From the NCBI GenBank assembly GCA_039804105.1, contig JBDRZU010000001.1, positions 384,001-448,000 of the forward strand: a DNA stretch of 64,000 nt, read 5' to 3'. The stretch is from a candidate division WOR-3 bacterium (GTDB lineage Bacteria > Hydrothermota > 32-111). The translations under genes were made by a program, and so were the position numbers. Under the pieces are notes generated by a model. That model was not told the origin of the DNA, made no database searches, and saw only the letters and a program-made list of their open reading frames with translations. Positions 1-64,000 of the stretch are shown here, piece after piece (position 1 is the first letter of the stretch; each line of letters begins with the position of its first letter).

Positions 1-951
<951 letters not shown>

Positions 952-2442
952 TTAAAACACATAAGCGATTTTTTCAAGTTTGTTCAACGAGTATATTTCG
1001 TAACCCGTTTTGAACGAATCTATTTTTTCTATTTTTATATTCACTTTATAATCCTTCATCAAACTCTCAAAATATTTAAAAAGATCTTTTTCGATAACAT
1101 CAGATAGTTCTTTGTTGCAGTTTATTATCAGAGTATCGTTTGTATAGTTTTTTATATTCTCTTTTATCCATCTTGTAAGTTTCAAACCAAGAAATATCGG
1201 TTTTGCAATATAGCCCCTTCCATCACAACATTGACATTTCTCAACAAAATTCATCGTAACAGATGGACCAATTTTTTTTCTTGTCATTTCAACAAGCCCA
1301 AACTGTGAAAGTTTTAAGGTTTTTGTTGTTGAACGATCATTTTTTAAACATTTTTTCAAATAATTAAAAACTTCTTTTCTTGATTGTTCATCTTCCATAT
1401 CGATGAAATCTATAACGATAAGACCACCTATATCTCTCAACCTTAATTGTCTGGCGATCTCTTCAGCTGCCATAAGGTTTATATCTTTGATAAGATTTAT
1501 ATCATCTCGACTCTTTGAAATTTTCCCGGAATTTACATCTATTGCCGTTAAAGCTTCCGTTGTTTCAATAACTATGGAAACACCGCCTTTCAAATAAACT
1601 TCAGGTTTTGTCATTTTTTCTATTTCTTTATCAATTTCAAAGTAAGAAAGCATAGGAATTTTGAATTTATAAAGATTGACTTTACTTTTTAACAAAGGGT
1701 TTATAAATGTTAAATAATTTGTGACCTCATTGAATATTTCTCTTGAATCAACATAAATAGCATCAAGGTTTCTCTTCATAAGGTTTCTAATTGTTTTTAT
1801 CACAAGAGATGATTCCCTGTAAAGCAATGTTGGAGATTTCTTCTTTTCAATATTTTTTATGATCTTGTCCCATATTTTTAAAAGTTCAAAAAATTCCTTC
1901 TTTAAAATCGTTGGTTTTGCATCAAGTGCAGCTGTTCTTACGATAACCCCCATATCCTGCGGTAAAAAAGAATATATGAAAGATTTTATCGATGATTTGA
2001 ATTCTTTATCTTTTATCTGCTTTGACACTCCGATAAAATGAACGAATGGGACAAGAATTAAATAATTCCCCGCAATTGAAATATAAGATGAAAGTTTTGC
2101 ACCTTTCGAGTTTATCTCATCTCTCACAACCTGTACAAGGATTTCATCTCCCTCTTTTATTTCCATAAAATTCTCAACATCCTCATCGATCTCACCAAAA
2201 TATTCAAATTTCACTTTTCCATCGGGAGTGTTCAAAGGAAGAAACGCTTTCTTTTTCTCTCCAATATCTACGAAAGCTGCCTGTATGCCTTCCGAAATAT
2301 GTTCAATCCTTGCTTTATAAATATTTCCTACAAGTGAACTTTTCGTTGTATCATCAACGCTGATTTCAACAAGTTTCGAGTCCTCTTTCAGTGCAATGAT
2401 TATACTATTTTCCAATTTAGAAATGTAAAGTTCATTCATCAT
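952..2442 (-). CDS. rng: Rne/Rng family ribonuclease (RNase G-like)
   Basis: GNIYKARI S1 domain, AAFVDIG, TEALTAIDVNSG, RQLRLRDIGGLIVIDFIDM, GLVEMTRK, CxxCxGxG Zn link. Confidence 0.93.
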   Translation of the reverse strand: MMNELYISKLENSIIIALKEDSKLVEISVDDTTKSSLVGNIYKARIEHISEGIQAAFVDIGEKKKAFLPLNTPDGKVKFEYFGEIDEDVENFMEIKEGDEILVQVVRDEINSKGAKLSSYISIAGNYLILVPFVHFIGVSKQIKDKEFKSSIKSFIYSFLPQDMGVIVRTAALDAKPTILKKEFFELLKIWDKIIKNIEKKKSPTLLYRESSLVIKTIRNLMKRNLDAIYVDSREIFNEVTNYLTFINPLLKSKVNLYKFKIPMLSYFEIDKEIEKMTKPEVYLKGGVSIVIETTEALTAIDVNSGKISKSRDDINLIKDINLMAAEEIARQLRLRDIGGLIVIDFIDMEDEQSRKEVFNYLKKCLKNDRSTTKTLKLSQFGLVEMTRKKIGPSVTMNFVEKCQCCDGRGYIAKPIFLGLKLTRWIKENIKNYTNDTLIINCNKELSDVIEKDLFKYFESLMKDYKVNIKIEKIDSFKTGYEIYSLNKLEKIAYVF

Positions 2443-4919
2443 CTAACCTCAAATATCTTTCCATTTTCAAAGATGAAAAATTTTTCTCTATAAACATTTA
2501 TATCTTTTAGTTCTTCAATACATAAAACTTTTTTATACAACTCTTCAAATTTTATGTTCCCTTCCTTTCCCAAATTTAAAACGACCTTTACGAATCCTTT
2601 ACCTACTTCAATTATATCAATATATTTTCTGATATCAACTTCCTCTTCTTTTTCGTTTATAACTCTTTTTACAATGAAATTTTCACTTTCAAGAAACTTT
2701 TTAATACAATCTATATTTTTCTGTTGAACATTTAATTCAAAAACCATCACACTTCTGTTGATCCTTGAGATCACCGAATCTTTTTCATTCAGAAGTTCTT
2801 TTGCATAAAAAAATCTTATCCCCTCAGGAAAAGATTTATTTAGAACATCAAGGATATTATCGAGGAACAAACCCTCAAGATAAACCTCAACCATCTCCAT
2901 CTGAGAATAAACAAAAACTGGTTTTGGATAACCAAGATTCATCTTTATTCTTGGGTTAAAACCTTGTGTATATATAAATGGGAGTTTTGATCTTCTAAAA
3001 CCCGTGTTTAGAATATTTATCATGTTAAGATGTGATACATACTGAAATACCGGATCAACAGAATATAGTAAAAGAAGTTTCGTTTTTTTCACCAAAGGGT
3101 TTACCAATTTTTTCTGTTTTCGTCTGATAAAATCGTTGACATTTGAAAACTGTTCGACTTTTTCTTCAATAAGTTCACCAGCGATTTCACCTTTACATGC
3201 ACCACATCCAGTACATTTATCTCTGCGACAATCTTCAGTAAAAATCTCTTTCTGTGATGCAAGGTACTCTTTCTCCAGATAACTTTTTGAAACCTTACAG
3301 TTGATGAAATCCCACGGTAACTCTTCCCCTATCGCTCTTTCTTTTAAATAATCCCCCATTTCAATACCAATATCCTGTGATGCTTCTTTCCACTTATCAA
3401 AATCAAAATATTCGCTCCATTCATCCAAACGGCAACCTTTTTGGTAAGCATCATATACAAGGGCATTCAATCTTTCATCACCTCTTGCAAAAACTCCTTC
3501 AATAAACGAGATCTCAGGATCCCTGTATGTGATATGAACATTTTTAAATTTGACTCCATTTAAAATCTTTGAAATCTTTTCTTTTGTTGTTTCGATATCA
3601 TCCTGCTTTACCCACTGGAATGGGGTGAATGGCCTTGCAACAAATGGAGATATTGAAACATTGATAACGAATTCTTTAAATCTTTTGCCAAGATCGTTCA
3701 GCAGGTTCACAGTTTCCTGAATATCATTTTCATCCTCATATGGCAACCCAACCATAAAATAAAGTTTTATATGTTTCCAACCAAGATTTTTCCCTCTTTC
3801 AATCGTTTCAAAGATTTCATCGTTTGATATGTTTTTGTTGATAACCCTTTTTAACCTTTCAGAACCTGTCTCAACCGCTATAGTCAAACCAGATTTTCTG
3901 ATGTCTGAAATCTCTTTCAAAAGATCATTCTTAATTTCCCCTATCCTTAAAGAAGGAAGTGAAATCGAAATTTTATTTTTCGAAAGGTTTTTGTTTAAAC
4001 TTTTTAAAAGTGGAAAAAGTTCTCTATAATCTGTAGCAGACAAAGATAAAAGTGTAATTTCATCATAACCAGAATTTTTTACAATCTCAGTGCAATCACT
4101 GATAACGAGTTCCTTTTTCTTTTCCCTTACAGGTCTATAGATATATCCTGCCTGACAGAATCTACACCCTCTTGTGCAACCTCTACTTATTTCAACAATA
4201 TCCCTTTCATAAACTGTTTTTCCAATAGGGACTATCGGATTTGTAAAATTTTTTCTTTCGTAAAACCCTTCATCGATCCTTTGAAAAACATCTTTATTTT
4301 TTCCGGAAAGTTGTGGTATATAGGTGTAATCGAGTTGATCAAAAAGTTGTAATGCTTGATACTTTGTTATTTCACCCCATTTAAATTTTCTCATTATTGA
4401 AATGATATCATCAACCATCTCTTCACTTTCACCTATAAAGAAAATATCTATAAAATCTTTTATCGGAAGAGGGTTAAAAGCAACAGTTCCTCCGGCTATT
4501 ATAATCGGATACCTTTCATCCCTATATCTTGAAAACAATGGGATTTTACCAAGGTCAAGTATCTGTAAAATGTTTGTAAATGTTAACTCATATTCAACTG
4601 TGAATCCGATAATATCAAACTCATTTATCGGAGTTTTCGTCTCAAGTGAAAGAAGAGGTATCTGTTGTTCTCTCAAAAGTTCTTCCATATCTTTTTCAAC
4701 AGCGTATACTCTTTCAGCATAAACATCATCATAGGAGTTGAAATAATAATAATTCAGAAGATGCCCGAGAGAGGACATACCAATAGAATACAGATCAGGA
4801 AAGGAAAGTAAAACCCTAATCTTTTTTTCAGGATTCTTTTTTATCAAATTAAATTCATTCCCTATATATTGAATCGGATTTTTTACTTTTCTAAGCACAC
4901 TATCAGGATATTTTTTCAT
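2439..4919 (-). CDS. B12-binding radical SAM protein (TIGR03960-like) fused to a TIGR03936/DUF2344-like C-terminal domain
   Basis: FPDLYSIGMS, RGCTRGCRFCQAG (CxxxCxxC), KLYFMVGLP, TPFQW, DC..CxxCGAC, then YVSHLN...YTQGFNPR. This family usually lies upstream of rng. Confidence 0.9.
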   Translation of the reverse strand: MKKYPDSVLRKVKNPIQYIGNEFNLIKKNPEKKIRVLLSFPDLYSIGMSSLGHLLNYYYFNSYDDVYAERVYAVEKDMEELLREQQIPLLSLETKTPINEFDIIGFTVEYELTFTNILQILDLGKIPLFSRYRDERYPIIIAGGTVAFNPLPIKDFIDIFFIGESEEMVDDIISIMRKFKWGEITKYQALQLFDQLDYTYIPQLSGKNKDVFQRIDEGFYERKNFTNPIVPIGKTVYERDIVEISRGCTRGCRFCQAGYIYRPVREKKKELVISDCTEIVKNSGYDEITLLSLSATDYRELFPLLKSLNKNLSKNKISISLPSLRIGEIKNDLLKEISDIRKSGLTIAVETGSERLKRVINKNISNDEIFETIERGKNLGWKHIKLYFMVGLPYEDENDIQETVNLLNDLGKRFKEFVINVSISPFVARPFTPFQWVKQDDIETTKEKISKILNGVKFKNVHITYRDPEISFIEGVFARGDERLNALVYDAYQKGCRLDEWSEYFDFDKWKEASQDIGIEMGDYLKERAIGEELPWDFINCKVSKSYLEKEYLASQKEIFTEDCRRDKCTGCGACKGEIAGELIEEKVEQFSNVNDFIRRKQKKLVNPLVKKTKLLLLYSVDPVFQYVSHLNMINILNTGFRRSKLPFIYTQGFNPRIKMNLGYPKPVFVYSQMEMVEVYLEGLFLDNILDVLNKSFPEGIRFFYAKELLNEKDSVISRINRSVMVFELNVQQKNIDCIKKFLESENFIVKRVINEKEEEVDIRKYIDIIEVGKGFVKVVLNLGKEGNIKFEELYKKVLCIEELKDINVYREKFFIFENGKIFEVR

Positions 4920-5787
4920 CTGTGATTAAAGTGTAAATTTTTTTATAGATTTCTGAAGTTTTTTGAACTATCTCATCTGAAAGTTGTGGAGGTTGTGATT
5001 TTCTATCCCAATCAGTTGAAAGAAGGTAATTTCTGATGAGTTGTTTATCAAAAGGTTCCTGCTTTTTTCCAACCTCATATGTCTCTTTTAACCAGAATCT
5101 TGATGAGTCGGGAGTAAAAATTTCATCTATAAGAATCACATCACCATCAAGTAATCCAAATTCGAATTTTGTATCAGCAAGTATGATATTTTTTTCTGAT
5201 AAGAACTCAGCCCCAAACCTGTAAAGTTTAAGTGACAGATCTCTCAACATCTTCGCAAGTTCATCACCTAGTTTTTCTCTCATATATTCAAAAGAAACAT
5301 TCTCATCGTGCCCTGTTTCCGCTTTTGTTGTTGGAGTGAAAAGAGGTTCATCAAATTTTTCTGATTCAAGATACCCACCTCTTATAAAACCACCACCAAC
5401 AGTTTGCGTTTTTATATATTCACTCCATGCACTACCTGTTATATATCCTCTCACAATACATTCAAATGGAAACGGTTTTGCTTTTTTGACTATCATAAAC
5501 CGGTCTTTTAAAAATTCATATTTCTTTAGTTCCTTGGGAAGTGCATCAAAATCATCATAGAGAAAATGGTTTTTAACAATATTTTTTGTTAGTTCAAAAA
5601 AGAATTTCGACAGTTTATTCAATACTTTTCCTTTTCCATCAATTCCATTTTCGAGTACAAAATCGAATGCTGAAATTCTATCGGTTGTCACTATGAGAAG
5701 TTTATCATTCTCAAATTCATAGATATCCCTAACTTTTCCCCTTGATATCATCCTTAATTCTTTTATGTTTGTCTCTCTTATTACCAT
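4903..5787 (-). CDS. purC: Phosphoribosylaminoimidazole-succinocarboxamide (SAICAR) synthase
   Basis: GKVRDIY, TDRISAFD, ECIVRGYITGS, FTPTTKA, DTKFEFG, DEIFTPDSSRFW. Confidence 0.96.
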   Translation of the reverse strand: MVIRETNIKELRMISRGKVRDIYEFENDKLLIVTTDRISAFDFVLENGIDGKGKVLNKLSKFFFELTKNIVKNHFLYDDFDALPKELKKYEFLKDRFMIVKKAKPFPFECIVRGYITGSAWSEYIKTQTVGGGFIRGGYLESEKFDEPLFTPTTKAETGHDENVSFEYMREKLGDELAKMLRDLSLKLYRFGAEFLSEKNIILADTKFEFGLLDGDVILIDEIFTPDSSRFWLKETYEVGKKQEPFDKQLIRNYLLSTDWDRKSQPPQLSDEIVQKTSEIYKKIYTLITDEKIS

Positions 5788-6247
5788 TCTTGTCTCCTTT
5801 GTTCAGAAGTGAATTTAACTCATCAATGAATTCATTCATATCTTTGAATTGTCTGTAAACGGAAGCAAATCTAACATAAGATATTTCATCTATCTCTTTC
5901 AAGTGCTCCATAACTATCTCTCCAATGATTTTTGATTCCACCTCCTCAGATTCTTTTGCAAAAAGTTTTCTTTCAACATCTTCAACAATTTTGTTGATAC
6001 TTTCATTTGAAACCGGTCTTTTCCTGCATGCCGTTCTGATACCCTCTATCAGTTTATCCCTTGCATACGGTTCTCTTCTACCATCTCTTTTGATAACGAG
6101 TAATGGAGTTTTTTCAACATACTCATAGGTTGTGAACCTTTTTTTACATTGGAGACATTCCCTTCTTCTTCTAACACTCTGTCCATCTTTACTCGCTCTT
6201 GAATCTATAACTCTGTTCTCTTCAAAACCACAGTATGGGCATTTCAT
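5729..6247 (-). CDS. nrdR: Transcriptional repressor NrdR
   Basis: MKCPYCG...VIDSR...RRRRECxxCxxRFTTYE, ATP cone, YVRFASVYRQF. Confidence 0.97.
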   Translation of the reverse strand: MKCPYCGFEENRVIDSRASKDGQSVRRRRECLQCKKRFTTYEYVEKTPLLVIKRDGRREPYARDKLIEGIRTACRKRPVSNESINKIVEDVERKLFAKESEEVESKIIGEIVMEHLKEIDEISYVRFASVYRQFKDMNEFIDELNSLLNKGDKNGNKRDKHKRIKDDIKGKS

Positions 6248-6729
6248 ATTTTTTTAATTTTCTTTGTTGCATTCAACACCAAAGTGTTTGTACAGCTAAC
6301 AATATTTCCATTGTCATCTTTGCCATAATAAGTTTCAACCATCTTAGAAGAAGTGTAGTTTCCGGTTGTAAAAAGTGCATTATCTTCTATTATAGAACTT
6401 CCACCATCTATCCTTAATGTTCCAAACCAACTCTTAACTTCATTTTCATAATAATAATATGTTTTAACAATATTACCGTTAACTATAAGTTGTCCATAAC
6501 AACAACATCCTTCTGGTCCATAATTACCAAGTGTTACACCAATATTGTTCTTTTCTTTTATGGTAACATCAGCATAGAAAGACCAACCATTTGTTGCACC
6601 GTATGTTCCATCTGTTACCGGATTTGGAGAATAACTCAACTCAAGTTCAGCACTCTGAGGTAGAGGAAGTAACATACACGATGTAAAAAATAAAACGATT
6701 AAAATTGGGAAATAAAAGAATCTTTTCAT
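6244..6729 (-). CDS. Hypothetical lipoprotein (start moved to ATG 6729)
   Basis: MKRFFYFPILIVLFFTSC lipobox-like signal. GGAG RBS just upstream. The longer ORF start lies inside the terminator hairpin. Confidence 0.7.
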   Translation of the reverse strand: MKRFFYFPILIVLFFTSCMLLPLPQSAELELSYSPNPVTDGTYGATNGWSFYADVTIKEKNNIGVTLGNYGPEGCCCYGQLIVNGNIVKTYYYYENEVKSWFGTLRIDGGSSIIEDNALFTTGNYTSSKMVETYYGKDDNGNIVSCTNTLVLNATKKIKKI

Positions 6730-6742
6730 AAAACTCCTTTTC

Positions 6743-6768
6743 AAAAAAGGGGAAATCAATTCCCCTTT
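6743..6768 (-). terminator. Rho-independent terminator after the aldehyde dehydrogenase gene
   Basis: Minus strand reads AAAGGGGAA-TTGAT-TTCCCCTTT-TTT, directly at the aldh stop codon. Confidence 0.75.
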
Positions 6769-8263
6769 ATTTTTCTATACTAACATCGATTTGTGCTTTC
6801 TGCAATTTACCCGAATAATCTATATATACAGTTTTTTGTTCGGTGAATATCTCATAAACAGTCCATCCACCTTCTCTATGACCGTTTCCTGTATTCTTTG
6901 TACCTCCAAATGGGAGATGACATTCAGCACCTATTGTTGGGCCATTGACATAAGTTATTCCAGTATCAATATCCTCTATCGCTTTGAATGCAAGGTTTAC
7001 ATTTTTAGTATAGATTGAACTTGAGAGTCCATATTCGACACCATTGAGAACATCTATCGCTTCCTCAAAACTTTTTACTTTGATCACAGAAAGAACTGGG
7101 CCAAAAATCTCTTCCTGTTCAATCCTCATCCCAGGTTTAACATCAATAAAGATTGTTGGTTTAACAAACCATCCATTTTTACATACTCCTTCCTGATATC
7201 TATAACCACCTGTAACGAGTTTCGCACCTTCCTCCTTTCCAATTTTAACATATTCTAAAATTTTGTTCATCGATGACTCGTTGATCACTGGACCAACATC
7301 TATATTTTCATCCCATGGATAACCCAATTTCAACTCTTCAGTTCTTTTAACAAGTTTCTCAACAAAAAGATCATGAATCTTTTCATGCAATATCAATCTC
7401 GAGGTTGCAGTACATCTCTGTCCTGCTGTTCCAAAAGCACCAAACAAAACACCTTCAATAGCAAGATCAAGATCAGCATCATCCATAACTATCTGTGCAT
7501 TTTTCCCACCAAGTTCTAAAGAAACCCTTTTCAAAGTTCTTCCACAAACTGATGCGATATGTCTTCCGATTTCAGAAGAACCTGTAAAAGAAACAACTCC
7601 AATATCCTTATGTTCAAGAATCGCATTTCCAACAGCACCACCTGGTCCATGAACGAGGTTCACAACACCTTTGGGAAAACCAGCTTCCTCCATTATCTCA
7701 ACAAGTTTTGTCGCGAGTGCAGGTGTATCAGATGCTGGCTTTAACACAACAGTGTTTCCCGAAAGTAAAGCAGGAAACATCTTCCATGTTGGTATCGCTA
7801 TCGGGAAATTCCATGGAGTTATGAGTCCCGCAACTCCTATCGGTCTTAAAAAGGTTATAGCAACTTTGTTTGGAAGTTCAGATGGAGAAGTCCTGCCAAA
7901 AAATCTTCTTCCTTCTCCAAATGCATAGTATGCTGTATCTATCCCTTCCTGCACATCACCTCTTGCCTCTTTCATTATTTTTCCCATTTCCTCAGTCATC
8001 AGTTTCGCTATTTCCTCTTTCCTTTTAACCATTATATCACCAACTTTACCAAGTAGTTCACCTCTTTTTGCTGCTGGAACTTTTCTCCAACTTTTGAACG
8101 CCTCTTTAGCGGCCCTAACAGCAAGATCAACATCCTCTTTATTTGATTTAGGAAATATACCTACAACTTTACTCCAATCAGCCGGCATCCTGCTTTCAAA
8201 AGTTTCCTTTGTAACAGAATCAACCCATTCTCCATTAATAAAATTTTTAAATTTTTGAGTCAT
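6767..8263 (-). CDS. NAD(P)-dependent aldehyde dehydrogenase
   Basis: ITPWNFP, KPAS, FTGS, LELGGKN, GQRCTA (catalytic Cys), EEIFGPV, PFGG. Confidence 0.95.
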   Translation of the reverse strand: MTQKFKNFINGEWVDSVTKETFESRMPADWSKVVGIFPKSNKEDVDLAVRAAKEAFKSWRKVPAAKRGELLGKVGDIMVKRKEEIAKLMTEEMGKIMKEARGDVQEGIDTAYYAFGEGRRFFGRTSPSELPNKVAITFLRPIGVAGLITPWNFPIAIPTWKMFPALLSGNTVVLKPASDTPALATKLVEIMEEAGFPKGVVNLVHGPGGAVGNAILEHKDIGVVSFTGSSEIGRHIASVCGRTLKRVSLELGGKNAQIVMDDADLDLAIEGVLFGAFGTAGQRCTATSRLILHEKIHDLFVEKLVKRTEELKLGYPWDENIDVGPVINESSMNKILEYVKIGKEEGAKLVTGGYRYQEGVCKNGWFVKPTIFIDVKPGMRIEQEEIFGPVLSVIKVKSFEEAIDVLNGVEYGLSSSIYTKNVNLAFKAIEDIDTGITYVNGPTIGAECHLPFGGTKNTGNGHREGGWTVYEIFTEQKTVYIDYSGKLQKAQIDVSIEK

Positions 8264-8275
8264 AAAACCTCCACT

Positions 8276-9190
8276 CTATTTTAAGATTTTTTCAAGTTCT
8301 TTATCCTCTGGATATCTCTCTTCAAAAAGTGTAACAACTTCGGATCGATATCCTATTATCCTTCCAAAATCATCAACTTTCAAAATCAACTTATCAAAAC
8401 TTGATAATTCACCATATCCTTTCATTATTATAGTATGATTTTTAGGTGTTTCGATAGCATTCCTTAATCCAATCCCATCGAATCCACCAAAAATAATATC
8501 TATACCTTCCACATTTTCCGCAATAATTTTGTCATGTTCAAGACCAACAGATGTTAAACCAATTATAATTGAACATCTATTTTTTTTCAATATATCGACC
8601 ATCTCTTTCGCTACATCGATCTCCCTGCTTATGACATAATTCCCAGCAACATCTTCATCCATATTCAATAATGCATATTCAGATAATAAGCCAAATACAC
8701 CGATCCTGACTCCTTCCTTTTCAATAATCACATAACGTTCAGGTTGTAAATCTGAATTCAGAATCTTTAAGTTTGAAGAGATAAGTTTTGGATTAAAAAG
8801 TTTTACAGAGTTTAAGAAGAACTCAGGACCTGCGATTATCTCATCAATGCCGAGATTCACGATATCATAACCCATATGGTTAAAATACAAAGCAGGTTTG
8901 ATAAAATCAACAGAATCGTTATCAACACTTTTAAAGACAAAATTGCCAGAATCAAAGAGAAGAAATATTGCACCATTTTTACAAGCTTTTTCTCTTTCAT
9001 ATTTTATAGCTGTTGATAGTGAATATATACCACCAAGAACTGGAGGAAAATCAGGGTTGATAAAAGTTGCCTCCCTTCTATCAAGAACATTTCTTATATC
9101 GTTTGTATGTATTAATATGATATCTTTTGAAAAAATTGATAAAAAGAACAGAAAACCAAATAAAATGGAAAAACTCTTTTTCATTTTCAC
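8276..9190 (-). CDS. Exported 5'-nucleotidase/UshA-like metallophosphoesterase N-terminal domain with degenerate metal ligands
   Basis: Signal peptide. The fold motifs are recognisable but altered: HTNDIRN, FDSGN, NLGIDE, IGVFGL, LTSVG, IFGGFDG. No C-terminal substrate domain. Confidence 0.75.
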   Translation of the reverse strand: MKMKKSFSILFGFLFFLSIFSKDIILIHTNDIRNVLDRREATFINPDFPPVLGGIYSLSTAIKYEREKACKNGAIFLLFDSGNFVFKSVDNDSVDFIKPALYFNHMGYDIVNLGIDEIIAGPEFFLNSVKLFNPKLISSNLKILNSDLQPERYVIIEKEGVRIGVFGLLSEYALLNMDEDVAGNYVISREIDVAKEMVDILKKNRCSIIIGLTSVGLEHDKIIAENVEGIDIIFGGFDGIGLRNAIETPKNHTIIMKGYGELSSFDKLILKVDDFGRIIGYRSEVVTLFEERYPEDKELEKILK

Positions 9191-9193
9191 CTC

Positions 9194-9760
9194 TTAAAAA
9201 ACTGTTATTTTATCAGCTGCTTTTTCAAGTATTTTCGAAAAATAATTTTCATATATATGAGCCAGAGTATCCGATTTGATGAGTATAGATGCTTCATTGT
9301 TTTTATCAAGTGCCTGGTAACTCCAGTTTGTTGAACCAACTATAACAAAAACTGAATCTATGATCAGCGCTTTTGCATGCAGTGTCGCTTCAGGATCATC
9401 ATAGTAAACTTTTATACCCCCACTTCTTAAAAAATCGCCAAGATCTTTGTTTCTAATGCTTTGATTCGGATTGAAACCTGACTGATCAAGAATGATCTTT
9501 ACATCAACACCCCTTTTAACAGCATCAAACAAAGATTCATAAATCTTTTGGTTCACACCTTCCTTTCTTTCAGGATAATAACCACCTTCAAGCATCATGA
9601 TATGAATCGTTTTTTTCGAATTTTTTATAAGTTTTAATAAATTTTTTGAATATTCTCTGTTGTTCATTGTCATTGCTCCCTCCGCAGGGAGAAAATTTAA
9701 ACTATCTGAAAACAAAAAGTAAAAAGAAAATATCGATAAGAAAAATATTAACCTTTTCAT
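9194..9760 (-). CDS. Exported single-HKD phospholipase D superfamily protein (Nuc-like nuclease)
   Basis: Signal peptide, KRGVDVKIILD, LHAKALIID...VGSTNWS...NNE. Confidence 0.88.
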   Translation of the reverse strand: MKRLIFFLSIFSFYFLFSDSLNFLPAEGAMTMNNREYSKNLLKLIKNSKKTIHIMMLEGGYYPERKEGVNQKIYESLFDAVKRGVDVKIILDQSGFNPNQSIRNKDLGDFLRSGGIKVYYDDPEATLHAKALIIDSVFVIVGSTNWSYQALDKNNEASILIKSDTLAHIYENYFSKILEKAADKITVF

Positions 9761-9770
9761 AAATGTACTC

Positions 9771-10346
9771 CTAAGGTGTTATTGTTAAACTGTCAAATTT
9801 GAACTTATAAAGTTTTTCAAAAAAATCTTCATATTTTAAAGATATATCCCTTGATTTCACAGCAACAGCACATTCATTGTTTTTTGCAAGAGCATAAAAA
9901 CTCCAGTTTGTAGATCCAACGACAGTTATGGTTGAATCTATAACAACGAATTTTGCATGTGTTGTTATGTCGGGCATATCAAAGTATACTTCAACTCCAA
10001 ACTGTTTCATATATTTTACATACTCGTCGTTTTTAACTGATAATGAAGGATTCCATGAGGATTGATCAACGATCACAACAACCTTGACACCTCTTTTAAC
10101 TGCATTTATCAGAGAATTTTGGATATCTGTTGGTTCACCTTCAGGATAATCTGGATAATAACCAACCTGATATATAACAGCATGGATAGTTTTCTTCGAA
10201 TTGTCAAAAAGTTTTATAAGAGTTTTTGTATAGTCTCTGTCGTTCATCGGCAACACTCCATCAACAGGAAAAAGTTTTAACTCTTCCTGTGAAAAGATTG
10301 CTGAATAAATCATAAAAGGTAATAAAATTAAAATTATCTTTTTCAT
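9771..10346 (-). CDS. Exported single-HKD phospholipase D superfamily protein (Nuc-like nuclease), paralog; start moved to ATG 10346
   Basis: MKKIILILL signal after an AGGAG RBS, KRGVKVVVIVD, THAKFVVID...VGSTNWS...NNE. Confidence 0.88.
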   Translation of the reverse strand: MKKIILILLPFMIYSAIFSQEELKLFPVDGVLPMNDRDYTKTLIKLFDNSKKTIHAVIYQVGYYPDYPEGEPTDIQNSLINAVKRGVKVVVIVDQSSWNPSLSVKNDEYVKYMKQFGVEVYFDMPDITTHAKFVVIDSTITVVGSTNWSFYALAKNNECAVAVKSRDISLKYEDFFEKLYKFKFDSLTITP

Positions 10347-10353
10347 AATTCTC

Positions 10354-11514
10354 CTAAAATTTGATTGAAACATCACCAACGAATTTTAAAACTCTATCGT
10401 TATAATAAATTCCTTCTTTTTCATAGTTGATATTTTTATAGTTAACAGCAAGAGTAAATTCTGTCATCCCTAATTTGTATGTAAGTCCTGTTGAAAAACC
10501 TATATCTACCAATCTGTTATCCTTTCTGTATGGTTCATACAGAAAACCATACATAAGATCAATATTTCTATTAAGTTCATGTGAAACACCAATATTATAT
10601 TTGATAAGATCGTTGTAATCTTTAAAATCACCGTTGAGTTCACTCCATCTTTCATAACTCAAAGAATAATAGAAAGTAGCTGGTGCAACATTCTTTGCTC
10701 TATATTCCAAACCAAAAGAGAATATGTTGGGGATTATATAGTAGACGGTCTCAGTCAAAAGATTTGTATCAGAAGCGATGATATCAGTTACTCTGTTAAC
10801 TGTAAGATATGTTCTAATGTTGTAAACAAAAGTTAAAATTACATCATCTTTATGGTTGTAGGAAATTCCGATATTTCCTCTGATCCCTGAGTAATTTTCT
10901 TTCGTGGATGATGTAGAGTCAATAAAAGAAGGATCTACAAAAAGTTTTGAGTAATCGGATGAACCATCTCCCTGCATTATTGAAAAATTTGTTCCCAAAG
11001 CTAATCCATAAAATCTGTAATTCAAACTCAAAAAGTATGTGTTTACATTTCCAATTCTGACATAACTTTCATCATAGAGTATAACATAGTTATCGTTTCT
11101 GTATATTTGTCGATAGGTATAATCATTGTTTATGTAATTCTCATAACCTAAATAGAGACCAAAATCTGATACGGGCATATATCCCATAATGTAAGCAGGT
11201 TCACCATAAAGAAAAGTGTTATCGTAAACATTCTTTTTCGCAACACTGTTTTCGTATGAATCAAAAATATACTTTGATCTTGTTTCCCTTGTTGATAATC
11301 CATAAAAACCGAGCGAAATCAAATAGTTTGTGGTTTTACATTCAACTGTTGGATTCAAAAGTGGATTGAAGAAGAAATCGTTGTTCCCCAGTGCTGCTCC
11401 TTTACTGAAAAGCGATGTGTTAAAATCTCCAAGTCCTGTATTGTATAATGAAACATATGAAAAAAGGTTAACACAAAAGAAACTCAGAAGAATAATATAA
11501 AAAAACTTTTTCAT
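10354..11514 (-). CDS. Outer-membrane beta-barrel, FadL/OmpP1/PorV-like (start moved to ATG 11514)
   Basis: Signal peptide, GAALG...NP N-terminal plug-like motif, alternating aromatic beta strands, C-terminal DVSIKF. Confidence 0.7.
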   Translation of the reverse strand: MKKFFYIILLSFFCVNLFSYVSLYNTGLGDFNTSLFSKGAALGNNDFFFNPLLNPTVECKTTNYLISLGFYGLSTRETRSKYIFDSYENSVAKKNVYDNTFLYGEPAYIMGYMPVSDFGLYLGYENYINNDYTYRQIYRNDNYVILYDESYVRIGNVNTYFLSLNYRFYGLALGTNFSIMQGDGSSDYSKLFVDPSFIDSTSSTKENYSGIRGNIGISYNHKDDVILTFVYNIRTYLTVNRVTDIIASDTNLLTETVYYIIPNIFSFGLEYRAKNVAPATFYYSLSYERWSELNGDFKDYNDLIKYNIGVSHELNRNIDLMYGFLYEPYRKDNRLVDIGFSTGLTYKLGMTEFTLAVNYKNINYEKEGIYYNDRVLKFVGDVSIKF

Positions 11515-11522
11515 TTTTCCTC

Positions 11523-13943
11523 CTACCATCTGATATCTATCTGACAGGATATACTTAAAAGATTTCTATACTCATTAAAATCTGAGATTACCTGAAAATC
11601 AGAATCAATATAACGATACTTGTTGTTGTAAAGTGATATACCAGAAAATGTTGTCTCTTGGTTCTTCAACGATAATTTCATTCTCATTGAAAGAATGTTT
11701 GATATTCTATCAACAAAAGTTAAATACATTTTGTTTCCCTTCCCATAGAGAAAATCTATTCCATTATCTTCAAGTATCCATTGACTCATACCATCCGTAT
11801 TCCATGTAGCAAAACCACCAAGTAATGAAAGAAAATCTGTAAACTTTTTCTCATAGGAAATATTCACAAAAGAACCATCGATAAAATTGTTCTCAAGGTT
11901 ACCACCTGTTGTGAGTTTTACCATTCCATACCTTGCCTCAAAATTCAGATAATCACTGTTATCAAGAACTGTGAATACTCTTAAAGTTGTTTCGTTAGTT
12001 ATAGAATTTGTTGACACTATACTTTTATAAATGTTTTTCTCCTGAATTTTATGTTTCAACCTGATTCTCACTGGATAAACAGGCCTTAACTCAAGTTCAG
12101 TTTGAAATCTGTAGTTGAGTAAGTTATAGTCGAGTGTTCTCCATATATCAAGATATGTGTAGTTCAATGTCAGATTCGAAAGGATTCTATATCTTGTCTC
12201 CAGGTATATTCCTTCCTCAGGTTTAGGCCTTGGATCATCGAGTATAAATGTGAAAAGCGGATCTATCAATCTGTAGGTTTTTTCAAATTCTGTATCATCA
12301 TATCTTGATTGTTCATAAAATGGCCTTGAGTAGAAATTTGTATAACCAAGATCGTATCTTCTTAAAAGTCCTACAAAATAAAAATCATTGTAAACAACAC
12401 CGCTTTTCAAAACATAAGCATAACTGTTTTTCTGTTTTGCAATTTCATACTGTAAGAAAACATTTTTATATGCTGTCTGGAAATTCAACCCGTAAACACT
12501 CATTCGATCACCTTTAAATTCTGATATATACACAGGAATATTAAGATTATCTTTATCGTATGGTATATCAAGAGTTAAACTGTCCTGTTCGAAACTTCTA
12601 TCGAAGATCGAGTTGAAACCGGAAACACCAATCTGTGTTACAAGTGGGAGATTAAAAATTCCCCCAATATTGATAGCGAATTTCCCTCCAAAAGTTTTCT
12701 CCCTGTAAACATCTGTGAATTCATCGATGTAAGTTTTCGTTAAAAATGGAAGGTTTACGGTTGAATCTCTGTTTAAAACACCATCTCTGTTCTTATCTGA
12801 AACAAACAAAAGATAATACAATCTACTGAAATTACCTTCAAGAGCAACTCCCAAAAGATTGTTTGCAAAAGATTCGTTAACATCGACAAAAAGTCCAGAA
12901 CTCCTGTCATATGTTCTTGAACTTTTTTCATCGGTGTTATCAAAAATCACTCCTTCATTCAAAGTAACTCGATAATTTCCAAATATGAGATTTTTTATAA
13001 ATGGGATATCCCTTATCTGAAAATAACCTTTAAAACCTCTTCGTCCAAGTGTTGAATAATCTGTAAAGAGTGTTCCGAAAGAGAAGTTGTTCCCAAGATT
13101 AAATGTCAATTTGTTGTAAAGGTTTGCACCGATTTTTCTTTTCGAAACCTGTAAATATTCTCTTTCAATTCGACTTTTTAAAGAATCAACTTCTTCAGAA
13201 GTATAACCAGCTTTTAAAAGAGTATTTCTAAGGTTAGAGGAATCGGGATTTATAACCTCAAGTTGTTTTAATCTATAAGATAGTTCGTTTGCAAGTGAGG
13301 AAAAAGAGGAATAACCATAAGTGTCATCGTTTGAATATCTAACCTTTGTTCTGATATATCCAGAAAGATCAAAAAAATTTCTTTTGTGATCCTTGAAAGA
13401 GATATAATTTCTTAAATTCGAATAAGCATAATAGGTAAGGTTTGGTGTTCGTCTGAGATCACTTGGATACCTGTAAGTTCTTGTCTTTTTTGCCTGCATT
13501 ATAGCTTCAACATCAGTTAATCTCACACCGTAAATCTGTGAAATCTCTTCAAATCCCACTTTATTTATGTTGATCTTCTCAACGAGCAACCTTTCCCATA
13601 GATCTATCGCGCCCTTTGAAGGATTCTCTTCACTCGCCAACCTATCCTGCATCCTTAAAATATAGATCGAAGTTGAATCAAGAGTTGTATCAGGTTTTAT
13701 TTCAAACTTATCCTTTAATATTGAAAATATTTCATAATCGACACCATCTATTTCAATAAGTTCATAGATCGATTTTATCTCACCATGTTTTTTTAAATAC
13801 AATTTTATATTGTTTATAACCTCATCTGGTAAAAACAATGTATCGAGTACATCAGGATCAACATTGTTTATATCAATTTTCTCCTGTGAAAAAAGTATTG
13901 AAAAAATGGTGAGAGCCAAAAGAAAAATGTATATCCTTCTCAT
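11523..13943 (-). CDS. ComEA-type helix-hairpin-helix domains (x2) fused to a predicted outer-membrane beta-barrel
   Basis: Signal peptide. HhH_3-like units KIDINNVD...HGEIKSIYELIEIDGV and KININKV...IYGV...SDLRR. Long amphipathic beta-rich C-terminal part ending QIDIRW. Confidence 0.75.
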   Translation of the reverse strand: MRRIYIFLLALTIFSILFSQEKIDINNVDPDVLDTLFLPDEVINNIKLYLKKHGEIKSIYELIEIDGVDYEIFSILKDKFEIKPDTTLDSTSIYILRMQDRLASEENPSKGAIDLWERLLVEKININKVGFEEISQIYGVRLTDVEAIMQAKKTRTYRYPSDLRRTPNLTYYAYSNLRNYISFKDHKRNFFDLSGYIRTKVRYSNDDTYGYSSFSSLANELSYRLKQLEVINPDSSNLRNTLLKAGYTSEEVDSLKSRIEREYLQVSKRKIGANLYNKLTFNLGNNFSFGTLFTDYSTLGRRGFKGYFQIRDIPFIKNLIFGNYRVTLNEGVIFDNTDEKSSRTYDRSSGLFVDVNESFANNLLGVALEGNFSRLYYLLFVSDKNRDGVLNRDSTVNLPFLTKTYIDEFTDVYREKTFGGKFAINIGGIFNLPLVTQIGVSGFNSIFDRSFEQDSLTLDIPYDKDNLNIPVYISEFKGDRMSVYGLNFQTAYKNVFLQYEIAKQKNSYAYVLKSGVVYNDFYFVGLLRRYDLGYTNFYSRPFYEQSRYDDTEFEKTYRLIDPLFTFILDDPRPKPEEGIYLETRYRILSNLTLNYTYLDIWRTLDYNLLNYRFQTELELRPVYPVRIRLKHKIQEKNIYKSIVSTNSITNETTLRVFTVLDNSDYLNFEARYGMVKLTTGGNLENNFIDGSFVNISYEKKFTDFLSLLGGFATWNTDGMSQWILEDNGIDFLYGKGNKMYLTFVDRISNILSMRMKLSLKNQETTFSGISLYNNKYRYIDSDFQVISDFNEYRNLLSISCQIDIRW

Positions 13944-13952
13944 AAAAATCTC

Positions 13953-14831
13953 CTAAAACGAATAGGACAGTTGGATATGGTTTCTTGAAGGAAGATTTAT
14001 CACGGTTGTGTATCCATAATCAATCGATATGTTTTTAATCTTTAATTCAAATCCTAGGCCAAGAGTTGCAGGATAATTTCTTACACCTGAAAATATTGTA
14101 AAAACATTTTTCACGATTTGGGACTTGAATGAAAAACCAAATGAAGTTGGTTCACCACTTGTTTTTGAAAGATCGAAATTGGTAGTTAAACTCTCATAAG
14201 GGCTGAATGTTAAACCACCGGAAACCTTTCTTGTTATATAGTATCTTTCGTTACTCATTGAGCCAACTATATATGTATCTGTTAGATTAGAAACAGATAA
14301 ACCAATAAACCATCTATCGTAAATCCTTCCTATTATACCAAGATCAGCAGTATAATATATGTTGTTGTTATCATCAATTCCTTCCATCTTTTGTTCAACA
14401 AAAAGAAAATTAATATTTGTCCCTACCATAATAACATCGTTAAACCCCATACCATAAGTTAACTGGACAACTCGTTCTGTTTGTAATCTTGTGTTTGTAG
14501 AAATGATAGAATCCATATTTGAATAATCTCCCAAAACAAAAAGTTCAGAATATTTTAAACCGAGATTACCATAGTTCGAATAGTATCCACCAGAAATTGA
14601 TACTGTGTGTATGAACCTGTAAAGGTTCTCATACGACACAGAAACCTGATACTTATCAAGACCAACGATTGAAGCAGGATTAACTGTTATATTTTCTATT
14701 CCTGTAAGCATTCCTGTTGTAGCGAAAGCCATACTTTTTGATTGAACATTTCCGGGTATATATTCAAACACAGCAAAACTATTCAGGAAAAGTAAAAATG
14801 AAATTATGAAAATTAAAACTTTCTTTTTCAT
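13953..14831 (-). CDS. PorV/PorQ-like outer-membrane beta-barrel
   Basis: Signal peptide, SMA..A.T....NPA plug motif, GLGF...IDYGY...HIQLSYSF C-terminus. Confidence 0.75.
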   Translation of the reverse strand: MKKKVLIFIISFLLFLNSFAVFEYIPGNVQSKSMAFATTGMLTGIENITVNPASIVGLDKYQVSVSYENLYRFIHTVSISGGYYSNYGNLGLKYSELFVLGDYSNMDSIISTNTRLQTERVVQLTYGMGFNDVIMVGTNINFLFVEQKMEGIDDNNNIYYTADLGIIGRIYDRWFIGLSVSNLTDTYIVGSMSNERYYITRKVSGGLTFSPYESLTTNFDLSKTSGEPTSFGFSFKSQIVKNVFTIFSGVRNYPATLGLGFELKIKNISIDYGYTTVINLPSRNHIQLSYSF

Positions 14832-14843
14832 CTTTTACCTCAA

Positions 14844-16817
14844 CTATTTTAATTTTGTTGAAATAACAATTGGTTTTGTGATACTTGTAACATAACCATT
14901 TGGATCGATTTTGGATACATTGAGTATAAATATTCCTATGTTACACCTTGCTCCATTCTTGTCTTTACCATCCCATTGATATATATTTGAACCTGGCTGG
15001 TTTTCAGCGATAGTTTTTATATGTTTTCCATTTATATCATAGATTTTCAATGTGAATCGTTCAGTGTTCAAACCTTTTAATTCGATTCTCAAGACCTGTC
15101 CATAATCTGGTGAGAAAGGGTTTGGAAAGAGTGAAACAGAAAAGGTGGAATCTTCAGGTAAACTTAAAATGTTGATATCCGATCTTTTGCGAACAAGAAG
15201 TTGATAACCAGAAGTGTATGGAGATTGGTTGTCATATTGGCTTGCTATTCCTGTAACATCGAGGATATTACCCGGCATTATCGAACTCATAATATTATCA
15301 AGATAAAGACCTGTTGATTGCCCGATTCTCACATCAATAACAGAAAAGCCATTTTGCACCTGGAAATTCTTTCCTGTTCCAGCATCAACAGGATATGTTA
15401 GAATCTTTCCATATCTGATCTTCAAAAGTTTACCTTCAACATTCTCAGAAATCCCCTGAGAGTTCAAAAGTTCTTCAGGTTTAACGATCGCTATCGTATC
15501 ATTTATAATGTAAACATCAGTATCTGGAGAAGAATATTTGATTTCAGTTAATCCATTATATTCAGTCACTGTTCCTCTGACTATGACCTCTATACCTTCT
15601 TTAAATTTTTGATTAGCTGGATCTGAAGATGAATATATGTTGACACCACCAGTTTGATCCTGTATATAAAAACCAGTTGATGTTGCAGTTGGCGAGAAGA
15701 TACTTGATGATCCAGTTACGATTCCTTTTACTGAAACAACCTGTCCCACATATTTTGAATTGTATCCATCATTTGTCGATTGAACCTCAGAAATATTCAT
15801 AATATCAGCAAAAGGGATTTTTTTCATAACAAAAAAAGAAGAAACTGGCAGTAATTGTGTTTGAGTAACTCCCGTGTACATCTTTACAGTATCAACATTT
15901 GTAAAATAATAATCTTTGATATAAATCTTTATAGTATCCTTAAAAGAAATATCGTCGATGTTAATCGTTGTTGTATTTGAAGTCGTATCGAAAGTTATTT
16001 TTGTTGAATCAAAAGAAATTAAAGATGAATCACAAACAACTTTTATTGAATCTGTAAGAACCTTTTTGTTTAAAACAACTTTAAGATATTTTATCGTTCC
16101 ATAAACAGTATCAACATTAGGGATAAGATCCACTCTTATATCGTTATAAGAAAAATCGTTAAAAAATTTCGGATTAACACTTAAAACTCCACTTCCATCA
16201 AGTGTTTTTAAAACATCTTCGTTTCCATAAGGTCTCAATTCAAATTTACCGTTGTATTCATCCATACATCCTCTAACAAAAATGAAAGTATCGTTTAGAG
16301 ATTCAACTGTTACAGGATAGTTAAGATCCTCGTATACAGTTAAAGGCCCTGTGCCATCATCGATTTGCCATTCTCTCGCTGTTACTATCTGACTCACATA
16401 ACAGCCCTCTAACTGTACAAACATCCCCTCCCATTTTTCTTTTCCTGCCTCACCTGTTTTGAGTTTCACCGGGCCTGGGATCGTCCGTCCTTTTGCAAGT
16501 ACAGTTAGAACTGTTGGATTAGAAATCTCTGTTTTTCCATTGTATTCAACAACCTGTCCTGTAACACTTATTGAATCTCCAACTTCAACAGGAGCTGGAG
16601 GATTATACACAAGAATTCCATGCCACGGTAAAGTATCATCCTGTATATACACATTAACTCCAAAAACTCTTGTAACTATTCCTGAAACCGTAACAATTTG
16701 TCCAGCATAGGGAGAAGCACCAGAAATGTTTTCAGTATATTGAACATCATAGATCGTTAACGAAAAAGAGACGATAACAAGTAAAACGGTTGAAAAAAAT
16801 AAAAATAGATATTTCAT
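14844..16817 (-). CDS. Secreted protein with repeated YhcR/ExeM-type OB-fold modules and a C-terminal T9SS/FlgD-Ig sorting domain
   Basis: Two TIxxVQ...SxYxGQxVxVxGIVT...YIQD...GxxxY...VxGxVxEYNGxTEI...EG modules, each followed by a second OB-like unit. C-terminal FPNPFSP...LKIYDING...WDGKD..G. Confidence 0.8.
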   Translation of the reverse strand: MKYLFLFFSTVLLVIVSFSLTIYDVQYTENISGASPYAGQIVTVSGIVTRVFGVNVYIQDDTLPWHGILVYNPPAPVEVGDSISVTGQVVEYNGKTEISNPTVLTVLAKGRTIPGPVKLKTGEAGKEKWEGMFVQLEGCYVSQIVTAREWQIDDGTGPLTVYEDLNYPVTVESLNDTFIFVRGCMDEYNGKFELRPYGNEDVLKTLDGSGVLSVNPKFFNDFSYNDIRVDLIPNVDTVYGTIKYLKVVLNKKVLTDSIKVVCDSSLISFDSTKITFDTTSNTTTINIDDISFKDTIKIYIKDYYFTNVDTVKMYTGVTQTQLLPVSSFFVMKKIPFADIMNISEVQSTNDGYNSKYVGQVVSVKGIVTGSSSIFSPTATSTGFYIQDQTGGVNIYSSSDPANQKFKEGIEVIVRGTVTEYNGLTEIKYSSPDTDVYIINDTIAIVKPEELLNSQGISENVEGKLLKIRYGKILTYPVDAGTGKNFQVQNGFSVIDVRIGQSTGLYLDNIMSSIMPGNILDVTGIASQYDNQSPYTSGYQLLVRKRSDINILSLPEDSTFSVSLFPNPFSPDYGQVLRIELKGLNTERFTLKIYDINGKHIKTIAENQPGSNIYQWDGKDKNGARCNIGIFILNVSKIDPNGYVTSITKPIVISTKLK

Positions 16818-16818
16818 C

Positions 16819-18222
16819 TTACCTCCTGAGAATCCCTTTCCTTTTAGATGAAGGGAGAATATTTAATTTTTCTCTATATTTCGCGACAGTTCTTCGTGCG
16901 ATTTTTATCGAATGTTTTTCCTCAAGAATTTTTACAAGTTCTATATCAGAATAAGGATTGTTTGGATCCTCATTCTCTATCTCTTCTTTTATGATATTCA
17001 TAATTTTTTTGTTTGAAACCTCAAAACCTGTTGTGTTTTTAACACCCTTAGAAAAGAAAAATTTTAAAGGAAATATACCAGCAGGTGTTTCCATATATTT
17101 ATTTTCTATTGCTCTTGAAACTGTTGCTTCATGAATTCCTATATAACTTGAGATATCGTTCAAAGTAAGCGGTTTTAAAGAGGAAATTCCGTTGAAGAAA
17201 AAATCTTTTTGAATCTGAACGATCCTTTCTGATATTTTTAAAAGAGTATTATTTCTTCTGTATATACCTTCAAGTAAAAACAACGCTGCATTGAACTTGT
17301 TTTTCAAAAATTTTTTTTCTTCCTGTGAAAGATTTTCGTTATTTTTGTACATTTCAAAATAACTTTTACTCAGATGAACTTCAGGGAAAGATTGTAGATT
17401 TAAAGAGACATATAGTTCTTCACCTCTCTGTTCCACTATAATATCCGGAATAATGTAATCTGAACTTTTTCCCCAACTTCCATTCGCCGGTTTGGGATTC
17501 AAAGTTCTGATCGATTCAAGAACTTTTTCAAGTTTGTTTCTTGTGATTTTTAATTTGTTTTCAATAATATATAATTTGTTTGTTAAAAACTCTTCATAAA
17601 AATCTTTTATAATCCTATATTCCAATGAATCCATTTTGTTTTGATTTTCAAGTTGAGTTAGAAGAACTTCCTGAACACTTCTACTACCGATACCTACTGG
17701 ATCAAAAAATTTATATTTTGAATGGACATATTCAACTTTTTCAATTGGAATGTTTAAATTTTCTGCGATCTGGGACAAAGATACTTCCAAAAGCCCATCA
17801 TCCGAAAGTGAAAAGGTTATCTCTTCAGCAATTTTTATTTCATCTGGATCATCAAAAAAAATATGTGATTGTGTCAAAAGGTAATCCTGCAAACTTTCAG
17901 GTTCTTCAACATTTGTTAATGGATCAAACTCTTCTCTTTCTCTATCATATCTTTCAGAAGGTAAAGATGCTCTTTTCCAATCATCATGAAAAAAATATTC
18001 ATAGTCAATTTCATCCTTCAAAGGTAGTTCAGGTTCAACCTCCTCATATGTAACATCTTCTTCTTCAAGAACATCATCGGCCAAAAATGGATTCTGTTCA
18101 ATCTCGTTCGTTATAACCTGTTGCAACTCGAGAAGAGGAAGTTGTAAAATTTTTACAAGAGTCAACAACTGTGGTGTTAATTTTATTTCCTGTCTTAAAG
18201 AGGTCTCAAGTTTCTGTTTCAT
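16819..18222 (-). CDS. rpoN: RNA polymerase sigma-54 factor
   Basis: Q-rich LTPQL...ILQL region I, LKPLTL, HEATVSRA, IARRTVAKYRE (RpoN box). Confidence 0.97.
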   Translation of the reverse strand: MKQKLETSLRQEIKLTPQLLTLVKILQLPLLELQQVITNEIEQNPFLADDVLEEEDVTYEEVEPELPLKDEIDYEYFFHDDWKRASLPSERYDREREEFDPLTNVEEPESLQDYLLTQSHIFFDDPDEIKIAEEITFSLSDDGLLEVSLSQIAENLNIPIEKVEYVHSKYKFFDPVGIGSRSVQEVLLTQLENQNKMDSLEYRIIKDFYEEFLTNKLYIIENKLKITRNKLEKVLESIRTLNPKPANGSWGKSSDYIIPDIIVEQRGEELYVSLNLQSFPEVHLSKSYFEMYKNNENLSQEEKKFLKNKFNAALFLLEGIYRRNNTLLKISERIVQIQKDFFFNGISSLKPLTLNDISSYIGIHEATVSRAIENKYMETPAGIFPLKFFFSKGVKNTTGFEVSNKKIMNIIKEEIENEDPNNPYSDIELVKILEEKHSIKIARRTVAKYREKLNILPSSKRKGILRR

Positions 18223-18938
18223 AATCTGAATTTTTCTCCAAGATAGAGTTCTCTTGCCTTCTCATCGTTAATTAACTGGTGAGTATCCCCGGATAAGAGA
18301 ATCTTTCCTTCATATATTATATGTGCTACATCTACGATTTCAAGTGTTTCTCTTACATTATGATCGGTTATTAAAATTCCGATACCTTCTTTTGCAAGAT
18401 CAGTTACCATATTTTGTATTTCTTCTTTAACCTTTGGATCTATCCCTGTAAAAGGTTCATCAAGAAGTAAGAATTTTGGATTTGAAGTCAAAGCCCTTGC
18501 GATTTCGACCCTCCTTCTTTCTCCACCCGAAAGTTTGTAAGCAGGGAGATTTTTCAAATGTGATACTTTAAATTTTTCAAGGAGTTCATCAGCCCTTTTC
18601 TCATTTTTTTTTCTATCTGGAAACAACATTTCAAGTATAGCCAAAAGATTTTCTTTTACAGTTAGTTGCCTAAAAATTGAACTCTCCTGTGGAAGATATC
18701 CTATTCCCAGCCTTGCTCTTTTATACATTGGAAGATCTGTTATATCCTTTTCATCAAGAAAAATTTTCCCTGATGATACAGGAACAACTCCAACCATCAT
18801 ATAAAAAGTTGTTGTTTTACCAGCTCCATTTGGACCGAGAAGTCCAATAATTTTACCATTTTCAACTTCAAGAGACAGTTGATCCACAACTTTCCTTTTT
18901 CCGTAGTATTTAACAAGATTTTCACATCTGAGTATCAT
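18219..18938 (-). CDS. lptB: LPS export ABC transporter ATPase
   Basis: GLLGPNGAGKTTTFYM, RARLGIGYLPQE, LSGGERRRVEIARAL, ITDHNVRETL. Lies immediately upstream of rpoN. Confidence 0.95.
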   Translation of the reverse strand: MILRCENLVKYYGKRKVVDQLSLEVENGKIIGLLGPNGAGKTTTFYMMVGVVPVSSGKIFLDEKDITDLPMYKRARLGIGYLPQESSIFRQLTVKENLLAILEMLFPDRKKNEKRADELLEKFKVSHLKNLPAYKLSGGERRRVEIARALTSNPKFLLLDEPFTGIDPKVKEEIQNMVTDLAKEGIGILITDHNVRETLEIVDVAHIIYEGKILLSGDTHQLINDEKARELYLGEKFRL

Positions 18939-19833
18939 TTTGTTCCTTTTTCAGAAGTTCACTTTCTTTGATCCTGAAAAAATTAAGGATATCAACTTTT
19001 GAAGATTTAAAAGATCCATCGACTGAATCGCATTTTATTCTTATTATATTATCACTTTCATTTTCAAATACAATATTGTTTTTTCCAACCATTCTCTGTA
19101 AACTATCATTTTTAAAATAAAAAACAAAAGTATCACCTTGAAAGAACGATCTGTTTGAGTATATCTCTCCCCTTTTTATCGTTTTAAAAAAAGAATTTTT
19201 TCTATCATAGATAACAGAGTCAGATTTGATCTTAAAACTATCATTGAATATCTCAACATCGTAAGAAAAAATGTTCATAGAATCTTTATCATCAATAAGA
19301 AGATTTTGAGATTTTATAGTATAGGAAGAATCATTTTTTTGAAGTATAGAATTCCCTTTTATAAAAGTTTTTTCAGTGTTTTTGAAATATTCAATATGGT
19401 TACCCAAAATTTTAAAATTTTCCTGAACATTTTCAAATAAAGGTGTTCCTGTAAAAACTAATAGTGAATCGTCAAGAAAAATTTTGAGTGTTTCACTTTC
19501 GATTAAAAATCTTTTTTCTTTTTCTGTTTTTTGAAAATTTATCAGAAATTTTTTTTCTTTTATAAAATAAATACCCGATTTTGCAAATATTTTAATAGAA
19601 TCATCTCTTTTTAGAAGAAAACTTTTAGGGAAGTATATCAAGGAATCTTTTTTCAAAATGTAAGATGAATCGGTGATAAGGTTATATTCATTAGATTTGA
19701 AATCAACATTTTTGAAAAAAAAGATTGTATCACCATTTATTGATGCTTTTTCAGAATAAAGAGTATAAGAGTATAAATATTCAATGAAAGATAAAAACAG
19801 GATTAATAAAAAAATTTTAATTTTTTTCATCAT
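18922..19833 (-). CDS. LptA/OstA-like beta-jellyroll protein
   Basis: Signal peptide, repeated xxDS beta units, position between the lptC-like gene and lptB. Confidence 0.65.
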   Translation of the reverse strand: MMKKIKIFLLILFLSFIEYLYSYTLYSEKASINGDTIFFFKNVDFKSNEYNLITDSSYILKKDSLIYFPKSFLLKRDDSIKIFAKSGIYFIKEKKFLINFQKTEKEKRFLIESETLKIFLDDSLLVFTGTPLFENVQENFKILGNHIEYFKNTEKTFIKGNSILQKNDSSYTIKSQNLLIDDKDSMNIFSYDVEIFNDSFKIKSDSVIYDRKNSFFKTIKRGEIYSNRSFFQGDTFVFYFKNDSLQRMVGKNNIVFENESDNIIRIKCDSVDGSFKSSKVDILNFFRIKESELLKKEQNDTQM

Positions 19834-20302
19834 AAATTAATACTGGTGAAAGAAAAATCGTTTTTTTGAAATTATCAAAACACACGAATCCTTTTGTTAA
19901 CATTTTATCACTCTTTTTCTCTATCATGATTGAGTCCTCGGTTCTTAAAGTATCAGATTCAATATTGTAATAAAGAAATCTTGTATACAACACCATAGAA
20001 TCCGAAAATAAAACTTTAACATTTCCAAAATATTCGATCGACTTTTCATAAACATAAGAACTATCAGCAAAAATTTTTACATTTTCTCCATCCTCTCTTA
20101 TATACTCAATATTCTTCAGAACATACATTTTTAAAGAATCAATATAATAACCGGTATCAGATTTTAATGAATAAATTTTCACACTATCTTCATAATAATC
20201 GGATTTGTAATCTATAACAATATCTTTTTGAACGATTGGAACTTTTTCAATATCTTCTCTGCTACAGAAAATAAGAAAAAGAAAAAAACTAACAGTTATC
20301 AT
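19817..20302 (-). CDS. lptC: LptC-like LPS export protein (start probably ATG 20302)
   Basis: N-terminal hydrophobic anchor ending FC, beta-jellyroll motifs (FGNVKV, LYTRFLYY, TEDSIMI), position in the lpt cluster. Confidence 0.6.
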   Translation of the reverse strand: MITVSFFLFLIFCSREDIEKVPIVQKDIVIDYKSDYYEDSVKIYSLKSDTGYYIDSLKMYVLKNIEYIREDGENVKIFADSSYVYEKSIEYFGNVKVLFSDSMVLYTRFLYYNIESDTLRTEDSIMIEKKSDKMLTKGFVCFDNFKKTIFLSPVLIYDEKN

Positions 20303-21107
20303 CCTGAAAAATTTTACTGAAGAAATCATATTGAAATATGTCCTTTCGAATCTGGTTTTCAAAAAACTGGTATATTTTTTCAAGTGTAAACCCAGATGCA
20401 TCATAAAAATAAATTCTATGTTTTCCTTTTTCAAACCTTGTGATCATCAAAACAGGAGTTAGTTTAAACTTTCCGATGATGTTGAACCATCCGGATGGCA
20501 ATTCCTGTTCAATACCAAGAAAATTTATTTTTTTCGTTGTGAGATTGTTCAACCTCTGATCGATCATAAATGACAAAATCCTTCCTTCCTCTATGTGTTT
20601 TCTATAAACCTCAGTTGGAGAACTTTTTTCTATAAGCTTTATCCCATATTTTACTCTGATAGAGTCAATATAACTATAAAACCATTCGTCTCTTTTTTGA
20701 TAAACAATGGAGATATTGTATCCTTTTCTCTGCAACACTTGTCCCGCTACTTCCCAATTGCCATAATGCACAGAGATTAAGGATATCTTTTGATTTTTTC
20801 GTTTTAAATTTTCAAGTATTTCTAAATTTTCTATCTCGAATCTTCTTTCATCTGGATCATGAAACATAAGATATAAATTTTCAACAAGAAAAGCTGCACT
20901 GTTGAAGTATATCTTTATTGAAAATTTTATACGATACTTCTTCAAATTCTCTTTTACTCTCTTTTTACTTTTTATTCCAAAATTGTAAAACAATACAGAA
21001 ACCAATTTTGATATGATTATCAATATCTTTAAAGGCAAATATTTTAAAAGAAAAAGTGAAACTTTTACTAGTGGATCATTTTTTGAACTTTTCATACAGA
21101 TTCTCAA
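20289..21107 (-). CDS. LpxL/HtrB-family lysophospholipid (lipid A) acyltransferase
   Basis: HYGNWE motif, MIDQ, FLG; lies beside the lpt genes. Confidence 0.8.
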   Translation of the reverse strand: MRICMKSSKNDPLVKVSLFLLKYLPLKILIIISKLVSVLFYNFGIKSKKRVKENLKKYRIKFSIKIYFNSAAFLVENLYLMFHDPDERRFEIENLEILENLKRKNQKISLISVHYGNWEVAGQVLQRKGYNISIVYQKRDEWFYSYIDSIRVKYGIKLIEKSSPTEVYRKHIEEGRILSFMIDQRLNNLTTKKINFLGIEQELPSGWFNIIGKFKLTPVLMITRFEKGKHRIYFYDASGFTLEKIYQFFENQIRKDIFQYDFFSKIFQDDNC

Positions 21108-22185
21108 GAATACTCTTTTTAACTTTTACCGATTTATATTGACACACCTCAACACAACAATAACAGGTTATACATAACCTTTCTCTTACATGTGGATATC
21201 CATCAACTATATTTATTGCTCTCGCTGGACACGATTTAAAACATTTGAAACATCTTTTACAGTTTTCCGTTATGATAAATGGATAATTTGCAGTAAAATG
21301 TTTTACGAACTTTTGCTTAGCAAAATTCAAAGAAACTTTAAAACTGTTCCTGTCTGGCATTTTCATATTCAATTTATGATAATTTCCAATCACTTGATAG
21401 TTCCGATCGTAAAGACCATTTTTTATCGCAATCTTCAAAAAAGGTACATCATCGGTTTTTAAATCAAGAAGCGATGCAACAAAGTCATCAAGTACAAACC
21501 CATCCTCCGATACCAACAAAAGTCCTGTCGCAGCATAATCTCCTCCACCAGGGCCATTCCCCTGCATTCCAGTTATTCCATCGATTATGTTGATATCAGG
21601 TTTTATCGTGTTGTAGAGTTTCGTCAAAAATTCTGAAAAACTTTCTGTATCTGGATATCTTGTATGATAATAGAGTTTGCTCTCACCTGGAATCAAACCG
21701 TAAAGGTTTTTAACAGATAATGTTAACCTTGTTAGCATATGTGTTTTCAATTTTGCTATGTTAATTATATGGGGTTGATCTTCCAAAAATTCACTTATTT
21801 TTATTTTGTTTTTGATGATGTATTTTGTCCTATTCAGATTCACAAGACCTATTCCATACCTTTCAGCAATATACATATACCCTGTTTCTCTAAATATCGG
21901 ATCCATATCTTTATGAATCGCTGATGACCCATCTGCTATAATTATCCTTTCTTTTTTAATTCCTTCTGAAAGAAGTATTCTGATAACGGATTCAACAACA
22001 ACTGGATTTGTGGTTATGATATTGAGATTTGAATTGGGTTTTGTTAAAAGATTTGGTTTTAAAACTATTTTTTTTTCGTCTGAAAATTTTTTTAAAAATT
22101 CTAAACTTTTAAAAACTTGTTTTAAATTGGACTCTATCTCTTCAAGGTTATAATCAAAAATTTCAAAAGAAAAAACTTTTTTCAT
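21076..22185 (-). CDS. DUF362 domain protein with C-terminal 2x[4Fe-4S] ferredoxin
   Basis: LKPNLL, KLKTH, KNLYG, DGITGMQGNGP, CKRCFKCFKSCP and CITCYCCVEVC. Confidence 0.9.
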   Translation of the reverse strand: MKKVFSFEIFDYNLEEIESNLKQVFKSLEFLKKFSDEKKIVLKPNLLTKPNSNLNIITTNPVVVESVIRILLSEGIKKERIIIADGSSAIHKDMDPIFRETGYMYIAERYGIGLVNLNRTKYIIKNKIKISEFLEDQPHIINIAKLKTHMLTRLTLSVKNLYGLIPGESKLYYHTRYPDTESFSEFLTKLYNTIKPDINIIDGITGMQGNGPGGGDYAATGLLLVSEDGFVLDDFVASLLDLKTDDVPFLKIAIKNGLYDRNYQVIGNYHKLNMKMPDRNSFKVSLNFAKQKFVKHFTANYPFIITENCKRCFKCFKSCPARAINIVDGYPHVRERLCITCYCCVEVCQYKSVKVKKSILENLYEKFKK

Positions 22186-22652
22186 CTGATGAAATAGATC
22201 TTAACTTTTCTATCAAAAACTTTACTTTCAACTGGCTGAACTTCACTGTTGATTATAACTTCATAATTTTCGACCAACTCTTTTAAAACCCTTTCATCAT
22301 AAATTATAAGATATTTTGGTTTGACGATTTCAAACTCTTCTTCAAGGTACCTCTTACATCTTTTTTTTGCTTCATCCGTAAGTTCTCCATGGATTATAAG
22401 AGAACATCTATAAAGATATGTTATGTATGCTCCATACTTTACTTCCGTTTCATAGAGAGTGAGTAGAGATGATGCTTTCGCAACAAGTTTTGAATCTATC
22501 GAGAAATTATGACTTTCAGGTTCATAACCGATTATCATTATTTCTTGTAAAATATTCCCTGAAAATACCGGCTCTCCATAACTTCTCATGGGACATCCTT
22601 CACAATCTTCCATCTTCTTTAAAAATTTTTTAAACTTTATATCTCTGTCCAC
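22182..22652 (-). CDS. Degenerate family-4 uracil-DNA glycosylase-like Fe-S protein (start probably GTG 22652)
   Basis: CxxC, IMIIGYEP, YITYLYRC, CKRYLEEEFEIVKPK. Lacks the GEAPG and C-terminal HP catalytic motifs. Confidence 0.6.
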   Translation of the reverse strand: MDRDIKFKKFLKKMEDCEGCPMRSYGEPVFSGNILQEIMIIGYEPESHNFSIDSKLVAKASSLLTLYETEVKYGAYITYLYRCSLIIHGELTDEAKKRCKRYLEEEFEIVKPKYLIIYDERVLKELVENYEVIINSEVQPVESKVFDRKVKIYFIR

Positions 22653-23184
22653 TTTTCCCCCTTGAAAAGATACAGCCACAATAATTTTGACGATAAAGGT
22701 TTAACTCTTTTGAGATCTTTACCGATTTTAAAAATCCATCATTCTTTTTTAAATTCTCTTTAACAAACTCCAATCCAAACTCTTTTGCGACTCTTTCACC
22801 AATACTGTTTATAAGATCAACATTCTTATGAGGACTTATCGTTAAAGTTGTAGAAAATATTTTAAATCCATTCTCTTTACAGAAATTTGCTGTTTTTCTG
22901 AAATTCAAAAGATGACATACTTCACAACGTTTACCCATCTCTGGTTCATCTTCAAGACCAACAATATTCTTAAGAAAAATTTCATTTTCATATTCAAGAT
23001 TTTTGCATTCAAAACCATAATGTTTTGCAACTTTTAAAACCTCTTCATATCTTTTTTGAAATTCATCAAAAGTATCCATATTATCATTAACAAAAAGTGC
23101 AAAAACATTGTATGTTTTGCTAAAGTATTCATAAGAGTAAGTCAAATCGGGAGCACAACATGTATGTAAAATTAAATTTTCCAT
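22630..23184 (-). CDS. queH: Epoxyqueuosine reductase QueH (start ATG 23184)
   Basis: LHTCCAPD, EPEMGKRCEVC, FSTTLTISPHK, LYRQNYCGCIFS. Confidence 0.92.
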   Translation of the reverse strand: MENLILHTCCAPDLTYSYEYFSKTYNVFALFVNDNMDTFDEFQKRYEEVLKVAKHYGFECKNLEYENEIFLKNIVGLEDEPEMGKRCEVCHLLNFRKTANFCKENGFKIFSTTLTISPHKNVDLINSIGERVAKEFGLEFVKENLKKNDGFLKSVKISKELNLYRQNYCGCIFSRGKSGQRYKV

Positions 23185-23190
23185 GTTTTT

Positions 23191-23219
23191 ATTATACACA
23201 TAGATAAACAAATATTCAA
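23191..23219 (-). promoter_or_regulatory. Sigma70-type promoter giving a probable leaderless queH transcript
   Basis: TTGAAT-17 nt-TATAAT-6 nt-ATG, with no SD. Confidence 0.65.
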
Positions 23220-23276
23220 GGATGGTTAATGTTGACATTTTACTTTTTAAAAGAATAATAGATAAAGGAGGTCTTT

Positions 23277-23606
23277 ATGAATATATTTGAAAATATCCCA
23301 TTTCAGGAAGAAAATTTTGGTTACAGAAAACTTTTTGAAAACGATTACTGTTTGATACTCCAAATTGCTTTAAATCCGAAACAATCTGTTAAAGAACATA
23401 ATGCTAACTCTTTTCTTACGATAATACCAATCATTGGAGAAGTTGAAATAACAATAAATGGGATTAAATCAAACTTGAAAGAAGGAACATTGTTCAATGT
23501 GAATCTAAACGACAGAATGTTCATTGAAAATACATCAGATAAAAAAAGTTCACTTCTTGTTTTTAAAGCACCACATCCCGATAGTTTTAAAAAAGATTCT
23601 CAGTAA
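23277..23606 (+). CDS. Cupin-domain protein
   Basis: AAGGAGG RBS, small cupin-like beta fold (EHNAN...GEVEITING). Confidence 0.75.
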   Translation: MNIFENIPFQEENFGYRKLFENDYCLILQIALNPKQSVKEHNANSFLTIIPIIGEVEITINGIKSNLKEGTLFNVNLNDRMFIENTSDKKSSLLVFKAPHPDSFKKDSQ

Positions 23607-24720
23607 AATAACTATTTTTGAAAGGTTGTTTAAATCTCTCAACGATGCTATCGTTATAATAGTACTCATTCTCGATCAACCTTTTCAACTTTTGTTCTAA
23701 ATCGCTAACATCTGATTTTGAAATCGCTTCTCCAATTTTGTTACTTTTAATAAAATCGTACAGATCATTTTTGGGGCCAACATAAAGAATCTTCTTTTTG
23801 AACTTTATTCCATCAAGAAGTTTAGAAGAGAATATTGACTGACCATCTTTCAAATTGAAAGGATGCATTATAAGAAAAATGTCTGAAGAAAAAACATACT
23901 TTTGTGTTTCCTTATAATCCATTTCTCCAAACAATTTAACAAAACTTTTCTTCTCAAGATAATTTTTTATTTTTTTATCAACTTTTCCAACAATAAAGAT
24001 TTTTATTGGAGGAGTTATTTTTTCGAATATTTCAAAAAAATCTTTATTGAATCTGAACCTATCAAGTTTACCTGAATAAAGTATAACTTTTTCTTTAAAA
24101 TTTACTTTTTCCAATTGTTGCTCTTCATCATCTAAAGAGTTCATAACAAGATCAACCCTTTTCAGTTTATATCTTTTTTTTATTAGATCTACATATCTTG
24201 GAATGTTTGTCGTGATTTTGCGAAATTTTTTAAATATGATTCTATCAAAAATATAATCAGTAAATCTTATTAATGGGATCTTATAATCTCTTAAAGTTCC
24301 ATCATAATATATATCTCTAACATCAAGTATGAACTTATCAAAATCAGTTCTTTTTAAAAATAAGGATAAAATTAAAGGTAAAGAAAATGGCGGTGCTGAA
24401 ACGATTATTCTATCAAAATTTTTTTTATGTTTCTTTAGATATTTAAACACCTCATAGGACCATAAGAACATAGAATCAGGTAAGGGGTTGAAACTCCTTA
24501 AAAAAGAATTCCCCCTATCAACACTTTTGCCTCTAATGAAAGGATCTTTTATAAAGAGTGTTTTGTGATCCAAAAAAGTTTTTTCAGATGATGTTATAAC
24601 AAGATAATCTATTTTGTTGGAATCAAATAATTTCAGCAATGATAAGAACCTTCTTCCACCACCATAATTATAAAAAGGGTAGAGATAATAAGAGATCACT
24701 AAAACCTGTTTTTTATCCAT
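23587..24720 (-). CDS. GT4-like glycosyltransferase
   Basis: VLVISYY..P...GG.R, PD...W, SAPPFS, DVRD, YSG, SSKLLD. Confidence 0.8.
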   Translation of the reverse strand: MDKKQVLVISYYLYPFYNYGGGRRFLSLLKLFDSNKIDYLVITSSEKTFLDHKTLFIKDPFIRGKSVDRGNSFLRSFNPLPDSMFLWSYEVFKYLKKHKKNFDRIIVSAPPFSLPLILSLFLKRTDFDKFILDVRDIYYDGTLRDYKIPLIRFTDYIFDRIIFKKFRKITTNIPRYVDLIKKRYKLKRVDLVMNSLDDEEQQLEKVNFKEKVILYSGKLDRFRFNKDFFEIFEKITPPIKIFIVGKVDKKIKNYLEKKSFVKLFGEMDYKETQKYVFSSDIFLIMHPFNLKDGQSIFSSKLLDGIKFKKKILYVGPKNDLYDFIKSNKIGEAISKSDVSDLEQKLKRLIENEYYYNDSIVERFKQPFKNSYFTENLF

Positions 24721-25681
24721 TTAACTTTTTCTTCAAAATTTCACCTTGTTTATAAAAATCTTTAACCTTTCCGTTATCACTTGCTAAAATGTAAACCTTT
24801 TTCAATTTTCTAAGATAAATTTTTGCTTTTTCAAAATCTTTTAATTCGTAATTAACAAGAGCCATGTTGTAGTAAACAAAAGATAAGTTCACATAAGTTT
24901 TCGGTTGTTCTATTTCCACTTTTTCTTTTAACTTTTCGAGTAATGGAAGAACCTCGTCATATTTTTTCTGTTCAAGAAGAATTTTTACATGGGTAAACAA
25001 AAACATTCTGTTTTCTGGATAAATTTCTCTTAACCGTTCACATACGATTTCAGCATCCTTATATTTTTTATCCATCTGGTACAGAATAGCAAGCACATTG
25101 TAAGCGGGATATTGAACAAAAATTCCAGAATCAGCAGAAAACTTTATGAGTTTTATGCCATCATCGTTTCCTGAAACAAAAGGTAATTTATCTTTGAATT
25201 TATTTATGAAATAACTCACAACACCTTTTCCAAGATAACTGTCGTACATTTTTTGATCGAGTTCGATTGCCCTGTTAAAATATTTCAATGCAGTTAAACC
25301 TGAATTTATAACTTTTGGGTAATTACCTTTATCCAAGTAAAAGTAAGTCCTATACAGAAAGATACCTCCAATAAAAAAGTTATCGTATGAGTTTGACATA
25401 TCCGCATACTTTAAAACAGAATCAGAACTTGAAAAGAGGATTCCAGACAAAGAATCAGTTTCAAAATCACTCATATAGGTTGATACTATAGTAGATTTTA
25501 GAAAATAATAGAGAACAGGAGAATATTTGTTTCTTATTTTTTCGGTATGTTCAAATGCATTTCTATAATCCTGCTTATATATAAAATCTATAATAGTATC
25601 AACATCATGTTTGTAAACAGGATAAGAATAAACAAAAACAAATAAAATTATAAGAATCGATAAAAGAAAAAATTTTTTCAT
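24713..25681 (-). CDS. Exported TPR-repeat protein
   Basis: Signal peptide and helical TPR-like repeats (FNRAIELD..YDSYLGKG). Confidence 0.75.
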   Translation of the reverse strand: MKKFFLLSILIILFVFVYSYPVYKHDVDTIIDFIYKQDYRNAFEHTEKIRNKYSPVLYYFLKSTIVSTYMSDFETDSLSGILFSSSDSVLKYADMSNSYDNFFIGGIFLYRTYFYLDKGNYPKVINSGLTALKYFNRAIELDQKMYDSYLGKGVVSYFINKFKDKLPFVSGNDDGIKLIKFSADSGIFVQYPAYNVLAILYQMDKKYKDAEIVCERLREIYPENRMFLFTHVKILLEQKKYDEVLPLLEKLKEKVEIEQPKTYVNLSFVYYNMALVNYELKDFEKAKIYLRKLKKVYILASDNGKVKDFYKQGEILKKKLNG

Positions 25682-26610
25682 AATATATTATAGTTAAACC
25701 TTTTCTTGTAATATATGAGTGAAAGAAAAAGTGTAAAAGCACATAGTAATAAAAAGTAAGGGAAAATCAAACCAAGTATAAATGAAACAAAAGGAGATGT
25801 AAACATAACAGACCATTTCACATATTTTTCATTTCTGAAAAATAATGAGATTATGAAAAAAATAAGAGAGTATGAAGTCGTTACAATTGCAAGAGTATCT
25901 TTATTGTATATGCCTGAGACCAAAGCGAGTATCATAAAAAATGTTGAAACGAATAGAGAAGTTTTTATTCCCAAAAGGATTCCTGTCGTTTTCAACCCAA
26001 CCTTTCTATCACCTTCATAATCAAGGATCGTTGTGTTTATGAAAATAGCAGCCATTGAAAACATGTAAGGTATAAAGATTATCAACTGTGGAAAACTATT
26101 TTTAACTGAAAGATAACCGATCATTGAAGCGATAAGAGCATAACCGAAAACATTTGAGAAAAGGTCAAGAAAAGGTCTACTTTTAAAATAAAAAGGTTTT
26201 GCTGAATAAAGATAACCCATAATAAAAGAGATTATGAACAGATTTAAAATTGTTTTTTGAATTTTAAAGTTAAAAAAGATCATAAAAAAACCAATAAGAA
26301 CAACAAAAATAAAAGTTGTGTATGCATTTTTCACACTTATAATCCCTTCCGGCAAAATAAAAAGTTTTTTGTTCATCCTGTCCGTTTCTATGTCTGTGAT
26401 CTGGTTAAGGATATATACTCCCCCCATCAAAAGCGAATACGCTAAAAGAATATAATAAGTTCTGAAATTGAAAACAAAATTGAAAAATTTTATATTCCCT
26501 TCTTCCCTGTAACCAAGATAAACTCCTATGAAATAAAATGTCCACAAAGCAACCTGAATTGTTGGTCTTAAAAGAAAAATATAGTCGATAAACAGAGTTT
26601 TCTTTTTCAT
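25678..26610 (-). CDS. UbiA-family prenyltransferase
   Basis: LLRP, NQITDIETDRMNK (NxxxDxxxD), YSAKP...K, DYEGDRKVGLKT; multiple TM helices. Confidence 0.9.
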   Translation of the reverse strand: MKKKTLFIDYIFLLRPTIQVALWTFYFIGVYLGYREEGNIKFFNFVFNFRTYYILLAYSLLMGGVYILNQITDIETDRMNKKLFILPEGIISVKNAYTTFIFVVLIGFFMIFFNFKIQKTILNLFIISFIMGYLYSAKPFYFKSRPFLDLFSNVFGYALIASMIGYLSVKNSFPQLIIFIPYMFSMAAIFINTTILDYEGDRKVGLKTTGILLGIKTSLFVSTFFMILALVSGIYNKDTLAIVTTSYSLIFFIISLFFRNEKYVKWSVMFTSPFVSFILGLIFPYFLLLCAFTLFLSLIYYKKRFNYNIL

Positions 26611-27449
26611 AATTTTATAACTGGAGAGAATCTCCCGAACCAGTTTGTTATCCTTCCTTTCATATCAAAATGTCCAAAAAGTATAACTGGTCTTCTTGTC
26701 AATAAAGTTTTTAAAGCAAGATTCGTATCAATAATATAGAGAGTATTTCTTGGAATCTCGAAAATATCAAAATCAAGATTATCCGTATAAGATGTAAATG
26801 CTCCTTTGTAACCAGCATCTTTAACCACTTTTTTCACCCGTTCGTTTGTTAATCCATAAGGGTAAAGGAAATAATCAACATTTTTTTTCAGAATATTTTC
26901 AAGTATCTCCTTTGAATGAAAAACCTCTATTTTCAATTTTTCATGGTTCAATTTTCTGAGATCTTTATGGGAAAATGAATGTGAAATTATTTCAAATCCA
27001 TTTTCTTCCATCTCTTTCAACATTTTAACATCCATATGTCTGAATTTCCCAGTTTTTGCATCCCAGACATTCCTTTTACCAATATATCCAGCAACAGGAC
27101 ATAAAACTCCAGTATAAGAATATTTTTTCATTACAGGGAAAGCATACTTATAAACATTTTCATAAGCATCATCGAAAAAGATTAAGATTTTTTTTTCATC
27201 TTGAGAATTTAAAAAATCATCTATCGTTGTTGTTTTAAAACCATTTTTTTTTAAAAATTTCAAATAGTTTTCAAATTGAAAAACGATATTTGATGTTCCT
27301 CCGAATTCAGGATATTTCGAAATCTTATGAAAAGAGATAATATTTTTTGCATATATTTTTTTTTTATAGAATCTAATATACCAATAAATCCAACCATAAA
27401 TATAAAGTATAACAACAAAAAACAACGGCAAAAAATATTTTAAAACCAT
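26607..27449 (-). CDS. Membrane-anchored polysaccharide deacetylase (CE4/NodB)
   Basis: N-terminal TM, FHKI, FFDDAY, SHSFSH, YPYG. Confidence 0.88.
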   Translation of the reverse strand: MVLKYFLPLFFVVILYIYGWIYWYIRFYKKKIYAKNIISFHKISKYPEFGGTSNIVFQFENYLKFLKKNGFKTTTIDDFLNSQDEKKILIFFDDAYENVYKYAFPVMKKYSYTGVLCPVAGYIGKRNVWDAKTGKFRHMDVKMLKEMEENGFEIISHSFSHKDLRKLNHEKLKIEVFHSKEILENILKKNVDYFLYPYGLTNERVKKVVKDAGYKGAFTSYTDNLDFDIFEIPRNTLYIIDTNLALKTLLTRRPVILFGHFDMKGRITNWFGRFSPVIKL

Positions 27450-28612
27450 CTTCTCAATCTATCTTGTTTATGATTACTCTTCTCTTCAATCTTTTTGTAA
27501 TAGAATTCGAGAATTTCATTGGAAATGTTTTCCCATGAAAATCTTTTCACAAATTCAAGACCATTTTTTTTCAAATTCTCTTTCAATTCCCTGTTTTTCA
27601 GGACTTCAATAATCCCATCAGCAAGTTCTTTTGGATCTTTTGGTTTAACAAGAAAGCCGTTATACTTATGTTTTATCACCTGTCTGTATCCTCTTATATT
27701 ACTTGCAACAACAGGAGTTCCAGATGCCATAGCTTCAAGTAAAACGATTCCAAAACTTTCTCCGCCTGTTGCTGGAGAAACAAAAACATTTGCGGTACTG
27801 TAATAAAGTGGAAGCAAAGACCAATCAACATAATCCTCAAAAACAATATGTTCTTTTGCTTTCTCACTGATTGACAATTCATAATATTTTTTCAAAAATC
27901 CCTTACCAACAACTATCAATCGAACATCAGATATTTCTTCAATAATATAATCCATCGCTTTATAAAGAAATTTTATACCTTTTCTTGGATCCTGTCTTCC
28001 AACGAAAAGTATGTTTATCCTTCCATCAATATAGTTTTCAAGTTTTGGATTTGATGGTGAAAATCTTTTGAGGTCAACTCCATTTGGAATAATCGTGTAT
28101 TCTCCCGGGAAATATTTATAAACCGATCTTTTTGCTTCCTCGGAAACTGCAATAACTCCATCCAATCTTTCAAAAAATTTTTTTAGAGGGGATCTCAACG
28201 CTTCATAACCAATAGATCTATCAAAAGCAGCATGGAATGTTATTATGTTTGTTGAATTAGAAAAAAACAATGTTATCAAAGGAAGTGTAGGTGCCAACGC
28301 ACCGTGTATGTGAATTACATCATACTTCTCTCTCTCAAGAAGATTTTTAATATCGAATATCATTTTGATTCCAACTGACACCTGTGCAAATGATTTATTG
28401 GCGGGTATTGAAATCGAGTATCCAACTCTTTTAATATCGCTACCTTCATTTTTTATCGACTTCAAAATCGGATTTCCTGTTAAAATATGAACTGTATGCC
28501 CTTTTCTCTTCATCTCTATATACAGATGATGGATATGTTCTGAAATGCCACCAGGCAAAGGATAATACATATCTGAGACCATCAAAATTTTTAATTTTTT
28601 TCTTTCAGCCAT
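27440..28612 (-). CDS. GT4 glycosyltransferase, PimA/PigA-like
   Basis: MVSDMYYPLPGGISEHI, SIPANKS, HIH, TFH, IPNGVD, GR.DPRKG, GGESFGIVLLEAMA. Confidence 0.88.
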   Translation of the reverse strand: MAERKKLKILMVSDMYYPLPGGISEHIHHLYIEMKRKGHTVHILTGNPILKSIKNEGSDIKRVGYSISIPANKSFAQVSVGIKMIFDIKNLLEREKYDVIHIHGALAPTLPLITLFFSNSTNIITFHAAFDRSIGYEALRSPLKKFFERLDGVIAVSEEAKRSVYKYFPGEYTIIPNGVDLKRFSPSNPKLENYIDGRINILFVGRQDPRKGIKFLYKAMDYIIEEISDVRLIVVGKGFLKKYYELSISEKAKEHIVFEDYVDWSLLPLYYSTANVFVSPATGGESFGIVLLEAMASGTPVVASNIRGYRQVIKHKYNGFLVKPKDPKELADGIIEVLKNRELKENLKKNGLEFVKRFSWENISNEILEFYYKKIEEKSNHKQDRLRRWF

Positions 28613-28613
28613 A

Positions 28614-29435
28614 TTACTCCCACCTCATTGAAAAAGCAAACCATTCTTCAGGTTTTCTTTTGATCACATCGACTAAAACTTTTAAACCATTTTCAGCATA
28701 CTTTTTCAGATTCTCATCTTTTTCAACTTCTATTATTAAAGCAATATATCTATACTTTTTATTTTTTCTGTAAAAAAAAGTTCCAAACATTATATCCCTT
28801 GAAAATTTTTTACCAAAATAAAAGGGACCTTTGGGAATAAAAACTTTTGAATTTCCAAAATCACAAAGTGTTCCTGTCTTTGTTATATCTCTATCGAACA
28901 GAAGTACCGGGATATATCCCATCTGCAAATGTTCTTCAAGTTTTAATATTGTTTTTGGATCTTCAAGTGGGAATATTTTCATACCAGTTAAATTTCTAAA
29001 TCTCAACAGAGCCCTGTATTTTGCTTCACCAACTCCTTTAAATTCAGCAACTGATACACTATTTTTAACAAGGTAACCAAAAATTATACCCGCCAACTCC
29101 CAATTCCCATAATGTGCCGTTATCAGAATGTATTTGTGATTCTTAATTCTTTCAAGATCCACATTACTCAAATCGGTTATTTTTAAAATGTAATCCTGTT
29201 TCAAATAATAAGATTTTAATAGATCAAAATGGTTTCTTACCATGTTTACAAAAATCTCTTTCAAATTGAAATCAAATATCCCTATCCTGTTGAGATTTTT
29301 TTTGATACTTTCAACTCTCCAGTTGTTTGAAAAATATATAAGATTTCCTATGACATAAGAAAAAAAATCTATAACTTCATACGGAACAAAATACAAAAAT
29401 ACACTCATAATCCTGAAATAGTAGTAAGAGATCAT
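28614..29435 (-). CDS. LpxL-fold acyltransferase, PatA (PIM acyltransferase)-like
   Basis: HYGNWE, VAE, R..R, DRDI, FG...PKGP, PEEWF. Lies directly upstream of the PimA-like GT. Confidence 0.8.
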   Translation of the reverse strand: MISYYYFRIMSVFLYFVPYEVIDFFSYVIGNLIYFSNNWRVESIKKNLNRIGIFDFNLKEIFVNMVRNHFDLLKSYYLKQDYILKITDLSNVDLERIKNHKYILITAHYGNWELAGIIFGYLVKNSVSVAEFKGVGEAKYRALLRFRNLTGMKIFPLEDPKTILKLEEHLQMGYIPVLLFDRDITKTGTLCDFGNSKVFIPKGPFYFGKKFSRDIMFGTFFYRKNKKYRYIALIIEVEKDENLKKYAENGLKVLVDVIKRKPEEWFAFSMRWE

Positions 29436-29857
29436 TTTCCTGTATGGCCAAATCCGCCATCCCCTCTTTTTGTGTTGTTAACCTTATCTTCAATAAAATT
29501 TGCTTTTTCTACTTTTGATAAAACCATCTGCGCTACTCTCTCTCCTTTTTTTATACAAAATCTTTCTCTGTTAAGGTTGAACATTATGATTTTTATTTCA
29601 CCTCTATAATCTGAATCGATCGTTCCAGGAGTGTTTAAAATCAAGATCTTATTTTTTAAAGAGAATCCACTTCTTGGTCTTATCTGTAACTCATAGCCAG
29701 AAGGTATTTCTACTTTTATTCCTGTTGGGACTAACGAAACATCGAAAGGTTCTATACAAACATCCTCAGATGCAAATATATCTGCACCCGAAGAACCATC
29801 TGTCATATATTTTGGTAAAAAACCATTTTCTGTGACTTCAATTTTTATATCTATCAT
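29432..29857 (-). CDS. dut: dUTP diphosphatase
   Basis: PRSG, NTPGTIDSDYRGE, RGDGGFGHTG. Confidence 0.97.
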   Translation of the reverse strand: MIDIKIEVTENGFLPKYMTDGSSGADIFASEDVCIEPFDVSLVPTGIKVEIPSGYELQIRPRSGFSLKNKILILNTPGTIDSDYRGEIKIIMFNLNRERFCIKKGERVAQMVLSKVEKANFIEDKVNNTKRGDGGFGHTGK

Positions 29858-31107
29858 ATCTTAAAATTTTTTTTATTTCCAACTATCGAAATATTCAATT
29901 TGTCGAACTTAAAATACTTTTTTGCAATTTCTTTAATATCTTCTGAACATACATTTTTGAATTTTTTTATAACCGAATTTACACTCTCGATTCTTTTTTT
30001 GTATAAAAAAGATTTTGCATTGAATCCCATCCTTCCAGAAAGAGAATCATAACTCATCACAACATTCGCAAGAATCTGGTTTTTTACTTTTTCCATCTCA
30101 TCTTTTTCAACCCCATAGCGTATGATGTTGGACATCTCATTTTCAATAATTCCCATAGTTTTCCTATAATTATCTGGAGAACAGACAAAATATATTCCAC
30201 TCATTCCAGATTCTTTGAAAATATCAACAAAAGAATAAACAGTATATACAAGTCCTTTTTCCTCTCTCAATTTTTTGAACAATCTTGATGACATTCCAAT
30301 ACCTAATATAGCAGAGAGTATCGTCAAAGGGAATCTCTCATCAGAATAATAGTTTTGAGTTTTGAAACCTAATGCAACATGAAATTGCTGTAAAGAATTT
30401 TTATAAACATAGATTTTTTGAGAAAAATTATCTTTGATTTTTATGTTATCATTTTTAACAGATTCACCATTCCTAAAATATTTTTTGTCGATTGATTCTT
30501 TGATATTTTTCGTAGTCAAAGGTCCAACATATGAATAGAAAGAGTTATCATTTACATAATTTTTTTCTATAAAGTTTAAAACATCGTTTCTCGTGATCGA
30601 TTTTATTATCTTCTCACTTCCAAGTATTGTCTTTTCAAAAGGAGAACCTTTAAAAACGATCCTGTTTAAATTTTCAAACACAAGATCTTCAGGATCATCT
30701 TCAGCTGATCTAATTTCTTCTATAACAACATTTTTTTCTTTTTCAAGTTCATCTTCAGTGATCAGAGGTTCAAAAAGCATCTCCTGAAAAATTGGAAGGA
30801 TCCTTTTAAAATTATCAGGTAAACATTTAAAGTAAAATGAGGTATGATCCCTTGCTGTGTAAGCATTTATTGTTCCACCATAATGTTCTATCAATCTTGA
30901 GATCTCATCAGCTTTTCTTTTTTTTGTTCCCTTAAAAATCAAATGTTCTGTAAGATGGCTTATTCCATTCAATCTCTCATTTTCATAATCAGATCCAACT
31001 CTCACATAATAACCAAAAATTAGAGAATGGAAGATTTTTATCTGTTCTCCAATAAAACTGACTCCATTCTCCAATTTTTCAGTTGAAATATTCTGTTTAA
31101 GATCCAT
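29854..31107 (-). CDS. M16-family zinc peptidase (start probably ATG 31107)
   Basis: GISHLTEHLIFKGT (HxxEH), INAYT, SSRLF..LRE.KGL.Y. Typical position after pnp. Confidence 0.92.
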   Translation of the reverse strand: MDLKQNISTEKLENGVSFIGEQIKIFHSLIFGYYVRVGSDYENERLNGISHLTEHLIFKGTKKRKADEISRLIEHYGGTINAYTARDHTSFYFKCLPDNFKRILPIFQEMLFEPLITEDELEKEKNVVIEEIRSAEDDPEDLVFENLNRIVFKGSPFEKTILGSEKIIKSITRNDVLNFIEKNYVNDNSFYSYVGPLTTKNIKESIDKKYFRNGESVKNDNIKIKDNFSQKIYVYKNSLQQFHVALGFKTQNYYSDERFPLTILSAILGIGMSSRLFKKLREEKGLVYTVYSFVDIFKESGMSGIYFVCSPDNYRKTMGIIENEMSNIIRYGVEKDEMEKVKNQILANVVMSYDSLSGRMGFNAKSFLYKKRIESVNSVIKKFKNVCSEDIKEIAKKYFKFDKLNISIVGNKKNFKI

Positions 31108-33262
31108 CTCTTCTATAATCCTTTCTTCCAAACTTTCTATAGTGGTGTTTTTCTTCATTTTTGTTTTGATCCTGATTTTTGTTTTCTATAAGGACTTTTC
31201 GTGAAACATTAACTTTACCATTTTCATCAACATTTATAACTTTAACTGAGACCTTATCCCCAACCTTCAAATGCTCATTTAGATCATTAATCCTTTCATG
31301 TGAGAACTGTGATATATGCATCAAAGCTTCTTTACCAGGTAAAAGTTCTATGAATGCACCAAAGTTGGTTATCTTGGTTACTTTACCTTCATAGATTTCT
31401 CCCATCTCAATATCTTTTACGAGTGATTCGATCATTCTTTTTGCTTCATCTCCACTTGCAAGATCCGTGGATGCGATCGTCACCTTTCCTGTATCATCTA
31501 TATCAACTTTTACACCAGTTTTTTCGATAATCGACCTTATCATCTTTCCACCAGGACCGATAACAAGCCCTATCTTATCTTTATCGATTGTAAACTGGAT
31601 CAACCTTGGAGCGTACTGTGATAACTGTTCTCTCGGCTTTGATATCGTTTTTTCCATTATATCGAGAATATGCTCTCTTCCCTCTTTCGCCTGATAGAAA
31701 CCTTTTCTAAGAATATCAATGGTTATACCCTCAATCTTTGTATCAAGTTGCAAACCAGTTATTCCTTCTCTTGTTCCAGCAACTTTAAAATCCATATCAC
31801 CATAATGATCCTCTTCACCCATTATGTCTGATAATATTACTGGATCATAACCTTCTTCAACTATGAGCCCCATAGCGATTCCGGCAACATGACATTTGAT
31901 TGGAACTCCAGCATCCATCAATGAAAGAGATCCAGAACACACTGAAGCCATGCTTGACGAACCATTTGATTCAAGTATTTCAGAGACGATTCTTATCGTA
32001 TATGGAAAAATTTCCTCAGAAGGTATAACTGCTTGGAGAGATTTTTCTGCAAGGAATCCATGCCCTATCTCTCTTCTTCCCGGACCTTTTAAAGGTGAAA
32101 CTTCTCCAACTGAAAAAGGTGGGAAGTTATAATGCAACATAAAAGATTTTTTAGATTCTCCTTCAAGATCTTCGATAACCTGTTCATCAGACGATGTTCC
32201 AAGAGTTAGACATGCAAGTGATTGTGTTTCACCTCTTGTGAAAAGTGCTGATCCGTGTGTTCTCGGCATAAGCCCGACTTCACAACTTATCTTTCTGATC
32301 TCTTTTGTTTTTCTTCCATCAAGTCGTATTCCCTCTTTCAAGATTCTTTCTCTTATCATTTCTTTCCTGTTATCCTCTATCAGTGATGGTATGACGTTAA
32401 CAAAATCTTCATATTCCTCTTTGAGATTTTCTACAACCTCTTTAATTAGTTTTTCAAATTCCTGATTTCTCTTCTGCTTTTCAAAAATATTGTTCAATAC
32501 TTTCAACCTCTCAGTTGTCATTTCCTTTATTTTATCCTTTAAATCCTGCGGGATAATGAAAGGTTCATATTCCATCTTTTTTACTTCGATCTGTTCTATG
32601 AGTTGTTTCTGGATATTTATAGATTCTCTTATTATGTTGTGTCCAAATTCTATAGCCCTCAACATATCCTCTTCTGAGACCTCATTTGCTGATGCTTCAA
32701 TCGTTGTAACAGTTGTCTCTGTTCCAGCAAGGACAAGTTCAAGATCAGCATCTTCAAGTTCATCAAAAGTTGGTGAATCAATCAGTTGACCATCAACAAG
32801 GGCAACCCTACAGGCACCTACGGGGCCATTGAAAGGTATATCCGAAATCATAAGTGCTGCTGATGCACCGATGACACCCAAAACATCAGTATCGATTTTT
32901 CCATCAGCGGAAAAGAGTGTTGCGATTATCTGTGTTTCATTTATGAAATCATCGGGAAAAAGTGGCCTTATAGGTCTATCGATCAATCTGCTTGCAAGGA
33001 TCTCTCGATCTCTTGGCTTACCTTCCCTCTTGAAAAATCCACCAGGAATCTTTCCAGTTGCGAAATATTTCTCTCTGTAATCAACAGTGAGAGGGAAAAA
33101 GTCCTGTCCCTCTTTTTTTGTTTTTGATGCAACTGCTGTTACAAGAAGAATGTTTTCATTCAATTTTACCACTACTGAACCGTTGGCCTGTTTTGCAAGT
33201 TTACCTGTTGAAATTTCCAAATTGAACCGACCATACGGCCCATTTGCTTTTTTTTCTTCCAT
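31097..33262 (-). CDS. pnp: Polyribonucleotide nucleotidyltransferase
   Basis: FFPLTVDY, RLIDRPIRPLF, RREIGHG, ESNGSSSMASVC, GDMDFKVAG, KH and S1 domains. Confidence 0.98.
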   Translation of the reverse strand: MEEKKANGPYGRFNLEISTGKLAKQANGSVVVKLNENILLVTAVASKTKKEGQDFFPLTVDYREKYFATGKIPGGFFKREGKPRDREILASRLIDRPIRPLFPDDFINETQIIATLFSADGKIDTDVLGVIGASAALMISDIPFNGPVGACRVALVDGQLIDSPTFDELEDADLELVLAGTETTVTTIEASANEVSEEDMLRAIEFGHNIIRESINIQKQLIEQIEVKKMEYEPFIIPQDLKDKIKEMTTERLKVLNNIFEKQKRNQEFEKLIKEVVENLKEEYEDFVNVIPSLIEDNRKEMIRERILKEGIRLDGRKTKEIRKISCEVGLMPRTHGSALFTRGETQSLACLTLGTSSDEQVIEDLEGESKKSFMLHYNFPPFSVGEVSPLKGPGRREIGHGFLAEKSLQAVIPSEEIFPYTIRIVSEILESNGSSSMASVCSGSLSLMDAGVPIKCHVAGIAMGLIVEEGYDPVILSDIMGEEDHYGDMDFKVAGTREGITGLQLDTKIEGITIDILRKGFYQAKEGREHILDIMEKTISKPREQLSQYAPRLIQFTIDKDKIGLVIGPGGKMIRSIIEKTGVKVDIDDTGKVTIASTDLASGDEAKRMIESLVKDIEMGEIYEGKVTKITNFGAFIELLPGKEALMHISQFSHERINDLNEHLKVGDKVSVKVINVDENGKVNVSRKVLIENKNQDQNKNEEKHHYRKFGRKDYRRDGS

Positions 33263-33274
33263 TCGTTACCCCTC

Positions 33275-33544
33275 TTATTTTCTTAAATTTAATTCTTTCA
33301 CTATCTTTTTATACCTTTCAAAATCCTTTTGCATAAGATAGTTTAACAATCTTTTTCTTTTACCAACCATTAAAAGAAGTCCTCTTCTTGAATGTATATC
33401 CTTTTTAAATTTTTTCAGATGTTCAGTCACCTGGTTGATCCTTTCAGTTAAAAGAGCGATTTGAACTTCTGGAGATCCTGTATCATTCTCTTTGATTGCA
33501 AACTTTTCAATGATCTCTTTTTTCTTTTCCTTTTTTAAAGCCAT
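33275..33544 (-). CDS. rpsO: 30S ribosomal protein S15
   Basis: [13 protein letters not shown]...[20 protein letters not shown]. Confidence 0.98.
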
Positions 33545-34473
33545 AATTCCTCCTTTAAATTTTTTATTTCTTCTTTATCTTTTTTTAACTGCTCTATTAG
33601 TTCATTTTCTCCTGGGAATTTTACTTCGTCTCTTAACCTTTTTATAAAGTGTATTTTCAAAGTTTTGTTATAAAGATTTTCATTAAAATCAAGTATATGA
33701 ACTTCAAGAGATAATTTTTCATCAAAAGTCGGCCGTTTCCCAACATTCATCATTCCTTTATATTTTTTACCTTCATATATTACCAATACAGCGTAAACTC
33801 CATTTTGAGGCATAATCTTTATCTTTTCATCAAATTCGATGTTTGCTGTTGGGAATCCAAGGATTGCACCTCTTCCTTCTCCTCTAACAACAACACCTTT
33901 TACAAAATATTTGTATCCTAAAAATTTATTCGCCTCTTCAATGTTCCCAAATTTTATGAATTTTCTGATTATCGAACTTGAAATAATCTGTGCATCTTCA
34001 ACTTCAGGTTCAACTAATTCAAATTTTATTCTTTCCTTCAAAAGTATTGACCTCAATTTTACAATATCCCCTTTTCTGTTGTTTCCAAAATGTGTATCGT
34101 ATCCAACAACAAATGTTGAAGGTGCAAGGCGGTTTATTATTATTTTTTCAACAAAATCATCGGCCGAAATCTGCGCGAAATTTTTATCAAAAGGAATTAT
34201 CAAAAGATTGTCAACAAGGTTTGAAGTTTCAAACATATAAAGTTTATCTTCAAGTGTTGTTAAAAGAAAATTTTCTTTGATACCTTCGAGAACTATTCGC
34301 GGATGAGGTTCAAAAGTGATTACAAGATTTTCTTTCCCTTCTCTTTTTGAAATTTTAGATAAATTTTCCAAAACCTTTTTGTGTCCCTTATGAATTCCAT
34401 CAAAAGAACCGATCGTGATAACTTTTCCTTTTAAACTATCATCGACTTTATTCAATCCATAAAATATGTTCAT
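33535..34473 (-). CDS. ribF: Bifunctional riboflavin kinase/FAD synthetase
   Basis: [41 protein letters not shown]. Confidence 0.96.
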
Positions 34474-35336
34474 ACAATACACCTTTTTGGATAGATAAAA
34501 CCATCCTTATTTTCAGCAACAATATAATTTTTTTCATATTTTACAAGAAGTAATTTTTTGTCAAAATTATTTTTCAACTTCAAAAAATTACCATTCTTTA
34601 AAATATTAAAATCTTTTCGATCAACTTCGAGGGTATCCATTATTTCTTTTACAATTTCCTCCAGTTTTTTCGAATCTTCAATTTTTATATCATCTATTTT
34701 TTTTGCATCCCCTATTTTAAAAAATCCATTTTCCAATCTTCTCAACTTTACAACAGTTCCATAGGTATCAAGTTTCTCACCAATTTCTTTTGCAAATGAT
34801 CTGACATAAAACCCCTTTTTGACCCTTAATTGAATATTAAGATTTTTTCCATCAAAATAGATTATCTTGAAATCCTTCATAAAAACCTTTTTTCTTTTTT
34901 CTTCAAACATTATTCCTTTTCTTGCAAGGTTATACGCTCTTTCTCCTTGTATTTTCACAGCCGAATATTTTGGAACCATTTGCAATTGTTCACCGAGAAA
35001 AAAGTTCTTTATAACTTTTTCTACATCTTTTTCATGAATTTTTATTTTTTGATTTTTTCTTTCGACTATTTTTCCTGTAACATCAAGAGTATCAGTCAAA
35101 ATACCGAACTCTATCAACGCATCATAAACCTTATCACAATCTTCCAAAAATCTTATAAGTTTTGTGAAATTCCCTGAAAAAAGGGGTAACACACCTGAGG
35201 CAAAAGGATCAAGAGTTCCGAGAAAACCAACTTTTTTTTCTTTGAAAATACTTCTGAATCTTTTAACTATTTCAAACGATGTTAAACCTTCTTCCTTGTC
35301 TATGTTGAATATTAGATCGATCGTAGTGTTCACCAC
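34470..35336 (-). CDS. truB: tRNA pseudouridine(55) synthase
   Basis: GTLDPFASGVL, TDTLD..G, PKYSAVK..G.R.Y.LAR, KGFYVRS. Confidence 0.93.
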   Translation of the reverse strand: MVNTTIDLIFNIDKEEGLTSFEIVKRFRSIFKEKKVGFLGTLDPFASGVLPLFSGNFTKLIRFLEDCDKVYDALIEFGILTDTLDVTGKIVERKNQKIKIHEKDVEKVIKNFFLGEQLQMVPKYSAVKIQGERAYNLARKGIMFEEKRKKVFMKDFKIIYFDGKNLNIQLRVKKGFYVRSFAKEIGEKLDTYGTVVKLRRLENGFFKIGDAKKIDDIKIEDSKKLEEIVKEIMDTLEVDRKDFNILKNGNFLKLKNNFDKKLLLVKYEKNYIVAENKDGFIYPKRCIV

Positions 35337-36412
35337 CTGAAACCGATTGAGATTCTGTAGTTTGAAGTTTCAAAATCGTATATATCAGAATCTATACCAA
35401 GATCAAGTCTGAAACTGTTTTTCACCATGATTCCACCACCGAAAGTGAATCCCATCCTTTGCCCATAATAATCAAGAAAATATCCCAACCTTAAAGACAG
35501 AAGATTGTAATAGGTGTATTCAATTCCAGCACCAAGCCAGGTGTCAAGAAATTCAGCTTCGAGTAGTGAAAGAGTATCTTCACTCTCTGGGTTACTCATA
35601 TTTTCATACTTTTCAAGGATTCTTGACAGTTCAAAGGTGAAATCTGATTTTGAAAGTGAATCGAGTTGTATTCCAGCAATAACTTTTGTCAGATCTGTTG
35701 TAAAAATCAACTTGTTCAACTCATTCTGTATAATCGTTTGAGCAAATCCGATCCTAAGAGTTCTCGGAAGATCATCCACTGAACCATCAGCAATGTATTT
35801 GAGTCCAGGACCGAGATTTGAAAGAGAAACACCAATAGATGTTTTTTCACCAAACTTTTTCAAAAATCCAAAATCCAAAGCAACAGATTGTCCCTGCCCT
35901 CCTCTTTCTTCTCCTATATATTTCTGAATTATCCAATCAGGTGCTAAAAAAGAGTAGATGAATTTGCCTGTTACTCCCAACGACATATCATTTTTGATCC
36001 TGTAGGAATATGAAAGTGATAAAGCAAAATCAAAAGTTGTCCATACTGCGGTTGGGTCATTGTTTTCCTCAGCTGACATCTCTCCAGCTGTAAGATAAAT
36101 TATACTTCCACCCCAAACACCATAATTTGTTGGAATAACAGCTGAAAGAAATTCATAATACATATCATTCCCAAGGGCTGTAAGCCATGGAGAATGCATA
36201 AGCACTATATCTTTCTTTTCCTGCAAACCCATCCCTGCAGGGTTGTAATACGTAGCGAGTGCATCATCAGATAACGCAGTATAAGAGTTTCCCAGAGAAA
36301 CTGCCCTTGAACCGGGATAAATAAGTAAAAAAACTGCACCTGCCTGGGAGGCGGTTGAAAAGATAAGTACATATGTAAAGAGCAAAATTATAATTATTAA
36401 AATTTTTTTCAT
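35330..36412 (-). CDS. PorV/PorQ family outer-membrane protein (start probably ATG 36412)
   Basis: FLLIYPGSRAVSLG...DDALATYYNPAG, HSPWL, SNLGP, LP..LR.G, GIEY, LRLGY, ISIGFRW. Confidence 0.88.
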   Translation of the reverse strand: MKKILIIIILLFTYVLIFSTASQAGAVFLLIYPGSRAVSLGNSYTALSDDALATYYNPAGMGLQEKKDIVLMHSPWLTALGNDMYYEFLSAVIPTNYGVWGGSIIYLTAGEMSAEENNDPTAVWTTFDFALSLSYSYRIKNDMSLGVTGKFIYSFLAPDWIIQKYIGEERGGQGQSVALDFGFLKKFGEKTSIGVSLSNLGPGLKYIADGSVDDLPRTLRIGFAQTIIQNELNKLIFTTDLTKVIAGIQLDSLSKSDFTFELSRILEKYENMSNPESEDTLSLLEAEFLDTWLGAGIEYTYYNLLSLRLGYFLDYYGQRMGFTFGGGIMVKNSFRLDLGIDSDIYDFETSNYRISIGFRW

Positions 36413-36470
36413 CTTCACTCCTAATATTTTATATTAGGATAATAATTGAATAATAATGTGATGTCAATAG

Positions 36471-36662
36471 TTAAACAACTTTTTGAACTGAACCTGAACG
36501 AAGACATCTTGAGCAAACATAGATATATTTAATTTTATTATCTACTTTTGCTTTTACTCTCCTTAAATTCGGCATCCTTTTTTTCTTTGTCACATTGTGC
36601 GCATGTGAAATATTTGAGCCAAACTGTGGTCCTTTTCCGCAAACTTCACATCTATTAGCCAT
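36471..36662 (-). CDS. rpmB: 50S ribosomal protein L28
   Basis: CEVCGK..FG.NISHAH...PNL...VCSRCLRS. Confidence 0.97.
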   Translation of the reverse strand: MANRCEVCGKGPQFGSNISHAHNVTKKKRMPNLRRVKAKVDNKIKYIYVCSRCLRSGSVQKVV

Positions 36663-36817
36663 TTAGTTTCTCCTTTTTTTTGGTGAAGTATACCATATTA
36701 AGTGAAAAAATCAATAGGTTAAAAAATTAGTTTCAAATAAAGACAGGTGTAAAATAAAATTTACTTTTTGACCTCTTAATAAAATATCAAATTATGTTTT
36801 TAGTGTAATTTAAAATT

Positions 36818-36834
36818 TGGCACGATAATTGATT
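36818..36834 (+). promoter_or_regulatory. Putative sigma54 (-24/-12) promoter
   Basis: TGGCACG-ATAA-TTGAT matches TGGCACG-N4-TTGC(W) except C>A at -12. It lies about 27 nt before the ATG of the 36861 gene. Confidence 0.6.
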
Positions 36835-36860
36835 ATAGTTATTGAAAAAAAGGAGGTATT

Positions 36861-37361
36861 ATGAAAAAACTTTTAACAGTTTCACTCTTCATACTTCTTG
36901 CAAGTATAACCGTTTTAGCTGATAAAAATGATGCTGAATTTCTTGATTATAATATTAAATCCCAACCTGATATTCATAGAAACTATATAATTCCACCCCA
37001 ACCCGTTTTACCTGATGATAACAATTCAACTCAATTAAATTCCCTCCCCGAAAACCATAGAAACTACATAATTCCACCTCAACCTGTTCTTCCTGAAGAT
37101 GAAAATTCAGTTCAATTAAAATCGTCTCCTGATAAAAGAAGACACAATATTATTCCACCAAATCCAGTGAATCCTCAAAATCCTATAACATTCTCAAAGA
37201 CAATAGATCTTAAAAATCTTGGGGAGTTTGAAATACAGATTTACAACCTGAACGGTGAAAGAGTTAATAATAATTTGAACTCTCTTCCGACAGGCAAATA
37301 TTTACTACTTTTGAAAAATGGTAAAAATATTTTTAAAGAGAAAATAGTGATTTTAAAATAA
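36861..37361 (+). CDS. Small secreted protein with three 27-aa Pro-rich repeats and a T9SS-type C-terminal domain
   Basis: AGGAGG RBS, signal peptide, HRNYIIPPQPVLP x2 plus RHNIIPPNPVNP, then IYNLNGERV...LPTGKYLL...KIVILK. Confidence 0.8.
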   Translation: MKKLLTVSLFILLASITVLADKNDAEFLDYNIKSQPDIHRNYIIPPQPVLPDDNNSTQLNSLPENHRNYIIPPQPVLPEDENSVQLKSSPDKRRHNIIPPNPVNPQNPITFSKTIDLKNLGEFEIQIYNLNGERVNNNLNSLPTGKYLLLLKNGKNIFKEKIVILK

Positions 37362-37393
37362 TACCATCTCTTTATAAAACCTCATCTCTCCTT

Positions 37394-37425
37394 TCAAAAA
37401 ACCCCAAACCTTTGGGGTTTTTTGA
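37394..37425. terminator. Bidirectional rho-independent terminator
   Basis: Perfect inverted repeat TCAAAAAACCCCAAA-CC-TTTGGGGTTTTTTGA between convergent genes. Confidence 0.85.
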
Positions 37426-37426
37426 T

Positions 37427-38680
37427 TTAAAGAAATTTTTTTCTTTTGAAAAACCTTTCAAGCTCTTTTCCTGTAATTATATAATCTGTGTTGAATATAT
37501 AAACAAGAATAATAACTAAAATTATGAAAAAGAATAGATTATATAGTATTCCATAAAAAACCATTTTATATTGATCAAAAAATAAAAGTTTCATCGTCAT
37601 CATCGGATGTGAAAACGGTATTAAAAAAACTATTGTTCTAAAAGGCCAAGATAAAGTATCAAAATCTTTAAACATCGTTAAAAACATAGGTATTATTGCA
37701 AGTATTGAAACCGGCATTGTTAATGTCTGAGCCGACTTGTAATCTTTCGCAAAAAGTCCAAGCAACAAACACATCGAAAGTCCGGATAACAATGATAGAA
37801 ATATTGAAAGACCTATCAAAATATAATCTGAAAAATAAAAAACTTTGAAATCAGGCATGTATGAAATATTTTCAGAAAAACCTTTCATATAATTATAAAA
37901 CCCTGTCATATAGATTGAAGCCATTACCATTCCAACAATTCCACCACCTATTATTTTCCCAAGAACGATATCTCTTCTTTCAACTGGCATCGTAAGAAGT
38001 GTCTCAAGTGTTTTATTCTCTTTTTCCATACCCATCGATGATATTATCATTCCTCCAGACATCACCAGAAGCATCATAATTATCACAGGGACAAAATTCG
38101 TCTGATTCCCAAGAAAGGAATATAAAGTTTTTGGGCTAACATTTTTAAAAGTTTTTTCTTTAACTTTTAAATCTTGTGTTTTAATTGTAAATGGATCGAG
38201 AATATTTTCTTTTTTTATGCCTTCTTCGATCAAAAGGTATTTAGATAGATCATTCTTGGAATATATAAGACACTTTTCAATTACATCTGAAGACATAAAA
38301 TCGAAAAGTCCCGTTCCTTTCAAAATCCACTCAACTTTTAACTCTCCTTTTTCTCCTTTCAAAACTGCATTCTTGAATCCTTTCTCAATAATGATTATAG
38401 CCCCACCTTCTTTTTTTAATATTTCCAATTGATCATTAAAACTCTTTTTTTCCAATTCACCTTTTGAATATTTTAAAATAAAATCAGAAAATTTCTTTGA
38501 AATTTCTGTTGAATCTTTATCAATAATTACTATATTAGCATTATTGATCTCTGCGTTTTTTTCAGCATTCGAAACATATTTACCTATATAACCTAACACA
38601 AAAGATACAAAGATTAGTGAAATTATTGTCGACTTATTTAAAAGTTCCTTTATCTCTTTTTTTATAATGTTAAGAATCAT
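37427..38680 (-). CDS. ABC-2 type exporter permease (NatB-like)
   Basis: IIKKEIKE, EKENKTLETLLTMPV.R..IV.GK, AKDYKSAQ. Confidence 0.88.
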   Translation of the reverse strand: MILNIIKKEIKELLNKSTIISLIFVSFVLGYIGKYVSNAEKNAEINNANIVIIDKDSTEISKKFSDFILKYSKGELEKKSFNDQLEILKKEGGAIIIIEKGFKNAVLKGEKGELKVEWILKGTGLFDFMSSDVIEKCLIYSKNDLSKYLLIEEGIKKENILDPFTIKTQDLKVKEKTFKNVSPKTLYSFLGNQTNFVPVIIMMLLVMSGGMIISSMGMEKENKTLETLLTMPVERRDIVLGKIIGGGIVGMVMASIYMTGFYNYMKGFSENISYMPDFKVFYFSDYILIGLSIFLSLLSGLSMCLLLGLFAKDYKSAQTLTMPVSILAIIPMFLTMFKDFDTLSWPFRTIVFLIPFSHPMMTMKLLFFDQYKMVFYGILYNLFFFIILVIILVYIFNTDYIITGKELERFFKRKKFL

Positions 38681-39399
38681 CTTTTTTCTCCAACAACTTT
38701 TACAAATATTTTTTCAATATTCTCAGCATTATATTTTTCTTTTAATTTTTTTATACTACCACTTTCAACAATAATCCCCTCATTTATCAGTGATATTCGA
38801 TCACACAGGTAATCGACCTCAAGCATATTGTGAGATGAAACTATAAAGGTTGTCCCCTCTTTTGCTTTTTGTTTTATAATATTTCTGATCTGTGTTGCAT
38901 TGATAACATCAAGTCCAGAGGTCGGCTCGTCAAGTATCGCAAGTTTTGGTTCTATCATTAAACTTCGTGCTATCAAAAGCCTTCTTATCATCCCTTTAGA
39001 ATATGTATCGATCTTATCGTTTAACCTATCTTTCAAAGATGAAATTTCTATTCCATATTCAAGAGTTTTTTCGATATCTCTTCCATCTTTAAAAAAATTT
39101 ACAAAAAATTTTAAGTAATCAATTCCTTTCAGATTTTTGTAAGCACCAGCATCTTCTGGTAGATAGGAGATTATCTTTTTTATTTCCATCTTTTTCGAAA
39201 TATCATATCCAAAGATTTCTACATTTCCTTCACTTTTATTCAGAATAGTCGAAAGTATTCTAAGACATGTAGATTTCCCCGCTCCATTTGGACCTATCAA
39301 ACCAAAAATTTCACCCTGATTAACTTCGAAGTTGATCCCTTTCAACGCCTGTACTTTTCCAAAATTTTTTTTCAAATTTTCTACTTTAACCACAACCAT
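38677..39399 (-). CDS. ABC exporter ATP-binding protein (NatA-like)
   Basis: GPNGAGKST, YSKGM, LDEPTSGLD, SSH. Confidence 0.92.
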   Translation of the reverse strand: MVVVKVENLKKNFGKVQALKGINFEVNQGEIFGLIGPNGAGKSTCLRILSTILNKSEGNVEIFGYDISKKMEIKKIISYLPEDAGAYKNLKGIDYLKFFVNFFKDGRDIEKTLEYGIEISSLKDRLNDKIDTYSKGMIRRLLIARSLMIEPKLAILDEPTSGLDVINATQIRNIIKQKAKEGTTFIVSSHNMLEVDYLCDRISLINEGIIVESGSIKKLKEKYNAENIEKIFVKVVGEKR

Positions 39400-39401
39400 A
39401 C

Positions 39402-39941
39402 TTAATCATCTGTATTATTTTTCAATAGTACAAAGAATAAAAGAAGTGAAACTCCAACCGAACCGATACAACCTATACTTCGTTCAAATAAAACAATTAA
39501 ATTTTTATAAGTTTTTTTTATATCTTTATTTGAATAATCATAATATGGAATAAAAATTATTGAGAATAAACTGAGTAAACTTGAAAGTGTAATTAGAGTT
39601 ATAAAAATTGGAACACCGATTTGACCTAAAGAGTTGATAATAGTTTTACTCTGTCCTAAAGTAAAAATTACTTCAAATATTCCTACAACCAAAATAAAAA
39701 CAAATCCAACAAAAGATAACACTATTGAACCAGTAACAGGTGATCCAAGACAACATCCAAAAAGCAGGTTATCCTTTGCAACATTTAAGTTATTTGAAAG
39801 AGGTGAAATTTCTATACAGCAGAAAGGTTTTTTATTTAAACTTTTTTCTTTGAAATTCAAACTATCAGATTGTTCTGTTTGGGGAAAGATCGAAAGTGAT
39901 GTTAAAGACAAAATTAAAAAAATTATAATAAATTTTTTCAT
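39402..39941 (-). CDS. Hypothetical membrane protein with signal peptide
   Basis: MKKFIIIFLIL signal and about three hydrophobic segments; abuts the ABC ATPase. Confidence 0.6.
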   Translation of the reverse strand: MKKFIIIFLILSLTSLSIFPQTEQSDSLNFKEKSLNKKPFCCIEISPLSNNLNVAKDNLLFGCCLGSPVTGSIVLSFVGFVFILVVGIFEVIFTLGQSKTIINSLGQIGVPIFITLITLSSLLSLFSIIFIPYYDYSNKDIKKTYKNLIVLFERSIGCIGSVGVSLLLFFVLLKNNTDD

Positions 39942-40127
39942 TATTTATTTTGATTTTACTCCATTTTCCTTTAATGTCAATCATTATTTTCATATTTTGG
40001 GGACGGTGCTTGACTTTTTGACATTTTTTGGTAAATCCCTGTTTTAAATATAGTTATCACGACACTTTTGATTTCAAAAATGATTTGAATTTTTGATGTA
40101 ACTAGGCATCAATAAATCTATATTTGT

Positions 40128-40592
40128 TTACTTTTTTATATACTCGAGAACAAAAGTATAATTATCATTTAAAGAGTACTGAAATGCACCTCGAAAAATC
40201 CCTTTAACCTTTTTTACAAGAGCTTTGTCTTTTGTAGTTAATGAGATTCCATAGAGTATTCCAGTTTTTGGATGTTTTGGTTTGTTGTTAACAATCCAGT
40301 TTTCCCAGTCATACCTTATATCTTTTCGAGGCTTATAATTAAATTTGAAACCTTTAGGTAAATATTTTTTTAATTCTTTTGGCACTGTGCCAGGGCCATA
40401 ATCTGGTGGGAATTTCCCAGTATCAACATAGTAAGCAATAACCGCTTCTCTAATAACTTCAAAATCAGTTATGACTTTTGCTGCCTCTGCAGTTTTTTTT
40501 GCTTCATAAAACGATGGAAGAGCAAAGTTAACTATTATTGATATTATTAAAATAACTATCATCAACTCAATTAAAGAAAATCCTTTTTTCAT
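40128..40592 (-). CDS. Type IV pilin/GspG-like pseudopilin
   Basis: MKKG|FSLIELMIV prepilin cleavage motif, AYYVDTGKFP. Confidence 0.88.
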   Translation of the reverse strand: MKKGFSLIELMIVILIISIIVNFALPSFYEAKKTAEAAKVITDFEVIREAVIAYYVDTGKFPPDYGPGTVPKELKKYLPKGFKFNYKPRKDIRYDWENWIVNNKPKHPKTGILYGISLTTKDKALVKKVKGIFRGAFQYSLNDNYTFVLEYIKK

Positions 40593-41071
40593 TTTTCCCC
40601 CTCTTCTAAAACAAGATTTTTAAATTTTTCGGGAATAAGTAATATTGGATCATCTTTTGAATTGTAGGTTATAACTTTTTCATTTTGTTTTATAGAAAGT
40701 TCAAATATTGAATCATCCATAATAGAATAATCAACAGAGTCCTGTTCATGAACAAACTCTTTTAAATCTTTTGGTAAAAAACCATTTTGCTCTTTATAGT
40801 TCTTTATCTTCATCACCGTAAGATACAGAAATATCTTTTTGTTTTCTTCGATTTCACTCTCAGATAAAGTAAGTTTATTCATTTGTTCAAACTTTTTTAC
40901 ATTGAAAAATATCGATGCTATAAAAAGTATAAAAATCACAATAAAAGTCAGCAACTTAGCAACCTTTTCAATGTTTTTCTCTTTAGTTTTTACTTCCTTT
41001 TTCTTTTTATCCTCTTCTTCTTCTTCAACTTTCTGGATGAGATCTTGAATATCCTTTTTCACTTCATCCAT
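40589..41071 (-). CDS. Hypothetical single-TM protein with a pseudopilin-like globular region
   Basis: Charged N-terminus, one TM, NYKEQNGFLPKDL motif; overlaps the pilin start (ATGA). Confidence 0.6.
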   Translation of the reverse strand: MDEVKKDIQDLIQKVEEEEEDKKKKEVKTKEKNIEKVAKLLTFIVIFILFIASIFFNVKKFEQMNKLTLSESEIEENKKIFLYLTVMKIKNYKEQNGFLPKDLKEFVHEQDSVDYSIMDDSIFELSIKQNEKVITYNSKDDPILLIPEKFKNLVLEEGEK

Positions 41072-41254
41072 AAAAACTCCTCTTATTTTGGAAAATTATA
41101 AACAAAAATTATTCCAAATCTATCTTATTGAAAATTACCACTTTGTAAAATTACCCTCCATTTTTATTGTAATAATTTTTAAACATTGTAAAAGAGAAAT
41201 TACAAAAATTTTATAAACATAAAAAACTAAAATTGAAATCTGAAAAAAAATCAA

Positions 41255-44200
41255 TTATTTTATTACAACCATTTTTTTAGTGATTTCTTCTTCCCCATCT
41301 CTAAGTTTAATTATATAGATTCCAGGCACAAGAACCCTACCATCATAAAAATGATTTCCTTCCATATTATTAACTTGTCTTTCAACAATTCTACCTGTCA
41401 CATCATAAATAACAAATTCGTTTTTCCTGTTTTTCACTCCAAAATTTACTGAATTAACATTTATACTAAGAAAAGTTTTATAGTGTTTGTTTTTATTTCC
41501 AACTTTTGAGATTTCATGAGTTTTCGTAGTAATTGCTCTTTTTAGTATAAAATAACCATTTGAACCAACTGTATGTATCAATGAATCTTCAACAAATACA
41601 CCAAGGGCTTCAGCACCATTAATAATATAGTAACCTTCCTCTACAGGATTTGTAACTGAAGAAATATCAATAACTCTCAAACCAGAATAACTGTCAGCGA
41701 CATAAGCATAATCACCAAAAACATAAGTATCTATTGCATATCCTGGGGTATCGTAGGAACCTACTTCAACAGGGGATAATAGATCTGATATATCTATTAT
41801 TCTTAATCCTGCCTCCCCATCAGCAACATAAGCATAATTTCCAGATATAAATATATCTTTTGTGTTGTATAAACTGAAATAACTTAATTCATTTATAAAA
41901 GGTAAATCTACCAATAAAATTCTCAACCCACTATAACCATCTGCTATAAACACATAAAACCAATCATAATCTTTAATAACTTGAAGACCACATGTATTAC
42001 CAGGAGTATCATAATAACCAATTTCTTGAGGGTTTGTTGGAATACTTACATTTATTATTCTAAGTCCATATGTTCCATCGGTAATAAAAGCAAGAGTATC
42101 AATAACATATACATGTTGAACATAGCCAGGAGTATCATAATATCCAATCTCTTGTGGATTAGCAGGATTACTTATATCTATTATTCTTAAACCTGCAGAA
42201 TAAGCCGCTACATAGGCATAATTCCCAGAAATAAAAACATTCCTCGGTTCTCCGGGAGTATCATGAAAACCAATTTGAACAGGATTTGTTGAATCACTCA
42301 CATCAACAATTCTTAACCCATTGAGCCAATCAGCAACATAAGCATAGTTATCTTTTACATAAACATTACAAAAACGTCCACTTGGGTTATAATATGCTTT
42401 TTCTATAATATTTGGTGGACAAATCATTGAAATTATTATTAAACCTCCGATATCGGAAGCAAGATAAATATTATTTTCAGAAAATGCAAGATTATGGGTA
42501 AAAGATTTCGTTCTATATGAAGTCACAAACTCTGGATTCAGTGGATTAGAAACATCTATAACTACAATCCCATTGTTTCCATCAGCTATATAAGCAAAAC
42601 TTCCAGAAACATATACATTATAAGCATTGCCTGGAGTATCATAATAACCAATTTCATAAGGATTATAGATATTAGAAATATCAATTATTCTCAATCCAAA
42701 GTTATCATCAGCAATATAAGCAAAATTACCTTCTACATAAATAGACTGTGAATAACCTGGAGTATTATAACTACTCACATATAAAGGGTTGGCGGGATTT
42801 GTCACATCAATTATTACCAAACCATTATCATCATAAGCAAGATATGCAAAATTACCGGAAACATAAACATCTCTAATATAGCTGAGAGAAGAGAACTGAT
42901 AATAACCTACTTCAAATGGGTTTATTGGATCCGATATATCTATTATTCTTAACGCATCAAAATCTGCAACATAAGCATATCTTCCTGAGATAAATATTTT
43001 TCCAGCATACCCAGGTGTATCATAATAACCAACTTCATATGGATTTAATGGATTAGAAATATCTATTATTCTTATCCCCGCATTATCATCAGCAATATAT
43101 GCATACTTCTCATATATTTTAACATCACAGGCAAACCCGGGAGTATCATAATAACTTATTTGTACAGGTTCGTTTGGATTAGAAATATCCAAAATTCTTA
43201 AACCTGAATAACCATCCGCTACAAACGCATAATTACCTGATAGTTCTATTTTTCTTGCTGATCCTGGGGTATCATAGTAACCCCTTTGTGATAAATTTAT
43301 GGGGAGGGTATTTAGATCAATTATATGTAAACCAGAAGTTTCTGACGCAATATATACATAATTCCCGGAACCATCAATTTTTAAAGGCAAACCAGCGATA
43401 TTATAAAAAGCAATCTCATATGGATTTGACGGATTTGATACATCAATTATATAAAAACCTGATTCTGACATTAAATCAACATATAACAAAAATAAATAAT
43501 TCCCTGATAAATAAAACCCTGTTGTTATACCACGTTGTGAATAAAAGTTCCCAATTTCTGTTGGATTTGCTGGATCACTTACATCAATTATTCGTAAAAA
43601 ATTACCAACACTAATATACGCGTACTTTGATGATGCATAAACACTCCTTGCATATCCAGATGTAATATAATAACCTAATTCTAACGGATTTGTTGGATCA
43701 CTTATATCGACTATTCGTAAACCATAACTACCATCCGCAATATATGCATAATTGCCAGAAATGTACACATCCCATGCATAACCAGGTGTATCATAACTGC
43801 CTACTTCTATTGGATTTTTCGGATCACTTATATCGACTATTCGTAAACCATAACTACCATCCGCAATATATGCATAATTGCCAGAAATATAAATATCAGA
43901 TACATATCCAGGTGTATCATAATACCCTATTCCCTTAGGACTAAGTGGATCTGTAACATCTATTATTATCAAACCAGAATAACCATCAGCAACATATGCA
44001 TAAGTTCCCGAAATAAAAACGTCTTCTGCGTCTCCAGATGTCTCGTAAAAACCAACATCATAAATATTTGTAGGATCACTTATGTTTATAATTTTTAAAC
44101 CATAATTGTGTACAGTTACATAAGCGTATTGACCAGATAAGAATACTCCTATTATATCATCCGGATATAAATCTGTTTCATTTGGATTAACTGAATTTAT

Positions 44201-45223
44201 TTCGAGCATTCTTAATCCTGATTCATAATATACTGCATAAGCATAGTTATCTATAACATAGATATCTAAAAGAAGATCATCATTTGGGTCGAAATAACCA
44301 ATTTCTTTGGCAAATGATGGGTTTGAGATGTTTAAAATTCTCATTCCTGAAATCCCATCTGCAAGGTAGACATACTTACCAAAAACGTAAATATCATAAA
44401 CAAATCCTGATGTATCAAAATATTTAATTTTCTTTGGTACAGAAGGAGTAGAAACATCTATTATTGCTAAACCAGAATCTCCATCAGCAATATAAGCATA
44501 AAAATTATCAACACATAGGTCAACTGCATTCCCTGGAGTATCAAAATATCCAACCTCATAAGGGTTTGATGGGTCAGTTATATTTATAATACGTAAGCCA
44601 AATTCATATTCTGTTAAGTAAGCATAATTATTAACTACATAAACACCAGTAATAGGACCAGCAGAGACATAGGAACCAATTTCTAAAGGATTTGAGGGAT
44701 TAGACACATCAAATATTTTTAATCCAGAAATATCAGCAGCAACATAAACATAATTTCCTAATACAAATAGATCATAAGGATTTCCAATAATATTAATACT
44801 ACTGATTATAGATGGTTGTTTTGGATCTGAAACATCAACTATAATCAACCCCGAATTTTCGACAGCAATATAAGCATAATCACCCAACACAAAAATGTCA
44901 TTTAAATAATTTGGTAACACGATATTATTTATTAAAATTGGATTGCTTTTATTTTTTACATCTACTATAGTAAGTGAATAATCCATTCCAATATAAGCAA
45001 GAGTATCTACAACATATAGACATGTTGTTCTATCAAAACAAGGTAATCTTCCAATACCTTTAACATTCAAACTATCATTAGCCCATTTTACTTCTGAATT
45101 TAATGGATCATTAAACTTTTCTTCATTTACATCAGGCAAATATGAGGGGAATAAAAAAGATGGAATAAAAAACAATATAAACAGTAATAAAGTACAAAAT
45201 ACCTTTTTCACACTCACCTCCAT
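41255..45223 (-). CDS. Large secreted LVIVD-repeat (beta-propeller) protein with T9SS-type C-terminal domain; true start may be GTG 45211
   Basis: More than 20 copies of a ~42-aa unit (YDTPG.A..V.ISGNYAYVADG..GLRIIDISNP). C-terminal IYDVTGRIV...PGIYII...KKMVVIK. Confidence 0.92.
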   Translation of the reverse strand: MEVSVKKVFCTLLLFILFFIPSFLFPSYLPDVNEEKFNDPLNSEVKWANDSLNVKGIGRLPCFDRTTCLYVVDTLAYIGMDYSLTIVDVKNKSNPILINNIVLPNYLNDIFVLGDYAYIAVENSGLIIVDVSDPKQPSIISSINIIGNPYDLFVLGNYVYVAADISGLKIFDVSNPSNPLEIGSYVSAGPITGVYVVNNYAYLTEYEFGLRIINITDPSNPYEVGYFDTPGNAVDLCVDNFYAYIADGDSGLAIIDVSTPSVPKKIKYFDTSGFVYDIYVFGKYVYLADGISGMRILNISNPSFAKEIGYFDPNDDLLLDIYVIDNYAYAVYYESGLRMLEINSVNPNETDLYPDDIIGVFLSGQYAYVTVHNYGLKIINISDPTNIYDVGFYETSGDAEDVFISGTYAYVADGYSGLIIIDVTDPLSPKGIGYYDTPGYVSDIYISGNYAYIADGSYGLRIVDISDPKNPIEVGSYDTPGYAWDVYISGNYAYIADGSYGLRIVDISDPTNPLELGYYITSGYARSVYASSKYAYISVGNFLRIIDVSDPANPTEIGNFYSQRGITTGFYLSGNYLFLLYVDLMSESGFYIIDVSNPSNPYEIAFYNIAGLPLKIDGSGNYVYIASETSGLHIIDLNTLPINLSQRGYYDTPGSARKIELSGNYAFVADGYSGLRILDISNPNEPVQISYYDTPGFACDVKIYEKYAYIADDNAGIRIIDISNPLNPYEVGYYDTPGYAGKIFISGRYAYVADFDALRIIDISDPINPFEVGYYQFSSLSYIRDVYVSGNFAYLAYDDNGLVIIDVTNPANPLYVSSYNTPGYSQSIYVEGNFAYIADDNFGLRIIDISNIYNPYEIGYYDTPGNAYNVYVSGSFAYIADGNNGIVVIDVSNPLNPEFVTSYRTKSFTHNLAFSENNIYLASDIGGLIIISMICPPNIIEKAYYNPSGRFCNVYVKDNYAYVADWLNGLRIVDVSDSTNPVQIGFHDTPGEPRNVFISGNYAYVAAYSAGLRIIDISNPANPQEIGYYDTPGYVQHVYVIDTLAFITDGTYGLRIINVSIPTNPQEIGYYDTPGNTCGLQVIKDYDWFYVFIADGYSGLRILLVDLPFINELSYFSLYNTKDIFISGNYAYVADGEAGLRIIDISDLLSPVEVGSYDTPGYAIDTYVFGDYAYVADSYSGLRVIDISSVTNPVEEGYYIINGAEALGVFVEDSLIHTVGSNGYFILKRAITTKTHEISKVGNKNKHYKTFLSINVNSVNFGVKNRKNEFVIYDVTGRIVERQVNNMEGNHFYDGRVLVPGIYIIKLRDGEEEITKKMVVIK
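43695..43888. repeat. Identical 68-nt direct repeat (126-nt period) within the LVIVD gene
   Basis: ggatcacttatatcgactattcgtaaaccataactaccatccgcaatatatgcataattgccagaaat at 43695-43762 and 43821-43888. Confidence 0.9.
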
Positions 45224-45293
45224 ATTTCTATAAAAATTTTATATGAAAAAAAATTATCCTGTCAATACAAATATTTCCTAATTTGGGAAACTA

Positions 45294-46508
45294 TTATTCG
45301 GGTTTACCAATCTTACCTATAAAAAGGATATTTTTTGTATTATTTTCAACTATTAAAAACAAAAAAGGTCTATCTATTTTTAAAATTCTTTTTTGAATAA
45401 CAGCAGTTTCTTTAACTATTATAACACCAGTTGCTGCTGCAGCTTCACTCCCTTCTTCATCAACTTTCAAAAAAGATTGATGTATAACATTACTAATATA
45501 AAGGTCATCATAATCTGTCATATTAGAAAAATCTGCTTCAGGAGTGAAAGATTTTTCCATACCCATTTCTATCAAAACATCGTTAAGTAAATATTTTTTT
45601 TCAAGTTTAAATTTTGGGAAAGATATCCTATCAAATTTCTCAAATCTCATAGAATCAAAACAATTTTTTATTTCAAGATAATCAAGCGGGAAAACACTTT
45701 TCATTCCACTAAAAGGAACCAGAAATATCGCAGAGTAATTTGTATCCGCATATGGAAACTCCACTATGAAAAACTTATCATTTTCAAAATATTTTAATGG
45801 TTCTTTAAGATCTGTTGACATCATTTTACATTTTACTTTTTTATACCCATCTACAATAAAATCATCTTCGAAGGTATATTTCTTTTCAAACTGTTTTTTC
45901 CATAATGCATTAAAATATATTGCATTTGTTATTATGAGTGTCGTTGATTTATCAATGATCCCTTTAGGTAAAAAATCTTTTATCTTTTCCTTTGTAAAAT
46001 CTTCTATATATTTATTTATCTTTAACCTTGATTCTTCTGTTTTATTTATGAAATCGACTTTTTCTGCAAAAGATCTATAGTTTTCTTTCACAGTTTTAGG
46101 ATATTCATCCTTAAACCTATACGATTTTTCCATCCACAGGCCATTCGATATCTTTATAGTAATATTTTTATCTTCTTTATCAAAAAATTTGATTTCATCT
46201 GAATAGATAGATCTTAAAACTTCTTTGTCAGGGAAGTGAAAAACTTTTTTGATCTCTTTTTCTGTCTCTCCACCTGCACCCTCATATGTAATTGCCAATG
46301 CACTTGCTATACTGAAAGGAGATATCACTACATTCTCATCTTTATCATACAATCTGTTCAAAAGTTCGAAACCAAAAAGATTATAAAAATTTACATTTTT
46401 TGAAATAGTGTTATTGTAATTTTCAACTTTTTTTACATTATCAGATTTTGCACAAGAAAAAGATAACATAACAAGAATAAAAATCATCAAATTAAAAAAC
46501 TTTTTCAT
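45294..46508 (-). CDS. Lipoprotein serpin (serine protease inhibitor)
   Basis: Lipobox LSFSC, NVVISPFSI, NAIYFNALW, PKF, EEGSEAAAAT hinge, DRPFLF. Confidence 0.95.
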   Translation of the reverse strand: MKKFFNLMIFILVMLSFSCAKSDNVKKVENYNNTISKNVNFYNLFGFELLNRLYDKDENVVISPFSIASALAITYEGAGGETEKEIKKVFHFPDKEVLRSIYSDEIKFFDKEDKNITIKISNGLWMEKSYRFKDEYPKTVKENYRSFAEKVDFINKTEESRLKINKYIEDFTKEKIKDFLPKGIIDKSTTLIITNAIYFNALWKKQFEKKYTFEDDFIVDGYKKVKCKMMSTDLKEPLKYFENDKFFIVEFPYADTNYSAIFLVPFSGMKSVFPLDYLEIKNCFDSMRFEKFDRISFPKFKLEKKYLLNDVLIEMGMEKSFTPEADFSNMTDYDDLYISNVIHQSFLKVDEEGSEAAAATGVIIVKETAVIQKRILKIDRPFLFLIVENNTKNILFIGKIGKPE

Positions 46509-46521
46509 AAAAAATCTCCTT

Positions 46522-47721
46522 TTAAATTTTCAACTTTGTGGAATTCTTCTCCAAAATTATAAAAAACTTTACCCAGAAATACTCAAAACTGTATTTAAAA
46601 TTTATTTTACTCCAGAGGTTCACGATTAACATCCATAACAAAACATTAAAAAAACCGAACAAAAAAGTTTTATTCATATCAAGATTCCATCCCGGGTTCA
46701 ACTTTAAATAAAATTTTCTTAACAATTCTGAAATCAAAACTTCCATAATGTATATTGAAAGACTGACCCTACTAAAATTATATATTAAAGAAAAGTTTTT
46801 TAAAACACTTTTCTTTCTCTCGAATAAAAGATAGATCAAAATAACACTGAAAATAAAAAATCCAAGTTCAAAATTTGTTTTAAAATACCAGAATAAATCC
46901 GGCTTTGAAATCGATTTTGGGAATTTCGACATTCCATACAAACCATAAAGAATTAAAAACAAAGATGCAGGTAAAACAACTTTTTTTAAAATATCTTCCC
47001 TTTTATCAAATATCAAATAACCGATAAGCATCCCAAACAATCCATAGGAAAAATAGGTTATCAGAGGATATGGATTTGCTATGAAAAATGTTAACACAAT
47101 AGCAGGTAATAAAACTTGATTGATTTTCAACAGATCAAAATATTTATAGATGTCAACTCTAATAAAAGAGAAAAAAATTATTGAAAAACCTGCAACAAAT
47201 AAAAAATTGTAAATCAAATCCCTTTTGAACTTTAATTTTTTGAACATGATTTGTAAAAATGAAAGTAAAACGATGTTAAAAGCTATGGTTGAAATCGATG
47301 ATCCATCAAAAAGTTTTTTGTAAGGATGAAACTGATTCATACTGCCTCTTATTAAAGCAGCGAATAGAGTTAGATCAGGTTTATTGTTAACAAAATCAAC
47401 ATTCCATCTACCAGCAACAAGGTTTAAGTAAAAATGTATTATGATGTAAATTACAAATATAAAAAGTAAAATTTTCCAGATATTTTTATTTTCATTTTTT
47501 TCTTCCCTTTTTAAAAATGCAAAAGTGTTCACTATCGAAGAATAAATGATAAAGATTCCTCCCCATAATGCCATAAAACTTATGAGAACAATAAAAATTG
47601 GTGGATTTGAAAAATCTATTTGATGTATTTTATCATAATTGTAAATCGAACAATGAAAAAATATAATGAAAATCATCGCTAAACCTCTTATGATATCAAA
47701 TGTCAAAATCCTATCCTTCAC
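46522..47721 (-). CDS. Polytopic membrane protein, DUF1624/HGSNAT or acyltransferase-3-like
   Basis: RILTFDIIRGLAMIFIIFFH, YPLI.Y, SLSIY; about 10 TM helices. Confidence 0.7.
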   Translation of the reverse strand: MKDRILTFDIIRGLAMIFIIFFHCSIYNYDKIHQIDFSNPPIFIVLISFMALWGGIFIIYSSIVNTFAFLKREEKNENKNIWKILLFIFVIYIIIHFYLNLVAGRWNVDFVNNKPDLTLFAALIRGSMNQFHPYKKLFDGSSISTIAFNIVLLSFLQIMFKKLKFKRDLIYNFLFVAGFSIIFFSFIRVDIYKYFDLLKINQVLLPAIVLTFFIANPYPLITYFSYGLFGMLIGYLIFDKREDILKKVVLPASLFLILYGLYGMSKFPKSISKPDLFWYFKTNFELGFFIFSVILIYLLFERKKSVLKNFSLIYNFSRVSLSIYIMEVLISELLRKFYLKLNPGWNLDMNKTFLFGFFNVLLWMLIVNLWSKINFKYSFEYFWVKFFIILEKNSTKLKI

Positions 47722-49103
47722 AGATCCTCCTTCACTTCAAATTCTCTTATCATTCTTATAAATTTATTAGATTTCCTATTTTGACTTATATTTTCAAAAG
47801 ATATTTCTATTTCAGGTTCTTTACATCCATAATCTTTGAAAACTTCTTTTATACTTTTAACCAAATTTTCTTTTTCAAAAGATTCTTCCTTTTCGGTTTT
47901 CTTTAATTCAATTATAATATGAAGTTTTTGGGGACTTTTTTCAAATACCTGATACTCCTCTATTTTTTCTGAACTTGTTATAATTGCCCTTGAGATATAA
48001 TCTGGTGAAATAAACTGTAAACCATTTCCATCAATTTTTTCACCATAAAAAAGATGATCATTCCTTCCAGCAATACTTTCAATGACTCGAAAATTCGAAC
48101 CACACGAACATCTTTTTGGACTTATCGTTATCACATCGTTAAGGTTGTATCGTATAATCGGTTGTGCCCTTTTATGAAGGTCTGTGATAATAAGTTTTTC
48201 ACATTGTTTACCAGGAGGAGTTTCACTGAAATCTTTGTTTAAAGTTTCAACATAAACAAGATCTTCATTTATATGCAGATTTTCTTTTTCACATGTAATT
48301 CCTATAGGACCCTCTGTTGCTTTATATATTTCATGAATGGGACAATTAAAAACTTCTTTTAGAAAAATTTTCACATCTGGATACAGGATTTCTGCATAGG
48401 AAATAATTCTCTTGGGTTTTATTTTACAAAGTCCCATTTTTACCTGTTTAGCGATTAGTTTTAACATCGAAGGTGGTGCTGAAATTATATTTGGGTTTAT
48501 ATTTTCAAGTTTTTTACAAATATTTTCAATAGTATCAAGTTGACTTATATAGTTAAATGAGTGGCCAAAAATGTTAAAGTTAAATGCCGGTGCACTGACC
48601 CTTAATATGAATGCGATTTTCATCTTTTGATTTTCTGGGAAATCGAATCTTGCTAAAAATGCTGCTTTCATATACATCTCTTCTCTCGGGGTAACAATTT
48701 CTACTCCTTTATTTCCACTTGTTCCAGAAGACATTCCTATGTTGAGTCCTTTAAACCTTCTTGAAAAATCTCTACTTTTTTCAACCTCACAACAAAAATT
48801 TATAATCTCCTCTTTCTTCAGTCCAAGTGTATTATATGTTGTCAGATTATCCATCATAATATTTTTATTTATTATCGGGAGTTTTTTGAAATCTTTCAGA
48901 TCATATCCACTGTAAAGTTTATTGAAAAATTCTGATTTTTTAAAAGCATATTCAACAACAAGATCTCTTTTAATTCTCTGGTAATTTTCAATATCCTTTT
49001 TTGAAAAATGTTTAAAAGCGTATTTTGAAAAAAGATAAAATACTAAAAAATTTTGCGTTTCAAAATCAGCAAAAAAATCTTTAATCTTATAAAAATCCAT
49101 CAA
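47718..49103 (-). CDS. Adenylate-forming enzyme, F390 synthetase/PaaK-like (TIGR02304-like)
   Basis: LPIINK, GMSSGTSGNKG, AEIL, IYKATEG, LHINED, QPIIRY.L.D, CSCGS, GRND. Confidence 0.88.
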   Translation of the reverse strand: MMDFYKIKDFFADFETQNFLVFYLFSKYAFKHFSKKDIENYQRIKRDLVVEYAFKKSEFFNKLYSGYDLKDFKKLPIINKNIMMDNLTTYNTLGLKKEEIINFCCEVEKSRDFSRRFKGLNIGMSSGTSGNKGVEIVTPREEMYMKAAFLARFDFPENQKMKIAFILRVSAPAFNFNIFGHSFNYISQLDTIENICKKLENINPNIISAPPSMLKLIAKQVKMGLCKIKPKRIISYAEILYPDVKIFLKEVFNCPIHEIYKATEGPIGITCEKENLHINEDLVYVETLNKDFSETPPGKQCEKLIITDLHKRAQPIIRYNLNDVITISPKRCSCGSNFRVIESIAGRNDHLFYGEKIDGNGLQFISPDYISRAIITSSEKIEEYQVFEKSPQKLHIIIELKKTEKEESFEKENLVKSIKEVFKDYGCKEPEIEISFENISQNRKSNKFIRMIREFEVKEDL

Positions 49104-49105
49104 AA

Positions 49106-49543
49106 CTATTTATTGTCTTGCTCAACCTTTTCCAGCTCTTTAACAGGTGCAGGGACAAAAAAAGAAACTATAAAAATTGACACGAAAACTCCAAAGAAAA
49201 ATGAAGTAAAGATTAGTTTTGTAAGATTTGCCGACTTTACTTTATAATAGTTGTTCAACCTGTAGCTCAAATCGTCAAGTGTAACATTCGTAAATGTCTC
49301 ATTTTTATCGTAAAGAACTAACTTATTCTCAGTTATACTTTTCTGTAAAAGTTCCCCTCTAAGAAAAATTTCAAAATCGTTTGCGCTTTTTTCATAAGGG
49401 ATCATCATATTTGTTCCAGTCCAATAGATGTTTTTATTCCCGAAAAAAGTGTTAAAAAGATCAGCAATGAAAAATGAACCAACGATGATTATTCCAGTTA
49501 ACCCAAGGAAAAATAAACTGTTATTTTTTTTCTTCATATTCAC
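49106..49543 (-). CDS. Hypothetical two-TM protein
   Basis: N- and C-terminal TM segments; tightly coupled to its neighbours. Confidence 0.65.
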   Translation of the reverse strand: MNMKKKNNSLFFLGLTGIIIVGSFFIADLFNTFFGNKNIYWTGTNMMIPYEKSANDFEIFLRGELLQKSITENKLVLYDKNETFTNVTLDDLSYRLNNYYKVKSANLTKLIFTSFFFGVFVSIFIVSFFVPAPVKELEKVEQDNK

Positions 49544-49881
49544 TCCTTATCTCTTTTAAAATTTTTCATCTCAAAAGGAATTTCTATGGAAAGTTCATAA
49601 AACCCTGCATATTTCCCATCAATATAAAAAGGTTGTTGGTAGATCAATTTTTTTACACCTTTCTTTTCGATAGTATAAACATTCTTTTCTTGTTTTTCCA
49701 TGATTTCTTTCAATTTAGATTTTGCTGGCTCTGGATGACAATCAAAAACTGATTTACCTATCAAATTTTCTCCATAATCCTGAAAAATCTTTTTTGCTTT
49801 CTCGTTCATATAAATTATTATTCCTTCCCTATCACACACTGTAATACCAATATCGAGTTGATTGAAAAATTTTAATTCCAT
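49540..49881 (-). CDS. Stand-alone PAS-domain protein
   Basis: ITVCDREGIIIYMN, LIGKSVFDCHP. Confidence 0.85.
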   Translation of the reverse strand: MELKFFNQLDIGITVCDREGIIIYMNEKAKKIFQDYGENLIGKSVFDCHPEPAKSKLKEIMEKQEKNVYTIEKKGVKKLIYQQPFYIDGKYAGFYELSIEIPFEMKNFKRDKE

Positions 49882-49983
49882 AAGTTAATTTTACCTTTTT
49901 TTAGATGTTTTACAATAGAAAAAATTATAAATTGAAATTGATTTTTAATTCAATGGTGATTATAATTAAAAAAGGAGGCAGTT

Positions 49984-50472
49984 ATTAAAAAATCTTTTAA
50001 ACTTTCTATGATAATTTTATCTTTTATCTTTTCAACCTGTACACTCCTTTCTCCAGTAAGAGATATAGTTGGAACTTGGAAAACAACATACCCTGTAAAA
50101 GTTTACTATGAAACAGATTACAACAATTTTACGGGCACTCTTGAACCTGTTGCATACGAGTACTGGGATATAGAAATGAAAATTTCACAAACATTTTCTT
50201 CAAATGAAGTTGATATAGAATGGAAATATACAAGATCTGGTTTCACTCCACTTGTTGATGAACCAGGAGTTGTCCCAGAGCCATCACCTATTTATTTGAC
50301 TGGTACAATCAATGGCACAAGGATATACTTGAGCAAATATGATGATCCGACATTTGGTGAACTAAACTATTTAACAGATCTTATGGAAGGATTTATCGAT
50401 TATCTTTACACAGGCATCTACTCTCAAAGAACTTATTGTAATCCTAACGATTTAAAGTTTATCAAGCAATAA
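49984..50472 (+). CDS. Hypothetical lipoprotein (probable ATT start at 49984; track start 50008)
   Basis: GGAGG at 49974-49978 precedes an in-frame ATT, giving (M)KKSFKLSMIILSFIFSTC. IVGTWK lipocalin-like strand. Confidence 0.65.
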   Translation: MKKSFKLSMIILSFIFSTCTLLSPVRDIVGTWKTTYPVKVYYETDYNNFTGTLEPVAYEYWDIEMKISQTFSSNEVDIEWKYTRSGFTPLVDEPGVVPEPSPIYLTGTINGTRIYLSKYDDPTFGELNYLTDLMEGFIDYLYTGIYSQRTYCNPNDLKFIKQ

Positions 50473-51418
50473 AATCTTTTACATTTTCTTTTTTTTCTAC
50501 AAGTTTTTTTCTAAACTCCATTATTGGTAAATCACCTTGAACAAGTTTGTCGTTAAAAATATTTTTTTTCTGTGTGATTACAACTCTTCTATCCTGATGT
50601 AAAATTATCTTATTGAATATCATTCCTAAATCTGCAATCATTCTGTTAAGAAACGACAGAGGAAACAGTTTCACATAAAATCTCAAATAAACAACACTCC
50701 TTTCTTTATCCACTGGAGCAAAAAATGCAACAACTCTTACCTTTTCAGATATATGGTTCTGCCAAACATTTGGAAAAATAAATTCCAGATATATTGAACT
50801 ATCCTCAATTTTTAATTCTTCAGGTTTTTTTGCAATAAATCCATTTTCTTTTTCGTTGAAAACATAGAAAAAAAATTTTTTTTCATCTATCCATTTAACA
50901 ACAGGTCCATTTACAACTGTTCGGCCACCCATCCCTATCGTGTTATGATGAACGAAAGGTAGATGCATCACATCAAGTTGGTTTTCAACTGATCTTGTGA
51001 ATGGGACACTCCATTCTTCTCCATATTCAGAGTAAGAAAATCCACTATCAATATCATCAAAAAATTTTGGGGAATCTGTTGGTTTCTCATCTCCAACCCA
51101 TAACCATATAAAATTTTCCTTTTCTTCAACAGTGAAACTTTTAACATAGAACTCTCGTGCAACTATAAATTTTCTTCCATATGCAGGTATCGTTTGAACT
51201 GAACCATCCCCCTGATATTCAAAACCATGAAAAGGACATTGTAATTTCCCTTCAACAATTTTTCCTTTTGATAATCTCGCTTTTCTATGAACACAAAAAT
51301 CCTCGATACAACAAACTTTATTATTTCGATCTCTCCAAAGTACGAGTTCAATTCCACATCTTTTGATTCCAACTGGCTTATTTTTCAATTTTGAAGAAGG
51401 GTATATAGCAAACCACAT
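50462..51418 (-). CDS. Rieske non-heme iron oxygenase (VanA-like alpha subunit)
   Basis: CVHR...CPFHG Rieske motif, ENQLDVMHLPFVH iron site, QD. Confidence 0.92.
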   Translation of the reverse strand: MWFAIYPSSKLKNKPVGIKRCGIELVLWRDRNNKVCCIEDFCVHRKARLSKGKIVEGKLQCPFHGFEYQGDGSVQTIPAYGRKFIVAREFYVKSFTVEEKENFIWLWVGDEKPTDSPKFFDDIDSGFSYSEYGEEWSVPFTRSVENQLDVMHLPFVHHNTIGMGGRTVVNGPVVKWIDEKKFFFYVFNEKENGFIAKKPEELKIEDSSIYLEFIFPNVWQNHISEKVRVVAFFAPVDKERSVVYLRFYVKLFPLSFLNRMIADLGMIFNKIILHQDRRVVITQKKNIFNDKLVQGDLPIMEFRKKLVEKKENVKDFIA

Positions 51419-51427
51419 ATTCCACTC

Positions 51428-52351
51428 CTATATTAAATTTTTTGGAAATGGTTTAAAAATTGTTTGTTCTTTCAAATACTCAATATCAAATCTTATAACA
51501 TACGACTGTAAAAGTTTTAAAACTGTTGTTAAATCCAACTTTTCATTTTTAAATTCATTAAGGTTTTCCAAAATAAAATCTTTTTCATCTTTTTTAATTC
51601 TATCTTTAAAATAACCAAGAATATGTAAAAAAGTGTTATAAAAAGATGTTCTTCTGTAATTGATCTTTAAACCAGAAAACAAAACCTGTTCATAAAATAA
51701 AAACACAGTATCGATATCATAATTTTCATGGTTTGCTACTATTTTTCCTAAATCTCTTAACATCCTTTGATTATAAGATAGAAAAAGATATTTGTTTTGC
51801 GAATGGAAATTTATAAGTTTGTTCATGTTTTTTTCGAGTTTTCTGAAATTTGAAATTAAAAAAATTTTGGTTAGAAAATTCTCTTTTAAATATAAATTTT
51901 TCAATCGACCTTCAGATTCCACAGGAATATCTGTATAAAACTCCAAAACATTTTTTGCAAAAAATCCAGATCCATTTTCAACAACATTACCCTCTCTATT
52001 AAATACTTTAACATTTTTAATTCCACACGAAGGTGATTTTTCCTTTAAAATCACTCCATCAAAATTCCCTTGGTTTTTAAGAAAATTTTTTGAAAATTTT
52101 TCCATCTTTTCAGTTATGTCCTTTTCTGTATTATGCTGTATCAAAAAGTAAGATTTATCCTTTTTAACAATTCTTATCGGATCACGAGGAACTCCAAGCC
52201 CAATTTCAACTTCCGGACAAACAGTTTCAAAATCCACATATCTGACTAACTTTTTTATAAAATCATCCTGAATAACTATTCCGTTCCATCTTACAGGTTC
52301 AAACCCCAAACACCTACTAACAAGAATTTTGGGTTTACTAATATTTTCCAT
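51428..52351 (-). CDS. DUF523+DUF1722 (YbgA / 2-thiouracil desulfurase-like) protein
   Basis: SRCLG..VRWNG, CPEVEIGLGVPR, KSPSCG, EGRL, FH..NKY, HILGYFK. Confidence 0.92.
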   Translation of the reverse strand: MENISKPKILVSRCLGFEPVRWNGIVIQDDFIKKLVRYVDFETVCPEVEIGLGVPRDPIRIVKKDKSYFLIQHNTEKDITEKMEKFSKNFLKNQGNFDGVILKEKSPSCGIKNVKVFNREGNVVENGSGFFAKNVLEFYTDIPVESEGRLKNLYLKENFLTKIFLISNFRKLEKNMNKLINFHSQNKYLFLSYNQRMLRDLGKIVANHENYDIDTVFLFYEQVLFSGLKINYRRTSFYNTFLHILGYFKDRIKKDEKDFILENLNEFKNEKLDLTTVLKLLQSYVIRFDIEYLKEQTIFKPFPKNLI

Positions 52352-53231
52352 CTGATACCTCTTTTAAAATTTTTTGTGCCTTAAATACGCTTTTTTCTTT
52401 ATTCTTTATTTCAAGCATAACATCAAAATCAAATCCTTTTGTTTTAAGGAGAAAATCCTTAAAATCGTTTTCATCAATATCGTACGAATGTGAACATCTT
52501 TTTTTGTTTTCTCCCTGTGAACTATAATCAACGATAAGTTTACCGTCTATCTTTTTCCAGGTTTTTATCGTTTCTTTAATTCCCTCGTAAAAAGATTCTC
52601 CATTATTCAAACATGCATGATGGAAAACATCAAAAACGACTGGTATTTTTATTTTTTTATAAATTACCAAGCAATCTTTTAAAGAAAATGATCTATCATC
52701 ATTTTCGATAACCAAGCGATTTTTTATGCGCAGTGGAAGTTTTTCATAATTTTCAATAAATCTTAAAATAGATTTTTCTTTATCATTATAAACTCCACCA
52801 ACATGTATTTGGATCTTTGCATCATAACCTGTTTCCATAAGTTCAAGAATGTCGCTATGGTATTCAAGTTCCTTTATACTCCTTTCAACAATTTTTTCAT
52901 CCGGTGAGTTGATCAAAACGAATTGATCGGGATGCATCGAAACTCTGATTTTGTTATCCCTTAAAATCTTTCCTAAAAGTTTAAAGTCACTTTCAAAAAA
53001 TTTCTGCCAGTTGAATTTGCATATAGGGTGTGAAGCAAATGGAACAATATCAGAACTGATTCTGAAAAAATAAATATTGTTAGAAATATTAAACTCAAGA
53101 ATCTTCAATAAACAGGTAAGATTGTTTTTTATTTTTTCCTTTAGATTTTCTTCAGAATAATTTTTCAATCTAAATGTTTTATTTGGAGAACACCCAACAC
53201 TTAGATTGATACAAGGGTAGCCAATTTTCAT
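52338..53231 (-). CDS. uvsE: UV-damage endonuclease
   Basis: IGYPCIN, FFRISS, SMHPDQF, HVGGVY, IENDD, FDVFHH, HS, MLEIK.KE. Confidence 0.95.
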   Translation of the reverse strand: MKIGYPCINLSVGCSPNKTFRLKNYSEENLKEKIKNNLTCLLKILEFNISNNIYFFRISSDIVPFASHPICKFNWQKFFESDFKLLGKILRDNKIRVSMHPDQFVLINSPDEKIVERSIKELEYHSDILELMETGYDAKIQIHVGGVYNDKEKSILRFIENYEKLPLRIKNRLVIENDDRSFSLKDCLVIYKKIKIPVVFDVFHHACLNNGESFYEGIKETIKTWKKIDGKLIVDYSSQGENKKRCSHSYDIDENDFKDFLLKTKGFDFDVMLEIKNKEKSVFKAQKILKEVSDGKY

Positions 53232-54113
53232 TTATCTTCCTAAAAATTGTAAAATGATTTTTGCAGTTTGCTCTGGACATTCCTCTTGAGGTATATGTCC
53301 ACAACTATCGATGATTTCTATCGTTGAACCCTTTATGTAATTCTTTAATTCAAAACTAACTTTTTGTGGGATTATTGAATCGTTTGTTGAAGAAATTATT
53401 AAAACTGGAATATCAATATTCCTCATGTCATTTTTGTTCAAAATATTTTTTGAACTGATCGTCATATAATAAAGTGACTTCTCCCATCCATCAATCTTTG
53501 TTGGTTTTTTGTAATTTTCTAATATTTCCTTCGTTAATTTACTTCTATCATAAAAAGCTTTTTCCAATATTCTCTCTCCTTGATCAACAAAAGTATCCTT
53601 TATTTTTCTTATTGTAAAACTTTTAACAAAAGGAATTTTCAAAAAATATCTTAAAATTGGATTTATATCCCTTGAAGTGATTGAACTATTTATCAGTATA
53701 ACACCTTTTATATCTTTTTTATGTTTTAAAGCATATAAAAGAGAAATATATCCACCCTGTGAATTACCAACAAGAAAGATATTTTTGTTTTTATAACCTT
53801 TCTTTTCTATCAGTTTTTCCAGAAGTTCAATTTGAAATTCATAAGAATAAGGATTTCTATTTTTTACTATTTCTGGTCTGTCTGAGAACCCAAATCCAGG
53901 TCTATCGTATGCAAAAATCTGAAAATCATTTTCTAAATATTCACTTATTTTTTCAAAAGAATAAGAATAGGAACCAAAACCATGTAGACAAATCAATACA
54001 GTATCTTTAAGATCAGTTTCAAAATAATTTATTTTTAATGAATCAACATAAATTTCGGAATAAGTGGAAAAAAGAAAAAATCGAAAAATATAAAAGAAAT
54101 CAAGAAATCCCAT
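53232..54113 (-). CDS. Alpha/beta-fold hydrolase
   Basis: LHGFG, DRPGFGFS, GNSQGG nucleophile elbow, D..IP, GHIPQEE. Confidence 0.92.
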   Translation of the reverse strand: MGFLDFFYIFRFFLFSTYSEIYVDSLKINYFETDLKDTVLICLHGFGSYSYSFEKISEYLENDFQIFAYDRPGFGFSDRPEIVKNRNPYSYEFQIELLEKLIEKKGYKNKNIFLVGNSQGGYISLLYALKHKKDIKGVILINSSITSRDINPILRYFLKIPFVKSFTIRKIKDTFVDQGERILEKAFYDRSKLTKEILENYKKPTKIDGWEKSLYYMTISSKNILNKNDMRNIDIPVLIISSTNDSIIPQKVSFELKNYIKGSTIEIIDSCGHIPQEECPEQTAKIILQFLGR

Positions 54114-54209
54114 ATAAGTATCTTAAGTCCGATTTTTTTGTTGTCAATACAAATTGACTTGTAAATTTGTATTTATATCATAGAATTTATAATATAAAAA
54201 GGAGTGGAT

Positions 54210-54563
54210 ATGAAAAAAGTTTTTCTGTTTTTTCTTTTGAGTATATTTTCACTTTTTTGTTTTGCACATGGTCCATCAAAAATTGAAATTTCTTTCAACG
54301 ACTCAATCGATCTTTTTTATGTAAAAGTTTTTCATTCTGTTCCCTCCCCTACCGCACATTATATTAAATCAATTAAACTTCTCGTTAATGGTGTCGAATT
54401 AATTGAACAAAAATTCACCAAACAATCAACAAAAGATTTTGAAGAAGCATATTTTCTTTTTCGAAACTCTCCAACGGATACTTTAGTTGAAATTTCTGCA
54501 ACATGCAATATTATTGGGAGTAAAAAAGAGAGATTGTTATTACAAGAGAAAAAGGTTGAATAA
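54210..54563 (+). CDS. Small exported protein resembling a superoxide reductase-like (SORL) metal domain
   Basis: Signal peptide, then AHGP...H.V...HYI...CNIIG (compare SOR H...H...HYI...CNxHG). Confidence 0.55.
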   Translation: MKKVFLFFLLSIFSLFCFAHGPSKIEISFNDSIDLFYVKVFHSVPSPTAHYIKSIKLLVNGVELIEQKFTKQSTKDFEEAYFLFRNSPTDTLVEISATCNIIGSKKERLLLQEKKVE

Positions 54564-54606
54564 AAATGTTGTTAATTTAATAATGAAATTACACAAAGGG
54601 GCATTT

Positions 54607-54774
54607 ATGAAATTTTTAATTTCAGGTATTCTCGCGTTCACCTTTTTTAATATAACTTTACTGTCAGGCATCTTTTTACGAAAATTAAAATTGAAAATTA
54701 TTCATCATAAAATTTTAGCTGCAATCAGTTTATTATTTTCTCTAATACATATTTTTTTTGTTTTCTTTTCTTGA
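54607..54774 (+). CDS. 55-aa two-TM membrane protein with His residues flanking TM2 (start ATG 54607)
   Basis: AAGGGG RBS-like site, MKFLISGILAF...HHKILAAISLLFSLIH. Confidence 0.55.
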   Translation: MKFLISGILAFTFFNITLLSGIFLRKLKLKIIHHKILAAISLLFSLIHIFFVFFS

Positions 54775-54777
54775 TTT

Positions 54778-55743
54778 ATGGATTCAAAAAAACTTTTCCT
54801 GCTTTCAATTTTAAAAAGAGCAGAAATATATAATATATGCGGTAATTCAAAAAGGGGGCTAAAAGATATTGAGATAATATTAAGATCAAAAACAATTAAT
54901 AACTTTAAAAGTATAAAAGCTGCTTCTCTCATGTTAAAATCAGAAATTCTGGGAACGATTGGGAATTTTGAAAAGATGCAAGAATTAGTAATTGAAGCGA
55001 ATAAAATTTTTGAGGAAATCAACGATCTGGAAGGTAAAGCATCTGTTCTAACAACTTTATCTTTTCTAAAAACCTACAAAGGCGATTTTGATAGTTCAAT
55101 AAAAGATTTAAATCTATCATTAAAAATCTTGAAAAAATTGCACAATGAATATGAAATAGCAAATCTTTTGAACAATCTCGCATATCTATATGATTTGAAA
55201 AATGAAAAAAGGAAGGCACTTTATTATTATAAAAAAGCATTAGAGATCAGGAAAAAGATCAATGATTTGAAAGGTATCGGAGAAAGTTATAACAATATTG
55301 GTTTTATCTATGAGGATTTAAAAAATTTTAAAATCGCCATAAAATTTTACAAAAAATCATTAGAAATTCGAAAAAAAATTGGATATAAAAATGGTCAAGG
55401 GATTACCCTTGTGAATTTAGGATATCTTTACAAAAATTTAGGGGATATTAAGCGATCCATAAAATGCTTTTTGGATTCAATTGAAATTTTTAAAGAAATT
55501 GGGAATGATAATTACCTTTCCAAATCTTTTTATTACTTAGGGAATATTTATAGATCAATAAATGAGCTTGAACTATCATGTTTTTACTATATTGAATCTT
55601 TAAAAATTAAAAGAAGATTAAAAGAAACAAAAATCATTAAAGAAATCTTAACCAATCTAATCGATAACTATAACAGAATATCAGACAGAAAAAATATGAA
55701 AAAGTTTCAAAAATTATTTCAACAATATAATTCAGATAAATAA
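54778..55743 (+). CDS. TPR-repeat protein
   Basis: Repeats such as YYKKALEIRKKI.D..G..SYNNIG (TPR_12-like). Confidence 0.85.
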   Translation: MDSKKLFLLSILKRAEIYNICGNSKRGLKDIEIILRSKTINNFKSIKAASLMLKSEILGTIGNFEKMQELVIEANKIFEEINDLEGKASVLTTLSFLKTYKGDFDSSIKDLNLSLKILKKLHNEYEIANLLNNLAYLYDLKNEKRKALYYYKKALEIRKKINDLKGIGESYNNIGFIYEDLKNFKIAIKFYKKSLEIRKKIGYKNGQGITLVNLGYLYKNLGDIKRSIKCFLDSIEIFKEIGNDNYLSKSFYYLGNIYRSINELELSCFYYIESLKIKRRLKETKIIKEILTNLIDNYNRISDRKNMKKFQKLFQQYNSDK

Positions 55744-55798
55744 AATAAAATTACCAATAATGACCTTTCAGTTAAACTCTATAACTTTTATCGCTTTG

Positions 55799-56917
55799 TC
55801 AATTAAGATTTATAATACATTGCTTGCTTAAATTTTCATACTCTTCTAAAAGATTTTTTATCAACTCTTTTACTGACACTATTCTGTCAATAAGATAAGC
55901 GTTTGCACCACAAAAAGTAAAACCCTGTGTCAGTTTACCATTTTTCGCATTTGTTAGTGCAAGAGCAATGCAGTATGGGACCTTTTTAAAATCACATGTT
56001 GCTAAACATTTCCATGGACATTTGAATGGTTTTTTAATCCCTTCATATACTTCATTTATAAAATTGTTTTTTATAGCCCTTCCAGGTAATCCAACAGGAC
56101 TGTCGATTATCACTATATCATCCTTCTTGCATTTTAAGTATTCTTGTTTGAACTCATCTGAAGCATCACATTCAAAAGTTGCAACAAATCTTGTTGCCAT
56201 CTGAACACCACTTGCACCCATTTGTATAAACTTATAAATATCAGCACCATCAAAAATTCCGCCTGCAGCAATAACCGGAACTTTTTTATTGAATTTTTCT
56301 TCATAATTTTTTATCTCTAAAAGAACCTCAGGAACAATTTTTTCCAATTTGTAATTAGGATCATCTATGTTTTCTTTTTTAAATCCGAGGTGACCACCAG
56401 CTTTTGGTCCTTCGACAACAACAGCATCTGGTATCAAATTATAATTGTTTTCCCAATATCTAAAGATAACCCTTGCTGCTTTTGCAGATGATACTATAAC
56501 AACAAATTTTGTTGATGAATTTTTCATCATTTCAGTGGTCAATCTGTTAGGGTTTAAAAGCGGAAGTCCTGCTCCCATAAAAACAAGATCAACTTTCTCA
56601 TCAATTGCAGTCAACAAAAGTTCTTCAAAATCTGAAAGTGCAACCATTATATTAACACCTATAATTCCTTTCGTTTTCTCTCTTGCTTTTCTGATCTCTT
56701 TTCTCAATGCTCTTCTGTTTGCTTCTTTAAAATTGGTGACAAAATCTGGTTCAAGCATTCCAATTCCAGCAGCAGCGATAACACCTATCCCGCCTTCATT
56801 GGCAACTGCTGAAGCTAAACTTGATAATGAAATTCCAACTCCCATTCCACCCTGAACGATTGGAATTTTTGCAATGAAATCCCCGATCCTAAGTTCGGGA
56901 ATACTTTTTAAGTTCAT
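55799..56917 (-). CDS. Nitronate monooxygenase/FabK-like flavoprotein
   Basis: PIVQGGMGVG, EGPKAGGHLG, AAGGI, GVQMATRF, SPVGLPGRA, C..C...C..YCI. Confidence 0.92.
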   Translation of the reverse strand: MNLKSIPELRIGDFIAKIPIVQGGMGVGISLSSLASAVANEGGIGVIAAAGIGMLEPDFVTNFKEANRRALRKEIRKAREKTKGIIGVNIMVALSDFEELLLTAIDEKVDLVFMGAGLPLLNPNRLTTEMMKNSSTKFVVIVSSAKAARVIFRYWENNYNLIPDAVVVEGPKAGGHLGFKKENIDDPNYKLEKIVPEVLLEIKNYEEKFNKKVPVIAAGGIFDGADIYKFIQMGASGVQMATRFVATFECDASDEFKQEYLKCKKDDIVIIDSPVGLPGRAIKNNFINEVYEGIKKPFKCPWKCLATCDFKKVPYCIALALTNAKNGKLTQGFTFCGANAYLIDRIVSVKELIKNLLEEYENLSKQCIINLN

Positions 56918-57296
56918 TTTTTCTCCTTTTCATTTGACCATTTAAAATGATCATTTAAACAATTATTTTCATAAACCATATAAAATATCTTTCCTTTTGC
57001 CTCCATTTTAAATTTTGGGAATATTTTCGTTGAATCTTTTATAAAAATTTTAATTATTACCTCATGTAAATCTAAGAATAAAAAAATAATCCATAGAAAT
57101 CAGATTTTTAAAATTTAACCAACTTTTCAAAAATGTGAAAATTTGGGAAGGTTTTTAATTTATTACAAACAACTATCATTTTGATATTATCATAAACCCT
57201 ATTTTCTGAAAAGTCAATAAAAAATCACTTAAATAAATATTTTTCAATTATTTCTTTTAAAATCTTGTTTAAACATTTTTAATTTAAAAACAAAAA

Positions 57297-57689
57297 TCAT
57301 TTTTTTAACTTTTTAATTACTCTATACACAATTCTGAAAATACCAAAGATGATTAAAAATATTCCAAGATATCCTGTCAAATAGATAATCAAATTAAATG
57401 GATTTTTACGAAAAGAAATATTTACAAGAGAAACTGAAACAATAAAAAGAACAAAACCTAAAATTAATAGATCAACTCCACTAACATCAAAAAATTTTTT
57501 CACTCTTCTTTTTTTCTTTCGATCTTCACGAAATCCCAAAACTATTCCCACTATTATTATCAAAATTCCCAAAAATATAACTGCCTGTGTAATCAAAACT
57601 CCTAATTTCGCAACCAACATCCCAACAAGGAAAAATAAAATACCTGTTATCAAAAATGATGTCTTAATCAAAAAATTTTTATTCTTCAT
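57297..57689 (-). CDS. Hypothetical four-TM protein
   Basis: Four hydrophobic segments; start overlaps the end of the antiporter gene. Confidence 0.6.
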   Translation of the reverse strand: MKNKNFLIKTSFLITGILFFLVGMLVAKLGVLITQAVIFLGILIIIVGIVLGFREDRKKKRRVKKFFDVSGVDLLILGFVLFIVSVSLVNISFRKNPFNLIIYLTGYLGIFLIIFGIFRIVYRVIKKLKK

Positions 57690-58881
57690 TCATCTCCTCA
57701 AGTTTAGCATAAACATTAACATTCTCTTTTTCTTTTTTCATAAGATGTTTTGGAAGAAAGTAGAAGTTTGCAATCATGGTTGGAACAACAGCACTTGCTA
57801 TAACAGTTATAACAAGCAAGGAGTATTGTTGTTTGTTGATAATATTGTGTGAATAACCAAATAGAGCAGAAATCGTTCCAAAAGTTAAACCCGTTGACAT
57901 CAATAATGTATAATACCATCTCTCTTTTGAATCTTTTCTAAAAACACTTACTACAGGAAATAAACCAAAAATTTTTGAAATAACTTTACTCATAAATAGT
58001 ACAAAAAAAACTATTGGAGCAGAGATTAATGATGAAATGCCAACAAGAGAACCAGCACGAATAAAATAGAATGGTGTTAAAAATCCAACTGTTAAACTTC
58101 TTAATCTTCTAACCCAAATACTGTTTTTTGTCGCAAACTCAGCGAGTGCCATTCCAAGAATATATGCAGGTAATACTGCTTCACTACCTGCCCACAGAGC
58201 AAAAGCACTCATTGCAAAAAGAACAAATGAAACCCATTTGATCCTTATCGCAGCGGTTCTATTCCCATATATTTTTGTGATATACTGAGTAAAAATTGGG
58301 AACAATATGATTACAATAATTGTAAAGACAACAAAAATCAAAGTTTTCAGAGTGAAAGGTGAAAAAATAAGTCCTAAGGCAATCACAGTTCCAAGATCAT
58401 TTATAAAACATGAACCAAGAATTCCTTTCCCAAACTCAGTTTTGTTTAACCCAGTTTCTAACATAACTGAGTATACAACAGCCATAGAGGTGGTTGATAA
58501 AGCGATCCCTGCAAGTAAACTCGCTTTCACATCCCATCTTAGTAAAAAATATGATATTAGAGACGCCCCGATAAAAGGAGCAAAAAAACCGATAAATCCA
58601 ACAATAAAAACCTCTTTGAGTTTTACCTTTATCACTTTTGGATCAAGTTCAGCACCTGCAAGAAAAGTTAGAAATATTGAGCCGGTTGATGCGAGAAATT
58701 TTAACCACTCCTGATCGTTTCCAACAAGTTCACTTCCTAAAAATTTGTTTGAAAAAAAAGCAGCTAAAATTCCAACACATATCTCAACAAGTGCTATTGA
58801 GATTTTTAAATGGTATGCAATAATTGCTGAAATAACTGCTAAACAAAGCCATATCGACGCTATTATAAAAATATTTTCCAA
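57679..58881 (-). CDS. Cation:proton antiporter (CPA2-like)
   Basis: TTG start after AGGAG, TFLAGAE, LSTTS.AVV, FINDLG, TPFYF, STGLTFG. Confidence 0.9.
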   Translation of the reverse strand: MENIFIIASIWLCLAVISAIIAYHLKISIALVEICVGILAAFFSNKFLGSELVGNDQEWLKFLASTGSIFLTFLAGAELDPKVIKVKLKEVFIVGFIGFFAPFIGASLISYFLLRWDVKASLLAGIALSTTSMAVVYSVMLETGLNKTEFGKGILGSCFINDLGTVIALGLIFSPFTLKTLIFVVFTIIVIILFPIFTQYITKIYGNRTAAIRIKWVSFVLFAMSAFALWAGSEAVLPAYILGMALAEFATKNSIWVRRLRSLTVGFLTPFYFIRAGSLVGISSLISAPIVFFVLFMSKVISKIFGLFPVVSVFRKDSKERWYYTLLMSTGLTFGTISALFGYSHNIINKQQYSLLVITVIASAVVPTMIANFYFLPKHLMKKEKENVNVYAKLEEMNEE

Positions 58882-59013
58882 AACTACTCCTGTTTTTGAC
58901 TTATATACTATTGTTTAATAAGTTAAAGTCAATAATTTTTGTGAAGTCAATCCACTTTTTAGTGTTGACAATTTTTATAATTCATTTTAAATTAAAAAAA
59001 TAGAGGAGAAAAC

Positions 59014-60210
59014 ATGAGAACAAAATTTTTATTATTAATCATTGTGTTACCATTACTAATTTTCTCACAAAAAGTAATAGATAAAAATAATTTCCATAGG
59101 GATTATTTTTTTGCTTATTATAATAATTACGATATAACTAACTCTTCTGAAAATTTCAGAACAGGTCTGAAAATTTTCAGTGATCTTTATTATAGAGGGA
59201 TTTCATCAAAAATTGACAATAGTTTTATTAAAGGAGTTCTTGGCTTCACATTCAGTTTTACATCAAGATGGTTTTCGATGTTATGGCCACATGAGTTTGG
59301 TCACTATCTAAGAGCAAAACAGGTTGGTGGAGATTTTTCATTTGTAAAATTTCAGTTCCCTGGTGTTGTTGGAGATATGGATTTACCTGTAGATGCTACA
59401 TTAGAAGATCACACTCTTGCGCTTATCGGTGGTTTTGAAGCAAACTATCTTACAACAAGAGATGTCCAATTTGATTTTTACAGGTTTGATGGACTTTATA
59501 ACGATGAATATGGGATGTCTTTTGGAAACAGAATAATGTATCCTTTTTATGCTTTTTTGATCGCGCAGCAGAATCCACAAGATCCACAAACATGGATAAT
59601 TTCAGGTGGAGATCCTGTAAATTTTACAAAACTTGTTTGGGAGATGAATGGAAGAAAAGTTTTCAATCCTGATAGTTCGATCAATGAAGGACTTGTAAAA
59701 TTCTATAACGATGCTGCTTACCTTTCAATCTTATGGAATCTTTTAGATATAAACCTTTATAAACAGGTTCTATCATATTTTGGTGATGAACTAAAAGGGA
59801 AAAAACCTTTTTATATTGGAGCTAAAAACCTTTTCTGGTCTTATGGAACATTTTTCAACACTTCACCACTTGGAGTTGAACTTTATTTTAGTAATTATTT
59901 AAAAGTTTATGATTACTTTATAAATCTTTATATTAGATACGGTTTACCATTCAAAAATAATGGCATCGGCCTTGCTCTTCCACAGGTTCTAAAATTTAAA
60001 AATATATCTTTCGGCTTAAATTCTGACTTCTGGACACAGGACTATTATGGTAAAGGTTTTCTTGTTTCAACCAATCTTTCATATCGAATGAAAGAAAAAT
60101 GGAATTTAGAAACACAAATAGGTTATAAAACAAAAGGCTATATACCTGGTAAAACAACAAAAGAAGGATTGTTGTTTTTGTTCGGAATCAGATATGTCTT
60201 TTTAGAATAA
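59014..60210 (+). CDS. Exported protein with HExxH motif and beta-strand-rich C-terminus
   Basis: AGGAG RBS, signal peptide, WPHEFGHY...GGFEAN, amphipathic C-terminal strands. Confidence 0.7.
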   Translation: MRTKFLLLIIVLPLLIFSQKVIDKNNFHRDYFFAYYNNYDITNSSENFRTGLKIFSDLYYRGISSKIDNSFIKGVLGFTFSFTSRWFSMLWPHEFGHYLRAKQVGGDFSFVKFQFPGVVGDMDLPVDATLEDHTLALIGGFEANYLTTRDVQFDFYRFDGLYNDEYGMSFGNRIMYPFYAFLIAQQNPQDPQTWIISGGDPVNFTKLVWEMNGRKVFNPDSSINEGLVKFYNDAAYLSILWNLLDINLYKQVLSYFGDELKGKKPFYIGAKNLFWSYGTFFNTSPLGVELYFSNYLKVYDYFINLYIRYGLPFKNNGIGLALPQVLKFKNISFGLNSDFWTQDYYGKGFLVSTNLSYRMKEKWNLETQIGYKTKGYIPGKTTKEGLLFLFGIRYVFLE

Positions 60211-60263
60211 AAAAAGTAATTAAAAGTTCTTTTCTTTCTTGTTGTTTCAGTTTTTAAAAGTAA

Positions 60264-60749
60264 TTATTTTTTTCTGAGTTCATCTTTAATATCGTTAAGT
60301 GTTTTATTAATTTTTAACAGATAATCTAATATAAACATTTGACGGATAATCTGCCATAAAATAAAAATGCCAAGAATTAATATAAATCCTATATAAATTT
60401 GAGTAGATCTACCAGAATCTTTTATTTCTTCAATTATCTCGGGGAATATCATCTTTATACCAATTAAATTTATTGCTATTATCAAAACCATAAATATCAA
60501 TAGAATACTTAAATATTTATAATTATTTAAAACATTTTTTAAACCAAAATCATCACTATTTTTAGAAAAATTTATATTAAGGGAACCTTCTGATTTATTT
60601 ATTTTCGGTTTTTCTTCAGAAGTTTGTATAGCATCATCAGGCACTACATTCTCTTTTCCACAATAAGGACACCTTGCAATATCACCTATTTTGAGAAATT
60701 TTACAATGATTTCATTTTCACATTTTGAACACTTAAACTTTAAAGCCAT
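60264..60749 (-). CDS. Zinc-ribbon membrane protein
   Basis: CSKC...CPYCG followed by two TM helices. Confidence 0.7.
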   Translation of the reverse strand: MALKFKCSKCENEIIVKFLKIGDIARCPYCGKENVVPDDAIQTSEEKPKINKSEGSLNINFSKNSDDFGLKNVLNNYKYLSILLIFMVLIIAINLIGIKMIFPEIIEEIKDSGRSTQIYIGFILILGIFILWQIIRQMFILDYLLKINKTLNDIKDELRKK

Positions 60750-60771
60750 TTTTTCCCTTTTTTACATTACT

Positions 60772-61662
60772 CTATAAGTTTTTATGTTCGACATTGTTTT
60801 TCCCTTCCCGCTTGATTTTATACATTAAATCATCTGCCTGTTTGATCATATCGTTTATTTCATAATCAAACTTGTTAAAAGTTATAGCACCAATACTCAA
60901 TGTAACAGGATAATCGTTCTTTTTTACTTCTATAAGGACAACATCTTTTAACCTTTTTAAAATATTGTCAGAAAGTTTATAATCAGTTTCTGGTAATAGT
61001 AAGATAAATTCATCTCCACCAATTCTTGCAAGTATATCTGTCTCCCTGATATTTTTCTTTATTGTTTGTGCAATTTTTATAAGAAGCGAATCACCTTCAA
61101 GATGCCCATAAGTATCGTTTACAGATTTAAAATTATCAAGATCAATATAAGCAAGTGTAAAAGGTTTTTTACTCCTTTTTGCTTTCATAAGTTCCTGTTC
61201 AAACAGAATATAAAAAAACCTGCTGTTTGTAACAGCAGTCAAAGAATCAGTCAATGATTCTTTTTTTACTTTTTTATACATTTCAAGAAAACGGGACATA
61301 AAAAATGAATGCAAAGAAAAATATCCCAATCGCATTATCGCATTCCATAAGGGAATTAGAAAGTTTTCATATTGGTGTCCACTGTAAATATCAGCCAAAG
61401 CCCATATTACAGCAGAAAAGAGTGAAATAATGATTCCACTATAAAAACCACCAAAAAGAACTGAAATCGATATCGGGATCAAATAGAAAATTGAGAAAGA
61501 TACTTCAAATCCAGTTTTGTGATCGATAATCCCAAGTAGAATAACTAACAATAAAGAGAAAAATAAAACCATATATTTTAATTTTTTACTATTTTTATTA
61601 TCTGTAACCATTTCATCAGAAATTTTCCAACCGGTCAAAATATTATTAAAAAAATTTTTCAT
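60772..61662 (-). CDS. Membrane-bound diguanylate cyclase
   Basis: N-terminal TMs, DSLT, DLDNFKSVNDTYGH..GD, RETD (RxxD), ARIGGDEF. Confidence 0.95.
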   Translation of the reverse strand: MKNFFNNILTGWKISDEMVTDNKNSKKLKYMVLFFSLLLVILLGIIDHKTGFEVSFSIFYLIPISISVLFGGFYSGIIISLFSAVIWALADIYSGHQYENFLIPLWNAIMRLGYFSLHSFFMSRFLEMYKKVKKESLTDSLTAVTNSRFFYILFEQELMKAKRSKKPFTLAYIDLDNFKSVNDTYGHLEGDSLLIKIAQTIKKNIRETDILARIGGDEFILLLPETDYKLSDNILKRLKDVVLIEVKKNDYPVTLSIGAITFNKFDYEINDMIKQADDLMYKIKREGKNNVEHKNL

Positions 61663-61726
61663 ATTTAAATGATAATGGAAAATAAGGTAAAATCAAGAAA
61701 GAAGGTTGGGGGAATGAAGATTTTCT

Positions 61727-61798
61727 CTTAGTTACTCGGACTCGAGCCCCAACCTAATGGTTATCAGTCACTCGATCTACTGACTGAGCTACAGAAAG
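61727..61798 (-). pseudogene. Decayed tRNA gene (anticodon loop CTGATAA)
   Basis: Minus strand TAGCTCAGTCAGTAGATCG-AGTGA-CTGATAA-CCATT-AGGTT-GGGGCTCGAGTCC keeps D-arm, anticodon-arm and T-loop order. Stems are mismatched and the acceptor stem and CCA are absent. Confidence 0.65.
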
Positions 61799-61834
61799 TT
61801 TTTTTCAAGAAAATTTATTTTCCCCCAATTTTGT

Positions 61835-62971
61835 TTATTCAATACTTTTCAAATGAATTTTAAAATTTAAAATCATATGAACAATTAAAGGGTATTGAGG
61901 ATTATCAAGTATAACTAAACGCTCACCGGTAGGAGCTTCACATAAAATACAATCCAAAACAATAACTTTATCTTTGTATTTAACTTTTACTTTCTTTTGT
62001 CCTTTTAAGAATAATTCTACTGGTGTTTGGTTTATTTCATCAGTATAGGGATAATATGTTACTTTCTTTTTCTTTTTCAATTCTTTAAACATATTTTGAG
62101 AACAAAAAACACTTGTCCCATCAGTTAAAACTAAAGGATCTGAATTACGTGAGCTATAAATATAATTATATTGATTAAGTGAATTTTTTAAAGCTTCACT
62201 TGAAATAATAATCTCACCACCTTTTTTACCCATTTTATACCACGAATAATGAATTTTATCAGATAATTCTTTTAATTCAAATGACATAGGTTCAAGATAA
62301 TTAATTGTATAATTTAATTTCGTGCCATCTTTTAACCAGTTTTTGTCGTCATTTTTATAAGATTTAAAATCTTCCCAGTATTCATTTCCTTTTGCATCAA
62401 TATATCCCAAATAACCATCAACACCTACCAAAGCCAATCCATTATCAAACATCCATGAACTATCATATTTATATGGTATAATCAAATTTCCCTTTGTATC
62501 AATATATCCCCAGCGATTATTCTTTTTTACAGATGCTAATCCATTTGAAAATGCTTGTGCTTCTTGATATTGAGGTTTGATCAACACATTACCGGTCTTG
62601 TCTTTATAACCATACAAACCATTTTCTTCAAAAACTTCTAACAACACTTCTGGTTGAACTTCCTGTTGTTGTTCTTCTGTTGAAGGAGGTTCAGATTCTT
62701 CTCCTTTTGTGTTTATAAAAAATACTTCATCATTTATGTTTACTATAGCAAAGCCATTATAGAATGGTTCCACAAAATCGTATTTACATTCGATCACTAT
62801 TTTTTTATTCCTATCACAGAATCCCCATTTATCACCTTTTCGATACGGTATGAGTTCAGGTGGTTCTGGAAGATTTTGTGCAAACAAAAAAAGTGCGTTT
62901 GAAAGTAAAAACCAGAAAAATAAAATTTTAGATAAACCTGAAAAAATTGAGGCCTTTTTTAAGTTTTTCAT
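61835..62971 (-). CDS. Exported WG (KWG)-repeat protein (start probably ATG 62971)
   Basis: Signal peptide, KWGFCD, LYGYKD, WGYIDTKG, F.NGLA.V repeats, unique C-terminal domain. Confidence 0.88.
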   Translation of the reverse strand: MKNLKKASIFSGLSKILFFWFLLSNALFLFAQNLPEPPELIPYRKGDKWGFCDRNKKIVIECKYDFVEPFYNGFAIVNINDEVFFINTKGEESEPPSTEEQQQEVQPEVLLEVFEENGLYGYKDKTGNVLIKPQYQEAQAFSNGLASVKKNNRWGYIDTKGNLIIPYKYDSSWMFDNGLALVGVDGYLGYIDAKGNEYWEDFKSYKNDDKNWLKDGTKLNYTINYLEPMSFELKELSDKIHYSWYKMGKKGGEIIISSEALKNSLNQYNYIYSSRNSDPLVLTDGTSVFCSQNMFKELKKKKKVTYYPYTDEINQTPVELFLKGQKKVKVKYKDKVIVLDCILCEAPTGERLVILDNPQYPLIVHMILNFKIHLKSIE

Positions 62972-63162
62972 AAATACCACCATTCTTTTTTTAGGTTTAT
63001 TTAATTTTTGTTCTACAAATATTTTAAAAAAAAATAAATAAAAAATCAACCTGATAAAAACTTTGAAAACAGATATTTGACTATGAAATTAAAATTTTGA
63101 ATGTAATTAGTTTATCTCTTCTTAATTTAAAATTTCTTTATACTTGTAAACGAATATCAATT

Positions 63163-64000
63163 TTAATCTTTATTTTCCTTCTCCATTATCTTTACAAGTT
63201 CTTCTATTCTTTCTAAAGTTTCTACTCCAAAAACTCCATCGTCTGTACTCAAATCAAGAAGTTCATACTTCTTTGATATCTTATTCAACTCTATTTTTAA
63301 TTCATTTACACTATTAAAATTTTCTATATCTAATTTTCTTATTTTCATCAATATATCCAATGCTACATATATTTCAACATCAAATTTTTCATCAGTTTCA
63401 ATAATATATCCAAGAATTTTTAACTTTTCATTTACTAAATTATGTAGATTTAAAATATCTCCTTTTGAATTTATACCAATTATTCCCAGGTTATAAAAAA
63501 AGTCTTTATTTGAATCTATAAAATTATTTATTTCTTCTAATTTAGCTACATTATATAAAGTTATAATATTAAATTTCAATCTAAATTCGCTTACATATTT
63601 TGTATAACTCACTAAAGTAAATAGATTACCATATCTTGAATTTATATCTCCCAAAATGTTACTATCGACTTCTTTTCCTGTTTTATCTATATAGAATTCT
63701 TTCCCATTCAATTTAACACGAGCAATACCATTAGAAAAATTAGAAGCTCTCTCATATTTTACAGGGATAACTTCTTTACCGTTCTTATCTATATAGCCAT
63801 ATTTGTCATACAATTCTCCATTTTTTTGAACAACAGCAAGACCTTCAGAAAAAGACCATGTTCCAACATATTTCATTGGAATTATTATTTTTCCCTTTTT
63901 GTTTATATATCCCCATATGCCGTTCTGTTCAACAGCAGCAAATCCTTCTGAAAAATTTCTTACTAAATCAAACTCCGGTGCTATAACTTCTTTTCCCGTT
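63163..64000 (-). CDS. WG (KWG)-repeat protein, 5' end beyond the window
   Basis: The frame stays open to the window edge (TGKEVIAPEFDLVRNFSEGFAAVEQNGIWGYINKKG...), so the track ATG at 63876 is internal. Confidence 0.88.
   Translation of the reverse strand, partial: TGKEVIAPEFDLVRNFSEGFAAVEQNGIWGYINKKGKIIIPMKYVGTWSFSEGLAVVQKNGELYDKYGYIDKNGKEVIPVKYERASNFSNGIARVKLNGKEFYIDKTGKEVDSNILGDINSRYGNLFTLVSYTKYVSEFRLKFNIITLYNVAKLEEINNFIDSNKDFFYNLGIIGINSKGDILNLHNLVNEKLKILGYIIETDEKFDVEIYVALDILMKIRKLDIENFNSVNELKIELNKISKKYELLDLSTDDGVFGVETLERIEELVKIMEKENKD

Follow-up and report, generated by a model that had tools for sequence, protein, structure and literature searches.

Organization of the locus

A 64-kb stretch of DNA (the window) contains seven consecutive genes whose products all appear to be exported, which raises the question of whether these genes form one system and what that system does. 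Our answer, given with moderate confidence, is that the cassette is a conserved outer-membrane machine that scavenges extracellular nucleic acid as a nutrient. The host is an uncultured hot-spring-type bacterium of the WOR-3/TA06 lineage, and its genome is 85% complete. The features are as follows.

g1, 14844-16817, minus strand: exported 657-aa surface protein
g2, 13953-14831, minus strand: 292 aa, exported PorV/PorQ-family barrel of the outer membrane
g3, 11523-13943, minus strand: 806 aa, two ComEA-like HhH modules and a large outer-membrane β-barrel
g3 HhH module 1, 13707-13886, minus strand: residues 20-79, the best HHH_3 stretch (own-genome match, 22.8 bits)
g3 HhH module 2, 13401-13580, minus strand: residues 122-181, second HHH_3 match (21.6 bits), with model helices at 131-177
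g4, 10354-11529, minus strand: exported 391-aa barrel with a FadL fold; the ORF overlaps the end of g3
g5, 9771-10379, minus strand: 202 aa, exported single-HKD PLD-family protein of the Nuc/NucT type
g6, 9194-9760, minus strand: 188 aa, second exported single-HKD PLD-family protein, paralogue of g5
g7, 8276-9190, minus strand: 304 aa, exported; degenerate metallophosphoesterase (N-terminal) domain of the UshA/CD73 type of 5'-nucleotidase

The seven minus-strand ORFs span 8276-16817 and, from their coordinates, are spaced by 3-12 nt or overlap slightly, in agreement with the preliminary description of packed, co-oriented genes with signal-peptide-like N-termini. At all seven N-termini, basic residues preceded a hydrophobic segment; a crude hydropathy scan was passed by six of the seven ORFs (g6 was borderline at 2.26) against a background of 23 of the 58 ORFs in the window. 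The domains earlier assigned to the seven proteins were likewise recovered by profile matches and, for g4, by the fold of its model. The packing is real, but it is the norm in the window, where nearly all long ORFs are tightly packed on the minus strand, with rpoN 1 nt upstream of g1 and an aldehyde dehydrogenase gene 12 nt downstream of g7. Neither packing nor co-orientation alone therefore delimits the unit, whereas synteny across genomes does.

Conservation of the cassette

At the 17 loci compared within the WOR-3/TA06 phylum, g2 and g3 were always adjacent, g4 followed g3 at 14, g1 and g7 were each present at 12, and a PLD gene was present at 10. The flanks lptB-rpoN and aldh-nrdR were kept only within family f1 and differed in f2, f4, f5, f6 and f8. 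A distant clade (MAGs labeled Cloacimonadota and others) encodes proteins with about 25-29% identity to g3, flanked by varied housekeeping genes. Among its 49 loci in which the sequence extended 3.3 kb or more past the end of g3, g4 lay downstream of g3 in all 49 and a gene for a 552-574-aa 5'-nucleotidase in 47; after dereplication of g3, the pattern was found in 28 of 29 clusters at 90% identity and in 13 of 13 at 70%. The preliminary description had made its proposal depend on co-location elsewhere, and the cassette genes were indeed co-located in other genomes with different flanks.

Synteny in both clades identifies g3, g4 and the 5'-nucleotidase as the conserved core, to which g1, g2 and the PLD pair are add-ons. 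PLDs are restricted to part of the WOR-3/TA06 phylum, and a single WOR-3/TA06 lineage has elaborated this core into the set of seven genes. Central to the system is g3, for which a search revealed 123 representatives at E≤1e-30. It was present in 29 of 40 phylum genomes; its absence from the other 11, ten of which are at least 94% complete, marks the system as accessory rather than housekeeping.

Surface protein g1 and barrel g2

In g1, a middle domain accompanies two OB-fold modules, located at residues about 21-215 and about 340-548, and residues 563-657 (DNA 14847-15131) make up a C-terminal domain of the T9SS type, which matched FlgD_ig (28.4 bits) and Por_Secre_tail (16.4 bits). The OB fold matched PF01336 (32 bits). 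The OB region also resembled ExeM/NucH, matching the N-terminal part of the ExeM_NucH_DNase model at 67.8 bits (cut-off 300), and distant g1 relatives carry a lamin-tail domain; in contrast to ExeM/NucH, g1 lacks an endonuclease/exonuclease/phosphatase domain. A DUF5689 match covered model positions 4-217 of 217 at 23.9 bits, below the cut-off of 28.6. Among 16 g1 orthologues, OB was found in 13, FlgD_ig in 12, DUF5689 in seven (best E 1.9e-13) and LTD in two. The available parts of two reports place DUF5689 in DdbD (PMC12478041) and in Riemerella RA0C_RS04920 (PMC8459023), both proposed DNA binders that adjoin an outer-membrane barrel, and its presence in g1 relatives supports the suspected link to nucleic acid.

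The g2 protein matched PorV_fam at 35.8 bits, below the cut-off of 90; among its 22 orthologues, PorV_fam was matched by 20 (best E 1.2e-23), PorVQ2 by 13 and PorQ by 11. Additionally, the g2 and g4 profiles were homologous (hhalign 98.5%, E 3.7e-15).

The HhH-barrel fusion g3 and its predicted complex with g4

HHH_3 matched g3 over two stretches at 35 bits, above the cut-off of 27. HhH hairpins usually contain a Gly-hydrophobic-Gly turn; by eye, this turn is absent from those of the g3 copy in the window, and when residues 1-190 were searched against PDB sequences, the best hit reached only E 0.11. Both points count against scavenging. The barrel comprises residues about 190-806. From the strands predicted in the AF2 model (pLDDT 81.6, pTM 0.77), it would be large, with roughly 24-26 strands. 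Structural comparison revealed only generic large barrels, with MtrB (Z 15.2, 402 residues) on a par with porins, ushers and SprA, so that the modeled barrel fits no known barrel family, which counts against g3 as a candidate DNA pore. A domain profile scan of g3 found no POTRA or other assembly domain and no plug or TonB-receptor domain. The same kind of scan across g1-g7 found no TonB-dependent receptor or pilus gene, as expected from the earlier view of a pilus- and TonB-independent system.

No family could be assigned to g4 by sequence. Its model (pLDDT 83.2) had a FadL fold, and the best structural matches were BamG chains (Z 34.7, 34.5 and 34.4; 346-349 residues aligned), ahead of FadL (Z 32.5), TodX (30.9) and PorV (25.6). 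To our knowledge, the characterized barrels of the FadL, PorV and BamG types function in lipid uptake, protein secretion or barrel assembly rather than in nucleic-acid transport.

The predicted g3-g4 complex scored 0.62 (runs 0.66, 0.62 and 0.58), compared with 0.05 for the best control; the partners had a pLDDT of at least 81, and the runs shared at least 68% of contacts. Of 157 solved complexes, 116 reached the mark applied to this score, compared with 2 of 215 mismatched pairs; the pass may partly echo the solved PorV-SprA and BamG-BamA pairs. In the model, the top of g4 strands 1-2 contacts the top of the first and last g3 strands (the seam), and this interface, together with the usual periplasmic C-terminus, would place the N-terminal HhH region in the periplasm. 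According to the available part of PMC12578637, PorV-SprA (T9SS translocon) and BamG-BamA (Bacteroidota BAM) similarly hold a 14-strand FadL-fold barrel side by side with a larger one. In contrast to these pairs, the cassette has a large barrel other than SprA or BamA and encodes two partners of the FadL type (g2 and g4), and the predicted contact lies at the g3 seam, whereas BamG is described at the back of BamA.

These likenesses raise the alternative that the complex mainly serves something other than nucleic acid, for example as a T9SS-linked platform for g1 anchoring or export or as an outer-membrane assembly accessory, with the HhH, OB and PLD folds reused for ligands such as polyphosphate, teichoic-like polymers or phospholipid. 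The PorV/PorQ-like g2, the BamG matches of the g4 model and the weak matches of 10 of 24 g4 relatives to the BamG model are consistent with this, as are the PorU-like C25 peptidases adjoining the cassette at two loci (L098 and L104), the position of the family f1 cassette after lpt genes and rpoN, and the action of the PLD family on lipids as well. However, the matches to the BamG model reached no more than 84.9 bits, far under the equivalog cut-off of 250, the lpt/rpoN neighborhood is limited to one family, g3 lacks an assembly domain, and many near-complete phylum genomes do without the system. The conserved 5'-nucleotidase and the co-occurrence of HhH, OB/DUF5689 and Nuc-type PLD would also be left unexplained, and we consider this alternative unlikely.

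The PLD pair g5 and g6

Nucleic-acid scavenging, our preferred reading, assigns cleavage to g5 and g6. The g5 protein, which likely starts at the ATG at 10346, matched PLDc_2 (81 bits), the PLDc active-site motif (25 bits) and the NucT models (53 bits), and its translation contains HxK(x)4D and GSxN motifs; g6 matched PLDc_2 at 92.7 bits. The HxK...D motifs are intact in both proteins, and ClsB and cardiolipin-synthase models gave weak matches. The two proteins are about 45% identical, and orthologue searches cross-match at about the same level. The five best solved relatives of g6 were the Nuc endonuclease (1byr, E 1.1e-8), mitochondrial cardiolipin hydrolase (9lkx and 4ggj, E 2.6e-8 and 5e-8), a phospholipase (7e0m, E 1.7e-7) and NucT (6ehi, E 1.2e-5). 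Like Nuc and Helicobacter pylori NucT, g5 and g6 belong to a class of exported proteins of about 155-200 aa with one HKD motif; they differ in being two diverged side-by-side paralogues and in falling short of the NucT equivalog cut-off (53 against 211 bits). This arrangement suggests a heterodimer. Both proteins carry an ordinary signal peptide and no C-terminal sorting domain, which points to a periplasmic location, so that a polymer would have to enter the cell envelope.

In the distant clade, our own PLD profile detected no PLD at 80 loci, and no nuclease families were found among 48 proteins scanned from 9 loci; the substrates of the core may thus be nucleotides or short oligomers and not long DNA. 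Accordingly, g3 and g4 could be a porin for mono- or oligonucleotides only, with unrelated enzymes cutting DNA outside, the HhH modules concentrating the products and the 5'-nucleotidase finishing the breakdown. The core without a nuclease in most lineages fits this account, as does the setting of locus L067, with a thymidine kinase gene and a purine-nucleoside-phosphorylase-family gene upstream and a GMP-reductase-type gene downstream. On the other hand, a barrel of the predicted size would far exceed the need of a nucleotide pore, tandem (HhH)2 modules, like surface proteins with several OB folds, bind polymers, and the host-lineage nucleases appear to be periplasmic. We regard a nucleotide porin as quite improbable.

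The 5'-nucleotidase companion g7

The g7 protein aligned with CD73 residues 6-242 (E 6e-11) and matched UshA/SoxB-type models weakly. It corresponds to the N-terminal metallophosphoesterase domain of UshA/CD73 but differs in that, of seven metal or catalytic residues, five are replaced and in that the C-terminal nucleotide-binding/substrate domain is missing. These losses mark g7 as a pseudoenzyme, and the nucleotide binding earlier attributed to g7 has no basis. Orthologues in other lineages are complete enzymes; those at L032 and L033 have 507-530 aa with all catalytic motifs intact, and the distant-clade counterparts contain Metallophos and 5_nucleotid_C. The intact two-domain 5'-nucleotidase at the g7 position in most lineages strengthens the nucleic-acid link. 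A search of the host genome, at its 85% completeness, found no 5_nucleotid_C domain elsewhere; with g7 dead, the last breakdown step would be missing in the host, which argues against scavenging.

Comparison with known systems

The preliminary description knew of no account of such a combination; this does not hold, as Bacteroidota loci for DNA utilization or uptake with a DUF5689 protein, a barrel, nucleases and an HhH protein have been published (PMC12478041; PMC8459023). From what is available of these reports, the closest known systems are the ddbABCDEF locus for DNA utilization in Bacteroidales and a transformation module related to it in Riemerella anatipestifer, which comprises RA0C_RS04915/04920 and the HhH protein RA0C_RS02645. 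As described there, they share with the cassette a surface protein whose putative DNA-binding domain is of the DUF5689/OB type, a β-barrel in the outer membrane, exported nucleases and, for Riemerella, a periplasmic HhH protein; both groups are pilus-free and belong to the same broad bacterial group. In contrast, those systems use as their barrel a SusC-like, TonB-dependent transporter that pairs with a lipoprotein and to which g3 is unrelated, and their surface protein carries a lipid anchor instead of a T9SS-type domain. The cassette also differs in its fusion of HhH to the barrel, its two FadL-superfamily partner barrels, its PLD-family nucleases and its constant 5'-nucleotidase companion.

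The g3 modules further resemble ComEA, the periplasmic DNA receptor of competent bacteria, in being of the HHH_3 type, apparently periplasmic and placed to hold incoming DNA. They differ in that two are fused to an outer-membrane barrel, whereas ComEA is free or anchored in the inner membrane, and in their divergent hairpin motifs. The host genome separately encodes a stand-alone 117-aa ComEA, a secretin and ComEC (139.9 bits); a conventional DNA route thus exists, which also counts against scavenging.

DNA uptake for natural transformation is accordingly an alternative, in which g1 would catch double-stranded DNA, g3 and g4 would import it intact into the periplasm, and the HhH modules would act as ComEA and pass it on to ComEC, with the PLDs trimming or processing it, as proposed for NucT in Helicobacter. 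The ComEC gene and the ComEA-type modules of g3 speak for transformation, but the near-constant partner (47 of 49 loci) is a catabolic enzyme, the 5'-nucleotidase, for which we know of no role in transformation. Two exported nucleases would destroy incoming DNA, a secretin and a ComEA are already present in the host, and the annotated loci have no ComEC, DprA or ComF gene close to the cassette. In favor of transformation, the Riemerella module of DUF5689 protein, barrel and periplasmic HhH protein is reported as essential for transformation (PMC8459023), and the ddb loci are described as related to it (PMC12478041), as far as the available text of each goes. On balance, transformation seems an improbable function.

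Proposed function

In the scavenging reading that we prefer, g1 would be exported and held at the surface through its T9SS-type domain, probably by the PorV-like g2, and its OB/DUF5689 modules would bind DNA. DNA or large fragments would cross the outer membrane via g3, with g4 (and perhaps g2) as fixed partner barrels, as PorV is for SprA and BamG for BamA. The ComEA-like modules at the periplasmic end of g3 could then grip the incoming strand, forming a tethered binding ratchet that operates without TonB or a pilus, and the periplasmic PLD pair, possibly as a heterodimer, would cleave the DNA. In most lineages, an active 5'-nucleotidase would then free nucleosides and phosphate; in the host lineage, where g7 has lost catalysis and the substrate domain, it is probably retained as a structural or binding subunit. 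If this reading is correct, DNA would be captured and digested by a route without earlier description, through a barrel fused to DNA-binding modules.

Organization of the cassette and its surroundings

The region 8276-16817 was found to contain seven minus-strand open reading frames (ORFs) arranged head to tail, which confirmed the seven-gene set noticed in the preliminary description. We refer to these genes as g1 to g7: a surface protein with OB-fold and DUF5689 similarity (g1), a PorV-like barrel (g2), a fusion of HhH modules with a large barrel (g3), a FadL-fold barrel (g4), two single-HKD PLD-family proteins (g5 and g6) and a truncated 5'-nucleotidase of the UshA/CD73 type (g7). Family scans of all seven proteins bore out the domain calls made earlier. 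Each protein carries a basic-then-hydrophobic leader at its N-terminus; a crude hydropathy scan flagged this leader in six of the seven ORFs, with g6 being borderline, against a background of 23 of the 58 ORFs in the window.

The tight, co-oriented packing of the genes, to which the same description had drawn attention, is real but carries no weight, as nearly the entire 64-kb window is a single long run of tightly packed minus-strand genes. In particular, rpoN ends 1 nt upstream of g1, and an aldehyde dehydrogenase gene (aldh) starts 12 nt downstream of g7. A consensus scan revealed no clear promoter or terminator between rpoN, the cassette and the aldehyde dehydrogenase gene, and the boundary of the unit was not readable from it; promoter-like sites numbered 73 (60.6 +/- 7.5 expected) and terminator-like sites 8 (4.6 +/- 2.2 expected), and the sole minus-strand terminator-like site near the cassette, at 6765-6750, lies past the aldehyde dehydrogenase gene. 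Since packing is uninformative in this window, the unit must be defined by cross-genome comparison. The following features of the window are referred to below.

16819-21107, minus strand: a lipid A acyltransferase-like gene, two OstA/LptA/LptC-like genes, lptB and rpoN, in this order, directly upstream of the cassette
6244-6759, minus strand: a 171-aa ORF (orf171) with a lipoprotein-like leader and no Pfam family
35330-36418, minus strand: a true member of the PorV family, scoring 203.4 bits (cut-off 90)

Elsewhere in the window, the ORF at 40128-40592 (minus strand) has an N-terminus, MKKGFSLIELMIV..., which we take to resemble a type IV pilin or pseudopilin leader.

Conservation within the phylum

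The nearest named relative was a metagenome-assembled genome (MAG) labelled candidate division TA06 bacterium 32_111, the g3 of which showed 84% identity. We found g3 in 29 of 40 related genomes and, because the 11 genomes that lack it include 10 with a completeness of 94% or more, g3 is an accessory rather than a housekeeping gene. Single-sequence searches were shallow (2 loci in a genome-contig scan and 14 proteins in a word-index search). Genes were mapped in up to 20 kb around 16 g3 matches and the further locus L001, giving 17 loci.

Gene content of the 17 loci, by family of related WOR-3/TA06 loci
f1 (7/7 loci): all seven genes in order; flanks as in the window (lptB-rpoN; aldh-orf171-nrdR)
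f4 (2 loci): g1 (1130 aa)-g2-g3-g4-one PLD-g7; flanks different
f6 (1 locus): g1'-g1-g2-g3-g4-one PLD-g7; flanks different
f2 (2 loci): g1-g2-g3-g4; flanks different
f5 (2 loci): g2-g3-g4-g7; flanks different
f8 (3 loci): g2-g3; flanks different

As evident from the table, g2 and g3 were adjacent in all 17 loci, and g4 was present in 14, g1 and g7 in 12 each and a PLD gene in 10. The upstream lpt-rpoN block and the downstream aldh-orf171-nrdR genes were kept with the cassette only in family f1, in which the 171-aa ORF between the aldehyde dehydrogenase gene and nrdR was conserved in 7/7 loci.

Conservation outside the phylum

In a search of 1.84 billion proteins, a g3 profile built from 18 orthologues picked out 123 representatives (E<=1e-30), and the distant ones included proteins of MAGs labelled by their sources as Cloacimonadota, Eisenbacteria, Caldisericota, Dependentiae, KSB1 and Gemmatimonadota. 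Scanning metagenomes with the Cloacimonadota-labelled g3 branch as seed yielded 80 loci, which were searched with the profiles of g1 to g7. In 49 loci, the sequence downstream of g3 extended for 3.3 kb or more; g4 followed g3 in all of these, and a g7 homologue of 552-574 aa followed in 47. Both were found in 28 of 29 clusters when g3 was dereplicated at 90%, and in 13 of 13 at 70%. As g4 and the 5'-nucleotidase thus accompany the distant g3, the evolutionarily stable core of the cassette is g3, g4 and the 5'-nucleotidase. Upstream of the distant g3, g2 was found in 6 and g1 in 7 of the 22 90% clusters with enough upstream sequence, and our own profile search detected no PLD gene in the 80 loci. 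The flanks in this clade were varied housekeeping genes. The search for conserved synteny that the preliminary description had proposed as a check thus had a positive outcome: the cassette genes are co-located with differing flanks both inside and outside the phylum.

One distant locus, L067, carries a thymidine kinase and a PNP_UDP_1 nucleoside-phosphorylase-family gene upstream (2537-4870) and a GMP-reductase/IMPDH-type gene downstream (20347-21408). They may represent nucleoside-salvage neighbours of the cassette, or their position may be coincidental. ORFs matching these L067 genes in size, the only property on which they were judged, occupy the same positions in L063, L071-L073 and L081. 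Additionally, a conserved ORF of ~100 aa with no Pfam family lies between g2 and g3 in the distant clade (L067:9688-9990, plus strand), at the same position in L061-L073, L079, L081, L086 and L134; the window has no counterpart.

Bacteroidota were found to carry a shorter g3 branch. A 678-aa Chryseolinea protein, annotated as 'ComEA family DNA-binding protein', aligned to columns 80-603 of the g3 profile (98.4%, E 5.9e-15), and a search with this protein gave 683 matches at E<=0.001. The 120 of these matches listed were mostly ~680 aa in length; the named ones were Cytophagales, including the cultured Ohtaekwangia koreensis, and no Riemerella names occurred among these 120. An Atlas look-up pointed to this branch as well.

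Structural model of g3

The only family matched by g3 (806 aa) in Pfam and NCBIfam was HHH_3, in two stretches comprising residues 20-79 and 122-181 (35 bits, above the Pfam gathering cut-off of 27). A PDB sequence search with residues 1-190 as a single sequence gave no significant match (E 0.11). The model of g3, calculated from an 18-sequence alignment, showed a pLDDT of 81.6 and a pTM of 0.77. Its N-terminus consists of ~180 helical residues that form two (HhH)2 modules and linker helices, not a plug, and this region is followed by a first strand, a helical insert (residues 214-267) and a large barrel. The barrel is predicted to have ~24-26 strands, as 25 long strands plus short ones were counted in the model.

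MtrB was the best match of g3 in both Foldseek (E 1.8e-7, TM 0.34) and VIA-align, where the 26-strand MtrB showed a Z-score of 15.2 and an rmsd of 6.4 over 402 aligned residues. Both searches pointed to generic barrels only; MtrB, porins, SprA, ushers and TonB receptors scored alike in VIA-align (Z 13-15). Across the whole g3 family, conservation is highest at residues ~531-575 (window ~12219-12353). This long loop, in which Arg, Asp/Glu and aromatic residues are abundant and the model is of low confidence at 556-560, could act as a plug or constriction.

FadL-superfamily barrels and the predicted g3-g4 complex

The g2 protein (292 aa) matched PorV_fam (NCBIfam) with 35.8 bits, under the cut-off of 90. 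Because PorV_fam was matched by 20 of 22 g2 orthologues at E<=1e-3 (best 1.2e-23), g2 can be classed by sequence as a divergent relative of the PorV/PorQ family. It was also mutually homologous with g4 (hhalign 98.5%). For g4 itself (391 aa), a Pfam scan revealed no sequence family, Toluene_X included, and the distant g4 orthologue in L074 scored exactly the Toluene_X cut-off of 29.7 bits.

The g4 model (pLDDT 83.2) revealed a FadL fold, a 14-strand barrel with an N-terminal hatch. Superposition gave a Z-score of 32.5 and an rmsd of 3.2 over 337 aligned residues with FadL (1t16), and Z-scores of 30.9 with TodX, 25.6 with PorV and 34.7, 34.5 and 34.4 with the BamG chains of three Bacteroidota BAM complexes; the next best match had a Z-score of 20. 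Identity of g4 with BamG was considered and rejected: the window g4 had no match to the BamG model, and the 10 of 24 g4 orthologues that did (28-85 bits) were far below its equivalog cut-off of 250. A search of the organism's own genome (85% complete) for the BamG family found nothing.

Co-folding of mature g4 with the barrel part of g3 (residues 188-806), each with its own alignment, gave a score of 0.62 (runs 0.66, 0.62 and 0.58), while the best control reached 0.05. Both partners had a pLDDT of 81 or higher, and the runs had at least 68% of their contacts in common. Of the solved complexes, 116 of 157 pass the mark used for a complex, as do 2 of 215 mismatched pairs; these counts are approximate with own alignments. 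The prediction supports a putative binding of g3 to g4. BamG and PorV are both FadL homologues, the former tightly bound to BamA and the latter working with SprA (PMC12578637); the g3-g4 score may lean partly on the solved structures of these two pairs.

The predicted interface comprises, on g3, the first strand (201-205), the helical insert and the last strands (743-802) and, on g4, strands ~276-345 and 366-379 plus the top of strands 1-2 (83-100). In this model, g4 would sit on the seam of the g3 barrel. Together with the usual periplasmic C-terminus, which is assumed here, the interface would place the HhH region of g3 in the periplasm.

The surface protein g1 and its sorting

The g1 protein (657 aa) showed OB-fold matches and also matched the ExeM/NucH model in the N-terminal part of that model, which is non-catalytic. 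It also spanned the entire Pfam model of DUF5689 at 23.9 bits (cut-off 28.6), and DUF5689 was matched by 7 of 16 g1 orthologues at E<=1e-3 (best 1.9e-13). A PDB sequence search gave no significant match. The C-terminal sorting domain was recognised as FlgD_ig (28.4 bits, cut-off 27), with Por_Secre_tail scoring 16.4 (cut-off 27); FlgD_ig was present in 12 and Por_Secre_tail in 4 of the 16 orthologues. The g1-like proteins of the distant clade contained lamin-tail, Ig-like and OB domains with a C-terminal FlgD_ig domain (Pfam).

Putative markers of a type IX secretion system (T9SS) were found elsewhere in the genome, namely a weak SprA_N match (29 bits) in a 1816-aa ORF, PorU-like peptidases that reach 224.8 bits (cut-off 420) and three PorV_fam proteins that pass the family cut-off, one of them at 35330-36418. 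The SprA-like ORF, the PorU-like peptidases and the PorV-family proteins make it plausible that a T9SS-like sorting system could locate g1 at the surface. Large PorU-like C25 peptidases adjoin the cassette in the distant loci L098 (3539-8995) and L104 (15679-19305), one of them with a C-terminal FlgD_ig domain.

PLD-family proteins and the degenerate 5'-nucleotidase

The g5 and g6 proteins are exported single-HKD PLDc_2 proteins (81 and 92.7 bits, Pfam). One HxK(x)4D motif and a leader are visible in each translation, in line with Nuc/NucT-type PLDc_2 proteins of ~150-200 aa. The nearest family models were NucT, DrmC and Nuc; the NucT equivalog was not reached (best 53.3 and 47.8 bits; cut-offs 211-351). 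We also considered a role in anti-phage defence and rejected it, as PADLOC matched the PLD proteins only, in a generic manner (DrmC, MkoB/C and some further defence models with a PLD component), and detected no other defence component.

The g7 protein (304 aa) gave weak matches to UshA- and SoxB-type models. Alignment with CD73 and with intact orthologues revealed that g7 retains the N-terminal domain alone, with five of seven metal/catalytic residues replaced; the metal-binding positions are those which we take from CD73/UshA. The chain ends at residue 304, and the C-terminal 5_nucleotid_C domain is missing, so that g7 appears from its sequence to be a pseudoenzyme. The f5 orthologues in L032 and L033 (507-530 aa) keep all metal/catalytic residues and the C-terminal nucleotide-binding domain, as do the distant-clade orthologues, which are complete 5'-nucleotidases with Metallophos and 5_nucleotid_C domains (Pfam). 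The short, degenerate g7 was confined to exactly the PLD-carrying lineages f1, f4 and f6, and this pattern may go back to one event in evolution. The rest of the organism's genome (85% complete) yielded no 5_nucleotid_C domain. Given this result and the truncation of g7, the periplasmic nucleotide-binding step envisaged in the preliminary description found no support. Following the intact 5'-nucleotidase gene, f5 carries a gene (L032:4518-6170, L033:13832-15463) whose product has, by eye, a RecJ-like exonuclease N-terminus.

Comparison with known systems

The ddbABCDEF locus of B. thetaiotaomicron comprises genes for three nucleases, for the TonB-dependent transporter DdbC and for DdbD, a DUF5689 protein modelled as the DNA-binding partner of DdbC; the organism depends on the locus to deplete exogenous DNA, and the Riemerella genes to which it is related are essential for transformation (PMC12478041). 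The Riemerella module also includes an essential periplasmic HhH protein, RA0C_RS02645 (PMC8459023). We found the logic of the cassette to be the same, with DUF5689 common to 7/16 g1 relatives, but the parts differ. Whereas the Ddb channel is a TonB-dependent SusC-like transporter, the cassette has the unrelated g3 barrel with fused HhH modules; in Pfam and NCBIfam, none of the seven proteins matched TonB-receptor, plug or CarboxypepD_reg families. The cassette has FadL-fold partner barrels in addition, a T9SS-type anchor for its surface protein instead of the lipid anchor of Ddb/Riemerella, and, unlike Ddb, PLD-family predicted nucleases and a 5'-nucleotidase as its enzymes. Full-text searches revealed no published description of the HhH-barrel family or the cassette, although Datasets S1-S3 of PMC12478041 may contain ddb-like loci from beyond the Bacteroidales.

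The genome also encodes ComEC, a secretin, a stand-alone 117-aa ComEA and another HhH protein. The presence of ComEC, the secretin and ComEA indicates, at the level of gene content, a conventional competence route alongside the cassette.

Discussion

The cassette is a genuine functional unit, conserved and linked to the processing of nucleic acids or nucleotides. The earlier interpretation, a system for the capture, import and degradation of extracellular DNA, is thus partly supported, and nucleotide binding by g7 is not. The mechanism that we consider most likely, with moderate confidence, begins with the capture of DNA at the surface, from where it would pass through the g3/g4(/g2) barrel complex, be held by the tethered HhH modules and be cleaved by the PLD proteins g5 and g6; in other lineages, dephosphorylation would follow. 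We infer each of these steps. The weak points of this scheme are that most lineages have no nuclease beside the core and that the organism itself has no active 5'-nucleotidase.

To our knowledge, the only established routes of DNA across the outer membrane are pilus/secretin systems and Helicobacter ComB, and TonB-dependent transporters have recently been proposed as a further one in Bacteroidota. A further-reaching reading, which we offer tentatively and regard as rather doubtful, is that the g3 family, found under the MAG labels WOR-3/TA06, Cloacimonadota, KSB1, Gemmatimonadota and Eisenbacteria, represents an unrecognised class of outer-membrane nucleic-acid conduits. Such a conduit would have ComEA-like modules at its periplasmic mouth and FadL-fold barrels on its seam, and DNA would be pulled by binding alone, with no pilus, secretin, type IV secretion or TonB. 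If this is true, a barrel with ComEA modules built in would solve the problem by a different mechanism, possibly one that costs no energy.

The g3-type barrel is found in many uncultured lineages living on dead biomass. As extracellular DNA is a large phosphorus and nitrogen pool in sediments and hot springs, the cassette could serve as a marker of those uncultured bacteria that consume this DNA. The decay of the 5'-nucleotidase to a retained pseudoenzyme, only in PLD-carrying lineages, would be a part-swap within a conserved machine. With the Cytophagales homologues, e.g. those of Ohtaekwangia koreensis and Chryseolinea, the idea can be put to the test in culture.
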